This document shows positions 1-61,598 of a DNA stretch of 61,598 nt, piece by piece. Numbering within the stretch: position 1 is the first letter of the stretch; every line of letters starts with the position of its first letter. A program made the position numbers and the translations under genes. This DNA is from Candidatus Iainarchaeum sp. (GTDB lineage Archaea; Iainarchaeota; Iainarchaeia; Iainarchaeales; DTGL01): NCBI GenBank assembly GCA_038895395.1, contig JAWANJ010000002.1:1-61598 (forward strand), written 5' to 3'. Below the pieces are notes generated by a model, which was given only the letters and a program-made list of their open reading frames with translations, was not told the DNA's origin and did no database searches.

Positions 1-259
1 TACTCTAATAAACCCTCCAGAATCCCTCTAATGACCACAGAAGTGTAAAAGTAAAAAAACCATAAATATAAAGGCATCTTTACATTTTCGATATGATTTA
101 CAAAATCAGCTATTTTTTATAATAGATGCAGTACAGCCCATACAAAATTGCCATATATATGTTAATTTATGCTTTTGCTGGCTTTTTAGATATTTAGATA
201 TTGTTTTTTAGATATTGTTTTAAATATTTCTGCTTATTAACAGTTGAAAAGGTGTCCAA

Positions 260-796
260 ATGAAAAAACACATTAAACTCATTCTGCTCGGCATCTTGAC
301 CTTTATTGTTTTCTTTGTAGTTATCCTTATGTCAACAGGCATTTTTTCAGCATTTCAGCCAACATACAAAGAAGGCGAATATTATAAGGCTCCAGATGGC
401 ACATCAATAGAGAAAAGAATCACAATTGAAAACGGATCTTTTGATACAAATGAAGTTTCAATACCAAAGGGTAAACTTGTTGGTTTTAGAATATATAACA
501 ATGACAAAGTTTCATACCGAGTGCTTTTCATGAAAAAACAAAATAACGAGGTAAAAGCCCTTCATGAAAGTTTCATAAAGCCAGGTGAAGAAAAGCTGGA
601 ATATGGCTTTTACTATGACCTTTCCATGTATAGTGATATGCCTGAAAAAGTTAAGCAAGAAGAGGATCATGTTGTAATGACTGACAGATTCGAACTTATC
701 TACACAGCAGCTAGATGTCTCCCATCAGAAGAATGCATTTTGACATGTACAAATTGCCGCGGCAGCCAAGTTCAAATCAAGGCAAAAGTGGAATAA
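260..796 (+). CDS. hypothetical membrane-anchored or secreted protein
   Basis: 178-aa ORF. GGTG Shine-Dalgarno-like motif a few nt upstream of the ATG. N-terminal hydrophobic helix (ILLGILTFIVFFVVILM). C-terminal Cys cluster (CLPSEECILTCTNC). No family recognised. Confidence 0.5.
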   Translation: MKKHIKLILLGILTFIVFFVVILMSTGIFSAFQPTYKEGEYYKAPDGTSIEKRITIENGSFDTNEVSIPKGKLVGFRIYNNDKVSYRVLFMKKQNNEVKALHESFIKPGEEKLEYGFYYDLSMYSDMPEKVKQEEDHVVMTDRFELIYTAARCLPSEECILTCTNCRGSQVQIKAKVE

Positions 797-814
797 TGAG
801 CAGCAAAACATACT

Positions 815-1241
815 TCAAACATCCAAAACACACTGCGCTCTGTAAAATCCTTTCTTTTTTCGATTTTCAAACCGGAGTAAGTTGCACCTTTTACCTCTGT
901 CTTTAAGTTGTGTTTTTTATCATCCATTGCTTCACCAAAAGCAGACCCATCAAGGATAAACACTCTGCGATTCTTCTTTATTTTTACCTTAAACTCATTG
1001 AAAACTGCTTTCTCAAGTGCGCCTTGCTTAGAAGCCCATTAAGCCAGGAAGTAAAAAGTTCCTCCAAGCTTTCGGCCTCAATTTTTACCTTAACTTCACC
1101 GACTGCTTTTGCATCTTCAAGGTCAGCCATTACGCTGAACATCGCTATTGCAGCTTCACAAAAGGCCTCTTCAATCGTTTTTCCAATGTCTTTTATGCCA
1201 ACACCTGGCTTTGTGCGGAAAAACTTCGAACATTTTAGCAT
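815..1241 (-). pseudogene. archease (RtcB tRNA-ligase activator) pseudogene with at least 3 frame disruptions
   Basis: Three minus-strand frames together spell a full archease: MFEVFPHKA / GVGIKDIGKTIEEAFCEAAIAMFSVM...LEELFTSWLNGLL / LEKAVFNEFKVKIKKNRRVFILDGSAFGEAMDDKKHNLKTEVKGATYSGLKIEKRK / GFYRAQCVLDV*. Frame switches lie near nt ~1205, ~1030 and ~855 (an A-run). ORF-track pieces 984..1241 and 772..963 are fragments of it. Confidence 0.7.
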
Positions 1242-1358
1242 TAACTTTATAACTTCTGGTCAGCTCCAAAAAATACCAGTTGGAATAATCTTAAATCTTG
1301 TTTGGCTAAAAGTTACTCAAAATAATTTTAATTATTGCGTGCATTAAAAATTTAGCTT

Positions 1359-1979
1359 ATGCCAATTGCTGAAGCAAAGAAAGTCTGATTTAACGGAAAG
1401 CTTGTCAATTGGAATGAAGCAAAAATACATGTTCTTACGCATGCTTTGCATTATGGCTCTGGTGTTTTTGACGGTATTGGGTGCTACGGAACCGAGGAAG
1501 GACCTGCAGTTTTCAGGTTAAAGGTTGCCCATCAAATGCAAAGACAACAGGCCAACACATTAATTCAATCCTTGCAAAGATTGAAGCTTTGCGCTGTGGT
1601 TGCAAAGAGGCAATAATGCTCGACTCTCGTGGTTTATATCAGAAGGAACTGGAGAAAATATCTTTATTGTAAAGGATTCAGTGCTCTACACACCACCCTT
1701 TACATGCAAGCATTTTGCCTGGCATAACCAGCGATAGAATCATTAAGATTGCAAGAGAACTCAGCTATGAAGTCAGAGAGGAAGATCACAAGAGGGCTGC
1801 TTTATTCAGCAGATGAGGCCTTTGCAACTGGCACAGCAGCCGAGATAACGTCCATAAGAGAAGTTGATGGTATTGAATAGGCGGTCCAAGGGAAATAACA
1901 AAAAAACTTCAGAAGAAATACTTTGATATCGTGCATGGAAAGTAAAAGAAATACTTGGGGGTGGCTCGACTTTCTGTAA
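1359..1979 (+). pseudogene. branched-chain amino acid aminotransferase (IlvE-like) pseudogene
   Basis: IlvE signature segments are scattered over all three plus frames: [47 protein letters not shown]; [29 protein letters not shown]; GENIFIVKDSVLYTPP; [22 protein letters not shown]; [21 protein letters not shown]; KKLQKKYFDIVHGK; WGWLDFL*. There is an in-frame TGA at the conserved Trp, about 6 frameshifts, and roughly 100 codons missing between FRL and AK..G. Confidence 0.75.
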
Positions 1980-2077
1980 AGTCCTTGCTATCTGTAAAAT
2001 ATTACATTCTCTTTTCTTCAATTGCCATTATCTTACGGTTAATCAAAAATATAAAATAAGGCTATCACTCTTAATGA

Positions 2078-2386
2078 TTACCCCATTAACTCTATTTCCA
2101 TATGCACTTTATCTGGGATTTCGATGTGCATTATTCTGCGCAAGGTACGTTCATCTGACTGTATGTCAATAAGCCTTTTATGAATCCGCATCTGCCATCT
2201 TTCATATGTTTTAGAGCCACCTGCTGACATGCCTCTGCGCGTTGCAATTTCAATTTGCTTTGTTGGTAAAGGCACTGGTCCAGAGTATTTTGCACCCATG
2301 CGTTTAGCGATGTCTACTATGTTACTGCTAACTTCTTCCAAGACCTTGTAATCAGGGCTTGAAAGCCTTATGCGAGCTTTTTGCAT
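2078..2386 (-). CDS. rps10: 30S ribosomal protein S10
   Basis: MQKARIRLSS...YSGPVPLPTK...WQMRIHKRLIDI match the S10 family. Conserved position after tuf. The ORF-track N-terminal extension (to 2458) is hydrophobic read-through of the intergenic region, so the internal ATG at 2384-2386 is preferred. Confidence 0.9.
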   Translation of the reverse strand: MQKARIRLSSPDYKVLEEVSSNIVDIAKRMGAKYSGPVPLPTKQIEIATRRGMSAGGSKTYERWQMRIHKRLIDIQSDERTLRRIMHIEIPDKVHMEIELMG

Positions 2387-2390
2387 TTTT

Positions 2391-2430
2391 ATCACTAAAT
2401 ATAAAAAAATATCACTAAATATAAAAAAAT
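2391..2430. repeat. perfect tandem duplication of a 20-bp unit (atcactaaatataaaaaaat x2) between tuf and rps10
   Basis: Read directly: 2391-2410 equals 2411-2430. On the coding (minus) strand each unit carries TTTATATTT, which is TATA-box-like. The proximal copy ends 4 nt from the rps10 ATG. Confidence 0.9.
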
Positions 2431-2466
2431 AAAAAAATAATAAAAGAACGAAACTCATACAATAAC

Positions 2467-3738
2467 TTAAACTGCCTTTGGTGTTACTTTCATCACTATT
2501 CCAGCTGCAACTGTTTGACCCATGTCTCTAATTGCAAATCTACCAAGCTGTGGGAACTTGCTGTACTCTTCTACAACCACTGGTTTCAATGGCTTTACTT
2601 TTATAATTGCAGCATCACCGGTTTTTAAAAACTTTGGATTTTCTTCAATTACCTGACCAGTTTTAGGATCAAGTTTTTTCTGAATTTCCACAATCCTACA
2701 GGACAATTGCGCTGTATGAATGTGGAAAACCGGCGTATAGTTCACAGGTATTGCTGTTGGGTGATTCAAAACAACAATCTGTGCTATAAATTCGTCAGCC
2801 ACAGTTGGTGGATTTGTTGTGTGACCAACAACATCGCCCCTTTTGACATCCTCTTTTCCAATGCCCCTTATGTTGAAGCCGATATTGTCTCCAGGTACTG
2901 CTTGTGGCAAAGCTTGGTGATGCATTTCTATAGATTTCACTTCCCCAACTTTTCCAGATGGCATCACAATTACTTTGTCGTTTGGTTTTAATATTCCAGT
3001 TTCAACCTTACCGACAGGCACCGTACCAATTCCTTTAATGTTGTATACATCTTGTATTGGGATTCTCAGGGGTTTGTCAACCGGCAATGGGGGCGCCTCA
3101 AGAGAATCCAAAACATCTATAAGCAATGGCCCATTCCACCATTCAAGTGCCCCTTTCCCCTTTACTATATTATCTCCCTTCCATGCAGATATGGGAACAA
3201 ACTTCAATTGCTCTGGTTTATAACCTATAGTAGTAAGAAGCTTGTTCAAATCTTTTTGTAGAGTTTCGTATCTACCTTTATCATAATTAACTTCATCCAT
3301 CTTGTTTATTGCCACAACCATCTGCTTGATACCCATAACTTGTGCCAAGAAAGCATGCTCTTTAGTTTGCGGCTGAATTCCTTCTTTTGCAGATACAACT
3401 AGCACAGCAGCATCAGCTTGGCTAGTTCCAGTTATCATGTTCTTTACAAAGTCTTTATGTCCCGGAGCATCGATTATAGTAAAAGTATTCTTTTTACCCT
3501 CAAATTTCTTATAAGCAAGGTCTATTGTAACACCACGCTTTCTTTCTTCCTTTAGTCTATCCATCACAAAGGCAAATACAAAAGATGCTTTTCCAAGTTC
3601 TTTGGCCTCTGCTTCAATTTTTCTTAGCTCTTGCTCCGATATAGCACCAGAGTCGTAGAGTAACCTACCGATAGTTGTAGACTTTCCATGGTCAACATGT
3701 CCTATAAATATTAGATTTATATGTTTTTTCTCCGCCAT
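2467..3738 (-). CDS. tuf: translation elongation factor EF-1 alpha
   Basis: [17 protein letters not shown] and NKMD GTPase motifs, with full-length similarity to aEF-1alpha. Start chosen at MAEKKHINL; the ORF track starts 7 codons earlier at 3759. Confidence 0.95.
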
Positions 3739-3867
3739 ACTTATACCTCCAAAAGACACGAATATTTACGAATTTCCAATAAACTATATAGTTATACCAT
3801 TAAATTTAAATATCATAACCTTTAAACTTTGGATGACCAAAAATGTACGCATTGGTTTTACATTTGG

Positions 3868-6057
3868 TTAACTTAGGAAATACTCTGCTGGTTTTGGTTC
3901 AGGCTCAAGCCCTTTCCTTGTTCTTAAGCTTTTTATAACGTCCTTTTGCATTGTTTCTGGCAGTGCTTTATAGTCATAAAACTCAGCAGTCCATATAGCT
4001 TTGCCTTGTGTTGCAGACCTTATTGCTGAGCTAAATCCAATAAGCTCTTTTACAGGTGCAATTGCAATTATTATTGTGAGCTCCCCTTCAGTGCGCATTT
4101 CTTCTATTGTGGCTCTTCTTTGTTGTAGCTCCTTTAGCACAGCACCCATGTACTCTTGTGGTATGTTAATGAAAAGTTTTTGTCTTGGCTCTAGAAGCAA
4201 AGGTTTAGAGCTAAGGATACAAGCATAGATTGTTCTAGTTATAGCTGGTAGAACTTGTGCTGGGCCTCTGTGAATTGCATCTTCATGAAGTCTTGCATCA
4301 ATAAGCCTTACTATTATGCCCAAACATTTTTCTTTGGCAAGAGGCCCTTCGTTTATCGCGTCCACAAATCCTTGACATACAAGCTCTTGTATTTCTTGTA
4401 TTGCTTCTATTCCACGAGTGTTGTCGATTAGTATACAATTGTTATGTACCCACCAAACCCTTTTTGCATCATCAGAGCTTAGACCAATGCTTTCAAGTTT
4501 TGCGATTTTGTCTGCGTCTTTCTTTCTTATCTTACCTTCAAGCTTTGCCTCTATAAGTTTTTCAAGCATTTCTTCACTCATCGGCTCCACAACTAAAGTA
4601 AAGTCATTGTGTTTGTTTGGACTTCTTCCTGTAAGTTCTTTACTTTTAGTTCTTATCGTCTCCCTATATACAACTATTGGGTTACTCATCTCTATAGGTA
4701 TGCCATTGTCAACCTCTATCCTATATCTTGTAACTTCAAGGTGAAGTTCACCCATACCACTTATGAGGTGTTCCCCTGTTTCTTGATTTATAGTAACAAC
4801 TACGTTTGGATCTTCTTTTGTTATCTTCTTCAAAACCTCAATGAGTTTTGGTAAATCTGTGGGCTTTTTAACCTCCACACTTACAGTTATAACAGGTTCA
4901 AAAGAACTCTTAAAGGATTCAAATGGCTGCATGTCTATACTGCTAATAGTTTCACCCACACGTACGTCTTTCATTCCAACTATTGCACCAATGTTTCCAG
5001 CTGGTACACATTCAACATTTACGCGCTCTGGACCCATAAATAGACAAACTTGCTGCACATTTGAGTCCCTTTTTCCATCTATTCTAACCTTTAAACCAGG
5101 CAGCAATTTACCTGAAAATATTCGCCCCGTTGCTATTTCCCCTGCGTGTGGATCTACAGTTACGTCTGTTATCATCATTGATAGTGGTCCATTTTCATCA
5201 CAGTTTAGCATAGCTTTTCCGGTTTCACTTTCTAGGTCACCACTCCAGATTATTGGTATTCTATACTTTTGAGCCTCAATAGGGCTTGGTAGATGTTTTA
5301 TTACCATGTCCATAACAGCCCTATAAAGTGGGCTTTTTTTTGAAAGCTCAGCCTGGGTGCCACTTTTACAGTGAGCAAACACATCTTTAAATCCAATACC
5401 TGTTTTTTTCATTATTGGAACTGAAACAGCCCACTTATGTAATGCAGAACCAAAAGTTACGCTGCCATCATCTACTTTTACTTGCCATTTCTCTTTAAAT
5501 TCTTCAGCAGCAAATTTCTTGATAAGACTGTTAACCTTTGAGATAACTTTTACCAGCCTATCTTGCATATCTTTTTCATCAACTTTGAGTTCATTTATTA
5601 AACGATCTACTTTATTTATGAAAAGAACCGGTTTACAGTTTTCTCTAAGGGCTTGCCTTAAAACAGTTTCTGTTTGCGGCATCACACCCTCTACAGCATC
5701 TACTACAACTATAACTCCATCCACGGCACGCATCGCTCTTATTACCTCTCCACCAAAATCAACGTGGCCTGGGGTATCAATTAAGTTTACCAAATATCCT
5801 TCGTCTTCATACTTATAAACTAGTGATATGTTAGCAGCATTTATAGTTATGCCACGTTCCTGTTCTAACTCATAAAAATCCATGACTAATTGCTGACCTG
5901 CAAGTTCTTCGCTCATCAAACCAACTGCTGCTATAAGTGAGTCACTCATCGTTGTCTTGCCGTGATCAATATGCGCAATTATACCCATGTTTCTTATATT
6001 CTTCTTGTTAAGCATCATTTTTTCTGCTAATTTAACCATCTCTTCTCGTCTTCCCAC
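3868..6057 (-). CDS. fusA: translation elongation factor EF-2
   Basis: AHIDHGKTT, DTPGHVDF and NKVDR motifs. Diphthamide-loop HEDAIHRGPAQ. 729 aa. Conserved operon position. Confidence 0.95.
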   Translation of the reverse strand: MGRREEMVKLAEKMMLNKKNIRNMGIIAHIDHGKTTMSDSLIAAVGLMSEELAGQQLVMDFYELEQERGITINAANISLVYKYEDEGYLVNLIDTPGHVDFGGEVIRAMRAVDGVIVVVDAVEGVMPQTETVLRQALRENCKPVLFINKVDRLINELKVDEKDMQDRLVKVISKVNSLIKKFAAEEFKEKWQVKVDDGSVTFGSALHKWAVSVPIMKKTGIGFKDVFAHCKSGTQAELSKKSPLYRAVMDMVIKHLPSPIEAQKYRIPIIWSGDLESETGKAMLNCDENGPLSMMITDVTVDPHAGEIATGRIFSGKLLPGLKVRIDGKRDSNVQQVCLFMGPERVNVECVPAGNIGAIVGMKDVRVGETISSIDMQPFESFKSSFEPVITVSVEVKKPTDLPKLIEVLKKITKEDPNVVVTINQETGEHLISGMGELHLEVTRYRIEVDNGIPIEMSNPIVVYRETIRTKSKELTGRSPNKHNDFTLVVEPMSEEMLEKLIEAKLEGKIRKKDADKIAKLESIGLSSDDAKRVWWVHNNCILIDNTRGIEAIQEIQELVCQGFVDAINEGPLAKEKCLGIIVRLIDARLHEDAIHRGPAQVLPAITRTIYACILSSKPLLLEPRQKLFINIPQEYMGAVLKELQQRRATIEEMRTEGELTIIIAIAPVKELIGFSSAIRSATQGKAIWTAEFYDYKALPETMQKDVIKSLRTRKGLEPEPKPAEYFLS

Positions 6058-6065
6058 ACTATCAC

Positions 6066-6668
6066 CTACCTACTGCTAGCAGCAATTCTTTCAATTTCAT
6101 TCCTGCGCTTTATGGCATAACTTTTTACATCGCCCTGGCTAGCAAGTATTATTTCTTCCGCAAGTGCTTCGGCAGCTGTCTTTTTAGATTTGTGGGAATT
6201 CGCAAAACCAGCAATAGCTATGTTTTTTAGAGCTTCATCTAAACGTCTCATTGGAGCTACATCAACACTCTGCGAATATATCAGTCCACCTTTTCTGAAC
6301 CTTGTTACATCTTCCCTTGGTGCAGCATTTTCAACGGCTCTTATTAGGGCTTCAATTGGGTTTTTGTTTGTTTTTTTTTCTACAATCTCCAAAGCCTCTT
6401 CAACGATCTTCATGGCTTGAAGTTTTTTTCCTGTAGACCCTCTACCACGAATGAACTTTCCACTAAGTTTCCTTTTTCCTTGCCCGCTTCTCATTATTTT
6501 GTTTATTAACCTTTCAACAATAAAAATATTTGATTTTCCAAACTTTTTTCTTGACTTAATCCCAAAAGAATGTGGTATTATCTTTGCCTCTTTGTTTATA
6601 TAGTCTGCTAGTCCAATGTCCTTAATTTCTATATTTTCAGTGCCCCATCTTCCAAAAGCCTTTGTCAT
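6066..6668 (-). CDS. rps7: 30S ribosomal protein S7
   Basis: 200-aa archaeal S7-like sequence in the conserved rps12-rps7-fusA order. Confidence 0.9.
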   Translation of the reverse strand: MTKAFGRWGTENIEIKDIGLADYINKEAKIIPHSFGIKSRKKFGKSNIFIVERLINKIMRSGQGKRKLSGKFIRGRGSTGKKLQAMKIVEEALEIVEKKTNKNPIEALIRAVENAAPREDVTRFRKGGLIYSQSVDVAPMRRLDEALKNIAIAGFANSHKSKKTAAEALAEEIILASQGDVKSYAIKRRNEIERIAASSR

Positions 6669-6672
6669 AAGA

Positions 6673-7104
6673 TTACCTCTTTATCTTCTCCACCCGACCC
6701 GTTCTTAGCATTTCTAGACTTTGGTTGTTAACAGCAATCACTTTGTACTTAACGCCCCAAAGGTCTCCCTTTGCACCATGTTTTCTACCACCCAGGCCTT
6801 CAATTATTACTTCGTCATGTTCATCAATGTATTTTATAGCCCCATCCCTTGGAGCAAATGCAGTAACCTGCCTACCATTCTTTATTAGTTGCACGCGAAC
6901 ACACTTTCTTATAGCAGAGTTTGGTTGTCTTGCTTCTACACCACGCTTTTCTAATACAATAGCACGACCTTGTGGAGCTCCCTCCAGAGGATCTATTATC
7001 TCACCAACCTTTCTCATCATTCTTTTCTTGTATTTGGCTTGTTTCCAGCGCCATTTTTTTCTATTTTTTTCTAACTTCCTTGCAGCAAATTCACCTAAAG
7101 CCAT
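6673..7104 (-). CDS. rps12: 30S ribosomal protein S12
   Basis: [26 protein letters not shown] and the C-terminal GVKYKV segment are typical of archaeal S12 (eukaryotic S23 type). Confidence 0.95.
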
Positions 7105-7112
7105 ATTTTCAC

Positions 7113-7511
7113 CTAAAATTTTATTTCATCAATATTATAATCCCTCTCAGCAAAAGTTTTTATTCTTTTAAACCTGCCCATATTTTGTATTATTTTTATT
7201 TTTTCATTACTTTCCATCCTAGTAAATACACTTTTATTTTTTCTTTCTATAGATATGAAATGTATTTGTGGAAATGCATTAGCTATAAAATCCTCGACCT
7301 TTTCATGCATTGCAAAGACCTCAACCCTTTTTCCCAAATGTTTTGCAAGAGCTTTAATCTTCAAACCATCTGGACCAAGACTTTTTTCAAGATCTTCTGG
7401 TGTCACAAGAAATGCTACAACTTTGCCATCAATAATACAGTCTTTTGCAGGTACTCCAGTAATAGCATCAAATTTGTTCATATAAAAGATCTCCTGCTGT
7501 GTCAACTTCAT
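7113..7511 (-). CDS. nusA: archaeal NusA-like transcription factor (two KH domains)
   Basis: 132 aa. [12 protein letters not shown]...AFLV pattern of archaeal NusA. Conserved location between rpl30e and rps12. Confidence 0.8.
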
Positions 7512-7584
7512 TTTTTCACACTCTTAAAGCTTCTTTGTACAAAAGAAAGTACAAAATGCAATGCTTGCATCACTTAGCATTACT

Positions 7585-7899
7585 TTACTTCTTTTTTTCA
7601 CCCCTCTTTACAGCTTCCATAATCTTACTTTTACCAGCATCAAGCACTAAAATTGTTGACACAGCATATGGTTTCCCACAAATTGCACCTAGTTCCATAG
7701 GGCTGCGATCAAAACTAAGAAAAGGTATTTTAGCAACTTCAGCAATGTGTTCTAGCTTTTCAACCTTTTTCTTTTCAAAGCGTTTGCTTACTATTAATAA
7801 TCTGCCAATACCTTTTAAAACATTTTTTTCACATTCTCGATATCCAAGCACAACTTTTCCTGATTCAATAGCTCTTCTAATTTCATTTTCTATTTCCAA
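7585..7899 (-). CDS. rpl30e: 50S ribosomal protein L30e
   Basis: 104 aa. ESGKVVLGYRECEKNVLKG...LLIVS and ELGAICGKPYAVS are typical of the L30e/L7Ae fold. Conserved position after rpoA. Confidence 0.85.
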   Translation of the reverse strand: MEIENEIRRAIESGKVVLGYRECEKNVLKGIGRLLIVSKRFEKKKVEKLEHIAEVAKIPFLSFDRSPMELGAICGKPYAVSTILVLDAGKSKIMEAVKRGEKKK

Positions 7900-7913
7900 A
7901 TAATCACCACCTA

Positions 7914-10900
7914 CTACTCCTTCATAACTAGTTCAACCTTGCCTGAGCCAACCCTTATTGGTATGCCTACTATTATATTCTCAACTATGCCCTTCAAAGG
8001 TTCAGTTTCACCATAAAGTGCAGCATCAAAGAGATGCTTAACAGTTTCTTCAAAAGCAGCCCTTGCAAATGGAGATGTTTTAAACCTCATTACTCCGGTA
8101 CGTACAGTACCCCTAATCTCACCTGTGTAAGTTAACATGTCTGCAATTAGTAACATGTGCCTTGGATCCACTTTTATATTGTTTTCTTTCAATACTCTTT
8201 GTAGTTCATTTGCGATAGCACTACGACTAGCCTCAATTCCTAAAACTTTTGCAATTTCAACAATATCGTTGGTTGTTGTTCTGTAAGGATCCACCTCAGG
8301 TCTTTTCAAAACAGCTTTTAAGTTTGTGCCTAGCGTTTTTATGATATATTCTCCCTTATCTTCAACAACTATGGTCTTTTCGATTCCCGGAATTCCTTGA
8401 AGTCTTTTTTTCATAAGTTTTAAAATCTCGCTTCTTATTTTCAAATATGAGAGTTTTTGTCCTTCAAAAGATATTATTACTTTATTCTCTCTTTTAAAAG
8501 CTTTTCCTTTTTTCACAGATTCTTTTATTTTCTGTAAGATTGAATCTTTGTCTAGATTTCTCTCTTGAACCCATTCATCAACTAATTCTATTTCAGCAAT
8601 TTCTTTTTCTAGGTTTTCCTTGACTTTCGCAATATCTTGAACTTTAACTTCAATTATATCTCTTGCAAACTCTTCCGCCTTTTTCTTACTCCCCCTAATT
8701 TCTTCGTTTAGGTAAATTGTCATGCTCGAATACTTTGTTTTGCTACGTCCATCAACAACTTCTTCAATTCTCTGTATACCTGAGCCTACGCTAACCTCTG
8801 CTGCCCCAGCATAGTGCTTTGTTCTTAGAGTAAGCTGTGTTCCAGGCTCACCCATTGACTGTGCAGCTATGATTCCAACAGCTTCACACGGTTCAACAAT
8901 TGCTCTTTCATACTCCTCTTTAACTTTTGCAATCAACTCCTTTGAAGCCTCTTCATTAAGCTTCTTTTCAACAATATTTTCCAATATTTCGTTCCAGATC
9001 TTGTCTGGAAGGTCGCCTTTTTCGGGGGCATATTTTTCCCTGACCTTATCAATTGAAAGCTCAGCTTTTGTTGTCTTTTCCTGTTTGCCTGACTTTAGTA
9101 TTTCAGATACAATTTCTTCAACATTTACAGCCTTACCAAGCCTTGTGTTTTTTGGAAACACCCTGTCATCTCCATAAACAAACTGAACTATTTGTTTTGA
9201 ACTTGTTCTAACAGTGCCATCGTATTCAACAAGCAGGTCTTTCAAAGAGTTTGCAAGCCTTCTATACAAATAACCCGAAACCTTCGTACTTACACCAGTG
9301 TCAACCTCTCCTTGTCTACCACCAATTGAGTGGAAAAAGTATTCTTCAGCATCCATGCCATTAAGGAAATTCTGAGTTATAAAACCCCTTGCTTTGATAC
9401 CATGATCTCCTTCCTTTTCAAGAGACAATACTCTATCAAGATATCCGCGTTTTGGTCTACCTTCTCTTACAGAAGCTTGACCCCAAAACCCACTTATGTT
9501 CACAAGATTTATACTTCCTCCTCTAGAACCAGATACTATCATAACTATTGAATTGTATCTGGGGTTTTCAAGTAGTTCTTCTACTTTCTCTTTAAGTATT
9601 AAAGCTTCGATCTTTTGCTTTGCTTCTGAGGCAACTTTCATCATATATAATTCAAAGCTTTCCTCAAAGTTTCTGCCTGGGATAAGTGGCAACGTTTTTT
9701 CCTTATACTTTTTAACTATTTGGTCACCTTTTTGTATACATTCTTTTATAGTATCACTAATCTCTTGTTTTACTCGATTACTTATTTCATACTCTTTCAA
9801 TCCAACACTCATCCCTTTTGTTGTTATAATATCAGCATAAATCCTAGAAAATTTGTCGTAGAATTCCCTTATGACATGCGGTGGATATTTCCTTGCAAGT
9901 GTATCAACAAGGGCACCCCTAATTTCTCCCACGGAATTTTGATCAATAACACCTTTCTCTAAAACACCATCCTTGATTGTTACACAGTAAGGGCAGTCAT
10001 CTCCTTTGCATTTATAAGAAGAATGAACCCTGCTCATTATTTCGCACACTCTTGACTTATAATGCAAATTGAGATCCTTTGGCAAAAGCTGGCTGAATAT
10101 AAGTTTGCCAGAATACTTGTCTCCCCTATCTGGTTTTGGAATTTCTGTTAGGCCCATTTCATAGAAATACTGATAAGCTTTTTCAGCTTCAAATTCTGTG
10201 TTGTCAAGTGTCAGTATAAATCCACCACTTATACCATCTTCTTCAGGAACTATTATTGGACCACCGTGTCTTGGGCTTATTATGTGCTTTTCAGCAAGCA
10301 TGAGCTCTCTTGCTTCTGCTTGACCTTCTGGTGTCTGAGGCACATGCAAGTTCATTTCGTCTCCATCAAAGTCAGCATTATATGGTTTGCATATCACTGG
10401 GTTCATCCTTAATGTTTTTCCAGGTACAATCCTAGCGTAATGACCCATCATAGAAATTCTGTGCAGGGATGGTTGTCTGTTAAAAATTATTATATCTCCA
10501 TTTTGGAGTGTTCTTTCAACAGTATAACCAACATCTATTTCTTTCATTATTTCTTGCTTGTTTTCTTCAATAACCCTTTTTCTTACCCCATCGGGTCTTG
10601 TTACAGATACAACCTTTCCTTCTTCAATAAGAGCTTTTATGTTTGAAATGTTCCAAGACGTAACTGTTTCTTGAACAGTAAGTTCTTCAGCAAGTTCTTC
10701 TGAAACACCAACCTCGTTCATTGAAAGATATGGATCTGGAGTTATAGTTGATCTTGCTGCAAAATTAACACGTTTACCAGTAAGATTGTACCTAAAGCGA
10801 CCTTTTTTGCCTTTGAGTCTATCGCTTAGTGCTTGTAAAGGCCTGCCAGAGCGATGCTTAGTTGGTGAAACACCTGCTGTCTGATTGTCAAAATATGTTG

Positions 10901-11702
10901 TTATATGATACTGAAGTAGGTCCCACAAGTCTTCTATTATCAGTTGAGGTGCTCCAGCTTCAATGTTTTCGCGTAGTCGATCATTTATCCTTATTATTTC
11001 TGCAAGCTTGTGTGTAAGATCATCTTCAGATTTAAGTCCGCTTTCTAGTGTTATTGATGGTCTTATGTTGATGGGAGGTACTGGTAACACAGTAAGAACA
11101 AACCACTCAGGCCTTACATTTTCTGGATTTAAACCAAAATATTTAAGATCCTCGTTTCTTACTTTTTCAAGCCACTCTCTTATTTCTGTTGGGTATATCC
11201 TTTTAAGTGGATTTACATCAAAGAAGAAATTTGTTGGTTTGTCCACAGTTATTTTTATTCTGGCTGCACCGCAATGCGGACACTTTGAAACCTTTTTCGC
11301 TTTAGCCTTGATTTTTTTATATCTCTCTTCCCAATTTTTGAATTCTTTTTCCAAACTTTCAAGAACATCATCAGTTAGAAGCATCCGGCCACACTTGTTA
11401 CAAGTAACTTCAAGTATCTCTTCTATTTTTTTGGCAAATTTCACATGTATAACTGGCCTCACAAGTTCAAGAGAACCGAAATGTCCTGGGCAGTGCTTCA
11501 TTGTTTGGCCACATGTTTTACATCTTAAACCGGGATTTATTACACCTAAATGTGGATCCATTAGGCCTTCTTCCATCGGGTAACCGTCTTTATCATACGT
11601 TTCAGCAGTTTTGATCTCTATAGCACTCATTTTTCTTATAATTTCTGGGCTAAGAACCTTGAAATCAATAGAACCAATCTTTTTGTAGAGCATCATAACC
11701 AC
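7914..11702 (-). CDS. rpoA: DNA-directed RNA polymerase subunit A, with A' and A'' encoded as one continuous 1262-aa ORF
   Basis: Zn-ribbon CKTCGQTMKHCPGHFG. Catalytic YNADFDGDEMNLH. The A''-type segment AAQSMGEPGTQLTLRTKHYAG lies downstream in the same frame. The expected A'/A'' junction (around nt 9050-9110) has no stop and no restart. Confidence 0.95.
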   Translation of the reverse strand: MVMMLYKKIGSIDFKVLSPEIIRKMSAIEIKTAETYDKDGYPMEEGLMDPHLGVINPGLRCKTCGQTMKHCPGHFGSLELVRPVIHVKFAKKIEEILEVTCNKCGRMLLTDDVLESLEKEFKNWEERYKKIKAKAKKVSKCPHCGAARIKITVDKPTNFFFDVNPLKRIYPTEIREWLEKVRNEDLKYFGLNPENVRPEWFVLTVLPVPPINIRPSITLESGLKSEDDLTHKLAEIIRINDRLRENIEAGAPQLIIEDLWDLLQYHITTYFDNQTAGVSPTKHRSGRPLQALSDRLKGKKGRFRYNLTGKRVNFAARSTITPDPYLSMNEVGVSEELAEELTVQETVTSWNISNIKALIEEGKVVSVTRPDGVRKRVIEENKQEIMKEIDVGYTVERTLQNGDIIIFNRQPSLHRISMMGHYARIVPGKTLRMNPVICKPYNADFDGDEMNLHVPQTPEGQAEARELMLAEKHIISPRHGGPIIVPEEDGISGGFILTLDNTEFEAEKAYQYFYEMGLTEIPKPDRGDKYSGKLIFSQLLPKDLNLHYKSRVCEIMSRVHSSYKCKGDDCPYCVTIKDGVLEKGVIDQNSVGEIRGALVDTLARKYPPHVIREFYDKFSRIYADIITTKGMSVGLKEYEISNRVKQEISDTIKECIQKGDQIVKKYKEKTLPLIPGRNFEESFELYMMKVASEAKQKIEALILKEKVEELLENPRYNSIVMIVSGSRGGSINLVNISGFWGQASVREGRPKRGYLDRVLSLEKEGDHGIKARGFITQNFLNGMDAEEYFFHSIGGRQGEVDTGVSTKVSGYLYRRLANSLKDLLVEYDGTVRTSSKQIVQFVYGDDRVFPKNTRLGKAVNVEEIVSEILKSGKQEKTTKAELSIDKVREKYAPEKGDLPDKIWNEILENIVEKKLNEEASKELIAKVKEEYERAIVEPCEAVGIIAAQSMGEPGTQLTLRTKHYAGAAEVSVGSGIQRIEEVVDGRSKTKYSSMTIYLNEEIRGSKKKAEEFARDIIEVKVQDIAKVKENLEKEIAEIELVDEWVQERNLDKDSILQKIKESVKKGKAFKRENKVIISFEGQKLSYLKIRSEILKLMKKRLQGIPGIEKTIVVEDKGEYIIKTLGTNLKAVLKRPEVDPYRTTTNDIVEIAKVLGIEASRSAIANELQRVLKENNIKVDPRHMLLIADMLTYTGEIRGTVRTGVMRFKTSPFARAAFEETVKHLFDAALYGETEPLKGIVENIIVGIPIRVGSGKVELVMKE

Positions 11703-11708
11703 CTAAAG

Positions 11709-13535
11709 TCATGCTTTGTTTACCAGATTTAACTTTGGATAAATACCAAGAGCTTTCAATTCATCAAGCATAAGCTTAAACGCATAACTCATTTCTACAG
11801 CATAAACCTTCGAATTCTTACATATCGGGCAATATTTCTTGTTTCTAATACGATCATTCACGGCTATTATACCACATTTTTCGCAAACATATTCAGTTAC
11901 CTTGTCAGAATCTTCCACTATCTTCTCTTGAAGCAACATACTTGCCCCATGTCCAATTAGAGTTTCTCCCTCCATTTCACCAAATCTTAGGCCACCTTCC
12001 TTTTCTTTACCTTCGGTTGGCTGTCTTGTGAGTATCTGCACAGGTCCTCTTGACCTTGCTTGCATCTTATGAGCTACAAGATGGTATAGTCGCCTATATG
12101 CAATCACACCAGTAAATATCCTACCTTCAATTCTTTCTCCACTTATGCCATCATAAAAGGTTTCCATTCCACTTGGGCTTAGGCCATTTTCTATCAGTAT
12201 TTTTTCTATTTCGTCTTGTTCTATATCATTGAAAGGTGTTCCGTCCATTATTTCAGCCTTCATACACCCAGCTTTACCTGCAAGCATCTCAAGCAGGTGT
12301 CCAATAGTCATCCTGCTTGGTATTGAGTGTGGATTTAGTATCAAGTCTGGTTTTATGCCTTGTGGTGTAAAAGGCATATCCTCTTCAGGAACTATGGCTC
12401 CAACAACACCTTTTTGACCATGCCTAGAAGCAAATTTGTCTCCAACCTCGGGGATTCTTTCTGATCGGACTTTTACCTTTGCCAGTATATCTCCTTGTGG
12501 ACCTTCAGTGAGAAATACGCTGTCAACGTAGCCACTCATATTTTTTCTTATACCAACAGAGGCTTCTCTGCGACGTTCTTTAACAACACCAAACTCTGCA
12601 ATTTCTTCTAAGAACCTCGGTGGTGATGTCTTACCAATTACAACTTGTTTTTCCCCAACAAACGCCTCTACTTCTGCTAAACCGTCTTCACCAAGAGCCT
12701 TATATGCCTCAGCACCCTGATATCCAACAATATCCTCGGTCGGTATTTCGAATTTATCTCTTTGACCGCCAGGATAACGCGTTTGAGTTGATTCATAGGT
12801 TCTAAAATAGGATGATCTACCTAAACATCTGTCAATAGCACCTTTGTTTATCACAACCGCATCCAACATGTTAAATCCATAGTATGGCATTATAGCAACC
12901 ACAAAGTTTTGTACCTGTGGTCTTTCACTTACCTTCAAAAGGTCCATAATTCTCGTTTTCACTATGGCTTTTTGAGGATAATGCAAAAGGAAACCTTCAG
13001 TATCTGTTCTGATCTTTATATTAGCCTGTCCAAAGCCTATTGCTTGTTTAAACATCTTTGCACCATGCAAAGCTTTTCCACTTAAGTTATGGCTTACAAA
13101 TGGGATCATACCGGTTATTATACTAAGGATACCAACAGGGTTTATTTCAAGGTGTGTATGCTCTGGTGTCAAATCTTCAATCTTCTCTGCAACTAAAGCA
13201 TTTTGTTCTTCTTCAGCGTCCAGATACTCTATTACTCCTTCCTTTACAAGGTCTTCCCATTTTAGTATGCCTTTCTTAACTTTTTCGATATGTTCTTCAG
13301 TGAGCTTTGGTTTTCCATTTTCAACAACAATTAGAGGTCTTTGAACTCGGCCAGCATCACTGCTTATGGTGATCTCATTAGTATACTTATTGTATGAAAA
13401 GTTTACACCTGGTGATATGATTCCACTTCGTCTTGCCTTTAAAAGCTCTTTAATGAGTTTTTCAGGTTCTTGGTGAAAGCCAATTAGTTTTCCATTAATA
13501 TAAACCTTTGTTCTCATGTCTACCATAAAAATCAT
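11709..13535 (-). CDS. rpoB1: DNA-directed RNA polymerase subunit B' (C-terminal half of B)
   Basis: GDKFASRHGQKGV and LRFGEMEGE motifs. C-terminal Zn motif CEKCG...CPICK. 608 aa. Confidence 0.95.
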   Translation of the reverse strand: MIFMVDMRTKVYINGKLIGFHQEPEKLIKELLKARRSGIISPGVNFSYNKYTNEITISSDAGRVQRPLIVVENGKPKLTEEHIEKVKKGILKWEDLVKEGVIEYLDAEEEQNALVAEKIEDLTPEHTHLEINPVGILSIITGMIPFVSHNLSGKALHGAKMFKQAIGFGQANIKIRTDTEGFLLHYPQKAIVKTRIMDLLKVSERPQVQNFVVAIMPYYGFNMLDAVVINKGAIDRCLGRSSYFRTYESTQTRYPGGQRDKFEIPTEDIVGYQGAEAYKALGEDGLAEVEAFVGEKQVVIGKTSPPRFLEEIAEFGVVKERRREASVGIRKNMSGYVDSVFLTEGPQGDILAKVKVRSERIPEVGDKFASRHGQKGVVGAIVPEEDMPFTPQGIKPDLILNPHSIPSRMTIGHLLEMLAGKAGCMKAEIMDGTPFNDIEQDEIEKILIENGLSPSGMETFYDGISGERIEGRIFTGVIAYRRLYHLVAHKMQARSRGPVQILTRQPTEGKEKEGGLRFGEMEGETLIGHGASMLLQEKIVEDSDKVTEYVCEKCGIIAVNDRIRNKKYCPICKNSKVYAVEMSYAFKLMLDELKALGIYPKLNLVNKA

Positions 13536-13540
13536 CTCTC

Positions 13541-15016
13541 TTAGAGCTTAACCCCCATTTCTTTTAGCAACTTTTCAATTGTTTGCGTTTCTTCATCAGT
13601 TGTAACATTAACTAAAAGAGCAAGGTTCTTTACAAGACCACATTGTGGGCCATCGGGTGTTTCAATAGGGCAAAATCTTCCCCAATGCGTACCATGAACA
13701 TCTCGAGCTTCATAAAGCTCTCTATTTTTGTTTAGAGGGCTTTTTACCTTTCTTATGTCAGTGAGAGGGCTCAAATAATTTACTCTATCCATAAATTTAC
13801 TTACGCCCGTGGTTCTACCAATCCAGTTACCAGTTGCCATGGCAAATCTAATCCTTTCAGTTATCGCATCTGGTCTGACAATAGTATTTATGTTAAGTTT
13901 TCTCCTTCTGGTAACAGTACGATCAATCTGGAATTTAAGGTCTTTAACAAAGTACTTAAATGCGTATCTAAACAAATGCTCCATAAGTTTTCCTGATAAC
14001 TCAAGACGTTTGTTGGCATAGTGGTCTTTGTCGTCTTCCAAGCGCAAATTATAAGCGCTTTCAATTGCTTTTGAAGCCATCATTCCTAGATAAAATGCTT
14101 TTGCCAGCCTATCTGCTTTGCTTTGCCCAATGTGAGGCAACAAAAAGCCATCTATGACCTCTTGTGCTCTTCTGAGCCTATAGTCCAATATTTGTCCAGG
14201 TGCAACGCTTTTTCCAATTTTGTCAAGTGCCTCTTTTTCATCCATTTTTTCTGTGTTTTCCCAATTGAGCAAAATATCATTTTCAACTTCTTGCTCTCCA
14301 AAGGTAAAAACAGACTTAATCTCTTTAAATGTATCAAGCCCTAATGCCTTAAGCAAGGTAAAAAGTTTTAGTTTTTTTGGAGAGCTTGGAAAAGTTACGT
14401 AAAGCATTCCATTAGCCTTTCTAGTTATTCTAACACGCCCCTTAAAAGCACCACTGGTGCTTATTACTTCGACAGTAACATCCCCAGCAGCTGTTTTTTC
14501 AGATACCATAACCCTATCAGAGCAAAGTACTTCCTGTGTCATAAGCGCCTTTTCAGAACCATTTATTATAAAGTAACCTCCAAAATCATACGGATCCTCA
14601 CCAGCTTCTATTAGCTCTTCCTCGCTTTTTCCATAAAGCCAGCATTTTTTGGACTTGAGAAGTATGGGCAAATCACCTATATAAACAGTTCTAGAGTCTT
14701 GTTCTATATCACGCCTAAAAAGCTTCATTTCAACATAAATTGGCCCAGCATAAGTCATATTTCTTAAACGTGCTTCCATTGGTAAAAACTCGCCCCTTGG
14801 TGATCCATCAGCTTCAATTATTCTTGGTTTGAGAACCTGAATGTTGCCAAGTTCTACGCGCACTTCTTCAATTTTTGGTACTATTACTTGATTTTCTTTT
14901 ACTATTTCATCTAACTTTTCATCTACAAACTGGTTAAAACTTTGGATTTCTAATTCAGCTATGCTTTTATTCCTAAAATAGGCTTCTATGAGAGGCCAAG
15001 TATCCATACGGCTCAC
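13541..15016 (-). CDS. rpoB2: DNA-directed RNA polymerase subunit B'' (N-terminal half of B)
   Basis: 491 aa. N-terminal RNAP B/Rpb2-like segments (QSFNQFV, GGYFIINGSEK, CPIETPDGPQCGLVKNLAL). A separate ORF 5 nt upstream of B'. Confidence 0.95.
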   Translation of the reverse strand: MSRMDTWPLIEAYFRNKSIAELEIQSFNQFVDEKLDEIVKENQVIVPKIEEVRVELGNIQVLKPRIIEADGSPRGEFLPMEARLRNMTYAGPIYVEMKLFRRDIEQDSRTVYIGDLPILLKSKKCWLYGKSEEELIEAGEDPYDFGGYFIINGSEKALMTQEVLCSDRVMVSEKTAAGDVTVEVISTSGAFKGRVRITRKANGMLYVTFPSSPKKLKLFTLLKALGLDTFKEIKSVFTFGEQEVENDILLNWENTEKMDEKEALDKIGKSVAPGQILDYRLRRAQEVIDGFLLPHIGQSKADRLAKAFYLGMMASKAIESAYNLRLEDDKDHYANKRLELSGKLMEHLFRYAFKYFVKDLKFQIDRTVTRRRKLNINTIVRPDAITERIRFAMATGNWIGRTTGVSKFMDRVNYLSPLTDIRKVKSPLNKNRELYEARDVHGTHWGRFCPIETPDGPQCGLVKNLALLVNVTTDEETQTIEKLLKEMGVKL

Positions 15017-15028
15017 CAGGACAATAAA

Positions 15029-15286
15029 CTATCTTACTACCCTATAATAGTAACTTTTGCCAGCTATGGGCGAATCACGCTCTATTTCAATTATATCCCC
15101 TATTTTGGCCTTTAGCTTCTTAACCATTGGATCTGAAAGAAGTATCGTAGGTAGCTCATCCTTAGTTGCATGAAATTTCTTTAAAATTTCTTCTTCTCTT
15201 TCTTTTGGTACAATTGAATGCTTTGGCACAAGAAAATGTCTTTTCTCTTCCACAATATCGCCCAAATTTTCAGAATTTTTTACCAA
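15029..15286 (-). CDS. rpoH: DNA-directed RNA polymerase subunit H (Rpb5-like)
   Basis: HFLVPKHSIV...ELPTILLSDPMVKKLKAKIGDIIEIER is typical RpoH. It is the first gene of the rpo cluster. The apparent start is TTG. Confidence 0.9.
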   Translation of the reverse strand: MVKNSENLGDIVEEKRHFLVPKHSIVPKEREEEILKKFHATKDELPTILLSDPMVKKLKAKIGDIIEIERDSPIAGKSYYYRVVR

Positions 15287-15447
15287 AAATCGGCCAAACC
15301 CACAGCTAACAAAAACACTTTTTTTGTTCTAAAATTTTATATTGAGAAAGCATTTTAAATATTATCTCATACACGCAACCAACACCAAATGTCAGAATCT
15401 AAGGTCATTTAACAATATTTAATATTTTTCACAACTTTTTCTGAAGC

Positions 15448-15690
15448 TCACTTCTTAAAGCGGTTTTCTCTGCGTTCCTTTTCCCAAACCTCTTTGAACT
15501 CCGCTAAGTCCTGGTCGTCAAAGCCCAGCGATCTAAGTTTCTCTTCATGATCTTCAAATGTCATATTCTCATAATTCTTTCTCCAAATTTTCATTTCTTC
15601 TGTGTCAGGAAGAGGCCTACCTTCTCTCAGTCTTCCAATAGCCATGCAAAATAAAAAAAGCAAAAAGTTATTAAAAATTATCTCAAGCAA
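15448..15690 (-). CDS. hypothetical small protein
   Basis: 80-aa ORF downstream of cdc48. The charged C-terminal part looks protein-like. The real start may be the internal Met (MAIGRL, nt 15642). No family recognised. Confidence 0.35.
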   Translation of the reverse strand: MLEIIFNNFLLFLFCMAIGRLREGRPLPDTEEMKIWRKNYENMTFEDHEEKLRSLGFDDQDLAEFKEVWEKERRENRFKK

Positions 15691-15713
15691 GTTGTTTTAA
15701 GTTGTTTTTTTAC

Positions 15714-17891
15714 TTATGTTGCACCCTTTTGGAATTGATTTTCCGTTGCAGATCCTTTTGACTCCTTTATCTTTGCCAGTGCACTTTTGAAGTGCTCCTT
15801 TTTGACTATGATGTCCTGCTGATTTTTTTGTACAGCCTCTCTTATGGCTTCCATTCCGGCCTCTCGGCATACTGCTGCGATGTCAGCACCACTGAATTCT
15901 TCAGTTTCTGCTGCAAGTTCTTTTATGGAAACATCCTTTGCTAAAGGCATGTTTCTGGTGTGGACTTTAAATATTTCAATCCTTTCTTTTTCATTGGGCA
16001 TGGGTATCTCAATATGTACATCTATACGTCCCGGCCTTAATAGAGCCTTGTCAATCAGATCAGGTCTGTTAGTTGCTGCAATAACAACAACCTTTTCAAG
16101 TTCTTCAATGCCATCAAGCTCTGTGAGAAGTTGGTTTATCACACGTTCAGTTGCATCAGTCATGCTCGCGCCTCTCACTTGACTTATTGCATCAAATTCA
16201 TCAAAGAATATAATGGATGGTGCAACTTGCCTTGCTTTTTTAAATATCTTTCTAACGTTGCGCTCGCTTTCTCCAACCCACTTACTTATTAGCTCAGGCC
16301 CTTTTATTGCAATGAAGTTTGCCTCGCTTTCAGTGGCCACTGCCTTAGCTAACAATGTTTTTCCACAACCCGGAGGTCCATAAAGCAGTATTCCTTTTGC
16401 TGGTTTTATGCCAGCCTTCTTAAATAGGTCTGGTTTCTTAAGTGGCCATTCGATTATCTCTCGTAACCTGTTTTTTACACTTTCAAGCCCACCTATGTCA
16501 CTCCATTTTACGTTTGGTTTCTGTATCATGACCTCGCGCATAGCACTTGGCTCTATTTTCTTATATGCTTCAATAAAATCGCGCATTTTCACCTCCATTT
16601 TTTCTAAAATTTCAGTTGGTACGCGCTCCTCATATTTCTTAAGCTCAGGAATGTATTTTCTCAAAGCTTTCATTGCAGCTTCTTTACACAGTATTTCTAG
16701 GTCAGCACCCGTATATCCTATAGTGATTTCAGCAAGCTTTTCTAGGTCAACATCTTTAGCAAGAGGCATACCCCTAGTGTGAATCTGTAGTATTTCTTTT
16801 CTAGCCTTTTGATCAGGTACATTAATTGCGATTTCTCTATCAAATCTTCCAGGCCTACGCAGTGCTTCATCTATAGCATCTGGTCTGTTAGTTGCAGCTA
16901 TTACAACAACATTGCCCCTTGATTTTAAACCATCCATCAATGTAAGCAACTGTGCAACTACGCGCCTTTCAACTTCTCCAGTAACTTCTTCCCTTTTTGG
17001 TGCAATCGCATCAATCTCATCAATGAATATTATGCTTGGTGCGTTCTTTTCTGCTTCTTCAAATATATCTCTTAGGCGTTTTTCACTTTCTCCGTACCAT
17101 TTGCTCATTACTTCAGGTCCATTTATTGCGTAAAAGTTTGCTTCGCTTTCATTTGCAACTGCTTTCGCTAGCAGAGTTTTTCCACATCCGGGGGGCCCAG
17201 TTAAAAGCACACCTTTTGGTGCACTTATTCCTAGGCGCTCAAAAACTTCAGGGTGTTTCATTGGCAATTCAACCATTTCTCTAATCATTGATATCTCTTC
17301 CTTAAGTCCACCTATGTTTTCATAAGTTATGGCTGGTATTTTCATAGCTTCAGCTTTAACCCTTTTTTCAGATACAATTAGTTTTGTGTTTGGAGTTATC
17401 TTTGCAAATCCTTTGGGCTGTAAATTGGTGACTATGTAGTGAAGGGTTGTGCCCATCACATCTATGGCTAACATCGCGTTTTTCATTACAGCTCTTTCTA
17501 AAAGCTTCTCATGAAAGTAATGTGTTGGGTTTCCAGAAAAACGAACTTCTTCTAATGGTGCAATTGTTACACTTTTAGCCTCCTCTAATTCAACTTTTTT
17601 TACTATGACTTTATCACCTACGGAGACCTTTGCATTGCGCCTCAATACATTATCCATTCTTATTATTTCTTTTTCCTCAGCGTCGTTGTGTGATCTCCAA
17701 ACAATGGCCAGCGCATCTTCATTACCTTTAATTAGTATTGCATCACCCGCTACTAATCCAAGCGAATTCATAGCAGTAGTGCTAAGCCTAGCAATACCAC
17801 GGCCAACATCCATCTTGTATGCTTCTCCAACTATGAGTTCCAATTCATTGCTTTTATCTTGGCTTTTTTCTTTTTTAACCATAGGCATCAC
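15714..17891 (-). CDS. cdc48: CDC48/VCP-type AAA+ ATPase (two AAA domains)
   Basis: N-domain DVGRGIARL. Two Walker A motifs GPPGCGKT(L) with IIFIDEIDA / IIFFDEFDA Walker B. 725 aa. Confidence 0.95.
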
Positions 17892-17892
17892 C

Positions 17893-18273
17893 TTATCTTA
17901 CTTCAATTCTTTGCCTTTCTCCATTGGCTTTCTCAAAAATTAGCTCTAAGACCCCGTTTTTGAATGTTTTGCTTATTGGTTTTTCTTTAACCCAATAGGG
18001 TAGCCTTATCGTTTTGTAGTAACCTTCCTGTACATCAGAAGAGCCTTTTCTTCTATAAGACCTTATGAGGAGTCTGTTGCCTGAAATCTGCAATTCAATA
18101 TCTTTCTCTTCTACACCAGGCAGCTCAACTGTAACAAATATTTTTCCGTTTTCTTCCCAAACATCATATGTAAGCTGATAATTACTTATCTCCACATCCT
18201 CTTGTGGCTCACGGCTTCCAAAAAACCATCTTTCAAAATCATCGAAAAAGTCATCATCAAACATTTGCACCAC
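17893..18273 (-). CDS. hsp20: small heat-shock protein (Hsp20/alpha-crystallin)
   Basis: Alpha-crystallin pattern: [17 protein letters not shown]...[10 protein letters not shown]. Stops 1 nt before the cdc48 start. Confidence 0.85.
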
Positions 18274-18324
18274 CTACAAAAAGTAAAACATAAAAAAATG
18301 TAAAAAGGGATGCATCGGAAGGCA

Positions 18325-18756
18325 TCACTTGATTTCAATGATTCTTTTCGATGGGTGCTTCTCTTTGCTTTTTGGTACTTTGATTTCCAGTATTCCATTT
18401 TCGTATTTTGCGTCGGCTTTTTCTAGCTCTGCGTTTTCTGGCAGAGTTATGAACCTGTAAAACCCTGTATAGTTACGCTCTATTCTGTAAAAGTTCTTTG
18501 ATTTCTCTTCGTATTTTTCTTTTCTTTTTGCAGTTATCTCTAGACCATTGTCAACTATGTTTATGTTTATATCCTGCTTTTGCACCCCAGGAATTTCAAT
18601 GCTCAAGTGATATGCGTCATCGGTTTCCCACATGTCCACTGGCGGCTGTCTAACGCTTCTTGTTTCTGCAGGTAAGTCTTCAAATTCAAAGTCATACAAG
18701 CCAGAGAGCATTCTGCGCATTTCCTCAAAAGGATCAAAAAACCTCCTTATGCGCAT
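18325..18756 (-). CDS. hsp20: small heat-shock protein (Hsp20/alpha-crystallin)
   Basis: PPVDMWETDDAYHLSIEIPGVQKQDINI...YENGILEIKVPK is a classical alpha-crystallin domain. GGAGGTGA Shine-Dalgarno motif upstream. Confidence 0.9.
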   Translation of the reverse strand: MRIRRFFDPFEEMRRMLSGLYDFEFEDLPAETRSVRQPPVDMWETDDAYHLSIEIPGVQKQDININIVDNGLEITAKRKEKYEEKSKNFYRIERNYTGFYRFITLPENAELEKADAKYENGILEIKVPKSKEKHPSKRIIEIK

Positions 18757-18769
18757 AATCTCACCTCCT

Positions 18770-18804
18770 TTTGTCCAAGTTTTTTATTTTTTTGTCCAAG
18801 TTTT
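18770..18804. promoter_or_regulatory. two direct copies of TTTGTCCAAGTTTT, 21 bp apart, between a TATA-like element and the hsp20 start (candidate operator)
   Basis: Read directly: 18770-18783 and 18791-18804. On the hsp20 strand the layout is TTAAATAT ... AAAACTTGGACAAA x2 ... GGAGGTGA ... ATG. Confidence 0.5.
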
Positions 18805-18846
18805 GCTGAACATATTTAATGTTTAATAGACAAACAGTTTAAAAAG

Positions 18847-18860
18847 GTTTCGCACGAAAC
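18847..18860. promoter_or_regulatory. perfect inverted repeat GTTTCG-CA-CGAAAC immediately upstream of the wHTH regulator gene (candidate autoregulatory site)
   Basis: Read directly. It lies between a TTTAAAAAG TATA-like element and the ATG at 18868. Confidence 0.4.
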
Positions 18861-18867
18861 GTATCAT

Positions 18868-19263
18868 ATGTCTAGCGCATCTTTTACCATACGTTTAAGG
18901 CGTGTTGAAAGGCTAACTGATGCAGATTTTGACAAAGCCATAGAATATCTTTGTAAAGCACTTTGCTTAGAGGCTTATGACACAGATACTGCAAAGCAGA
19001 TACTGCTGGAGCTAATAAAAGAAAAAAAGGGCCTAAGCTCAACAGAACTAGCTGAACGCATAAATAAGTCCAGGGGTGCAACAATAAACCAGCTTAATCG
19101 TCTAATGGCAACAGGCCTAATTATAAAGGATCGCAGACGCTATCGTTTGCGTGCAAGTACACTTTTTAACACCTTTATTGAGATGCGTGATGACATAGAG
19201 CGCATAATGAATAATATGCTTGAAATAGCGCGTTTACTAGATAAGCTTACTGAACTTGAATAG
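18868..19263 (+). CDS. winged-helix transcriptional regulator (candidate heat-shock regulator)
   Basis: 131 aa. HTH-like LSSTELAERINKSRGATINQLNRLMATGLIIKD..RYRL. Divergent from the hsp20-hsp20-cdc48 unit. Confidence 0.6.
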   Translation: MSSASFTIRLRRVERLTDADFDKAIEYLCKALCLEAYDTDTAKQILLELIKEKKGLSSTELAERINKSRGATINQLNRLMATGLIIKDRRRYRLRASTLFNTFIEMRDDIERIMNNMLEIARLLDKLTELE

Positions 19264-19282
19264 GCTAGTTATTTAAAAACAT

Positions 19283-19681
19283 TTATTCCACAATGTCAAC
19301 AAATTGAAGCCTTATCTTAAGTCCTTCGGTAGCTCTTGCTTTTGTTAGAGTTGCGCTAACTGGTTTTCCCGCAATTTTAGCAACAATATGCAAGTTCCCA
19401 TAAAGCTGGTCTTGATTTTTTCCCTTCAGCTCATATTTTCCATAAGTCTTTAAAACCTCAAGATTTTTTAATTCATCAAAAACATATTTTGAGCCACTCA
19501 TGTAGTTTATAGAAGCATTGGACAGCTTTCCCTCTATTGCCTTCACATGCGCCTCCTTTATGTTGTTTTGTATCATGCCAAGTCGTATGCACTCAAAAAT
19601 ATCTTCACCTTCGGAAAGCTCAAGTATGAGCTCCTTCTTAATTCCTTTTCCAGTAAAAAGCTGTGAACTCGACATTGTCAT
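19283..19681 (-). CDS. PPC/DUF296-like protein (tentative)
   Basis: 132 aa. The pattern L.L..GEDI.ECI......I..A.V..I.G.L..A ... LH.. resembles PPC (DUF296) domains. By-eye call only. Confidence 0.45.
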   Translation of the reverse strand: MTMSSSQLFTGKGIKKELILELSEGEDIFECIRLGMIQNNIKEAHVKAIEGKLSNASINYMSGSKYVFDELKNLEVLKTYGKYELKGKNQDQLYGNLHIVAKIAGKPVSATLTKARATEGLKIRLQFVDIVE

Positions 19682-19752
19682 GTCTCCACCTTAAAAAATT
19701 GCTTATTAGCAAGAACTATTTAAAAAAAGAACTTTTTCCCAGCGTTGCAGGG

Positions 19753-20937
19753 CTATGGCCTTTTTTCAAATACAATGATACTTTCTCTTGTTTTTCCCAC
19801 CAATTTTGTACGATCGCGCATGCAGGGTACTTTTCTAGCAATTATCCTATCAATTTTTGCAAAACCAATATCTTTAGCAATTCGCTCAATAATTTCATCT
19901 GACTCAATAACAGCATCTGGCAAACAACCGCCAGCAACAACAATAAAGGCCAAACCACCTTTTTGTAAGGAAGCATACATTTTGTCAATGGCTTTTTCCA
20001 TATCCAAAAAATATGCTTGGGCCTCGACAGGTAGACCACCATATTTTCCATTTTTTGGTATTTCTTTGATTTCACCCAAGTATGTTTGCAGCTTAGGTGC
20101 TTGCTCTAAGAAAAGACCAAGCTCAAGTTTGTAAACCTTTGTATATTCATCTTTTCCCAGATATGGTGGAGACGTTATTATAGCATTTGCTTTTCTTTCC
20201 AAGACAAAGTGGCGCGCGTCACCTTCAATTACTGTTGGTTCAGGACCCATAGAAATGCAATTGCTTAAGTCACTTATCATCTTTTCTACTTTTTCTAAAA
20301 AAATTTTTCTGAAAGACATTGGTCTTCTCTTTATCCTGCGCAAGCTTCTTCCTTGCTTTTTAACCAATGCTACTTTTGAAGCAGAATCCATTAGCGCAAG
20401 CATAAAAAAATCTCGCGCCTTTTCGTCAGGTAGCTCCTTAATGTTTTGTTTAATCATGCAAATATCCGCAATGTTTTCTTTGTTAAAGTATTTCTTGAAA
20501 ATTTTCTTGTTTGGAATTTCTATGCTTGGTGGGGTTTTTGTACAGGCTGTCAAATAATGTTTTAGCTTTTTGATATCATAATTTCTTGTTTTAACTTTGC
20601 TTACAAAAACAGCCAAAGGTGAAATATCCAAGCCATATGACTCAATATTTCTTTGCTTCGCGGTCAAAAGAGTAGTGCCACAGCCACAAAATGGATCATA
20701 TATAGGCCCTTTTAGCCCGTAACTGTCTATGATCCAATCTACAAGCTCCTTTGAAAAACCTTCTTTAAAATAAAACCAGTCATGTATGGGGTGATCAAAA
20801 TTTTTCCTGAATGTTACCCAATCAGCGATTTCCTTTGGGGCGTATCCAATCTTCTTTATCATAAAAAATATTTGTTTAGTCAGTGTTAAAATTGTTCCTA
20901 ATAAGATCAAAAGATAAATGAAATCAGCGAAAGTCAA
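19753..20937 (-). CDS. SAM-dependent DNA methyltransferase (SPPY motif; N4-C or N6-A type), apparently orphan
   Basis: Motif I DPFCGCGTT (about aa 80) and motif IV ITSPPY (about aa 255). The likely true start is the internal ATG at 20862 (MIKKIGY), because the upstream 25 codons are purely hydrophobic. Confidence 0.7.
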   Translation of the reverse strand: MTFADFIYLLILLGTILTLTKQIFFMIKKIGYAPKEIADWVTFRKNFDHPIHDWFYFKEGFSKELVDWIIDSYGLKGPIYDPFCGCGTTLLTAKQRNIESYGLDISPLAVFVSKVKTRNYDIKKLKHYLTACTKTPPSIEIPNKKIFKKYFNKENIADICMIKQNIKELPDEKARDFFMLALMDSASKVALVKKQGRSLRRIKRRPMSFRKIFLEKVEKMISDLSNCISMGPEPTVIEGDARHFVLERKANAIITSPPYLGKDEYTKVYKLELGLFLEQAPKLQTYLGEIKEIPKNGKYGGLPVEAQAYFLDMEKAIDKMYASLQKGGLAFIVVAGGCLPDAVIESDEIIERIAKDIGFAKIDRIIARKVPCMRDRTKLVGKTRESIIVFEKRP

Positions 20938-20983
20938 TAAAATTTTTATTTATTCTCTTGCTAAATGTAATTTTGGTGATTTG

Positions 20984-21889
20984 ATGAAAACAAAGCTTTT
21001 TTCGTTACCATTGTTACTGTTAATTTTCATTACGCTGCTTACTAATGTTGCCTCAGAGCCGCAAAAGGTAGAGGTTGGCATTTATGTTCTCAATATTGGC
21101 AAATTTGAGGTTAGCACAGGATCTTATACAGTTGATTTCTATCTTTCAATGAAATGCGACAAACCTTGTGATCCAAGCAATTTTGAATTCATGAACGGGC
21201 GTGCAACCTCTGTTGACAAAATTATTGACGAGCCAAACGAAAAGTTTTATCGCATTCAGGCATCCCTTGCAGAAAATATTGACCTTAAAAAGTATCCATT
21301 TGATGAGCATTTTTTAACAATACAAATTGAGGATAAAAGGAACACATCTGAAAAACTATTCTATGTTCCAGACGAAAAATCTGCAGGTATTGATCCCTCA
21401 GTTGTAATTGTTGGCTGGGATCTTATCGGCTATGAGCAAGAGGTAACCGATCACTTCTATGAGCCATATGGTGAGACCTATTCTAGGTTTATATTCAAGA
21501 TTCACATAAGGAGAATATTGCTCGCCGCAATCCTAAAAACATTCGTGCCTGTGATATTCATTGTAATTGCGGGGCTATTGGCTTTACTCATACAAGAACA
21601 AGACAAACTTTGGACAAGAATTGGGATAAACACCTCTTCGCTAATTGCTTCAGTAATGTTCCACCTTAATGTTACTTCGAGCATACCACCTGTTGGCTAC
21701 CTCACATTTGCTGACAAATTTATGATATCCACTTATTCCATATTGCTGCTAAGCTTATTTAGCACAGTGATGATGATGCGCCATGCAAAGCGCAAAGATG
21801 AAGTAATGTACAATAGAATATACCACATTGCTTTGTATTGCATACCGGCCATGGCTGTGTTTCTATATGGCATTGTAATAGTTATATAG
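20984..21889 (+). CDS. prokaryotic pentameric ligand-gated ion channel (GLIC/ELIC-like)
   Basis: Signal peptide, then a beta-rich ectodomain (VGIYVLNIGKFEVSTGSYTVDFYL; YPFDEHFLTIQIE, compare GLIC YPFDSQTLHIYLI; VGWDL). Four TM helices follow with an M2-like NTSSLIASVMFHLNVTSSIP and an M3-like YLTFADKFMISTY. Start moved to the ATG at 20984. Confidence 0.85.
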   Translation: MKTKLFSLPLLLLIFITLLTNVASEPQKVEVGIYVLNIGKFEVSTGSYTVDFYLSMKCDKPCDPSNFEFMNGRATSVDKIIDEPNEKFYRIQASLAENIDLKKYPFDEHFLTIQIEDKRNTSEKLFYVPDEKSAGIDPSVVIVGWDLIGYEQEVTDHFYEPYGETYSRFIFKIHIRRILLAAILKTFVPVIFIVIAGLLALLIQEQDKLWTRIGINTSSLIASVMFHLNVTSSIPPVGYLTFADKFMISTYSILLLSLFSTVMMMRHAKRKDEVMYNRIYHIALYCIPAMAVFLYGIVIVI

Positions 21890-21928
21890 AAAAAAATAGC
21901 AACACAATAAGCCCATTGAATAACGCCA

Positions 21929-22768
21929 TTACTCGAGAAGCTTCTTGGCAATGTCGACAAACTTTACATTTATCTGTCTTAAAAGTTCAGAAGGTACTGT
22001 GTAAACCACTGTTTTGCTTTTCTCAGTGCTTAATGAATGTATTACCTGCAAGGTTCTTAAGTGCATTCCACCCTTTACACTGACTAAATGCACAGCAGCT
22101 TTACTTAGATTTTGAGCTGCTTCAAGTTCACCTTGTGCCCTAAGCAATATTGCTCTTTTTTCTCTTTCTGCTTCTGCCTCTTTAGAAATAACCCTTACTA
22201 GGCTTTCAGGCAAAATTATTTCTTTCAGATCAACAGATTCAACTTTTATTCCCCAAGGGTCTGTAACCCTATCTAATATTTCCCTGATCCTTTTAGCAAT
22301 TTTTTCCCTCTGTGAGAGAAGCTCGTCAAGGTTTACTTCGCCAATAACTTCGCGCATTGTTGTCTGTGCAAGTTGGCTCACAGCATACCTATAATTTTCA
22401 ACCTCAAGTATTGCTTTGTCCGCTTGATCTTTTCTGATTCTATAGTACAAAACAGCATCAACGCTTATCGAAACGTTGTCTTTTGTTATTGGTGTTTGCT
22501 CCGGAACATCAACAACATCAACACGAAGGTCAACTGTTGTTGTCCATTGTATTATTGGAATTATTATATTGAAGCCAGGCTGCAAAAGGCCAGAGTATTT
22601 TCCGAGTGTGAAAAGCACAGCTCGCTGATATTCGTAAACAATCCTTACTGACATAACAAGCAAAATTAGTAGCACAAAGCCCATGAAAAAGAAAAGATGT
22701 GGCGCAAGGAACAAGCTCAAAAAGGTTAAGAAAGCATAAAACAATAGAACCCAGCCCCAAAATCGCAT
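21929..22768 (-). CDS. SPFH/band-7 (stomatin/prohibitin-like) membrane protein
   Basis: N-terminal TM plus EYQRAVLFTLGKY...VDLRV...TKDNV...AEAEREKRA coiled-coil tail, typical of the SPFH family. Confidence 0.85.
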   Translation of the reverse strand: MRFWGWVLLFYAFLTFLSLFLAPHLFFFMGFVLLILLVMSVRIVYEYQRAVLFTLGKYSGLLQPGFNIIIPIIQWTTTVDLRVDVVDVPEQTPITKDNVSISVDAVLYYRIRKDQADKAILEVENYRYAVSQLAQTTMREVIGEVNLDELLSQREKIAKRIREILDRVTDPWGIKVESVDLKEIILPESLVRVISKEAEAEREKRAILLRAQGELEAAQNLSKAAVHLVSVKGGMHLRTLQVIHSLSTEKSKTVVYTVPSELLRQINVKFVDIAKKLLE

Positions 22769-22849
22769 ATTAAAAAAACAACATAAAACTATTTAAACAT
22801 TTAGTTTTAACTACAAGCAACAAAAATTAAACAAAGAAAATTAGTATAA

Positions 22850-22963
22850 ATCCCGCCTCCCGGAGTTGCACCGGGGATCTTCCGGTAACAGCCTTGCCAT
22901 AACAAGGCAAGCTGTTGTTGCTAAGTCTACAGCCGGACGCATTAGCTACTATGCAAAGGCGGG
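22850..22963 (-). tRNA. tRNA-Tyr(GUA) with a 41-nt intron at the canonical 37/38 position
   Basis: Hand-folded cloverleaf: acceptor CCCGCCT/AGGCGGG, D stem GCAT/ATGC, anticodon stem TCCGG/CCGGA, loop CTGTAGA, T arm CCCGG-TGCAACT-CCGGG. The intron (22886-22926) contains its own hairpin (AACAGCCTTGCC/GGCAAGCTGTT). Confidence 0.8.
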
Positions 22964-22988
22964 ATAAAATAATTATTGCACAGACAAA

Positions 22989-23423
22989 CTATTTAACCTT
23001 TTTGCTAAGTTTTTTGGCAAGCTTAAGTGATGGAAGCTCAGCTTCGTAGTAGTCAATTTTTATTCCTGATTTCTTGAGAAGATATCTAGTGGCAAATATG
23101 CTTGCAATCTCTTCCATTGTTTTTACAACGTTGCTTTCCAAAGATTCTCTGTTTTTTATAGATTCTTTTATAGCTCTCTTAACAGAATTGCTCTCAAGAA
23201 CATTTTGCGGTTTAAGGTCCTCTGAATCAACAGCCTTTTTTATAATTTCAAAATCTATATCTTTGCTAAGAAAATCTTCAGCTTTTTTGTTTGCACTAAA
23301 GCACAATGAAATCAAAAATTCAGCAATCTCTCTTGATTCCATGCCTTTTTCAACTTTAAGCTTTTTTACACATTTCCAATCATCAAGATTTGCAAATAGC
23401 TGTACACCATGAGTTTCGTCCAT
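22989..23423 (-). CDS. hypothetical protein
   Basis: 144-aa ORF, 9 nt downstream of the DUF116 gene on the same strand. No family recognised. Confidence 0.45.
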   Translation of the reverse strand: MDETHGVQLFANLDDWKCVKKLKVEKGMESREIAEFLISLCFSANKKAEDFLSKDIDFEIIKKAVDSEDLKPQNVLESNSVKRAIKESIKNRESLESNVVKTMEEIASIFATRYLLKKSGIKIDYYEAELPSLKLAKKLSKKVK

Positions 23424-23432
23424 TTTTTCACC

Positions 23433-24002
23433 TCACTCTTTCAATGTAAGTTTTTCAAAAACTTCTTCTAAGTTTACATCAGTATCTATGCAACCTTTTC
23501 TTGTAAGCAACACTGCCTGCGGTGCCACTTTTATATCTTTCAAATCCTTAAGACTGTCAAACGCCAATATTGCTTCTTTATAACAGCACACACCAAGTAT
23601 TGCTTTTGGCTTGTATCTATTGACAATCTCAAGCACTATGCTACCTCCCGGACACACAAAAACCCCTTTGTAGCCAAGTTCTTCGGCTTTTGACACTATT
23701 ATGCCAATCTTACAACTGCCACATTTTAGGCACTTTAAACCCTCAGATCCATATTGTGCTTTGCACTTTTCTGAATTTTTCATGCAATGTGGTAAGAAAA
23801 GTATTCGATCATTATATGGTGTTTTTTTGTACGCAATCTCATGCATCTTGTTTCTAAACTCTATGTGTGTATATTCTATCCATTGCTCGTTTAAGCCAAG
23901 TTTCTTGGCAATTTTTTCAGTAGCACTGGCTATGTTTATATGCGTTCCAGTGTCAACCGCTTGTGCTACCGCTTCTTTTATTTTATCTATCGTTACATCC
24001 AC
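23433..24002 (-). CDS. DUF116-family Cys-rich protein
   Basis: LPHCMKNSEKCKA...LKCLKCGSCKIG...GVFVCPGGSIV...ILGVCCYKE matches the conserved Cys pattern I associate with DUF116. Confidence 0.6.
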   Translation of the reverse strand: MDVTIDKIKEAVAQAVDTGTHINIASATEKIAKKLGLNEQWIEYTHIEFRNKMHEIAYKKTPYNDRILFLPHCMKNSEKCKAQYGSEGLKCLKCGSCKIGIIVSKAEELGYKGVFVCPGGSIVLEIVNRYKPKAILGVCCYKEAILAFDSLKDLKDIKVAPQAVLLTRKGCIDTDVNLEEVFEKLTLKE

Positions 24003-24021
24003 ATAAAGCCCTTCTTTTGTA

Positions 24022-24093
24022 AGCCTCGGGTGGGATTCGAACCCACGATCTGCTGATTACAAGTCAGCTGCATTGCCACTATGCTACCGAGGC
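24022..24093 (-). tRNA. tRNA-Thr(UGU)
   Basis: Hand-folded 72-nt cloverleaf: GCCTCGG/CCGAGGC acceptor, anticodon arm GCTGA-CTTGTAA-TCAGC, T arm GTGGG-TTCGAAT-CCCAC. Confidence 0.9.
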
Positions 24094-24149
24094 GTGCGCG
24101 CATATGTTCCTAATAGTAGTATTCTAAAAGTGTTAATAAATTTTGCCTT

Positions 24150-24905
24150 TCAAGGACTTGCTAGATTTGTAATCTTCACTGACTCAATATACGCCTTTTC
24201 CAAGTTATCTGCTAATTTTGCACGATTAATCCTTTTGCTTAATTCTCCGAGATATTCTGAAAACAGTTCCTGGACATTGCGTTCTATTTTATCAATTTTA
24301 AGTCCAAAATCTTCCTTAAAACTTTCAAGAAACTCTTCACTTATTTTGATCTCATTGCTTTTCTTTAGGATTGAATCTGCAAGCTCTAAATAAGCATTTT
24401 GACGATCTTGGAAAGACGTTTCACTTATTTGGTCAGCTACATTAATATTCAGCAACAAAATGTAATGCAAAAGCACATAGCACGCAATCTCTTTTTTTGT
24501 AAGTTCTTTTATTTCAATTTCATATTTATTTCCCAAAATCTTTTCATAGTTTTTATTTTCTATCTCAGCTAGCCAAATAATGTCTTCTGTCATAGAAATA
24601 TATAGATTGAACTGCAAAACTTCTTCTACATCTTCAAAATTTACATCAGACTCATTAGGCAACCCTTTCTTCGATTCTTCCAGCAACTGTTGGATTTCGT
24701 TGTGAATTTGCTTGCTTATATTTTTGTAGTAACCAACATCGTCTGAGTTACCAGTCTTGAAAGGCCCATGTACTAAAAAAAGCATTGCAAAAAAAAGAAG
24801 AAACAAAAAAGCAATAATAGAAAATAAAAATATAAAAAAAAGTTTTTTTTCACAGGGGCTTTTTTTCAATCTTTTGGCCATATAGTCCACGTTTTTTCTT
24901 ATCAC
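24150..24905 (-). CDS. hypothetical membrane-anchored protein
   Basis: 251 aa with one N-terminal TM helix (FFIFLFSIIAFLFLLFFAMLFLV) followed by an acidic helical domain. Confidence 0.5.
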   Translation of the reverse strand: MIRKNVDYMAKRLKKSPCEKKLFFIFLFSIIAFLFLLFFAMLFLVHGPFKTGNSDDVGYYKNISKQIHNEIQQLLEESKKGLPNESDVNFEDVEEVLQFNLYISMTEDIIWLAEIENKNYEKILGNKYEIEIKELTKKEIACYVLLHYILLLNINVADQISETSFQDRQNAYLELADSILKKSNEIKISEEFLESFKEDFGLKIDKIERNVQELFSEYLGELSKRINRAKLADNLEKAYIESVKITNLASP

Positions 24906-24992
24906 TAAAGGATTAAATTATAAACCAACAACATATACAAAAAACAAAAATAAATAAAAAAATAAATAAAAAACAAAAAATAGGAATGGAAA

Positions 24993-25385
24993 TCATTTGC
25001 CTTTTGTGGTTTTTAACCCTTCTGAAGTACTTGCAATCTTGTAAACTTCAGTCAAGGCCACTATTAGTGCCGCTGGAGCTACAAACACTGCTATGTGACT
25101 AGTTATGCTTGCAATTATACTTCCTAAATTCGGAAGTAGTTTGTTAAGACTTTCCTTTATAACTTCTGAGGATACGCTGTTTATTGATAGTAGCGCAATG
25201 GCTGCAATCAAGAAAGCGGTTATCTCTTTATCACTGACATTCAAAATACCAACAACAAAGCCAATTAACACTAGCAATACAAGGATTAGTCCAGGCTCAG
25301 AGTAGCCAAAACCACTTATGAGACCTCCAAGAAGTGCTATAAGCACACCTGCTATAAAAGCAAAGCCGCCAATTCTCTGGTCCAA
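24993..25385 (-). CDS. small integral membrane protein (about 4 TM)
   Basis: 130 aa, Gly/Ala/Leu/Ile-rich hydrophobic segments throughout. Confidence 0.5.
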   Translation of the reverse strand: MDQRIGGFAFIAGVLIALLGGLISGFGYSEPGLILVLLVLIGFVVGILNVSDKEITAFLIAAIALLSINSVSSEVIKESLNKLLPNLGSIIASITSHIAVFVAPAALIVALTEVYKIASTSEGLKTTKGK

Positions 25386-25468
25386 AATTTCACCCCCTTA
25401 AAATTACAGATACATGATGTTAATTGTATCCAATCTACTTTATAAATATTGTGTTTTTTTCATTTTTA

Positions 25469-25957
25469 ATGAAAATTCCAATTTCAAAGCTTTACAAGGT
25501 TGGAAAAGCATTTGTTCATCCACTTGCTTTCATAGAAGGCGAAATTTCTCTTGGGGTCAACTCTAGTGTATGGCCATTTGCTGTGCTTAGGGCAGATGAA
25601 GGAAAAATAACGATAGGCAAAAACACAAGCATACAAGACAACTGTGTTTTGCATGGAACAGTAAAAATAGGCTCAAACGTGACAGTCGGCCATGCTGCTG
25701 TAATCCACAATGCAAAAATCGGCTCTAATGTGCTTATAGGTATGAACAGCACAATACTTGATAACGCAAAGATTGGTTCTTGGGTCATAGTTGCTGCTGG
25801 GTCTTTAGTTAAGCCTAATTCAGTGCTAAAAAGTGGCTTTCTTTATGCGGGAGTTCCAGCTGAGAAAAAAAGGTCACTTACGCTACAAGATAAAAAATTG
25901 ATTGTAGATTCATACAAAGAATACCTTAAAAAAATAAAGGAAAGAACAAAGAAGTAG
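25469..25957 (+). CDS. gamma-carbonic-anhydrase-like hexapeptide-repeat (LbH) protein
   Basis: [30 protein letters not shown]...[28 protein letters not shown]...AGVPA is typical of the gamma-CA/YrdA family. Start moved to the ATG at 25469. Confidence 0.85.
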
Positions 25958-26193
25958 CTTTAGAGGCTTTTTGCTTTTTTAGTACTCTGAGCTTTAAAGA
26001 TTTCTTTTTAAACGCTAAGAATATGCTTATCAATATTTACACCTGCATTTTTATCCCTTTTTAAAGAGGCTCCTAAATTAGTTCTACAAAAAGATACAAA
26101 ACCTCAATTTAGTCAAAATCTTTTAGTCAAAACACTTCTTTTAGTTTCAGCTTTGCGTCATTGGCTTGCATCAGTCTAAGACTTATCCAAAAA

Positions 26194-26266
26194 TGCCCCG
26201 GCCGGGATTTGAACCCGGGTTGCCAGCTTGAGAGGCTGGAGTGCTTAACCCCTACACCACCGGGGC
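26194..26266 (-). tRNA. tRNA-Glu(CUC)
   Basis: Hand-folded 73-nt cloverleaf: GCCCCGG/CCGGGGC acceptor, anticodon arm CCAGC-CTCTCAA-GCTGG, T arm CCGGG-TTCAAAT-CCCGG. Confidence 0.9.
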
Positions 26267-26330
26267 TTACAGCTTACTACTTATTTTGCGCATTATACTT
26301 TTAAAAATGCTTTTGAGCAATCCTATATTG

Positions 26331-26398
26331 AAAACCGATGAAGAGACCGCTGAGCACTGACTTTGTTGAATGATGTCAAAATTGAGTGCTGAGGTTTT
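26331..26398 (+). ncRNA. candidate archaeal C/D-box sRNA
   Basis: Layout: AAAACC-g-[ATGAAGA C box]-12 nt-[CTGA D']-9 nt-[ATGATGT C']-12 nt-[CTGA D]-GGTTTT. Both guide spacers are exactly 12 nt and the termini AAAACC/GGTTTT are perfectly complementary. Each C-type box has one deviation from RUGAUGA. Confidence 0.45.
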
Positions 26399-26404
26399 CA
26401 ACAG

Positions 26405-26734
26405 CTAAGATTTGCCTTTGTCTTTTATTTTTGGTTTTTTCGTTTCTTCGTTTGGTGCTATTTCCTTGAACGCCTCTGATGCACCTGTTGCAATGCAAAA
26501 AACGCCTATTATTGTCTTTGCAATGCCATAAAATACAGCAAGCATAAATAGCATGCTAAGCATCCTTACAAATTCTGGATCTGCATCTTCGTCAAAAAAT
26601 TCTTTTTCTTTTTCTATAAGAGCCGCAATATTGCTAAATTCCGAGGAGAGAGAATAGCCAAAATAGCTTACTAAAACACCTTCAATACCAAAAACAATAC
26701 CAATTAGAATCAAAGCAATGTTTTTTTTATCCAC
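26405..26734 (-). CDS. small membrane protein (2-3 TM)
   Basis: 109 aa. Hydrophobic N- and C-terminal segments with a lysine-rich tail. Confidence 0.45.
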   Translation of the reverse strand: MDKKNIALILIGIVFGIEGVLVSYFGYSLSSEFSNIAALIEKEKEFFDEDADPEFVRMLSMLFMLAVFYGIAKTIIGVFCIATGASEAFKEIAPNEETKKPKIKDKGKS

Positions 26735-26763
26735 ACAAACACCTTCCTACGCAATTTTTGCAT

Positions 26764-26836
26764 TGCCAGAGGCGGGGATCGAACCCGCGACCTTTCGATT
26801 ATGAGTCGAACGCTCTAACCGCTGAGCTACTCTGGC
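26764..26836 (-). tRNA. tRNA with CAU anticodon (elongator Met or Ile2; not initiator-like)
   Basis: Hand-folded 73-nt cloverleaf: GCCAGAG/CTCTGGC acceptor, anticodon arm TTCGA-CTCATAA-TCGAA. It lacks the A1:U72 pair and GGG/CCC anticodon stem of archaeal initiators. Confidence 0.85.
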
Positions 26837-27388
26837 TTTTTTATTTAAATAAGCCAAGAAAAAGGTTTAATATCTATACTTCTTTTGGCTTTATCTAGCG
26901 AAATCTTTTCGCAAAAAAAGTAAAAGATCTCTCATTCCCCCTTGCTTGAGCATAATCCCTTAACCAAATTCCATGTTCTTTAGTAAGGCCTTTTTCAAAG
27001 AAAGTTTAGTTAGCTTTATAAAGGTGTGTCCTATCTCTTTACCCCTTTTGTCTATGCGACCAATTACAAGTGTAGTTACATCATGAGGCTCAGAGTTTCT
27101 CAAAAAAGAGTCCATGTCCACAGAGCTAAGCAATGCCCCATGCGTGCTGTGCGAGGCTCTTAAACCTTTTTCTGCATGTGTTTACTTCCGTTCTTTCGTA
27201 TTTAAATGGTTTTCTATAAGTACCAAATTCTGTGTCTCTCACAAGAGCAGATTCTTGCAGTGGTCCTCTGGGCCTTTTATACCAGCAAATTTCCAATCTT
27301 GCAACATGAGGCGTGCTTTATACTTGTACATGGGTTGTTTTTCAAAGATTTTTTGGTTTTTTAGTAACAAATTCACACCAAAATTTTT

Positions 27389-28075
27389 CTACTCTATCTG
27401 CTCCTCGAGCTTTATTATTCTGCTCAGCATCTTTATCTTGTCGTTATGTAGTAGCACTCTATCCGCATATCCTAAAAATAGGCCGGTCTCTATAACTCCC
27501 GGAATATTTTTAGTACTATATTCAAGATCCTCCAAAGAGTATATCTGGTCGAAGTGAACATCTATTATGTTATTGCCGCTTTCAGTAAAGAGACGTTCCC
27601 CTTTTGGGCCCAGCCTAAAGCTTGCTTTACCATACTCGTCTAACTGTAGCAGACTTCTTTCAGCACCAAATGCATCAACCTCAAATGGTATAATTCCATG
27701 CAAGCGTTTAACGTATTTTGATTCTTCGCAAACTATAACTAGTTCAGCAGCGCTTTGTGCAATCATCTTGTCTCTTATAAGTGAAGTTGTTTCACGTTTT
27801 ATATAGTTGAACTGAGTGTCAACCATTGAAGCAAACTCTATTGCGAGGTCGATCTCATCCCTGTTTATAGAAGCAATTGGAAGCTTGAACGCAGTACAAG
27901 TAGTAGCAAGCTTTATAGAAGTGGGCACCACTCTAATCTTATAGTCGTTTTCTAATGCCTTTATGGCGATCTGTTTAAGAAACTTTTCCCCATGCTCACC
28001 AGTACCAACCGCAATTGTCATGTTATCTTTTAAAACCTTTGATACTAGGGCCTCTATTACCTCATCTTCAAGCAT
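27389..28075 (-). CDS. ribose-5-phosphate isomerase A-like protein (divergent active-site motifs)
   Basis: 228 aa, colinear with RpiA (VGTGEHG for GLGTGST; IDLAIEFASMVD for DLAIDGADEVD; IKRETTSLIRDKMIA for IKGGGGALLREKIVA; IPGVIETGLF conserved). Confidence 0.6.
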   Translation of the reverse strand: MLEDEVIEALVSKVLKDNMTIAVGTGEHGEKFLKQIAIKALENDYKIRVVPTSIKLATTCTAFKLPIASINRDEIDLAIEFASMVDTQFNYIKRETTSLIRDKMIAQSAAELVIVCEESKYVKRLHGIIPFEVDAFGAERSLLQLDEYGKASFRLGPKGERLFTESGNNIIDVHFDQIYSLEDLEYSTKNIPGVIETGLFLGYADRVLLHNDKIKMLSRIIKLEEQIE

Positions 28076-28184
28076 GCTCTCTGCATAGATATTCTTTAAT
28101 CTGTTTTTAATTCTTTACCTTTAGTTTTGTAAGTTAAAAATAAAAAGACGAACAAAAAACAAACCAATTTAAACAATTTTTCCC

Positions 28185-28805
28185 ATGATTTTCCTTATGG
28201 AAGAACAGGAATTGATTCTGAAAAGCAATCAGCTTAAAGCGCTTTCATCTGATACTCGCCAAGAAATACTTAAGCTGCTGCTTTCAAGGAATCATACTGT
28301 TTCTGAACTTGCAAGAAAACTTAACTGTTCAAAGTCAACAATTTATGAACATATAAAAAAGCTAGAAGAAGCTGGGCTAGTTGAGCGCATAGATAACGGT
28401 TTTGCGCATAAATGGGTTTATTATCGCGTTACTAGAAAAGGCACAATGTTTTTCGACAAAAGCAGGCGCATTTTGCTGGTTTTGGCAGGCATATTTTTAA
28501 TTTTAGCCTTAGTTCAGTTTGGAATTCTATTTTTCGGTGTTTCAGCACAACAAATGTCAAAATTAGAAAGTACCGTTGCCATAAGAAAGAGTGAAGAAAC
28601 TATTGTAACTGACTACGAAAAAGGTTTAGAAATCAAAAATGTGTACACACCAGATAGAACACAAATTACACAACAAAATTTACTTATATACTGTGCTTTA
28701 TTTTGCTTTTTGCTAGGCTTGGGTCTCTTGTTTTATTCTTTGGCAAAAAAACCAAAATTAGCAATAAAACTTTCAAAAAATACTGAATCAGATGAAAGAA
28801 ATTAA
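28185..28805 (+). CDS. ArsR-family wHTH regulator fused to two C-terminal TM helices
   Basis: LKALSSDTRQEILKLLLSRNHTVSELARKLNCSKSTIYEHIKKLEEAGLVER...YYRVT, followed by TM segments ILLVLAGIFLILALVQFGILFFGV and LLIYCALFCFLLGLGLLFYSL. Confidence 0.7.
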   Translation: MIFLMEEQELILKSNQLKALSSDTRQEILKLLLSRNHTVSELARKLNCSKSTIYEHIKKLEEAGLVERIDNGFAHKWVYYRVTRKGTMFFDKSRRILLVLAGIFLILALVQFGILFFGVSAQQMSKLESTVAIRKSEETIVTDYEKGLEIKNVYTPDRTQITQQNLLIYCALFCFLLGLGLLFYSLAKKPKLAIKLSKNTESDERN

Positions 28806-28811
28806 GAAATC

Positions 28812-29126
28812 TTAAAGCTTTGGTATCTTTTTTGTGGTGCTTAAAAATCTCTTGTTGCAGCGTTCCATGCCACATTTAGCCACAAAATAACTGCAATAAA
28901 GCTCATTGTCCTTGACTTTAAGGTACTCACAACTTTTCCAAGCTTCTGATCCGTCCTTAGCCATTATATTGACTGGATTTGTCTGTTCTGGAGACAAAAT
29001 CTTTGGTTCTACCTTTGGGGTATAAACTTCAGACGAGGCTCCACCATAGGTGGGCTTTTGAGCACTTTTTTGAGCCTTGACTACCTTAACGTAACTGTCA
29101 AGAGCCATAAAGATAAATTTACACAA
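28812..29126 (-). CDS. hypothetical Cys-containing protein
   Basis: 104-aa ORF with C-terminal CEYLKVKDNELYCSYFVAKCGMERC. No family recognised. Confidence 0.35.
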   Translation of the reverse strand: MCKFIFMALDSYVKVVKAQKSAQKPTYGGASSEVYTPKVEPKILSPEQTNPVNIMAKDGSEAWKSCEYLKVKDNELYCSYFVAKCGMERCNKRFLSTTKKIPKL

Positions 29127-29188
29127 TATATTTTTAAATCTGATTCAATCATTTTTAGGAGCTAAAAAAAAAAAACAAAAAAAAACGA

Positions 29189-29263
29189 AGCCCCGGGCGG
29201 GATTTGCACCCGCGACCTCCACATTACCAGTGTGGCGCTCTTGCTGACTAAAGCTACCGGGGC
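29189..29263 (-). tRNA. tRNA-Thr(GGU)
   Basis: Hand-folded 75-nt cloverleaf: GCCCCGG/CCGGGGC acceptor, anticodon arm CCACA-CTGGTAA-TGTGG, T arm GCGGG-TGCAAAT-CCCGC. Confidence 0.9.
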
Positions 29264-29297
29264 ATTTCAACATTAACTTTTTTGATGGAATTTATTT

Positions 29298-30560
29298 TTA
29301 TAATATTTCTTTCTTGATGGCATCAATTGAGCTGATATCTATAAGCTTCTCTTGACCTGTGACCATATTGCGTAGTTTAAGCTTGCCTTGGCTAAGTTCT
29401 TTGGGGCCTAATATTATGAAAAAAGGTATTCCTTTCTTTGATGCATATTCCAAATTTTTTGAAATTCCTCTTTGCATTAGATCAAGCTCAGTGCTTATGC
29501 CAGCCTTTCTAAGTTTTGAAACAATATCAAGTGCAACTTTTATATACTCATCTCCGAGAGTTGAAACAAAAATCTTTGTTTTAACTTTTTCAGCAATTAT
29601 TTTTTTCTCAATGGTGTCTAATATTCTGTCAACTCCGAAAGAGATTCCTGTTGCACAAAGCTTGCGGCCACCATATCTTTCTATAAGGTTGTCATATCTG
29701 CCGCCACCACCTATGCTTGGACCTTCAGAAGTCTTTAACTCCATTACAGTGTCTGTATAGTAGTCAAGACCCCTTGCGAGTGAAAGCTCCACATTGACAA
29801 AATCAGACAATCCTAAAATGTTGACATAATCTAAAAGCTCTTCTAATCTTTTTATCCCATCAATGCTTTGTTTTTTTTCAATTATAACTTCCTTGGCAGA
29901 GGCCAAATCGTTTTTCTGGATAACATCTAAGATTTCAGTATTTATTTCCTTTGATTCCAAGTCGCGCTCAACCTCGCTCCAACCAATCTTTTCCACTTTG
30001 TCTATTATTCTAAAACAATCACTAAGCTTTTCCTGCTTAATACCAAAGGCAATTGCTAAACTTTCTAGAATTTTCCTAGAGTTTAAAAAAAGCTTTGCAT
30101 CTGTGCCTAGTGCTTTCATTAGGTCATAACTCAGTGCTATGAGTTCAACTTCAGCCAATACGGAGCTTACACCAATTATGTCAGCATCCGCTTGTGTAAA
30201 CTCTCGATAACGCTTTGCCTGTGGCCTATCATAACGATAGACTCTGCCTATTTGATAACGCTTAAAAGGAATTGGGAGGTCTTTCGATGAAGCCACAAAT
30301 CTTGCTAAAGGCACAGTAAGATCAAATCTAAGGCCTAGTTTTCTACCACCTTTATCTTCAAAAGCATAAATCTCATCTTCTATTGAACTTCCGGCCCCGC
30401 CTTTTTTTGTAAGCAATTCAAGGGTCTCAACCACCGGTGTTTCAAGAGGTTCAAAACCATAAAGCTCAAATATCTCTCTGCATCTGTCTTCAATCCATTG
30501 CTTTTTCCTTGCAAGTTCAGGAGGAAAATCTCGCATGCCTCTAACTACATCAAAAGCCAT
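29298..30560 (-). CDS. hisS: histidyl-tRNA synthetase
   Basis: Class II motifs (RGMRDF, YRYDRPQAKRYREFTQ, GGGGRYDNL, GISFGVDR). 420 aa. Confidence 0.95.
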   Translation of the reverse strand: MAFDVVRGMRDFPPELARKKQWIEDRCREIFELYGFEPLETPVVETLELLTKKGGAGSSIEDEIYAFEDKGGRKLGLRFDLTVPLARFVASSKDLPIPFKRYQIGRVYRYDRPQAKRYREFTQADADIIGVSSVLAEVELIALSYDLMKALGTDAKLFLNSRKILESLAIAFGIKQEKLSDCFRIIDKVEKIGWSEVERDLESKEINTEILDVIQKNDLASAKEVIIEKKQSIDGIKRLEELLDYVNILGLSDFVNVELSLARGLDYYTDTVMELKTSEGPSIGGGGRYDNLIERYGGRKLCATGISFGVDRILDTIEKKIIAEKVKTKIFVSTLGDEYIKVALDIVSKLRKAGISTELDLMQRGISKNLEYASKKGIPFFIILGPKELSQGKLKLRNMVTGQEKLIDISSIDAIKKEIL

Positions 30561-30573
30561 TGAATCACCAAAA

Positions 30574-30645
30574 GGCCGCGGCTGGGATTCGAACCCAGGC
30601 CAAGGGCTCCACAGGCCCGTATGCTACCGTTACACCACCGCAGCC
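30574..30645 (-). tRNA. tRNA-His(GUG) with an encoded G-1
   Basis: G-1 plus GCTGCGG/CCGCGGC acceptor, C73 discriminator, anticodon loop CTGTGGA, T arm CTGGG-TTCGAAT-CCCAG. It ends 13 nt upstream of the hisS start codon on the same strand. Confidence 0.85.
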
Positions 30646-30862
30646 ATACAACAAAAATAAATAGATTTTGATGATTTCATTAAAAAAAACATGCTCAGTA
30701 CTAAATTTCCTTAAGCACATTTCCAAAAAGATTCGAGCAATGAAGTAAATCCCCTTTCTTTGCCATACAATAAAACTTCTGCCAAAGTTATTAAAAATTG
30801 TTTACATCTAAAGATAAGCAAGAAAGGCAAATTTTTAATATGTTTCTGACAAAAACCTTCTA

Positions 30863-31933
30863 ATGAACGAGCGTCTATTTCTCGAAACAAAGTCCGATGA
30901 AAGGATCGTAAAACAAGTTCTACAAATTTTGCTAAGGAAGAGCCAAACTTTTTATGATATAGTTCATAAGCAGGATGCGAGCATTCCCGAGCTATACTCC
31001 ATTCTAGAAAAACTAGAAAAAAGTTCAATCATCTCTAAGACTGGCGGAAAGATAAAATTAACAAAAGAAGGCAAAATGCTCTGCAAAGAGATGGGAATTA
31101 TTGCTGCATTGGATACCAAGTGCAAATTTTGTGACGGCACAGGTATAATGCTTGATAAGTACTTTAAAAAGCTTTTAATGGGCTATGAAAAATTGACAAA
31201 AGATAGACCAAAAGCATTGGCAAAGTATGATCAAGGCTATATAAGTGTGCAAGGCATAGTTACAAGGATTGCGTTCATGCATGAGCGTGGTGAGCTCTCT
31301 AACTCAAAGATTTTTGTTTGTGGTGATGACGACCTGATGAGCATAGCGCTAGGCCTTACCCAACTACCTAAAAAAATCGTAGCAATTGATATAGACAAAC
31401 GCTTAATAAATTTCATAAACAAAACCTCAGAAAAACTTGGTCTTAATGTAGAAGCCTTTGAGTATGATCTTAGAGAAAAGCCAGACAATAGGATAAGAAA
31501 AAGCTTCGATGTTTTTGTCACAGATCCTGTAGAAACAATACCTGGGATAAAAATCTTTTTGTCCAGATGCGCAGAGTCTCTTCAAGGAAAAGGTTGTTCT
31601 GGCTATTTTGGCCTCACTGCATTGGAAGCTTCCAGGAAAAAATGGTTTCACATAGAAGAGATGCTTCTAAAGATGGGCTTTGTAATAACTGATATAAAAA
31701 GAAAATTTAATGTTTATCCGTTTGAGGAAAGGAATCACAAAAGCTTTGAATCTAGCTTTAGAATCTCAAAAAAGTTGTCACAAAAGGGTAATTGTGACTG
31801 GTATCATTCTTCCTTTTTTAGGGTGGAAGCAATCTCTGAACCAAAACCTCTGATTAAAGGAAAAGTAAACCTCACTAAGGACTTTTACTTTGATGACGAA
31901 GCATGGGCAACCTCTGAAGAGCTTGGTAAATAA
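30863..31933 (+). CDS. DUF43/BpsA-like aminopropyltransferase (branched-chain polyamine synthase family) with an N-terminal wHTH-like domain
   Basis: YDQGYISVQ...RGELSNSKIFVCGDDDLMSIAL...IVAIDIDKRLINFI...FDVFVTDPVETIPGIKIFLSR match the conserved blocks I recall for the BpsA/DUF43 family. Confidence 0.65.
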   Translation: MNERLFLETKSDERIVKQVLQILLRKSQTFYDIVHKQDASIPELYSILEKLEKSSIISKTGGKIKLTKEGKMLCKEMGIIAALDTKCKFCDGTGIMLDKYFKKLLMGYEKLTKDRPKALAKYDQGYISVQGIVTRIAFMHERGELSNSKIFVCGDDDLMSIALGLTQLPKKIVAIDIDKRLINFINKTSEKLGLNVEAFEYDLREKPDNRIRKSFDVFVTDPVETIPGIKIFLSRCAESLQGKGCSGYFGLTALEASRKKWFHIEEMLLKMGFVITDIKRKFNVYPFEERNHKSFESSFRISKKLSQKGNCDWYHSSFFRVEAISEPKPLIKGKVNLTKDFYFDDEAWATSEELGK

Positions 31934-31980
31934 TCCTGATTAATGCTCCTTTTGATTATGGCATACATCCAAACTGCAAT

Positions 31981-32064
31981 TGCAGGAGGGCGGATTCGAA
32001 CCGCCGAAGGCACTAAGCCACAGCGCCCTGAACGCTGCCCCTTTGACCGCTCGGGCACTCCTGC
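31981..32064 (-). tRNA. tRNA-Leu(CAG), long variable arm
   Basis: Hand-folded 84-nt cloverleaf: GCAGGAG/CTCCTGC acceptor, anticodon arm CAGCG-TTCAGGG-CGCTG, variable arm TGGCTTAGTGCC, T arm GGCGG-TTCGAAT-CCGCC. Confidence 0.9.
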
Positions 32065-32096
32065 ATAAAACGCCACGTTCTTACTAAATTTATGCA

Positions 32097-32168
32097 TGAC
32101 CCTGCCGGGACTTGAACCCGGGTCAGCAGCTCCGCAGGCTGCTATGCTGTCCACTACACCACAGGGTC
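32097..32168 (-). tRNA. tRNA-Arg(GCG)
   Basis: Hand-folded 72-nt cloverleaf: GACCCTG/CAGGGTC acceptor, anticodon arm GCAGC-CTGCGGA-GCTGC, T arm CCGGG-TTCAAGT-CCCGG. Confidence 0.9.
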
Positions 32169-32218
32169 CTAAAGTATTATTTCAGTAGAAAGCAATTTAA
32201 TAGTGTCAATAGCAATTT

Positions 32219-33163
32219 CTACTCCCAGCGCATTTTTATAAAAATTGTAGAAAGCAAAGCACAAGGTATGTTGATAAATATTTGACCGAAGACATAAAAC
32301 AAAAAAGCGGTGTTAAAAGGTAAAATGAAATGGGTAAAACCTCTTGTTATAGCTTTAAGTGGCACATGTTCAGAAGCTTTCTCTAGGAACTTTTCGTCTT
32401 CAATGGTTTCAGCAACATCTTTTAACGCATCTTTACGGTATTTTTCCGAATGAATCTCCTGTGCCAAGTTTCTAAAATAAAGTGAGAACTTTCGGCTTTC
32501 TTCACAATCAGCGCTTTCCAATGCTTTGAATTCCTTGCTATCAAGTATTTCCCTCATAAGCTCTCTTTTTTCTTCAACAACCGCGTCACTCACGCTGTTC
32601 AGTGCAACCTTAATAAATGACTTTACAAAAGTCTTTTCAAACATTTCAGCATATAGCTCTTTTTCAGGCATTACTACTAGAAAACCTGAAACAAACAACC
32701 CCAAAGAAATTAACAAAATTAGTTTGCTAACTGCGGCACTTGTTGATCTTATTGTTTTAAACCTTTTAAGCTCACTTAGTTTTGTCTTTAAAATTTCTCC
32801 ACTGACTGCAAGGCCAATTATATAAAAAGGTATCAAAAAAACTAATTTTCTGAGCGGAGCAAAGAGAAAAAAGCTAAGTAAGAGTGAAAAAGAAACTGAA
32901 AAGATGCACAGTGCCAAAGAAATGACAGAATTTTTTGATTGCAAAAGGTAAATAAGAAGACTATTGGCTAATACGAAAAAAACAATAAAAAGCCAAAACA
33001 AAGGTGATAGCAAAACAGCAGTGATTGCATAAAGATCTGCTAAAAGAAACGATTCAAAATTGAATCCACTTAAGTTTAAAAAAAACATCGAGATAATAAG
33101 ACAAGCTGAAGATAAGCTAACTACGATAATTTCACCTTTATAGGCTTTCACCTTTTCCTTCAT
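32219..33163 (-). CDS. hypothetical polytopic membrane protein
   Basis: 314 aa. About 6 N-terminal TM helices, a charged helical soluble segment, and 1-2 C-terminal TM helices. Overlaps the map 3' end by 26 nt. Confidence 0.55.
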   Translation of the reverse strand: MKEKVKAYKGEIIVVSLSSACLIISMFFLNLSGFNFESFLLADLYAITAVLLSPLFWLFIVFFVLANSLLIYLLQSKNSVISLALCIFSVSFSLLLSFFLFAPLRKLVFLIPFYIIGLAVSGEILKTKLSELKRFKTIRSTSAAVSKLILLISLGLFVSGFLVVMPEKELYAEMFEKTFVKSFIKVALNSVSDAVVEEKRELMREILDSKEFKALESADCEESRKFSLYFRNLAQEIHSEKYRKDALKDVAETIEDEKFLEKASEHVPLKAITRGFTHFILPFNTAFLFYVFGQIFINIPCALLSTIFIKMRWE

Positions 33164-34064
33164 CTTCCATCACCAATGGAACTATTTGTTTTTCCGTCTT
33201 TATAAAACTATTTTCAGCTTGAGCAACATATGAACCTGGAACATCATGTAGCACTGGGTATGGCACCAACACCTTCTCACGCAGAAGCTGTCTAAGTCCA
33301 AGCTTCGTTTCAAACTCACTCATCTTAAGTTCTCTTATAACCCACCTTTCTGCAAATGGCAATGTTTTGTAGTTTTCAACTACAAAGCTTAGTATCCTCC
33401 TAGCGTATGAATTTCTAACAGGCTTTGGCTCATCAAGTCGGTATATATTTGCCTTTCCACTCTCTTTGACATATCCTTCGCCTGTACTAGCAAATGGTTC
33501 AATTGCGTAAGCTTTTCCATCCTTCAGTTTTATATTTGCTTTACTTTCTGTGTTAGGTATTACTGGTTGAGCATGTTGAACATATTGTTCAAGCCCGTGT
33601 CCTGTTAAGTTGCTGATTGGCCTAAAACCTTTTTCTCTTATTGTTTTTTCTATGCAAGAGCCAATTTCCCCAATTGTTGGATCTTCAGGTAAAAGTTCAA
33701 AGGCTTTTTGAAGTGCAGATTCTACAGCTTTTATTAAATCTGCGTGCTTTCCAGAGTGATTTATTGTAAAGGCACAATCAGCAATGTAGCCATCAATATG
33801 CACGCCAATATCCACTTTAAGCACATCTTCTTTGCGTAGCGTAATTTTTTCGTTCCAATCAGGCGTTTGATGTGCAGCATTTTCGTTAAAACTCAAATTT
33901 ACTGGAAAGGCTGGTTTACCCCCTTTTTTTATAATAAATTCTTCTATTTTTTCTGCACATTCAAACAGGTCTGCTCCAGGTACTAATAATTTTTTAGCAA
34001 AGCTCTTTGTTTTGGATAATATAAGGCCAGCAGTTACGTACTTCGCATGAATACTTTTGTCCAA
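33138..34064 (-). CDS. map: methionine aminopeptidase, type 2 (archaeal)
   Basis: FPVNLSFNENAAHQTP, DIGVHIDGYIADCAFT, GHGLEQYVQHA and AIEPFAS are metal-ligand blocks of M24A MetAP. Confidence 0.9.
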   Translation of the reverse strand: MDKSIHAKYVTAGLILSKTKSFAKKLLVPGADLFECAEKIEEFIIKKGGKPAFPVNLSFNENAAHQTPDWNEKITLRKEDVLKVDIGVHIDGYIADCAFTINHSGKHADLIKAVESALQKAFELLPEDPTIGEIGSCIEKTIREKGFRPISNLTGHGLEQYVQHAQPVIPNTESKANIKLKDGKAYAIEPFASTGEGYVKESGKANIYRLDEPKPVRNSYARRILSFVVENYKTLPFAERWVIRELKMSEFETKLGLRQLLREKVLVPYPVLHDVPGSYVAQAENSFIKTEKQIVPLVMEDEGKGESL

Positions 34065-34094
34065 TCACATCACCAGCTTATAGCCTTGATTTTT

Positions 34095-36524
34095 TCATGA
34101 GAATAACCCTAAATTTGACTGTTTACCTCCGGCTATTAAGTCTTCTTCACTATACCCAAACTCGCTAATTATTTTTATAACCGACGGTATGACCTGATTT
34201 TTTATATAGTACTCCGCATCATAGTTTCCTTCGTTTACGTATTCTGCAAGCTGAGCTTTATCACTTATGCTTTTTCCACATTTTGTGATTATATAACCAA
34301 TAACTGAGCTTTCACCAATATCACGACCCTTTGCTATTGCTTTTTTTGCTGCGGCTACATGAGGTCCAACACTTTCATAAGCATTTACGTCCTTCTTTAT
34401 TTGGGAATATATTATAAGATCATTTTTCTTTATCAAACCGTCACGTAGTTCTTTAATTTTTTGTTTCACGATTGCAACAGCCTTTTCAGGTGAGCCATCT
34501 TTTAGTATTGCTTCAATCACCATGCGCTGAGTTTCCTTTGCAATGTTTGCCCAATCTCTGCGTACATATTCAAAACCAACAATTTTTAGATTATTGTTTT
34601 CATCTATCAGCGCATACTTTTTCTTTGCAGCTTGTGTTATTTCAGCCTTTTTCGTGACAAATATGCCTCTTTTGTAAAACCCCTCAAGCTCTAAATTCAT
34701 AACACCTGGCAATTTTGAGTTTATATATTCTACAAAGGCCATTACGTCTTCTTTGCTTTTTTCTTTAGGAATCTTTATGAATGTGCTATCTGTGTCGCCG
34801 TATATTATCTGAAAACCTGCTTTTTTTGCTTCTTCGGCAACCATCCTGACATATTCCCGGCTCCATGCAGTGATTGCAGACGCACATTCTTTGCTGTACC
34901 ATCTGAATCTTGCATAGCCAAGTGATCCGTAAAATGAATTTAATATTATTTTTAGTGAGTGCTGTCTAGCATCCGCAAGCAAATACTCCTTGCTATCTTT
35001 TTTAAGGAGCTTTAAAGATTTTTTTATTGCAACGCGTTCTTCAAATAATCTGCGTATTACTTTTGGCACAAACCCAACCTTTTTAGTACAAAACCAATAT
35101 TTGATTGGGCTAGAATTTTTTTCAGAGCATTCTTTGTGGTTGCAGTTCAGTGAATCAGGGCTTACATTGTGGGATATTATAATTGTTGGATGCAAGCTTG
35201 TGAAGTCTAAAACAGCTATGTTTTCGTGAAGGCCTGGTAATGGCTCATATACAAACCCCCCTTGATAAGTTTGCATTGTTCTTTCTTTTACTTCTTGATC
35301 GCTTGGTTTATTTGGCACAAGAATATCGCTATTAGATGCTTCGCCTATAAGAAGGGCCTCAACAAGCTGGGAGCTTGAACTTCTACTAACATCAAAAAGA
35401 GTGTAGTGCACAAGTTTTCCAAGTTCTATAAAAAGAGGAAGATAGTTGCTAGCAATTCTATATGCAACGTCAGAGTCTAGAAGATTATAGTCTGCTAGCC
35501 TTTCTAATCCAACCTTGCTTTTCCATATGGCATTTATCTCATTGGCGGGTATTTTTTCTTTAGGTTCATTAAACAATGTTTTACTTACGCTTTCCAAATC
35601 CAACTTAATTAGATTTACCACACCAAATCGCATCAACATGCGCAAAATTTGGTAAGCATCAATATGTGGTCTACCACGAACTTTTACAGCAGATTCTCTT
35701 GTCTTTTTCACGCCTATGGGTTCTGAGTTATCTACGCCAATGTCAAATTTTGTTTTTAGCTTTGCAGCTCGTACTTTCAGATATGGCAAGTCAAAATTAT
35801 CACCGTTGTAAGTCACAAGAATATCCAAATCTTTATTTTTTATCTTTTCAACCAACTTTTCTATAAGTTCCTTTTCACTGTCCACTTTGATTGCATAACT
35901 GATATTTATTTTTTCTGTACAAAAAACCAGTTTTTCTTCATTGTCAACATATGAAGCCATTATTATTGGATCTTTCTCAGGATTGGAGAATCTTTCTGGG
36001 GAATATGTTTCAATGTCAATGGCCCCAATTCTCAAATCGAGAACAGGGTCAACGCTTTTTTCTATTTTTTTATAATTTTTAAGTTCTTTTGTTATTTCAT
36101 CATATTCTATCTCGTAGAAAGAAAAAGACTCTAAGCCTGTATCAAAAAGAAATCTCTTTACAAAAGGAATATCATATTCGCGCTTATGGGTCACAAATTC
36201 TTGTTCTCTTATCGCTTCGCGAGCATCTTTCAGGTCTTTGGTTGACTTGAAAAAAACTTTTATCACAGTTGTTTTTTCATCTGATCCAAACAAGTATTTC
36301 TCAACTGGTACTGCCTCGACAATCTTTACTCCATTAAATTCTCTTTCAAGCAGTTTCTTTATTGCTTCTTGAGCTGAAATGTTAACTGTTATGTATAAAT
36401 AAGGCCTGTAATTTGGCATATATAGCATTATTTTCCCATTCTTTGTCTTGAAGAATAAAACTATCTTTGACTCTTCACCTTTAAGGTGGTCTACATCCAG
36501 CAAAAGAGCTTCTTCTTTCTTCAT
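34095..36524 (-). CDS. polB: family B DNA polymerase
   Basis: Exo motifs (IGAIDIETYS; YNGDNFDLPYL), polymerase motifs A (LDFTSLHPTII), B (KIILNSFYGSLGY) and C (YGDTDS). 809 aa. Confidence 0.95.
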   Translation of the reverse strand: MKKEEALLLDVDHLKGEESKIVLFFKTKNGKIMLYMPNYRPYLYITVNISAQEAIKKLLEREFNGVKIVEAVPVEKYLFGSDEKTTVIKVFFKSTKDLKDAREAIREQEFVTHKREYDIPFVKRFLFDTGLESFSFYEIEYDEITKELKNYKKIEKSVDPVLDLRIGAIDIETYSPERFSNPEKDPIIMASYVDNEEKLVFCTEKINISYAIKVDSEKELIEKLVEKIKNKDLDILVTYNGDNFDLPYLKVRAAKLKTKFDIGVDNSEPIGVKKTRESAVKVRGRPHIDAYQILRMLMRFGVVNLIKLDLESVSKTLFNEPKEKIPANEINAIWKSKVGLERLADYNLLDSDVAYRIASNYLPLFIELGKLVHYTLFDVSRSSSSQLVEALLIGEASNSDILVPNKPSDQEVKERTMQTYQGGFVYEPLPGLHENIAVLDFTSLHPTIIISHNVSPDSLNCNHKECSEKNSSPIKYWFCTKKVGFVPKVIRRLFEERVAIKKSLKLLKKDSKEYLLADARQHSLKIILNSFYGSLGYARFRWYSKECASAITAWSREYVRMVAEEAKKAGFQIIYGDTDSTFIKIPKEKSKEDVMAFVEYINSKLPGVMNLELEGFYKRGIFVTKKAEITQAAKKKYALIDENNNLKIVGFEYVRRDWANIAKETQRMVIEAILKDGSPEKAVAIVKQKIKELRDGLIKKNDLIIYSQIKKDVNAYESVGPHVAAAKKAIAKGRDIGESSVIGYIITKCGKSISDKAQLAEYVNEGNYDAEYYIKNQVIPSVIKIISEFGYSEEDLIAGGKQSNLGLFS

Positions 36525-36662
36525 ATGCCTTATTAAAAAAATTAGAAGGTATTATTATATTACTTTGTGATTTTGCTTATCCGTTTTCTTCTCCTTGTGT
36601 GGCTGAAAAGCCATTATGGTTCAAAGAAAGGCTTTTATTGGTGAAGTGTCATCTATATTTTC

Positions 36663-36947
36663 ATGGATATGCTAGAAATACTTTTCGGCCGAAGCGATTT
36701 TGCCACAAATCTTTGGTTCGTGCTCTGCATAGTTTATTCGATATGGATCTTTGGCTGGCTTAAAAAGCAGCTTGGCTCTGCTAAAATATCCTTAGTACTC
36801 ACAGCCTTGATAGTGTACATCATATTTGTGCAATATCCTGAGCTTGTGCTTATTCCCGTAATCCTTTTTTTGATTCAGACATTCTTTAGTGGCATGTTTG
36901 AAAAGATACCTGCTGGTAGCAAGAAACCAGAATATCTAAAAGATTAG
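36663..36947 (+). CDS. small membrane protein (about 3 TM), member of the giant-protein locus neighbourhood
   Basis: 94 aa, hydrophobic. First of three tightly packed plus-strand small membrane ORFs. Confidence 0.5.
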   Translation: MDMLEILFGRSDFATNLWFVLCIVYSIWIFGWLKKQLGSAKISLVLTALIVYIIFVQYPELVLIPVILFLIQTFFSGMFEKIPAGSKKPEYLKD

Positions 36948-36955
36948 GTGATTAA

Positions 36956-37273
36956 ATGGACATCCTGATGCTAGCGGTTACAGTAGTACTGATGATGTTG
37001 TTCATGCAGTATAATCAGTTTTGGCTTGTTCTTGGAATTCTTTTAGTAATGGTTCTCACATCTAGATCTTTCTCAACAACTTTTGTTCTTTTGCTAGCTT
37101 TCTTTCTTATCTATCTAACAAAAGACTTTCTTAAAGAACTTTGGCTTGCCATAACAATTTTTGTCATAGTGTTGGCATTGTCCCTAAGCTTTAGGAAAGA
37201 AGAAAGACAAGAATATCCACCTGATATGGCTGGATTTGGAGGTCCCCTTGATCAAGGTGGCTTTGGCATGTGA
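36956..37273 (+). CDS. small membrane protein (3-4 TM) with a Gly-rich C-terminal tail
   Basis: 105 aa. TM segments followed by PPDMAGFGGPLDQGGFGM. 8 nt after the previous ORF. Confidence 0.5.
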   Translation: MDILMLAVTVVLMMLFMQYNQFWLVLGILLVMVLTSRSFSTTFVLLLAFFLIYLTKDFLKELWLAITIFVIVLALSLSFRKEERQEYPPDMAGFGGPLDQGGFGM

Positions 37274-37665
37274 TAAAAATGCTCGAAATTTTTTTCTTAT
37301 TGTTTTTTATAGCACTTTTCCTTTTTTTGATACGAGTAACCTTTTTTGCAATATTTTTCCTTATGGCTGCATTTCTTTATGTGCTTTTTTTCTTTTTTGG
37401 TAGGCTTTTAGCTAATATGCGCAAAGGAGTTGCAAAGTTGGAAAGCTCAACAAAGAAGGAGATCAACGCAATTGAAAAAGCAGGTACATCATATCCAGAA
37501 GGTGCCCTTTCTGAAATGCTAAAAGAAGCGGGGCGAAAGACTGGAGAACATATTTTTTATGAAGATGCACGTTGGTCAGCAGGTGAATCTTCAAAGGAGT
37601 TAAGAGCAAGGTTAGGGAAAACAGCTAAAAATATTTCGTCAAGGTTTCTTGGGCTTTTTAAGTAA
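37270..37665 (+). CDS. membrane protein (2 TM) with a soluble charged C-terminal domain
   Basis: 131 aa. The GTG start overlaps the previous stop; an alternative ATG lies at 37279. Confidence 0.5.
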   Translation: MIKMLEIFFLLFFIALFLFLIRVTFFAIFFLMAAFLYVLFFFFGRLLANMRKGVAKLESSTKKEINAIEKAGTSYPEGALSEMLKEAGRKTGEHIFYEDARWSAGESSKELRARLGKTAKNISSRFLGLFK

Positions 37666-37683
37666 ACTTTATTTTTTTAGTTC

Positions 37684-38352
37684 TTAAGAAATTCTCAAAA
37701 TAAGCTTTTTCGTTGATTCTAGGACTTTTTCCAAAAGTTCCTTTGTGGCCGCAATGTCGCCTTTCATACTATCTATGTCTTCCTTTATCTTTTCTATATC
37801 TGTTTGTATTTTTGCTACCTGTTCACTCATTGTTAATGGGCACTCTGGTTTTTGAGTAGCTGCTTTTTGAATGGTCTTATGCAAATCTTCCAAAACATTT
37901 GCCTGCTGTACTACTGCAGCTTGTAATGTTGTATGGTGCAAATCATGTTCAAGCTTTGTTTCATCTATGCGGTTTATAATCTTGTCTACAGGTCCAATCT
38001 TTTTTTCTTCAATTTCTATATACTCAGGTTCAGCAGACTCCAGGAAAGAACCAATCTCACCACCCAAATCGATGCTTTCTTCATCCTCTTTTAAATTTTC
38101 TTTTTTAGCTATTGTTGGTTCCGGTCTCAGCTCGGCCTTTTTTATTGTCATTTCGTTATCAACAGCTGCTTGCTTAACCTCTTGCTTCAGTGGCTCATTT
38201 TTAGAAGCTTTCTCAAGGAGGGTCTTGCCACGCTCTCTACTAATGCCTACATCTTCAAGTGTGTCTAAAATTATATCATCTTCTAGTCCAGAATCTTTCA
38301 TACGCTTTATAGTTTCAACTAGCACTGTCTCGTCCACCAAAAACACCGCCAT
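37684..38352 (-). CDS. acidic coiled-coil protein
   Basis: 222 aa, very Glu/Lys-rich, with heptad-like C-terminal segments (IQTDIEKIKEDIDSMKGDIAATKELLEKVLE). No TM helix. Confidence 0.5.
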   Translation of the reverse strand: MAVFLVDETVLVETIKRMKDSGLEDDIILDTLEDVGISRERGKTLLEKASKNEPLKQEVKQAAVDNEMTIKKAELRPEPTIAKKENLKEDEESIDLGGEIGSFLESAEPEYIEIEEKKIGPVDKIINRIDETKLEHDLHHTTLQAAVVQQANVLEDLHKTIQKAATQKPECPLTMSEQVAKIQTDIEKIKEDIDSMKGDIAATKELLEKVLESTKKLILRIS

Positions 38353-38480
38353 TATTTGCTAAAATATTAAGCATCCATTATTTAAAAAGCTAACTTTCTT
38401 TGTTAAATAAAAAATAACTCAACCAAGCGGCAAAAGATAGGTTTAAATGTTATAAATTTTTTATTTATAATGGTGAACCG

Positions 38481-39998
38481 ATGGAATTAAATGTCACTGG
38501 TGGTCCTTGGCACGACCTACTAATAGGGAGCATAGAAGGCTTCGATTACGAAGTAAAAATAAGCAAAGACAATACAATTATTTCAATGATTTATGAAAAA
38601 TCTGGAAAGACGATAAAAGCCGTTCTTTTAGAGGTTTTTCGTGTTCTTCATGCAAAAGGTGATGCAACGTCTTTTTTAAGGCACATCCCAAAACGAACCA
38701 TAGCACTAAACATACATTCTCAAGATGGTTCAAGCCAATTTATACTTATAGACTCTGGCATAGAATATATACCATATGATAAAAACAACATAATACAAAA
38801 AGTTGAAGAGATGATAAAAAGAATAGAATCACTTACAAACATTTTATTAAAGGTTAGTTTGGCCTATGATATAAAACTAACTGAGCTTAAGGACTGCGAT
38901 GAAGAAATAAAATCAACCTTTTTTTCAATGCCATTAGTAAATTTGCTTGTTGCACCATTGACAAAAAAATGTCACAGTCCAGATATTTTGGAAGTATCGC
39001 ATGGTGAAATTCATCTAGGTATAACTAAAACTGGTGCCATGGTAAAGGAACCGTTTGACTTTTTCGAAAGGACTGTAGTTTTTGGTGGTCAGGAAAAGGA
39101 TCGTATTCATGTTTTGCACATACTTGCAGAAAGCGCGATCATATCTGGATTCCCGTTGATAATAATTGATTGGACTGATTCTTTCAGAGGTCTAAATGTA
39201 GCAAACCAAAATATTGCTGAACTAACAAAATATAAGGTTGAGCTTGATCCAGTTGGTTTTCCAACAAAGGTTTTTACTGCTGGGGTTGATATTAAAGTCC
39301 AAGTGGAATATATTGATCCAGAGGTTTTAATAGAACTATTTGGGATTGGAAAAAACATTGCGGGACAAGTAATAATTGAAGCTTTTAAAAAAGGCAACTT
39401 CAAGACGATAGAAGAATTAAAAAAGAAAATTTCTGAGATTGAAGAAACACCAAAGATAACCCCTTTTGTAAAAAGAGAGGCACAGAGAATAATAGAGGTT
39501 ATAGAATGTATTTATCCAGACATATTCTCAAACACAACACCGGTTGAAGAGATTACAAAAAAGTGGGCGAGGGGGCTAAGCAGAGCAAACATCCTGTTGT
39601 TCAAAGGCGATGATTTTAGAAAAAGCATTTTAATTCTTCAAACTACGCTTGTTGCACTCAAAAATCACTTAAAAAGTCAAGGCGCTAGCAATAAAATGAG
39701 AGCCATCTTGTTTTTCACAGCAGGCAATATGACAATACCAAGATTTTCTGCAACGTATACAAACAAAAGGCTTGCATCTGATGTTTCAGAGATGACAAAA
39801 TATGGTTGTGGTCTTATCTTGGAAGCTAATGACAAGATTGACATAAACCCAGATGTTTCCAAACTTTTCTTTACTTCAATAGGGATAATTGCTGGCAATG
39901 ATGCTGCTGTAGTTATAGAAAACAGAAAAAACTACCGTGTTTTTATAAGGCCAGGCCTTAGCGACTGTTGTAGCAAAATTAGCTCAAAAATCTTTTGA
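38481..39998 (+). CDS. HerA/FtsK-superfamily (DUF87-like) protein with apparently degenerate Walker A/B motifs
   Basis: 505 aa. TVVFGGQEKDRIHVLHILAESAIISGFPLIIIDWTDSF aligns by eye with the HerA block i.G.tGSGKS....l.e....g.pvlifDphGEY. The C-terminal TKYGCGLILEANDKIDINPDVSKLFFTSIGIIAGND resembles the RKyG.glilvsQrPsdid...ls block. GKS/T is replaced by EKD, and the expected Walker B acidic pair by FFTAGN. Confidence 0.45.
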   Translation: MELNVTGGPWHDLLIGSIEGFDYEVKISKDNTIISMIYEKSGKTIKAVLLEVFRVLHAKGDATSFLRHIPKRTIALNIHSQDGSSQFILIDSGIEYIPYDKNNIIQKVEEMIKRIESLTNILLKVSLAYDIKLTELKDCDEEIKSTFFSMPLVNLLVAPLTKKCHSPDILEVSHGEIHLGITKTGAMVKEPFDFFERTVVFGGQEKDRIHVLHILAESAIISGFPLIIIDWTDSFRGLNVANQNIAELTKYKVELDPVGFPTKVFTAGVDIKVQVEYIDPEVLIELFGIGKNIAGQVIIEAFKKGNFKTIEELKKKISEIEETPKITPFVKREAQRIIEVIECIYPDIFSNTTPVEEITKKWARGLSRANILLFKGDDFRKSILILQTTLVALKNHLKSQGASNKMRAILFFTAGNMTIPRFSATYTNKRLASDVSEMTKYGCGLILEANDKIDINPDVSKLFFTSIGIIAGNDAAVVIENRKNYRVFIRPGLSDCCSKISSKIF

Positions 39999-40439
39999 AG
40001 TAATGTCTCTTCTCTGTGATTGACCAAGTATTTCCTTTAGCTGATCTATAGTAACAAGTTCCAACGGATTTATAGCTGAAACTATCTGCTTAAGTTCGTT
40101 AAACTCACCATGGCTAACGAATTCTTTTCTAAGGTGTGTTACAATTTCACTTAATTCTTCAATTTTTTTGTTTGTGTCTTCAATACTTCTTTCAATTTCG
40201 ATGAGCCGCCTGCTAAAATCTTCAGATAATTTTTCATTAGGCCCGCTCTCGGCTAATTCACGAACCTTTTTGTTTAATACAATAATATTTCTGCCCAAAA
40301 TCTTTTCGTTTCTTGCTATGTGCCGCATCTTTTGAGAAATAAGTGAAACCGCACTGTTCAAAGCTTTCACATCTTCCATTAGTTGCATAAGTATAGTTGA
40401 TGTTTTTATAGGTCTTGTTTCGGCTCTTTCTTCTACCAT
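39984..40439 (-). CDS. coiled-coil protein, last gene of the giant-protein transcription unit
   Basis: 151 aa, heptad-rich (RRLIEIERSIEDTNKKIEELSEIVTHLRKEF). Its 3' end overlaps the convergent 505-aa gene by 15 nt. Confidence 0.5.
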   Translation of the reverse strand: MVEERAETRPIKTSTILMQLMEDVKALNSAVSLISQKMRHIARNEKILGRNIIVLNKKVRELAESGPNEKLSEDFSRRLIEIERSIEDTNKKIEELSEIVTHLRKEFVSHGEFNELKQIVSAINPLELVTIDQLKEILGQSQRRDITSKDF

Positions 40440-40483
40440 CTTATTATAAGAAGACTCTTTAATATTTAAATGTTTTCTATGGT

Positions 40484-40804
40484 TTATCTTCTAATTTGTG
40501 CAAGTCCCCACATGACAGCCGCAATGAAGTTATATGCTAGAAGAACAAATAAAAATATGTAGAGGCTAGCGGTTATGTATGCATGTTTTATCACAAGTAT
40601 GTAAACTAGCACACCGCTTATAATTAGCGTAAGTGCGTTTGATCCAAGTATGCTTCTAACTGTTGCAAATATAAGTATTGTAAGTATAAGCCTTATCAAA
40701 AGGTCCGCTGGCTTAAAGAGGCTCATCACTATAGGTGGTAACAATAGAAGCACAATTAGAGCTATAAATATTAAAACCATTAAATGAATGCCTTTTTGCT
40801 TCAT
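40484..40804 (-). CDS. small membrane protein (3 TM)
   Basis: 106 aa. Its start ATG overlaps the stop of the upstream ORF (ATGA at 40801-40804), which suggests translational coupling. Confidence 0.55.
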   Translation of the reverse strand: MKQKGIHLMVLIFIALIVLLLLPPIVMSLFKPADLLIRLILTILIFATVRSILGSNALTLIISGVLVYILVIKHAYITASLYIFLFVLLAYNFIAAVMWGLAQIRR

Positions 40805-41226
40805 CTTGGCAAGCCTCCGCGTCTTTTTGCCATAGCATGTAAATTTCTAGCTGCTTGAAGCTTAGCTGTTCTTTGAGCTAGGTCCAAAGATGAGCTTACG
40901 GGGGAATTTTCATTTTCAGCCATGGCTGCGCGTCTGTCGCTGGTCATACCACCGATAAAGAAAAAGTCAACAAGCATGCCACTAATACCTAGGGTCAGAA
41001 GCACATAAAATAAATATATTCCACCAAAAAAAACCCAATACTCAAATATTATAAACCAAGATATGCCTAATATGAGCAAAACAGCAAGTTGCCTGTTTTC
41101 AACGTGATTTAAAACAAAAGAAATTATAGAGATAAGTGCAAATATCTTGAGCACAAGCATAAAGTCTTGTATAATCTCAGTAAAAAGCATTAGTTGTGAT
41201 AGGAGCAAAATTTGTATAATTTCCAT
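40801..41226 (-). CDS. small membrane protein (3-4 TM) with a basic C-terminal tail
   Basis: 141 aa, 51 nt downstream of giant gene G1. Tail: RRAAMAENENSPVSSSLDLAQRTAKLQAARNLHAMAKRRGGLPR. Confidence 0.55.
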   Translation of the reverse strand: MEIIQILLLSQLMLFTEIIQDFMLVLKIFALISIISFVLNHVENRQLAVLLILGISWFIIFEYWVFFGGIYLFYVLLTLGISGMLVDFFFIGGMTSDRRAAMAENENSPVSSSLDLAQRTAKLQAARNLHAMAKRRGGLPR

Positions 41227-41277
41227 AAAATAAATATATTTTTCGAGTTTAAATTAATTTCCATGTGGTTTTACTGT

Positions 41278-44200
41278 TCAATTACAACTCCTTCTAGTAA
41301 GGACATTGATCACTGAATTTTCTTTAAGAGCTTTTGGATTCCACCACAGTGACATGCTATTGTCATTAGCATCTACACACAATAGCCCTTCTTTCGCCTT
41401 TTCAATGAGCTCTTTTATAGATCCAACTTCTGGGTTTTCTGCACCTTTTAAGTTATGTGCGATATGCTCACTGAGCTGTTGATCTAAAAACTTAACATTT
41501 GGCGAAGCGGAAGTCAAAACATAGTTCTTACCTTGTGGAGAGAAAAACACTGAACTGAAAAAGTCGTTCCTTATTTCCATGCCTCTGTCAAATTCCAGGC
41601 CATAAGTTTCGGGTTCAAGCTTTTTATCTGGGTAATTCAAAATTTCACTTAAACTCTCGTTTTCTGATGACTTACAGCTTTCAATCCAATTCCAATAAGC
41701 TAAATTGTCTCCAACATCTGTTGTTTTTCCGTTTTCTAAAAGTTTGTAACTTGCTGTTAATTTTTCGTCTAATTTTTTTGAGGTTTGATCTGAGACCTTC
41801 ATAATTGCTATTGAAGCAGTGTTTGGTGAAAACCTCAATAGTAATTCGTTTTCCTTAATTGTGCCACTCAAGATGTTTCCACGCGTTTTTGGATCAACGT
41901 TTGTATATTTTATATCATCTATTATTTCTGTCCTAACCTTTACCAGTGGGGCGCCTTTGCTACCTTCAGTTCTAAGCTCTATTCCACCATAATTGCTAAT
42001 AGTAATTGGTTTGCTAGTATTCTCATAACCACTGCCATATCCAATTCTACCATTAGAGCTCTTTAGGCCCACTTCACCATCTATCGGCCAATAGTAGAAC
42101 AAAGATTCTGGCTCTGGTGGGGAGATTTTACTGTACTTGACCTTAACCAAAGCGTTTGGTTTGTTGTTTCTAAAGAAAGAAAAACTATTGTTAAAGTCAA
42201 TCTCAAGAAATACGTGATAGCGCCCAGGCCCAAGCAGCTTTCTTTCAGGGTTTCCAGTTTCAAATGCTAGGGCATTTTGACTGATAAAGTACTCCTTAAA
42301 GCCCCCGCTGTTTTTGAACCAAAATGGAACTTCAAAGAATGTTTGTGTTGTGTAGTACTCCGCAAAGTCACTCTTAAAATCTTCAGTGTAGCCGTCCATT
42401 ATCAATAACGCGTCAAACTCCAACAATTTTTTCAAAAATTGAATCTTTTCCTGCACAGTTGAACCAGGCCAACCACTGGGCCACTTAATTTCTTTTACAT
42501 TAACATATTCATTCCAATTACTTAAATTTCTGTCAATAAAGTAAAATAAAGCGGGAACACCCTCAATTTTCTTTGTGCTATAAGGTATCCAGCACTCGCC
42601 GTTATCTGCTGATATGGTGAACGCTACAGTAACTTCTTTGCTTGTGTTGCAGCCCCTACTACATTGAGTAATATATGCTAAACCAAAGTAAACATCATTT
42701 TTGCCTTTATCGAGATTGTCAAACAGGCACTCAACAGTGGTAACAGTATTCTTAACAACATTAATCTCTTTTTCACATTCTTTAGCATAGTCGCTACTCT
42801 TAAGTAAGAATTTAACTCTTAGCTTTTGATCTTCACTTGTTTTGTTTTCTATCGTGGCGCTCAGCGTAACTGCTGTTCTTGAAGCATTTAGTTTGTAATC
42901 TAAATTACTTATACCTACTTCATTGCTCCTAATGATGGCAGTTGATTTGCCATCCGTTGTGCTTTTAGAAATACCTTCACTCAAAACTGAACGTGGGTGT
43001 TTTGGACAGGCAAAGTAGTAATCATTCGCTTTGAAAAACTCTTCCAGCATGTAAAGCCTTTTTGTTAGAGCTATGCTATTTTGTACTGCATCGCAGTATA
43101 TGGCGCTTTCATTTTCAGCATCGCAAGAGTTCCAATCAATAGAATCCCATCTCCAATCAAGCTTTACTTTTGGGCTAACATCTTCTGCTAAATAACCTGT
43201 TTTTGTTCCCAAACTGCAACCTTTTAAACCACTGATGCTTTTTAGTTTGTCCCCAATATTTGAATTTGTTACAAATCTCAAATGGACTTTCTGTGAGTAT
43301 TCCCTTGTTTCAGTGTCTGGAACATTAAAAACACCAAAGTCAGCTTTGTCCCTTTCCATTTTGGGGTTTAAGTGTGTCGGGTCACCGTGTATGTGTTCAT
43401 TAACGACTATTTCTAATATTCCATACTCGCCCTTTTCTGCCGCGCGGTTTGTGTTGTTTTCAAAGTTTATTGTAACTATTTGTTCCTTCTTGCTATAATT
43501 GCTTTCTCCCTCTTCTTTGCTTAGTGCCACATCATAGGGTAGCTCTAAAACCTCAAGCCTTTTTATGTCGGAAGGTAGGTTTATTACGTAATCCATAAAA
43601 GCGTAAGTCGCCATTTGAACATCGCATTGTGCTCCAGAAATTGTAAAAAATGTAGTTATGGCAGCGCCTACAAAGCATAAAACACCCGCCCAAAAGCCAC
43701 CTTGTGTAGCGCAAGTAACGCCTGCGAGCAGTCCAGCACCCGCAGCTACTGCAACATTCACCCAAAACCCCGGTTTATCCAATGTTGCTCTCTGAAGGGC
43801 CTTATTCATCACACAATATTCAGGCAATTCTTCGCCTTCTCTGCATGCTGTGCATAGCTTTGCAGTTATGTTTACATCTTCAACCCACATCTTGTTGATC
43901 AAGTTTGCAGAATCCTTCCAATTGGTTTGTGCAGTTAGTATAAACTCATACCTATTCATGCTGAAATATTGTCCTTTTCCAGGTTCTATTATTGTGTCAA
44001 TAGTATCTATATACTGATATTCTGTTTCAGGTGCTTTCGCATACAATGTTATCCCATAAATTCCAGGTATTTGCTCTCTGTGTATTGTTATTGTTTTGGA
44101 GGTCTCATTCTTTGTAAATTTAAGTTCTTCGTATGGGACCAGAGTGATGCCACCTTCTTTTGTACCACCACGACATCTTGGGTCGTCCTTGCATAGCCAA

Positions 44201-47200
44201 ACCGAGATATTTATGTTGCATGAATTTGCATCTATAGTCATTGTGGTTTCATTTTGTTCTGGTTTTAAAACAATCTTTTTTGGATAGCGTATGCAATCCT
44301 TTAAATTCACAATCAGGATATTGGCATTTATTTTTGAATCAGCTCCAACAAAGACAAGCCCTTTGTCTGTTTTTATCTGACCATCGAACTCAATTGTAAA
44401 AATTGCGGTTTCGCCTTTGTATTCTTCTCCGGGTTTGAAAGTGATTATTGTAGAGTAAGTGCCAGAACGTAACTCGTTTTCAAATTTATCAAACAATTTT
44501 GTCCAAACACCACTTCTTAAAATCTTTGTAACTGTTGCTCCACCGGGGGAATTTATTGTGATTTCCACAGCCCCAGCTTTTTTTGAGTTTGATGCCCAAG
44601 TAAGCTTTGCTTGGAGATTTTCAAGATCTACGGGTTTGCCGTTGCTTACACACAAGTTAGATAACTTAACTTCTGTCTTTGCTAGGTTGTCTACAGTTGC
44701 TATGTTCCATTCTGGTACATTTGGGCCTGATAAAGATATACATGGGGCGTTTTCTGGCAAACCGCCTAAAGAGACATTTGCAGTAAAAGGAACAACAAAA
44801 GTATATGTCAAAGAGTGCTTTTGTACCAACACAATAATTTCTATGCTTCCAGATATTTGAGTGTTGCTCTGTAATAGTGACTCTGCATTTGGCGAAAGTA
44901 GCACTTTAAGTGCAAAGTCCAGCTGGTCTTTTGGTTTTACTTTTTGTCCAACAACCGTTGTTGCGTTTGCATTCATTGTTTTTTCATCCAATATATCATA
45001 AAAGTTTCCAACAAATCTTACACTCTTTAACAAAAGTTCTGAGCCGCTTTTATTCTCCAGACTCAAGACTATCTTTTCTTCTGTCTTTGAGGATGTGTTT
45101 AAGCTAACAGAAACACTTTCTGGTACAACGCGTGCAACATTAGAGTCGATAGTAATGACTTTTTTGAAAGGAGAATAACCCATTTTTTCAGCAGTTATTT
45201 CTACTCTGGTGTTTGGTAGTGATTCTACTAACTTAAAAACTGCAAGCCCATTGGCATCAGTAAGTTGCTGAACCACTTCATTAGTGCCATCATCATGTGT
45301 TCTGTGCATTGTTACGAGAACATCCTTAACCTTTTTCTTTTCCCCATCTCTTATATTAACCTTAAGCTCATATTCTGTGAATGGTGCCAATTTCTCTGGT
45401 TCAATGTTTACGTCGAGCTTTCCGACAGAGTAAACCTTTATTGGAACTACTTTGGAAAAAACTACAAATTTGTCAGCAATTATGTCTATTGCTATATTAG
45501 TTGTTGTTTCATCGTTTGTTTTGAACCTTATGTTTGTATTTAATGTCTTTCCATAATCAAATCCAACTAAGTTTTCTTTAAACTCATTGTCTTGTGGCAT
45601 ATACTCTTTTTGCTCGATATCAGCTGTTATCAACATCTTTTCAAAGACCAACGCTGAATCTGACTTTCCTTGTGTTTTGTTTTTTATTCTAATCTCTAAC
45701 GAACCATATTCTTTTTGTGAGTTGTTGAGCAAGTCTAAAATAAGATTGTAGTCTCCAAACAGCACTGTTGAGTAGGGTTCCTTTAAGAAGATATCCTCTT
45801 GTGCATCGTACATCCAAACGCCTGTAACACAAAAAAGCTCTTTGCAAACCCCTTCAGAGCCTTCATAAAATCTAATTTCATGCGTTTTAGCATATAGAGC
45901 ATCCTTTGTGGATGTTCTCTCTAGATCGCCAAGCTCTTCATCATAAGGTTCTCTTACATATGCAGTGTTGATAACCGCATAGCTTCTATAATGGAAAGTT
46001 ATGGGTGTTTTTGGTCTTGTAGAATCCTTGATTTTAATTTTTATTGGTACTGTGTATACAGAGGCTTTGGGGCTCAACCACTCTATGGATACCCATTTTC
46101 CGTCTGATCCAACAATTTCCTCTAGCGCTTCGGACTTTGGCGGATTATATGTTTTACCTATTCTAACCATGGTTCCTTTGATGTCAACGCCCTTTATAAA
46201 TGCTGGCTCCAAATTAACATCACTTTTTTCACCTATTCTAAAGTGGAATCCAACTTTTGAAGCACCCGGTGGGTAAAAAAGCATAAATTTGGCAACATAC
46301 TCTTTGCCTGCCTTGATGCTAGCAGAAGCTCCGCCATTTTGATCAAAGATACCTAAAAATTCAATCTTTGGTTTTGGAAGCTCACCTTCTTTGAGCAACA
46401 CTGCTTTTATTTCATATGTTTCGTTTGGCCATAATTGTATGGTTTCACTTTCATAGTTAAGAAAGCCATCTTTGCTTACCACAACATATATGCTTTGGGC
46501 TGCTTTAACCTCATATTCCTTTTCACCATCAACCATAACAATTTTGCCCTTTGTAAGAGAATTTCTATCTATGGAGGAAAAAACTTCAAAATAAGACTCC
46601 GGAATCTTAATACCGCGAGAATCAAATGCACTTACCTTAAGAATGCTCTTGCCAATCGTTATGGTAACCTCGAAATAATTGTTTTCGTCTGGTATTATTT
46701 TCTTAGCCTGCGCTGCAGAACCTCCAGATGCTGGATATTTTATAACAAAAGGATATACCTCTTCACTTAACCAGCCCAAAACAAATTCAGCTATGCCATT
46801 AGAGTCTGTAAGCTTATAGTTTTGACTCGAAGGAAGTTCAACAATAGAGTCAGTAGCTTTGTACTTAAACATTACCTTAGCATCTTTTACAGGTGCTCCG
46901 TCTTCATCAAGAACTTTTACAATAGTTCGCCCACTGTTAGCCTCAGTTATTCTTTCGAGCTCAACAGTTAAAGATTCCATTGAAGAGCTGATGTTTATGT
47001 CTAAAGTTTTTGGGAAATATCCTTCTTTTTTTGCAACAACAGTATATTTGCCAAAATCAAAAAAAGAAAATCTAACAACACCGCCTTCTTTTGTAATATC
47101 GCTTGCAATTGCTTTTTTATCAAATAGGACTTTGACTTCTACGTTCTCTACAGCACTTTGAGTTTCCATTTCAATTGTTCTAACTAATAAAACCGCACTT

Positions 47201-48165
47201 ATTTTTTTGCTAAGTTCCACATAAACCTCTGTTGTTTCTTTTGCTCTGACAACTGCAGTTATACAATTTCCTGAATAAGTTTGTTCCGGGTCTGTAGCGA
47301 AAACATTGTACAACCCAGGAAGCAGACCATCAAAATCAACTAACCCATAGCCTTGTGTATGAGCAACCTGTTTTGTGCCATCTTTTTCTATGTTTACGAC
47401 TATATTTTTTTTAAGTATCAACTCTTTTTTTTCATCAACAATTTTTACCCTTAGAGCGCCTTTAGGTATTTCAATCTCTTTGAAAATAACTAGAATTTCA
47501 GTCCCTTTCTGGATTGCTCTCTCAAATTCATGGTTTTCCAACTCCGCATTTTCAACCTTTAACTCTTTACAATCCAAAGGCAATGTAACTTCTATGTAAC
47601 CATCTTTGTCAATGTCAACTTCCTTCCAAGGGTTGATTGACTTATTCGAACAACTCAGCCAAACAGTTACAAATTTCCCTCTTGTTGAACCTTTGCTTGT
47701 TTCAAATCGTAATATTCTTTTTTCCAATGGTTTTTCTCTAAGTTTAAGAGTTAGTGTTTTATCTGTATCCTCTTTAATGGTAAAGTTCCATTCCTCATCT
47801 AAATATAAAGGATGCTTAACTACAATCCGTACCACTGCATTTTCGTCAACACTAAATGAAATTTTTCCTTTATCATCAGTCCTTCTAATTTTTGGTTCGT
47901 TTCCAATAACAAAATTTACATCAATTCCAGATATGGGCGCCCCTTTTTCATCTTTGAAATAAACTGTGAAAGTATAACGCTTTGGTGGTTTTGTTGGTTC
48001 TTGACTGAAAAAGAGCCAATATGCAAAAAAAGCTAAAATTATTAGTAGTATAAGCACAATTGGCAGGGCTTTTGGAATTCCTCGTCTTTCACAAAATGCA
48101 ATGTACCTTTCTTTTAGAGTTGGTGATGAATCTTCTTCTATAAAATCCATTATCCACACCAACAT
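41278..48165 (-). CDS. giant surface protein G1 (2295 aa)
   Basis: Uninterrupted 6.9-kb ORF. Architecture: N-terminal TM anchor (nt ~48005-48070), six beta-sandwich repeats, a conserved core, a two-helix hydrophobic hairpin (FWVNVAVAAGAGLLAGVTCA-TQG-GFWAGVLCFVGAAITTFFTI, nt 43639-43767), then a ~780-aa C-terminal region. Colinear with G2 and G3. The likely start is the second ATG (MDFIEE, nt 48150), which is preceded by GGTG. Confidence 0.85.
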   Translation of the reverse strand: MLVWIMDFIEEDSSPTLKERYIAFCERRGIPKALPIVLILLIILAFFAYWLFFSQEPTKPPKRYTFTVYFKDEKGAPISGIDVNFVIGNEPKIRRTDDKGKISFSVDENAVVRIVVKHPLYLDEEWNFTIKEDTDKTLTLKLREKPLEKRILRFETSKGSTRGKFVTVWLSCSNKSINPWKEVDIDKDGYIEVTLPLDCKELKVENAELENHEFERAIQKGTEILVIFKEIEIPKGALRVKIVDEKKELILKKNIVVNIEKDGTKQVAHTQGYGLVDFDGLLPGLYNVFATDPEQTYSGNCITAVVRAKETTEVYVELSKKISAVLLVRTIEMETQSAVENVEVKVLFDKKAIASDITKEGGVVRFSFFDFGKYTVVAKKEGYFPKTLDINISSSMESLTVELERITEANSGRTIVKVLDEDGAPVKDAKVMFKYKATDSIVELPSSQNYKLTDSNGIAEFVLGWLSEEVYPFVIKYPASGGSAAQAKKIIPDENNYFEVTITIGKSILKVSAFDSRGIKIPESYFEVFSSIDRNSLTKGKIVMVDGEKEYEVKAAQSIYVVVSKDGFLNYESETIQLWPNETYEIKAVLLKEGELPKPKIEFLGIFDQNGGASASIKAGKEYVAKFMLFYPPGASKVGFHFRIGEKSDVNLEPAFIKGVDIKGTMVRIGKTYNPPKSEALEEIVGSDGKWVSIEWLSPKASVYTVPIKIKIKDSTRPKTPITFHYRSYAVINTAYVREPYDEELGDLERTSTKDALYAKTHEIRFYEGSEGVCKELFCVTGVWMYDAQEDIFLKEPYSTVLFGDYNLILDLLNNSQKEYGSLEIRIKNKTQGKSDSALVFEKMLITADIEQKEYMPQDNEFKENLVGFDYGKTLNTNIRFKTNDETTTNIAIDIIADKFVVFSKVVPIKVYSVGKLDVNIEPEKLAPFTEYELKVNIRDGEKKKVKDVLVTMHRTHDDGTNEVVQQLTDANGLAVFKLVESLPNTRVEITAEKMGYSPFKKVITIDSNVARVVPESVSVSLNTSSKTEEKIVLSLENKSGSELLLKSVRFVGNFYDILDEKTMNANATTVVGQKVKPKDQLDFALKVLLSPNAESLLQSNTQISGSIEIIVLVQKHSLTYTFVVPFTANVSLGGLPENAPCISLSGPNVPEWNIATVDNLAKTEVKLSNLCVSNGKPVDLENLQAKLTWASNSKKAGAVEITINSPGGATVTKILRSGVWTKLFDKFENELRSGTYSTIITFKPGEEYKGETAIFTIEFDGQIKTDKGLVFVGADSKINANILIVNLKDCIRYPKKIVLKPEQNETTMTIDANSCNINISVWLCKDDPRCRGGTKEGGITLVPYEELKFTKNETSKTITIHREQIPGIYGITLYAKAPETEYQYIDTIDTIIEPGKGQYFSMNRYEFILTAQTNWKDSANLINKMWVEDVNITAKLCTACREGEELPEYCVMNKALQRATLDKPGFWVNVAVAAGAGLLAGVTCATQGGFWAGVLCFVGAAITTFFTISGAQCDVQMATYAFMDYVINLPSDIKRLEVLELPYDVALSKEEGESNYSKKEQIVTINFENNTNRAAEKGEYGILEIVVNEHIHGDPTHLNPKMERDKADFGVFNVPDTETREYSQKVHLRFVTNSNIGDKLKSISGLKGCSLGTKTGYLAEDVSPKVKLDWRWDSIDWNSCDAENESAIYCDAVQNSIALTKRLYMLEEFFKANDYYFACPKHPRSVLSEGISKSTTDGKSTAIIRSNEVGISNLDYKLNASRTAVTLSATIENKTSEDQKLRVKFLLKSSDYAKECEKEINVVKNTVTTVECLFDNLDKGKNDVYFGLAYITQCSRGCNTSKEVTVAFTISADNGECWIPYSTKKIEGVPALFYFIDRNLSNWNEYVNVKEIKWPSGWPGSTVQEKIQFLKKLLEFDALLIMDGYTEDFKSDFAEYYTTQTFFEVPFWFKNSGGFKEYFISQNALAFETGNPERKLLGPGRYHVFLEIDFNNSFSFFRNNKPNALVKVKYSKISPPEPESLFYYWPIDGEVGLKSSNGRIGYGSGYENTSKPITISNYGGIELRTEGSKGAPLVKVRTEIIDDIKYTNVDPKTRGNILSGTIKENELLLRFSPNTASIAIMKVSDQTSKKLDEKLTASYKLLENGKTTDVGDNLAYWNWIESCKSSENESLSEILNYPDKKLEPETYGLEFDRGMEIRNDFFSSVFFSPQGKNYVLTSASPNVKFLDQQLSEHIAHNLKGAENPEVGSIKELIEKAKEGLLCVDANDNSMSLWWNPKALKENSVINVLTRRSCN

Positions 48166-48179
48166 TTACCTATTTTGCT

Positions 48180-51100
48180 TTAGTCTTTTATACACTGTGA
48201 AGGTATGCTTTCTATAGTGTTCTTTAATGACGAATTGATGATCTCTTGCTGATTCCAGAAAAATATCGCTCTTGAGTCACTTCCAGCACCGGCGATGCAA
48301 ATTTTCTTTTCTTCCACTAACCTAAGTATCTTTTCTATTGAGGTTATTATTGTCTCTTCTAAGCCACCAGCCTCTACACGATTTCCAGTACCTTTTGGAG
48401 TTATAAAGCTTGCACTGTCCATAGCACTCACAATCTCGAGTAAAGCTGTACTTTCCTGTGGAGTATACAAGACAGTCTTAAGGAATGTATCCCCTTTTCT
48501 TATCACGTTGCACCATTCAATACCATATTGGTGTGTATCAAAACTTCCAGCACATTGGGTTCTACCAACACCTCCACGAATGTCTCTTTTGTAGTTAAAA
48601 GCTTCTGTCACATCAACATCACTGAAGTCTTTACAGCCTTTTGTAACACCAGCCCATGTGAAAAGATTACTAGACGCTTCCTGAGGTTTACCATTTATCG
48701 TAAGCTGGTAGAACACATACGCTTTTGTTCTTTCACCTCCGCTTACCTTGAGTATTATTGGTGTGACAACGCTTGGGCTATAAATCATACTTATACCACT
48801 GGCCGCTTTTTCAAGTTCTAAAACAACCCCTGGAGCATCATTGTGCAAAGTTTTAAAGTCTTTTACAACGCGGGCCTCTATCCACCCGCCAGGTATTGGC
48901 ACCGAGTTTGCAATTGTGGTTGTTCTTACTGGTTGTCTTATGTCCTCATTTATTTTTACAGTTTCTTCTGATTTTTGCCTGTAGTTTACTCCATACCCTT
49001 GTCGGCCGTTTTGGCTGTCGACACCTATAAGTCCGTCAAAGGGCATGTAATAGAACACAGAGTCTGGCTTTGGTGTGTCAAGGCGCTCAAATATCACTTC
49101 TATTTTCGCATCAGGCGTGGTGTTTTCAAACAAACACCAACAATTGTTGTTATAATCAATATTTATTTTGATATTATATTTTCCTGCTGGCAGATAGCCA
49201 GCTTCAGGCCTTAAGAATGATGACTTAAACTCAAACAGTTCTGGGTTTGAAAAGAATTTTCCAAGCCCAGTTTCTCCCTTATACCAAGATGGAGTGCTAA
49301 AGAAGTCTTTTGTTTCAGAGAACTCATGGAAGTCTCTTCTAAAGTCTAGCGTATAGCCATCTTGGATAAGATATGCATTAAAATTCACCAGTGATAATGC
49401 TTCTTTTAGGTTTGCGTTTGTTGGGTTGGCAGCAGCAAACTCTGCTAAGCGTTCAGTGGTATAAGGCTCACATTTTTCAAAGATTCCGGTTGGAGCACCA
49501 ACTGAGAATCTTGTGCTCAAAATATCATTGCCAAGGTTTTCATTTTTACAAGTTCCCGGACATGTGCTAAGCTGTGGACTAACTCTAATTGTGGCTTCAT
49601 ACAAACCTTCTGCAAGCTCATTAAATGTGCAACTAACCTCGCTATCGTCAATCACTTTTATTGCTTTTTCACCTTCTGGACAGCTCAAAGTTGATCCATC
49701 TTTTACAACATTTATAGATACGTTAACAGTTAGCTCTTTTTTGTTGTTGCTTGAGATTATGCCAATTACTTTGGCATTAGCTCCACTTTTTTCAATCTTT
49801 ATTTTTGTTACAGCAACGTCAAGCTTTAATGAGTCTAATTCCTGACTTCTTTCGTTCAGAATCCCTTCAGCTGAAGGACATTTCAGTTTTTGGCCTCTTA
49901 GCAATTCATCAATCCTTCTTATTTTTTTAAGCAACTCAATACTTAACTGAGTTGCATCGCAATAGTATCCTAAACCACCTTCATCACATTCATTTATAGC
50001 AATATCTTTCCAATTCCAAGCAAGCTTTATCTTAGGTAGAGCTTCCTTGCCAGTTGAGCCCACAAGAGCACCAACCTTACAACTAACCTCGGGCTTAATT
50101 GTAATCTCGGTGGGTTTTGACCTATGGGAGTTGAACTGTAGATGGAACTTTTGCAAATATCTTTCACCACCAATTACTGTTGGCTCCATCTTTTTCATAG
50201 CTTCAGCATCTTTCTTCATTCTAGTGTCATAGTTGGTGTCATACTCTAAACGATTTCCATCAACCCTAAGTACGCGATATATTGGTTTGTATATGTCTTC
50301 TTGTTGTATGCCATTGTTTTTGAATATAATTTCAATCTTCTCGAAACCTAGTGGTTTATCGGGTGTGGTTTCGACTTTACTATCGCCTTTTTGAACACTA
50401 ATCAGAGTTTCAATTTCCTCTTCTAAACCTTTTTGTATTACAAGTTGTAAGTCTGTTATGTTCAAATCCCTTACTGCAGCAACCACCTCAAGTACGCCAA
50501 CGTTTTGGCTTTGCTGCCAGTAGGTATATAAAGTGCCGGCTATGAAACCTATCAATGCCCCAGTCCAGGGGTCGTCTATGTTTATTATATTGCTAAAGAC
50601 ATTAAGACCGCCTTGTAAAAGACTTCCTATACTTTCTAATGAAAAGAACCCGACAGGTGCTGAGGTTACCATAACAGTTTGGTTGGGTTTCAATTTTGTG
50701 CTTACAACCGTGCTTGTTTTTCCAGCACTACTTAGATTGCAAAAGCTATTGTTGCAACTCTTAAACTTGTAGCAAGGCCCACTTTTTGAACACTCTACAT
50801 CATATTCACATGTAACCGCAAGTTCGCAATCACAAACCTTGCTCAAACCTGAGCCATAAGCTTTTTGACATTTGGCTAGTGTATCATAGCATCCGAAGCA
50901 CAAATTGCTGCTAGGTGCTATATCAGCACTAACACACTGGCCATTGTAGCACTTTGCACCAGTTGCGCCACAATCCATAAAAATGCCTCTTTTACCACAA
51001 CTGTCTTTCCAATAAAGCTTGTCATCCTCGCAATAGTATCCTTCAACAATACATTCTTCTCCAGACATAGCGCCAGAAGATCCACATCTGCTATTATTAC

Positions 51101-54100
51101 AATATCCAAATCTGTAGCATTTACCAAACTCATCATATATGCAGGTTATTGCAGCATAGCAATCGCATCCGCCTGTTGAAATCGTGGGGTTATTCCAAGC
51201 TTTCGCAGCGCATTCAATCTCAGTACTGTAACAACCTGGGATTTTTGGTCCAACAGCTGAAATAAGGCCACTTCCAGTTGTCGGCTGTTCTGGTCCAGCA
51301 CAATCGTTTTTGCAGCATAGCACAAACCTTTCGGCTGTTTGCATCGAAAATGTGCAATCTGGATAGCACTCCTCATAAGACTGTATCCTTCTTGAATTCA
51401 AGTAGTATGTTTTGCACATTTCTTCATCTGTTGCAGGCGATGTTACAATTGGAGATGTTGTAACAGTGGGCCTTGTGGTGCCAGTGGGTGGTTTTGTGCT
51501 CTCTTTTACACACTGTTTGCTACAACAAGTAACATTACCAACTACTGCATAGGCAGCATCAGGGCATAACTCATCTTCTTTACAAAAATATTTTCCAGCA
51601 GATGTGCAGACCTTTTCAGGGGTTTCAATTTTCGTGTCTTTGCACTTACCAGTGCAGCATACAACCCCTTCAACTACAACCTCTTTGCCTTGACTTAAAT
51701 CACAGTTTCCAGGCCCGCAGTAAGTGTAACCCTTCTTTTTACACCATTCTTTATCCAAACGAGCTTCTTCTGTTATGCACTCTGAAGCACAGCAAGTTAT
51801 ATTGTCAACTACTACTATCTTCTCATCTTTACAAAGATTTTTGGTACCACAATATTTGTATCCAGCCTTGTTGCAAACATTTGAAGGGATGGGTGTGCCA
51901 AAGAATGTTTTGCCAGCAGCAAGTGATCTTACGCCCCCATAAACAAAACCAACAAGCCCCCAGATAGCGCCTGTTTTTATCGCTTCCCACCAATCACGTT
52001 CATCATAGCTTATCGTAATTGTTTCTGTCCTTTTATAGCAGTCATTTATGAGCAATGCTGTATCAAATCCATCATATGGATTATTTTCGTCGTCATATAT
52101 ATCAAACTCATATCGATTCAGTCTTAAGCAACCATCCGGCTCTATGATAACCCTTATTAGCTTCTTAAAAGAGTATTGACTTTCACCCATACTTTTGACC
52201 ATAACATAAATAGGATATTGTCCCGGTATGTCTTGTTGAGACGGCATTACAATTATTTCTTTTGAGTCATCTGGTTTCATGGTAAATTCTTTTTCTGATA
52301 CTGCAATCTTTGTATCAAGCATGAAATCAATGGGTACTTTACATTCTTTAGTTTCGATTTTTATTGTTGCTTCGTTGTAATCAACAATTCTAACTAATGT
52401 TTTGTCAAATCTTATGCAGTCTTCCAAGCTTATTATTTCTATTTCAGTATCTATGCTCGCGCTTAGGACTTGCTTGCCTGCATTTGTATAATGTTCTCCA
52501 GTGATGATCACCTTTGCTTTTGCTGTTCCTGTAATGCCAGCATCTGGTAAGAATTTCAAAAGTGCTGAAATTTCTTCCTCTGCGCCAAATGTGCCTTTAA
52601 TAATTTTTGGATAAGAACCGCTAAGCTCTAATGCGACATCGCCAATGCTTACATAGTAATCTCCAACACGATTGCTCTGCCACTCTATCCTTGCGCTTAG
52701 GTTTTTAAGATCTATTGGCTTGCCGTCAACTGTACAATTGTTCTTAACTGAAAAGTCAGTGCTCACTTCATTGCTTTTTGTCTTTGTTTTCCACTCCTTT
52801 ATGCTAACCACTAAACATGACGGATCTTCAACTTCACCACCAAGACCTATTGAAATTTTGACCTTTGTTTCAGAGTTCCAAACATGTCCAAAGGCCTTTA
52901 CCGAAGAAACGCTTGCTGTCAAGATACCTTCTAAGGTTTTGGCCTGTGTCAAAGTTTTTCCAAAATCGCTCAAGGATACCTTAAGAGCAATGTCAAGTTT
53001 GTCATGTGGCTTTATTTCTTTACCAACATATTCGCCTACAAGCCAGTCCCTTACTTTTCTTTCATCAATTGCTCCATAAAAGTCTCCAGAAAGCTTAATT
53101 CCATAAACCTTCAGTGGCATTGCAGTCTTATTTACTAATCTTACTACGGCACTATCTTCAGTCTTAGAAACAACATTTAATTGCAGGCCTATTTCAGATG
53201 GCTCTATGCCAAGCACATTACCATCAGCAAATATTTCCTTCTTAGCTTCCTCGTAATCTGGCTTCTCTGCAGTTAGTACTAATTTTTCTCCAGGCATCAA
53301 TGCTGGTAGCTTGACTTCAGCCAAGCCCAAAGAGGTTGTAGTTGTTTGAAGCATTGTGTTGCCATTTGGATCCTTTATTTTAACCAAAACATCTGAAACT
53401 TCCAAGTTTGTTTGCTTGTCTCTTATCCTTGCTATTATTTTATTTTCTACACCACTGGTTAGTATTGGCGCTTCAGATTGGAAAGTATCTCCAACTTTAA
53501 AGTCTATAATGAAGCTCTTGGCTGCAATTATATCAACAAAGATTGTTTCTTCAAATACGTGTGCAAACCTTGTTGGATCATGTAACCTAATGGTTATACC
53601 TCCAAACTTTCCAGTGGTTGGTGAAAAGTTTATATAGCCGTGAATCTCAGTGTTTGGTTTAACGTCACCAATCTCTATATAAGATGTCTCACTTGCATTT
53701 GCAGTTCCTTTCACAACTGTTTCGCCATAGATTTCATAATTGCTAAAAACAATGTTCTTTTCACTGTTGAATATCTTAAGCTTTACCTTGCTGTAGCTGT
53801 CAGTCTCAAATTTGCTATTGTTTGTAATACTGAATATTAACCTATATTGTTTTCCAACTTTGGCACTATAGCTTCTATCTATATAAACAGCAACATTTTC
53901 TTCAATGTCTAAAGCTTTAAAGACAGTACACCACTTTTCTGTGCATAACCTCTCTTCACCTACGCTATAGACACGCTCATAGGTTTTTGCATACAGCTCC
54001 CTATCACTTAAAGCATTTCCAAGAGTTATGTCTTCTGGATCCCTAACCAAAATACCTTTTCTTAAACCCCACGCACGCCACATAATGCTAAGCTCTTCAG

Positions 54101-56327
54101 CAGCTGCCGACTCTTTGACCTTTACTTTAACATATACATATATTATTCCATCGCTTTGCTTGCTCCACTCAAGGTTTATCCACTTAGAGCTTTCTGCACT
54201 TAAAGAGGCAAGGTCATATGTCGTGCCTTCTTCTGGATTATAAGAAGTTCCTCTTATCATTTTTGGGTTTCCACCTGCATAGACCTCCTTTATGAAAATA
54301 AAGTCTTTTTCCATAATGTTATATTTACCTACCCTTACGTGAGCACCAAAGCGGTCATATTGAGCAGACCTGGGTACAGAAATTTTAAACTTTGCAATAT
54401 ATTCTTTGCCTGCAGCCAAAACCATTACATTCTTTTCGTCCTTGAAAAGACCTAAAAACTCGATCTTTATTTCACCACTAATCCTTTCAGCTTCAAGCCT
54501 TATGTTCATGCTCCTTTGTTCATTTGGCGCAAGCACAATCCTCTGGCTTATGTAAGTAGCATACTCTGGGTGACTAACAAAAAGATAAAATGAAAGGCCC
54601 GCATCTATGTTTATATCAAGTTCACCACTTATTTTTTCTACCTTTAATGGACCTTTTATAACCTTATCCGTGTAAGCGTCTTTTACTATAACATCACTAA
54701 AAGGTAGAGCTTCGTCATCAGTGTTTGTTACCTTTAGCTTTAAAGTTGCTTTTGGTATATCAAGCACAATAATTGCTTCTTGTTCAATGCCAAGCCTAGG
54801 TATAAACTCAATTACATCGCTCCAGTTGCTACCAAATCCTTTATAAGCAAAGAATTTGTATTTTCCAGCGTACAAACCTTTAAATTCTGCTCTTCCATTC
54901 ATATCAGTAATCATTTCCTTTAACCCAAGAGCATTTCCATTACTGTCATAGGCAGCTACCTTTGCGTTTGGTATTGATATGCCCTGAGAATCAACTACTT
55001 TCACAATAACTAAGCCCCCACAGTCATTCGCATAAGGCTGTAGTTCTAATTTTATGATGCCCTCTGATTTTCTCACATCAGTAAGCCTATGCACGCAATA
55101 GTCTGGGTGATTTATCACTAATAAGAAGTTTATATCTTCACAAAGGTGAAAATCAACCCTGCCTTCTGAATTAGTGTCAGCAGAAGCATATTGTTTGTTA
55201 CCTACAAAAAGCGTTGCCTTTGCTCCTTCGAGTGGTTTTGAGGTTGTTTTATCAACTACTTGGATTTTTATACTTCCAATATACCTTGGTGTAAGCTCTA
55301 GGCTAACAGTTCTATATTCGTTAGCTCCAATAGTTATAAACTGAGATTCAGCAGATGTATACGTAGTAGTGGCTTTTGTTTTAACCCTATAACTTCCGGG
55401 CAAAACCTCAAATAATACTTGACCACCACTCGTAACTCCAGATTCAACGAAAACAGGTGTTGCACCAGTGTCTTTTTCAAGGTCAACTATGATGTTTTCA
55501 GATGGTGCCTGACCTTTGAATGTTACATTTACTATTATTTTTCCTTTTTGTTCTGGGGGTTTCATCTCAACAATCTTTTTTAGTAAAATAGTCGACCCAT
55601 CTGTAACGCGAACACCTTCTTTAGCTTCATAGCCTCTGGTGCTTAAAGTTACAATCAGTGGAAGGCAGTCAATTTCAACATCATCTATTTGTACTTCCCC
55701 ACCGTGTGTTGTATATTTCTCAGCATCTGCGGGCGGATTTGCTTTTTTGTTAGAGCACTCAAAAGAAAGCGAAATCCTTTGGACGATGGGCTCTTTATTG
55801 TTTTCGTCTAAAATCCTAAAGCTTACTGTTTGCGTACGGATAATTTCGGTAAGTAAAAAGTTAATAACTACATTTTCATCTTCTTCAATTAAAACACTTT
55901 TTTCAATGGGATTCGGCTTGAATCCTTCTTTAGAAACACGCAAAGTTATTGAGTCACCCTTTTTAACAGCAATCGCTTCTGATAGAGTCCCAGCAGTATT
56001 AGTGGCACTCCTATAAACCTTTTCACCCAAGAGCATTTCAACATTTGCCCCTTCTAAAGGCCTTTTTGCACCAAACCTGTCTTGATACTGAACAAACACG
56101 TTAACGTAAACATCTTTTTTGAATACACTTATTGGCAGAAAGAAAATTACTAACGCTGCTATTAATACTAGTGCCAATATTATTAGCAAAAGGAATGAGG
56201 GAAATACCTTATCAATAGCGTCAGTTATCTTATTTATAGGTATCTTTGTGCTAATCCTGTCTATAATTTCGTAGTATCTGTCCTCAAGATGCAAATAAAG
56301 TTCACGCAATGCACTTATTACGCCCAT
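48180..56327 (-). CDS. giant surface protein G2 (2715 aa), paralog of G1 with a 448-aa Cys-rich insertion
   Basis: Uninterrupted 8.1-kb ORF ending 14 nt upstream of G1. Same architecture as G1: TM anchor (nt ~56130-56205), six CarboxypepD_reg-like repeats (e.g. VIVKVVDSQGISIPNAKVAAYDSNGN...TDMNGRAEFKGLYAGKYKFFA), then shared motifs in the same order. Confidence 0.85.
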   Translation of the reverse strand: MGVISALRELYLHLEDRYYEIIDRISTKIPINKITDAIDKVFPSFLLLIILALVLIAALVIFFLPISVFKKDVYVNVFVQYQDRFGAKRPLEGANVEMLLGEKVYRSATNTAGTLSEAIAVKKGDSITLRVSKEGFKPNPIEKSVLIEEDENVVINFLLTEIIRTQTVSFRILDENNKEPIVQRISLSFECSNKKANPPADAEKYTTHGGEVQIDDVEIDCLPLIVTLSTRGYEAKEGVRVTDGSTILLKKIVEMKPPEQKGKIIVNVTFKGQAPSENIIVDLEKDTGATPVFVESGVTSGGQVLFEVLPGSYRVKTKATTTYTSAESQFITIGANEYRTVSLELTPRYIGSIKIQVVDKTTSKPLEGAKATLFVGNKQYASADTNSEGRVDFHLCEDINFLLVINHPDYCVHRLTDVRKSEGIIKLELQPYANDCGGLVIVKVVDSQGISIPNAKVAAYDSNGNALGLKEMITDMNGRAEFKGLYAGKYKFFAYKGFGSNWSDVIEFIPRLGIEQEAIIVLDIPKATLKLKVTNTDDEALPFSDVIVKDAYTDKVIKGPLKVEKISGELDINIDAGLSFYLFVSHPEYATYISQRIVLAPNEQRSMNIRLEAERISGEIKIEFLGLFKDEKNVMVLAAGKEYIAKFKISVPRSAQYDRFGAHVRVGKYNIMEKDFIFIKEVYAGGNPKMIRGTSYNPEEGTTYDLASLSAESSKWINLEWSKQSDGIIYVYVKVKVKESAAAEELSIMWRAWGLRKGILVRDPEDITLGNALSDRELYAKTYERVYSVGEERLCTEKWCTVFKALDIEENVAVYIDRSYSAKVGKQYRLIFSITNNSKFETDSYSKVKLKIFNSEKNIVFSNYEIYGETVVKGTANASETSYIEIGDVKPNTEIHGYINFSPTTGKFGGITIRLHDPTRFAHVFEETIFVDIIAAKSFIIDFKVGDTFQSEAPILTSGVENKIIARIRDKQTNLEVSDVLVKIKDPNGNTMLQTTTTSLGLAEVKLPALMPGEKLVLTAEKPDYEEAKKEIFADGNVLGIEPSEIGLQLNVVSKTEDSAVVRLVNKTAMPLKVYGIKLSGDFYGAIDERKVRDWLVGEYVGKEIKPHDKLDIALKVSLSDFGKTLTQAKTLEGILTASVSSVKAFGHVWNSETKVKISIGLGGEVEDPSCLVVSIKEWKTKTKSNEVSTDFSVKNNCTVDGKPIDLKNLSARIEWQSNRVGDYYVSIGDVALELSGSYPKIIKGTFGAEEEISALLKFLPDAGITGTAKAKVIITGEHYTNAGKQVLSASIDTEIEIISLEDCIRFDKTLVRIVDYNEATIKIETKECKVPIDFMLDTKIAVSEKEFTMKPDDSKEIIVMPSQQDIPGQYPIYVMVKSMGESQYSFKKLIRVIIEPDGCLRLNRYEFDIYDDENNPYDGFDTALLINDCYKRTETITISYDERDWWEAIKTGAIWGLVGFVYGGVRSLAAGKTFFGTPIPSNVCNKAGYKYCGTKNLCKDEKIVVVDNITCCASECITEEARLDKEWCKKKGYTYCGPGNCDLSQGKEVVVEGVVCCTGKCKDTKIETPEKVCTSAGKYFCKEDELCPDAAYAVVGNVTCCSKQCVKESTKPPTGTTRPTVTTSPIVTSPATDEEMCKTYYLNSRRIQSYEECYPDCTFSMQTAERFVLCCKNDCAGPEQPTTGSGLISAVGPKIPGCYSTEIECAAKAWNNPTISTGGCDCYAAITCIYDEFGKCYRFGYCNNSRCGSSGAMSGEECIVEGYYCEDDKLYWKDSCGKRGIFMDCGATGAKCYNGQCVSADIAPSSNLCFGCYDTLAKCQKAYGSGLSKVCDCELAVTCEYDVECSKSGPCYKFKSCNNSFCNLSSAGKTSTVVSTKLKPNQTVMVTSAPVGFFSLESIGSLLQGGLNVFSNIINIDDPWTGALIGFIAGTLYTYWQQSQNVGVLEVVAAVRDLNITDLQLVIQKGLEEEIETLISVQKGDSKVETTPDKPLGFEKIEIIFKNNGIQQEDIYKPIYRVLRVDGNRLEYDTNYDTRMKKDAEAMKKMEPTVIGGERYLQKFHLQFNSHRSKPTEITIKPEVSCKVGALVGSTGKEALPKIKLAWNWKDIAINECDEGGLGYYCDATQLSIELLKKIRRIDELLRGQKLKCPSAEGILNERSQELDSLKLDVAVTKIKIEKSGANAKVIGIISSNNKKELTVNVSINVVKDGSTLSCPEGEKAIKVIDDSEVSCTFNELAEGLYEATIRVSPQLSTCPGTCKNENLGNDILSTRFSVGAPTGIFEKCEPYTTERLAEFAAANPTNANLKEALSLVNFNAYLIQDGYTLDFRRDFHEFSETKDFFSTPSWYKGETGLGKFFSNPELFEFKSSFLRPEAGYLPAGKYNIKINIDYNNNCWCLFENTTPDAKIEVIFERLDTPKPDSVFYYMPFDGLIGVDSQNGRQGYGVNYRQKSEETVKINEDIRQPVRTTTIANSVPIPGGWIEARVVKDFKTLHNDAPGVVLELEKAASGISMIYSPSVVTPIILKVSGGERTKAYVFYQLTINGKPQEASSNLFTWAGVTKGCKDFSDVDVTEAFNYKRDIRGGVGRTQCAGSFDTHQYGIEWCNVIRKGDTFLKTVLYTPQESTALLEIVSAMDSASFITPKGTGNRVEAGGLEETIITSIEKILRLVEEKKICIAGAGSDSRAIFFWNQQEIINSSLKNTIESIPSQCIKD
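50568..51911 (-). other. Cys-rich insertion of G2 placed between the two hairpin helices (helix a 51912-51974, helix b 50517-50567)
   Basis: Contents, in order:
- Three ~40-aa 6-Cys repeats (C.K.GY.YCG...C.....VVV....CC...C; nt ~51510-51875).
- A Thr/Pro linker (TKPPTGTTRPTVTTSPIVTSPAT, nt ~51425-51500).
- Two ~55-aa 8-Cys repeats (GCY.T...C.KA......CDC....TC.YD....C.KF..CNNS.C; nt ~51072-51236 and ~50725-50894).
- Other Cys-rich modules. Confidence 0.8.
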
Positions 56328-56435
56328 ATTATCATCAAATTTAATGTTTTTAACTTTAATATATTTTTTGTTTATTATATTATTTTGCTTTTTATTTATC
56401 TAATATCCATTTGCTGCCCAGATTTGTTGTCCAGT

Positions 56436-59400
56436 TTACTGCCCAAACAAAGTTGGATTCCATCTTAACCTAAGTTGAGCTCTATTTATGTTATCTATAC
56501 ATATCTCCCCTGAAGCTATTCTTTCAATGTACTCCTTAAGTGATGGTTGTCTTATTGCTTCTATGATCCTCACAGCGCCGCCTTCAATTCCACGCGTTTC
56601 CGGTGTGCTATACTCTTGACCTTCATATGTTAAAGTGCTCAAAACTATTGGGTTTTTGGCACAAAGAACCTCAAGTTTTAAGTATTCATCAGCTGCTTTT
56701 GCAGGTACATAGCTTACAGAAACCCATAAACCTTGTCCTAATATTAGCTTTGATGCTTCAATGCTTTGTGACCAGCCACTGCAAAAGCTATCTGGTTTTT
56801 GTAAGCCAAATCTGTCAACACTAAACTGAACTTTTTCTTCGCCTTCAGAGCCCGCTCCTTGCTCATTGGGCACTAAAGAACCAACTTTGTGCCATACAAA
56901 TAACTCTTTTATATCTCCATAATATTTGTCATCACTTAGTTTGTAGTAAATCACATTTTGGCCCTCAGTTGGTGAAATTATCCTTAAAAGCACCGGGTAG
57001 CTTGGCACATATTCAATTTTTCTAGACTTAAGATCTATATTCAAAACAGTGCCGGTGCGACTTTTCTCAAATCTGCTATTATAATTGAGTGTAATTGTAC
57101 CAATGCCCGGCTTTCTTGGATAGATGCGCTCACCATGTTCATTGTATAAAAGCTCTGAAGGTACGGCACCAGCAAGTGTTAACCCCAAGCCATAATTTGC
57201 ACCAGTACTTTCTTTGCCTATCTCGCCATCGAATGACATATACATTAATGGATTTTCAGAAAACTTTGTTTTTAAGCGCTTGTCTATAGCTTCTAGAGAT
57301 TCTACTAGGGCCAGCTTTACAATATACTTTGATACAATAATTTTAGGAGGTCTGCCTGCAAAGTCTATTGCTATTTTAGGTTCAATTCTGTAAGCATATC
57401 TGCCGGAAGCAATACTACATTCCGTGCTTTTTTGTACCATTTCTTCTGAAAAGTTAGCATCTTCATAGCGCTTGAACTCAAGCTGATCTACATTAAGGCC
57501 TATTTGCTTAAGTGTTTCATTTCCTTTATCTAGATCTTCTATTAAAGCTCTACTCAGATTATCAGCCTTAAGATAGCTCTCTGCCTTAGCTATGAGTGAT
57601 TCTTCACTAGGTGTGCTTAACACATCAAGTGCTCTAACCCTTATGTATTCTTCCATCGCCCCAGAAAGACCTGGTTTGTTAATTACTGCAAGCATAAATA
57701 CAGTCCTATTTGCAAATTCAGATAAAAATAGGGTCCATTCCTGTTCTTTTGCTGTAATGGTTACTTGACCTATGGTTGCTGTTATTGGTAAATTCCTGTC
57801 ACCAAACATGATGTTGTTTCTTACTCCAATTGAAAGCTGTTCATACAGGCTAATATACTCAGCAAAGGTTATAACATAAACACTTTGTCTTGGTAGTTTA
57901 ACCTCGTCCGCTACCTGTTTAAGTTTACTCCAAATTAATTGAGCATTGGCGCTATAGTCAATATCTTTAGAAACAATAGCCAGTGCATTTTCTATCTTTA
58001 TATCGTTTGCATAGCATTGCGCTAGTATGCTATCAAACTGGGCATGAGACATTTTCATGGAGTCTAATGCAGCCAACTCATTTTGTGGAGCTTTTATAAT
58101 ACTGTTCAAAGTAGCTTCAATTTGTGCTACATTACACTTTTCCAGTGGTACAGGTGGCTGCCCAAGAATAGTACCTTCTTTTGTAACAAACAAAAGAATC
58201 GGCTTATTTGAAAAATCATCTCTCACAACAATCTGTGCCTTTGAGAGTTTGTAAAGTTTTCCTTCCTGGGAGTTTATCTCACGCATTAATTCTTGGTCTT
58301 GGCCTATGATTGAAATTACACTTAAATACTCTGCCGGAGCACTCTTGTTTATCTCTTCAATCTTTTGATTTATTTTTCTTATTTTTGATGCAATTTGCAT
58401 TATAAATTGCGCTCCATCACAGAAGTACCCCTCTCCCGATGGTTCAGGTTCACACTTTCTACTTGTTATCTCATCAGGTCGCCATGTAAACAGCAATCTG
58501 TCAAATCCATATACAGAGTAACTTTCCTGACTGTTGCATGGCTTAAGCATACCCCAACTTGGCATAACATCTATTTTTGCAGCTCTATTTTCACAACCTT
58601 CAGATAACTGTGAAACACCCCTGTTCAAAGCATTTACCACTACTTTTAGCTTTGCATCTTGAGTACCTTTCTTGTAATAAACCCTGGTTACTTTTATTGG
58701 TAGGTCTATGTTTATCTTTGCACACTCAGTTATCATTTTACTTCTGTCAACTTTCATTACAATATGATGCCTGTTATGCGTAAGTTCGAAATAAAGCTTT
58801 ACACCCGACTTTGGATCTTCCCATGAAGATAAACCAATACTAGCTATATAGTCGTCTTTACCACAAAAAGCTCTAGCATTTGAATCACTTGAAGGATCAA
58901 CCTCTTCGTTGGATCTTGCGTAAGGCAGCACAAGCTCAGTCACAGGTGGGTTTTCATTCCAAACAAACATGTCATCTATGAAGTGACTATCAGTTAGCAC
59001 ATCTGGTACAATGAGAGCGTTGGGGTTTATACACTGTGCTGGTTCAAGATTCTTGGAGCCTTTGTTTAATAAGCTGCCAATAAGACCAAGCCATGCCAAT
59101 GGATTTTCAAATGTCACACCAACAGGGAAGTATTTATCTCCGAGGTATGGTACATACATTGGCACAGCTATGATGCCTGGAGAAACAGCAGCAAGATACT
59201 GTTCAGTTGCTATAAACCTTATGTTTCCAACAATTTCTTCTACCGAACCTTCAAAGCTGATTGGTGCTGTTTTTTTGATCTCTGGATCAAACCACAGATA
59301 TATTTCCATTATTTGCCACTCTTCTTTATCCGAAACTTTTTGCACCTCATTTTTTCCCATTACAATGTTTTTTATCATAGGGCATGGCCCTTCAAGCGAT

Positions 59401-61598
59401 GTGCCTCCTGTTGCTGGTGAATAGCAATGAATATTATTTAATGTTAAATGTTTTAGTACATAGCCAAGATGGTAACATTTATTGTAGATCCTTGCTACTG
59501 TTTTCTGCCACCCCAAAAAGTTTGCTTTTAGCACAGTTGGTTCTATCGTAGGTAAACATTCCTCTTGGATTTCGTCTCTTCTTACAACTTTGACAGAAAA
59601 GCTATCTATTTCTTCAGCCCTCTTGCTTGATGATGAAAACTTTGCAAGCATCTTTACGTTAAACTTTCCTTTGCTTGTTGATGGCTCAATTATGAAACTA
59701 GCTGATGAGCCAGACCCAACTTTTTTGCTCGATGGTTTGACCAATAAACCGGAATCAAACTGTATAGTTATATCTATGTCTTGGAGACATGTGTTGTCAA
59801 CAATTATTTCTGCAGTTTCCGATTGGCATTTCCATTGTGTGCTTTGCCCTGGTTGTGAAGTTTGCCATGGGGGAACATACTGCGCTGTTGGCCAAATAAG
59901 GTTTTGCTGTGTTTGTTGCTGTTGTGTAACATCATAAGGATCTCTATCAAAGTATTTGCTGTTTAGACCCCACCCAGTGTCAAAGCCACAACTTTTTAGT
60001 TCTATATCAGTTGCTCTCACAACGTGCACACACTTCAAAAGATTGTTTATTGTTATGCTCGTGCTTAAAGTTGCTTTTGGAATCTCAACGCCCTTTTCTG
60101 AGTAATGAGTTGCAGAAAATTCAATTCTTGGTTGTACACTTGCACTAGTAATTTGATCATTAGGCCTAAAAAACAAGATGAGTTCCTGCTCCGCGTTCTT
60201 TGAAAATGATTCGCTAAGCAATGTCCATTGAGGCAAAATTTCAGTTAGTTCGAGTTCTTCACTGCTTACCTCAAAAGTTCCGACTGGACTTTCGCCAAGC
60301 CATCTTATCCTCACACTAAAATCTTTGAGTTCTACTGGCATTCCTTGAACAGTACAGTTATTTTTTACTGTTAGCACAAGCTTCTTTTGTTCCCCATAAC
60401 TTTTTATTTCCCAAGATTTTGGTTCAATCAAAATACATGCGGTGGTATCAAGTGCACCTTCAAGAGTTATTCTTATTTTTAGTTCTACTGAAACAGCCCA
60501 ATCCTTTGCAAGCTGGTTGTTATCCACACTTATTGTTATTGAACCCGCTAGTTCTTGTATATTTTCTATTTCTCTACCTTTCTCAGTGAGTTTTGCCTTT
60601 AGTTTTATAGAGGTATTTGATGTTGGTTTAATCTCCTTTCCAACAGCCAAAGTGCTACCACTTATTGATACAAGATCTTCAAGACCTGAAAAGCTGATAT
60701 CTTTTATATAAAGAGAAAAAGGTGCTACATTTTCCAAGTTAAGGGTTATATCTGCTTCTTCTCTTGCGTTGGGTTGAAGCTCAATGTCTATGCTGGGTGG
60801 CGTAACCTTAAGTACACCAGACTCAACTTTAATCTCTTGTATCAAAGTTCTAAATCCCTCCCGCGAAAGCTTTCGATTTTCTGCAGTTGGGAAGGTACGG
60901 TTTGAGAGAAAAACATACACCAAATTGTTATCAGGGTCAGCCCACGCACAGGTGCCTGTGAATCCTGTATGTCCAAACACACTTTGAGGGCAATAATCTG
61001 AGGTTGGGCCATCGCCTGATTGAGGTTTCATGAGCGGCTTATCCCAACCTATACCCCTTCGGTTGTCGTACTTGGCGTTTGGGCGCGAGTTAAACTTTTG
61101 CATAGTGGCTTGTGAAAAAAAATCTTCTCCTCCGTATTTTCCGCCTTGTAGGTTCATTTGCAGAATGGTAGCTATATCGAGCGCATTTGAAAAAAGCCCT
61201 GCATGCCCTCCAACACCTCCTTGAAGCGAAGCCATGGGGTCATGAACATATCCCCTGACAATCTGTTTTCGGTACTGCAAATCGTATTCACTGGGAGCAA
61301 TCAGATTACAGTCTGCTTTGCGCAGTGGGTTGTATCCAATGTTTTGCAAACCAAGCCTATCAAAAAGATTGTTTTGCAGATACACATCAAGCGTATAGCC
61401 CGTAATGGTTTCTATGATTTTTTGCAGAAAAAAAAAACCTAAATCACTGTATAAATACCCGAAGCCGCCGTATTTGTTGCGAAGTTTGGTCAGGCGGCTG
61501 TTGAGTGCCATTTCAAAAATCAAGTCGGGCAAATCTGTTCGTGCGTGGATGTTTTCACAAACTTCAATATTGAAAGAGTCGCTTTTTTAAGTTGTGAG
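56436..61598 (-). CDS. giant protein G3 (at least 1720 aa; 5' end outside the window)
   Basis: The frame stays open from the TTG at 61532 to the window edge (...SFNIEVCENIHARTDLPDLIFEMAL...). From aa ~236 onward it is colinear with the C-terminal ~1300 aa of G1 and G2. The N-terminal part is a beta-lactamase-family serine hydrolase domain. I see no long hydrophobic helix in the visible part. Confidence 0.8.
60825..61598 (-). other. beta-lactamase/PBP-like (class C-type) serine hydrolase domain at the N-terminus of G3, truncated by the window edge
   Basis: YLYSDLGFFFL (Y-x-N/D motif), GGVGGHAGLFS, GHTGFTGT (KTG-box equivalent, nt 60951-60971) and VYVFLSNRTFP are typical of the family. The SxxK motif would lie beyond the window. 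The domain ends at ...LIQEIKV and the G-core begins at ESGVLKVTPPSIDIELQ (nt ~60824/60825). Confidence 0.75.

Follow-up and report, generated by a model that had tools for sequence, protein, structure and literature searches.

The window analysed here is an entire contig of 61,598 bp from a Diapherotrites-like (DPANN) archaeon; the longest contig recorded for the cluster of its G3 protein (P0121) has this same length. The gene of a giant protein, G3, lies at its far end on the minus strand, together with the paralogues G2 and G1, in a G3-G2-G1 order that is conserved in L001 and L002. The gene call for G3 (P0121) is a closed ORF of 1691 aa that begins at an ATG at 61511 and is annotated with PF00144. 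It is composed of two parts of different origin, an archaeal core and a foreign piece that occupies the final ~750 nt of the contig (Table 1).

Table 1. Coordinates of the features around the archaeal/bacterial join
Feature	Position	Strand	Remarks
In-frame TAA nonsense codon	61587..61589	(-)	Inside the β-lactamase-family frame, three codons from the contig end
Foreign terminal piece	60858..61598	(-)	3′ end of a Bacteroidota-type GH3 + β-lactamase-family (PBP4B-like) gene
Y-S-D, second active-site motif (YxN equivalent)	61443..61451	(-)	Column invariant in the alignment with 11 relatives
H-T-G, third active-site motif (KTG equivalent)	60963..60971	(-)	Columns invariant among 12 sequences
Junction/overlap zone, codons R-E-G-F-R-T-L-I-Q-E	60834..60863	(-)	Compatible with both parents; cross-over somewhere inside
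Genuine archaeal part, C-terminal ~1,474 aa of the G3 giant protein	56436..60857	(-)	Colinear with the orthologues
LIQEIKVE, orphan last β-strand of the Ig-like domain preceding the G core	60822..60845	(-)	AlphaFold model of P0122

The terminal piece comprises the last ~255 codons of its gene, except for the ~6 at the very end and the stop. An earlier note on this DNA had recognised here the C-terminal part of a class-C β-lactamase/DD-peptidase-like serine hydrolase of a type common in bacteria. In agreement with this, the piece matched the Pfam Beta-lactamase family (PF00144; E = 1.1e-20, 74.5 bits against a gathering cut-off of 27, profile positions 138–320 of 329) and the NCBIfam family PBP4B (NF002968; E = 1.1e-32), and the peptides quoted in the note (YLYSDLGFFFL, GGHAGLFS, GHTGFTGT, VYVFLSNRTFP and LIQEI) are all found in the minus-strand frame 60828–61586. 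An alignment with 11 relatives shows that the visible part of the hydrolase has kept ~50 positions that do not vary in the family. The PF00144 domain is nevertheless incomplete, with its C-terminal ~60% present, its N-terminal ~40% absent, its C-terminal helix cut and a TAA within the frame. The SxxK nucleophile motif, which occupies the ASxTK columns of the alignment (ASVSK in the bacterial relative P0131), is situated in the relatives over 100 residues upstream of the first residue that the contig encodes, and the contig stops short of it. At the opposite end, the cut in the helix removes the Tyr of IQxxIY, which is at least 90% conserved, six residues before the natural stop.

An exhaustive search of protein representatives recovered P0131 (JGI 3300040982, Ga0394241_000119), a 979-aa bacterial protein with GH3 and β-lactamase domains (PF00933 + PF00144) and an N-terminal signal peptide; in the gene of the terminal piece, a GH3 domain and signal peptide would be located past the contig end. 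By tblastn, residues 718–972 of P0131 aligned with window positions 61598–60834 free of gaps, at 72.5% identity and E = 3e-122, and the C-terminus of P0131 lies six residues beyond the junction. The dN/dS ratio between the terminal piece and P0131 is ~0.14, which together with the gap-free alignment indicates that the piece evolved as a working bacterial gene. The best 80 genome relatives of the piece all belong to Bacteroidota. In the relatives the β-lactamase domain always occupies the extreme C-terminus, with the stop codon 6–25 residues after the IQxxIY helix, whereas in the window ...RTLIQEI is followed by G3 sequence at the place where they soon stop.

The search for a donor lineage that the earlier note had proposed pointed to a Bacteroidota-type source and did not retrieve an identical donor gene. 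A homologue search with the fragment and then with a two-sequence profile gave at best 50% identity, with no listed protein longer than ~450 aa; since it missed the 72%-identical P0131, the absence of a closer donor cannot be concluded from that search. An exact DNA scan of metagenome and genome contigs with a 36-mer from the HTG region returned no match. A 25-mer common to the window and the relative L085 also had no match among the metagenome contigs, L085's own contig included, and the contig collections are therefore incomplete for a donor search. A bacterial gene identical to 60858–61598 and the archaeon's intact G3 5′ part were both absent from every collection searched; that neither true parent sequence was found there is an observation that speaks against a chimera.

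The remainder of the gene call is archaeal. A 1,463-aa query from the G3 core (60827–56436) aligned over 100% of its length with five orthologues (P0122–P0126), at 67, 57, 50, 43 and 39% identity, and the 1,474-aa core is fully open. The orthologues are 2,435–2,476 aa long, and all five begin with an N-terminal membrane (TM) anchor and ~975 aa of Ig-like/CarboxypepD_reg-like domains; the anchor and the Ig-like N-terminal region are also present in G1 and G2. PF00144 is found in none of the five. The N-terminal ~976 aa of G3 are missing from the contig, with the bacterial fragment in their place, and none of the frames of the final 900 nt holds a remnant of this region. The possibility that G3 is a naturally short paralogue with its start close to the junction was rejected, because conserved sequence extends further upstream in each of the five orthologues and in both paralogues.

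The homologies of the two parts overlap at the join. The β-lactamase homology to P0131 extends down to 60834, and the orthologue homology, from residue 977 of P0122, begins at 60863. The join had been placed exactly where the homology block to the other giant proteins begins, but that homology starts 11–13 residues upstream, at (RE)GFRTLIQEIKV (nt 60857–60863). The joint motif R(T/K)L(I/V)Q(E/D) is native to both parents, and the overlap zone spans 23–30 nt. The junction DNA reads GGATTTAGAACTTTGATACAAGAG in the window, TCCTACCGAACTTTGATACAGGAT in the bacterial relative (13 nt identical) and GGCTTTAGAAAGTTGGTTCAGGAA in the archaeal orthologue; since the 13-nt identity is to a relative, the true parents need not have had a full assembler k-mer (at least 21 nt) in common. 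When 1.84 billion protein representatives were searched exhaustively with a junction-spanning query, only the window's own protein was found to span the junction. Contigs carrying the exact sequence of the window's G3 call or of G2, which would represent an independent assembly of the population, are not on record.

The join was also said to fall at a domain boundary. In the AlphaFold model of P0122 residues 895–1144 (pLDDT 84.6), the strand E89–96 (LVQEIKIE) closes domain 1, and the next domain runs from LKLT. Foldseek matched the modelled orthologue segment to tandem Ig-like domains. According to this model, the breakpoint (orthologue residue 977) splits an Ig-like domain, falling after its penultimate strand and before its last one. 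A Pfam scan of the orthologue segment upstream of the break gave only sub-threshold Ig-like matches (E = 0.003–0.2), and the position of the Ig-domain boundary therefore rests on the AlphaFold model and the Foldseek matches. The structural boundaries of neither module are respected, as the cuts fall in the Ig-like domain and in the C-terminal helix of the hydrolase. Still, six codons separate the join from the bacterial stop and ~13 residues separate it from the Ig-domain boundary, and it is in frame and in the same orientation, which counts against a chimera. In a random chimera such a coincidence would have a chance of roughly 1e-3 if the breakpoints were uniform, whereas k-mer-driven joins follow local similarity instead.

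The composition of the contig changes with the homology. The hand counts of G+C reported in the earlier note were exact (50.0% at 61021–61080 and 33.3% at 58201–58260), and the break they suggested is real, although smaller across the whole piece: the G+C content of 60860–61598 is 44.2%, as compared to 37.1% elsewhere on the contig (z 3.3), and none of the 2,405 windows of that size reaches it (maximum 43.0%). The 44.2% fits the contig of P0131 (43.4%; gene 46%) and not the archaeon. The tetranucleotide distance of the piece is the largest of 602 windows (z 4.2), and its GC3 is 0.42 against 0.29–0.31. CGN arginine codons and CTG are likewise enriched: CGN occurs at 41 per 1000, as compared to ~5 per 1000, and CTG at 25 as compared to 5 per 1000. 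AGA accounts for none of the 12 Arg codons of the piece but for 46% of the Arg codons in the window's genes, so that the arginine codon use of the piece is of the bacterial type. The codon-usage log-likelihood was not decisive by itself (z −2.2, with 8 of 93 reference chunks scoring lower); the G+C content, tetranucleotide distance and Arg codons are the clearer signals.

The reading frame, which had been described as open to the window edge, is interrupted by a TAA at 61589–61587, and at the contig end it reads LTT*KSDSF. The nonsense codon aligns to ACC (Thr) in L085, with homology on both flanks (LTT*KSDSFNIEVCEN in the window, LSRTRKENFEIEVCEN in L085). An alternative genetic code for TAA was rejected, since TAA, TGA and TAG end 11, 6 and 5, respectively, of 22 ordinary genes of the contig. 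The Met at 61511 with which P0121 starts is downstream of the SxxK position of the relatives, and the called protein has no signal peptide or anchor. A scan of 60400–61598 for sigma-70 promoters and terminators, which was not designed for archaeal promoters, found none.

The two sides of the contig thus differ in taxonomic affinity and in composition, and they meet where the sequence would suit either source, which is the pattern that characterises a chimeric contig. From the assembled sequence, as opposed to reads, we consider the join at the contig end to be probably an inter-genome chimera, with a probability of about 0.78; the join is most likely an artefact, and not present in the archaeon's DNA. 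The earlier note had named chimeric assembly as its own alternative, and the evidence favours it. The genuine fusion for which that note had argued is not supported, given its absence from all five orthologues, the lack of a second junction-spanning protein among those searched, the cuts inside elements of both partners and the nonsense codon.

The join may have arisen in silico, in the assembler, or in vitro, while the library was prepared or the DNA amplified. One parent would be a Diapherotrites-like archaeal contig, which should run on into the 5′ 2.9 kb of G3, and a co-occurring bacterium of the Bacteroidota type would have supplied the other, the 3′ end of a gene for a GH3 + PBP4B-like serine hydrolase. 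The change-over would have taken place within the overlap zone, where the bacterial C-terminal helix (...SRExxRTLIQ(D/E)...) resembles the archaeal Ig strand (...GFR(K/T)L(V/I)QEIK...); the near-identical residues with similar codons in helix and strand would be a chance resemblance. Because the resemblance is codon for codon, such a join would automatically be in frame and would produce an apparent hybrid ORF of 1,691–1,716 aa. A true internal junction this near an end of a 61.6-kb contig is expected only ~2.4% of the time.

It is unlikely, though the most plausible of the alternatives, that the join records a real, recent event in vivo, in which microhomology-mediated illegitimate recombination put the 3′ end of the bacterial gene into the archaeal chromosome. 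The 5′ 2.9 kb of G3 would then have been replaced or displaced, and the product would be a disrupted gene or a fortuitous, functionless hybrid ORF. The microhomology at the joint suits illegitimate recombination as well, the unameliorated composition fits a very recent transfer, and the nonsense codon fits a decaying fragment. Moreover, bacterial-type peptidoglycan-degrading genes in DPANN archaea have been ascribed to horizontal gene transfer (PMC9723730). However, the G3 core is open and colinear with its orthologues, so that any disruption would have to be extremely recent; the junction lies at the very end of the contig; no relative or database searched contains a second example; and the prior for such an event is far below that of a misjoin.

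We regard it as very improbable that the join is real in the archaeal chromosome as a very recent in-frame capture, in which the C-terminal part of a Bacteroidota GH3/PBP4B-like protein replaced the membrane-anchored N-terminal third of G3. If it were true, the captured piece would create, or approach, a bacterial-cell-wall-directed module on an archaeal surface scaffold. Least credible of all is a functional fusion in which the PBP-like serine hydrolase, as the N-terminal module of G3, has another organism's cell-wall polymers as its target. In favour of this, the reading frame runs through the joint, the visible part preserves YSD, HTG and the ~50 positions invariant in the family, and the joint is at most ~13 residues from the boundary of the Ig domain and close to where the hydrolase domain ends. 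Against it, a TAA stop lies inside the hydrolase domain, P0121 starts past the SxxK position and carries neither signal peptide nor anchor, the C-terminal helix is truncated and its conserved Tyr gone while an orphan Ig strand is kept, the N-terminal third of all five orthologues is conserved, different from that of P0121 and devoid of PF00144, the architecture is absent elsewhere among the 1.84 billion representatives, and the composition is not ameliorated.

A true fusion would suggest that a giant surface protein of a DPANN archaeon presents a bacterial enzyme active on peptidoglycan, which would be a direct hint of interaction between an archaeon and bacteria. With an inter-genome chimera as the preferred reading, P0121 (1,691 aa, PF00144) should not be cited in support of inter-domain gene transfer or a new architecture. 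It is advisable to trim the contig at about 60.86 kb and to regard the G3 gene as 5′-truncated. The case also shows that chance codon-level similarity of unrelated genes can yield an in-frame join near domain boundaries.

In its abrupt switch of taxonomy and composition, its short foreign terminus and its join at a stretch common to both sources, the contig resembles known inter-species chimeric contigs; inter-species translocations were the commonest misassembly type in the CAMI benchmark datasets (preprint 10.1101/2021.06.22.449514). It differs from them in that the shared stretch is only bounded (23–30 nt) and may or may not be an exact k-mer, the chimera being deduced from the sequence. 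The archaeal part resembles the Diapherotrites membrane-anchored Ig-like giants of ~2,440 aa (P0122–P0126), with a colinear core (39–67% identity) and the same gene order, but G3 in the window is without the N-terminal 976 aa that hold the TM anchor and Ig-like repeats. The terminal piece resembles Bacteroidota GH3 (NagZ-like) + β-lactamase proteins (~900–1000 aa) such as P0131 in sequence (72.5% identity), in similar G+C content and in keeping YSD and HTG. As compared to these genes, it retains only the last quarter, is interrupted by a nonsense codon and passes into archaeal sequence before the final ~6 residues and the stop are reached. Among curated families, the best match is that of E. 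coli PBP4B (YfeW; NF002968), which shares the class-C β-lactamase/DD-peptidase-like fold family; the score of 113 bits is far under the equivalog cut-off of 385, the match covers profile positions 198–397 of 432, and the nucleophile motif is off the contig. Finally, bacterial-type GH23 lytic transglycosylases in Woesearchaeota (DPANN) provide a precedent for the acquisition of cell-wall enzymes, and were found in five phylogenetically distant Lake A MAGs, in AR20 and in four other public MAGs (PMC9723730). Unlike the piece in the window, those genes are not truncated, compositionally foreign fragments at a single contig end.

The bacterial-like terminal piece of the contig (60858-61598, minus strand) is joined in frame to the giant gene G3, and the fusion that this frame spells out is most probably not a real feature. 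The window is the complete contig of 61,598 bases, a length equal to that of the longest contig in the cluster of P0121, its own G3 gene call. The contig is archaeal, with genes for EF-1alpha, EF-2, ribosomal protein S7, CDC48, family-B DNA polymerase, HisRS and BpsA, as well as RNA polymerase Rpb1-type and split Rpb2-type subunits. The largest polymerase subunit appears as a single unsplit 1,262-aa ORF with Rpb1 domains 1-5 (7914-11702, minus), and the second-largest is two genes (11709-13535 and 13541-15016, minus). In most archaea the largest subunit is split, so finding it undivided in a DPANN lineage could merit attention. Seven tRNA genes (Thr x2, Glu, Met, His, Leu and Arg), all on the minus strand, lie amid housekeeping genes over 8 kb (24022-32168). 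For a 323-aa ORF (20918-21889, plus), the ligand-binding domain of neurotransmitter-gated ion channels gives a weak match below threshold (21.4 bits versus a cut-off of 26, E 1.8e-4), which may reflect either a protein resembling pentameric ligand-gated channels or mere chance.

The closest relatives of G1-G3, the three giant genes, come from MAGs of Candidatus Diapherotrites (DPANN) and from related metagenome contigs. With the G3 core as the query (1,463 aa downstream of the junction placed by the earlier note), we obtained five full-length orthologues, at 67, 57, 50, 43 and 39% identity and 100% query coverage each. They are 2,435-2,476 aa long, and all five have Ig-like/CarboxypepD_reg-type Pfam matches; PF00144 is found in none of them, its sole carrier in this search being the window's own gene call, P0121. 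In their N-termini, as in those of G1 and G2, a short cytoplasmic segment is followed by a TM helix and then by ~975 aa of beta-sandwich repeats. In JAOAJX010000006.1, a Diapherotrites MAG contig, and in JGI Ga0078972_1001964, the order is a giant (2,677-2,692 aa), a 563-565-aa protein and the G3, G2 and G1 orthologues, and the G3-G2-G1 order of the window matches both. The orthologue lengths and this conserved synteny therefore indicate that the G3 of the window is a conserved gene of which the C-terminal 60% is present, and that the missing 2.9 kb is expected where the bacterial-like piece sits. G3 is an ordinary, 5'-truncated member of the Diapherotrites giant-protein family.

The cluster of three to four paralogous giants (2,300-2,800 aa) is itself conserved (window 41278-60857, minus; relatives' loci L001, 1-27320, and L002, 1-27308), and each giant combines a TM anchor at the N-terminus with Ig-like repeats over ~1,000 aa and a C-terminal core of ~1,450 aa. 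For the core of G3, Pfam gave no match and the PDB no convincing sequence match. G2 residues ~1550-1900 (about 50600-51700, minus) form a long Cys-rich repeat-like insert with CC..C..C motifs and a Thr/Pro linker, which G1 and G3 lack and which coincides with the highest-GC stretch (42-43%) of the archaeal part.

Features of the giant-gene cluster, the terminal piece and the joint
Feature	Position	Strand	Sequence or remark
G1	41278-48165	-	giant gene
G2	48180-56327	-	giant gene
G3	56436 onwards	-	giant gene
HTG motif	60963-60971	-	intact in terminal piece
YSD motif	61443-61451	-	intact in terminal piece
Joint, window protein			...NRKLSREGFRTLIQEIKVESG...
Joint, bacterial relative protein			...NRKLSRESYRTLIQDCIYQALR*
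Joint, archaeal orthologue protein			...VVGRKTGFRKLVQEIKIESS...
Joint, window DNA			GGATTTAGAACTTTGATACAAGAG
Joint, bacterial relative DNA			TCCTACCGAACTTTGATACAGGAT; 13 consecutive bases identical
Joint, archaeal orthologue DNA			GGCTTTAGAAAGTTGGTTCAGGAA

BLASTP of the window ORF against two of the orthologues, P0122 and P0123, begins at orthologue residue 977 (window residues REGFRTLIQEIKVES; P0122 KTGFRKLVQEIKIES), and the paralogues G1 and G2 align to G3 from the identical start point. The junction had been placed at IQEIKV / ESGV, 11-13 residues downstream of where orthologue homology begins. An AlphaFold model of P0122 residues 895-1144 (eight aligned sequences, mean pLDDT 84.6) comprises two beta-sandwich domains, the second starting at LKLT; the strands VLKVVGR and LVQEIKIE are the final two of the first domain. 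Foldseek matched the region to tandem Ig-like domains (alpha-2-macroglobulin, integrin and ASH-type). The break position, the model and these matches therefore indicate that an Ig-like domain has been truncated and that its last strand is left as an orphan in the window. Searched in all frames, the final 900 nt hold no trace of residues 1-976 of the orthologues.

In the minus-strand frame, the final ~770 bases give exactly the peptides quoted in the earlier note, and the beta-lactamase-family fragment recognized there is real (Pfam PF00144 at E 1.1e-20 over profile positions 138-320 of 329). The best NCBIfam match is PBP4B (NF002968; E 1.1e-32, 113 bits versus a cut-off of 385), and about 50 family-invariant positions are kept. 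The named relatives among the best database matches are all Bacteroidota, as are 80 of the 80 best genome matches among 185,579 species genomes; none is archaeal. P0131 (979 aa), the best match after the window's own protein in the exhaustive representative search, combines a signal peptide with a GH3 domain, carries its beta-lactamase domain at the C-terminus, and sits amid ordinary bacterial neighbours on a 48.6-kb JGI metagenome contig. Window positions 61598 down to 60834 align to its residues 718-972 with 72.5% identity, E 3e-122 and zero gaps. Against its locus, L085, nucleotide identity is 69.7% and dN/dS ~0.14, so the fragment diverged as a functional bacterial gene. A ten-T run (61428-61437, minus) encodes GFFFL, and the 41-nt stretch around it is identical in the 70%-identical L085, unusually strong nucleotide conservation for coding sequence. 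A word-indexed protein search, which listed proteins up to ~450 aa only, missed P0131 (72% identical) even when the query profile included the C-terminus of P0131. It was recovered by the exhaustive search of representatives, and negatives from the indexed search do not amount to absence.

The claimed compositional break is likewise genuine, and the two 60-nt GC counts behind it (50.0% and 33.3%) are exact. GC is 44.2% over the whole terminal piece versus 37.1% (z 3.3), above all 2,405 equal-sized windows elsewhere, matching L085 (43.4%) and the P0131 gene (46%). The tetranucleotide distance is the largest of 602 windows, GC3 is 0.42 versus ~0.30, AGA accounts for 0 of 12 Arg codons versus 46% elsewhere, and CGN codons number 41 versus ~5 per 1000. 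Contrary to the earlier note, the frame does not stay open to the edge: it reads LTT*KSDSF, with TAA, an ordinary stop codon on this contig, at 61589-61587. In L085 a Thr codon stands opposite this TAA, and homology carries on to either side; the TAA represents either a nonsense change or an error at the contig tip and does not mark the boundary of a gene.

Bacterial-type homology extends to 60834 and archaeal-type homology begins at 60857-60863, both parents being compatible over 23-30 nt. The hydrolase's C-terminal helix and the final strand of the Ig-like domain are unrelated, and their similarity, which is due to chance, explains the in-frame join. The zone is the kind of place that suits a crossover by a de Bruijn-graph assembler, a template-switching polymerase or illegitimate recombination. 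In an exhaustive HMMER search of 1.84 billion representatives with a 140-aa query centred on the junction, the window's own protein was the only match across it; all others, of which P0131 was the best, ended at query residues ~70-92.

An inter-genome chimera at the contig end is the most economical explanation (probability roughly 0.78), because the foreign piece makes up the last ~1.2% of the contig, the breaks fall inside structural elements of both partners, the architecture is unique among relatives and the 1.84 billion representatives, the piece keeps bacterial-gene composition and selective signature, and the joint sits on a stretch common to both parents. It is also favoured because inter-species translocations are the commonest misassembly type in the CAMI benchmark datasets (10.1101/2021.06.22.449514). 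Against it, neither true parent sequence was found in the searched collections, and the joint preserves both frame and orientation and lies near natural ends on both sides, improbable for a uniformly random breakpoint. These points lend some weight to a genuine microhomology-mediated insertion of bacterial DNA in the very recent past, which we nevertheless consider improbable. The functional hydrolase-G3 fusion preferred by the earlier note is highly unlikely, given the stop codon within the hydrolase frame, a P0121 start (Met 61511) downstream of the relatives' SxxK nucleophile position, its lack of a signal peptide or anchor, the loss of the terminal helix's conserved Tyr and the different, conserved N-terminal third retained by the five orthologues.

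With a chimera as the preferred reading, we recommend trimming the contig at about 60.86 kb and disregarding the PF00144 annotation of P0121 pending read-level evidence. Bacterial-type peptidoglycan-degrading genes have been reported in DPANN archaea (GH23 in Woesearchaeota; PMC9723730), and in general terms the idea of a peptidoglycan-active module on an archaeal scaffold is thus not implausible, but it gains no support from this locus. P0131 terminates six residues past the aligned region (...NRKLSRESYRTLIQDCIYQALR*), and other relatives also terminate 6-25 residues beyond the IQxxIY helix. The mean identity of the terminal piece to its relatives is 47%, much like the 50% among the relatives themselves (P0131 excluded), and within the Bacteroidota GH3 plus PBP4B-like family the piece is an ordinary member.
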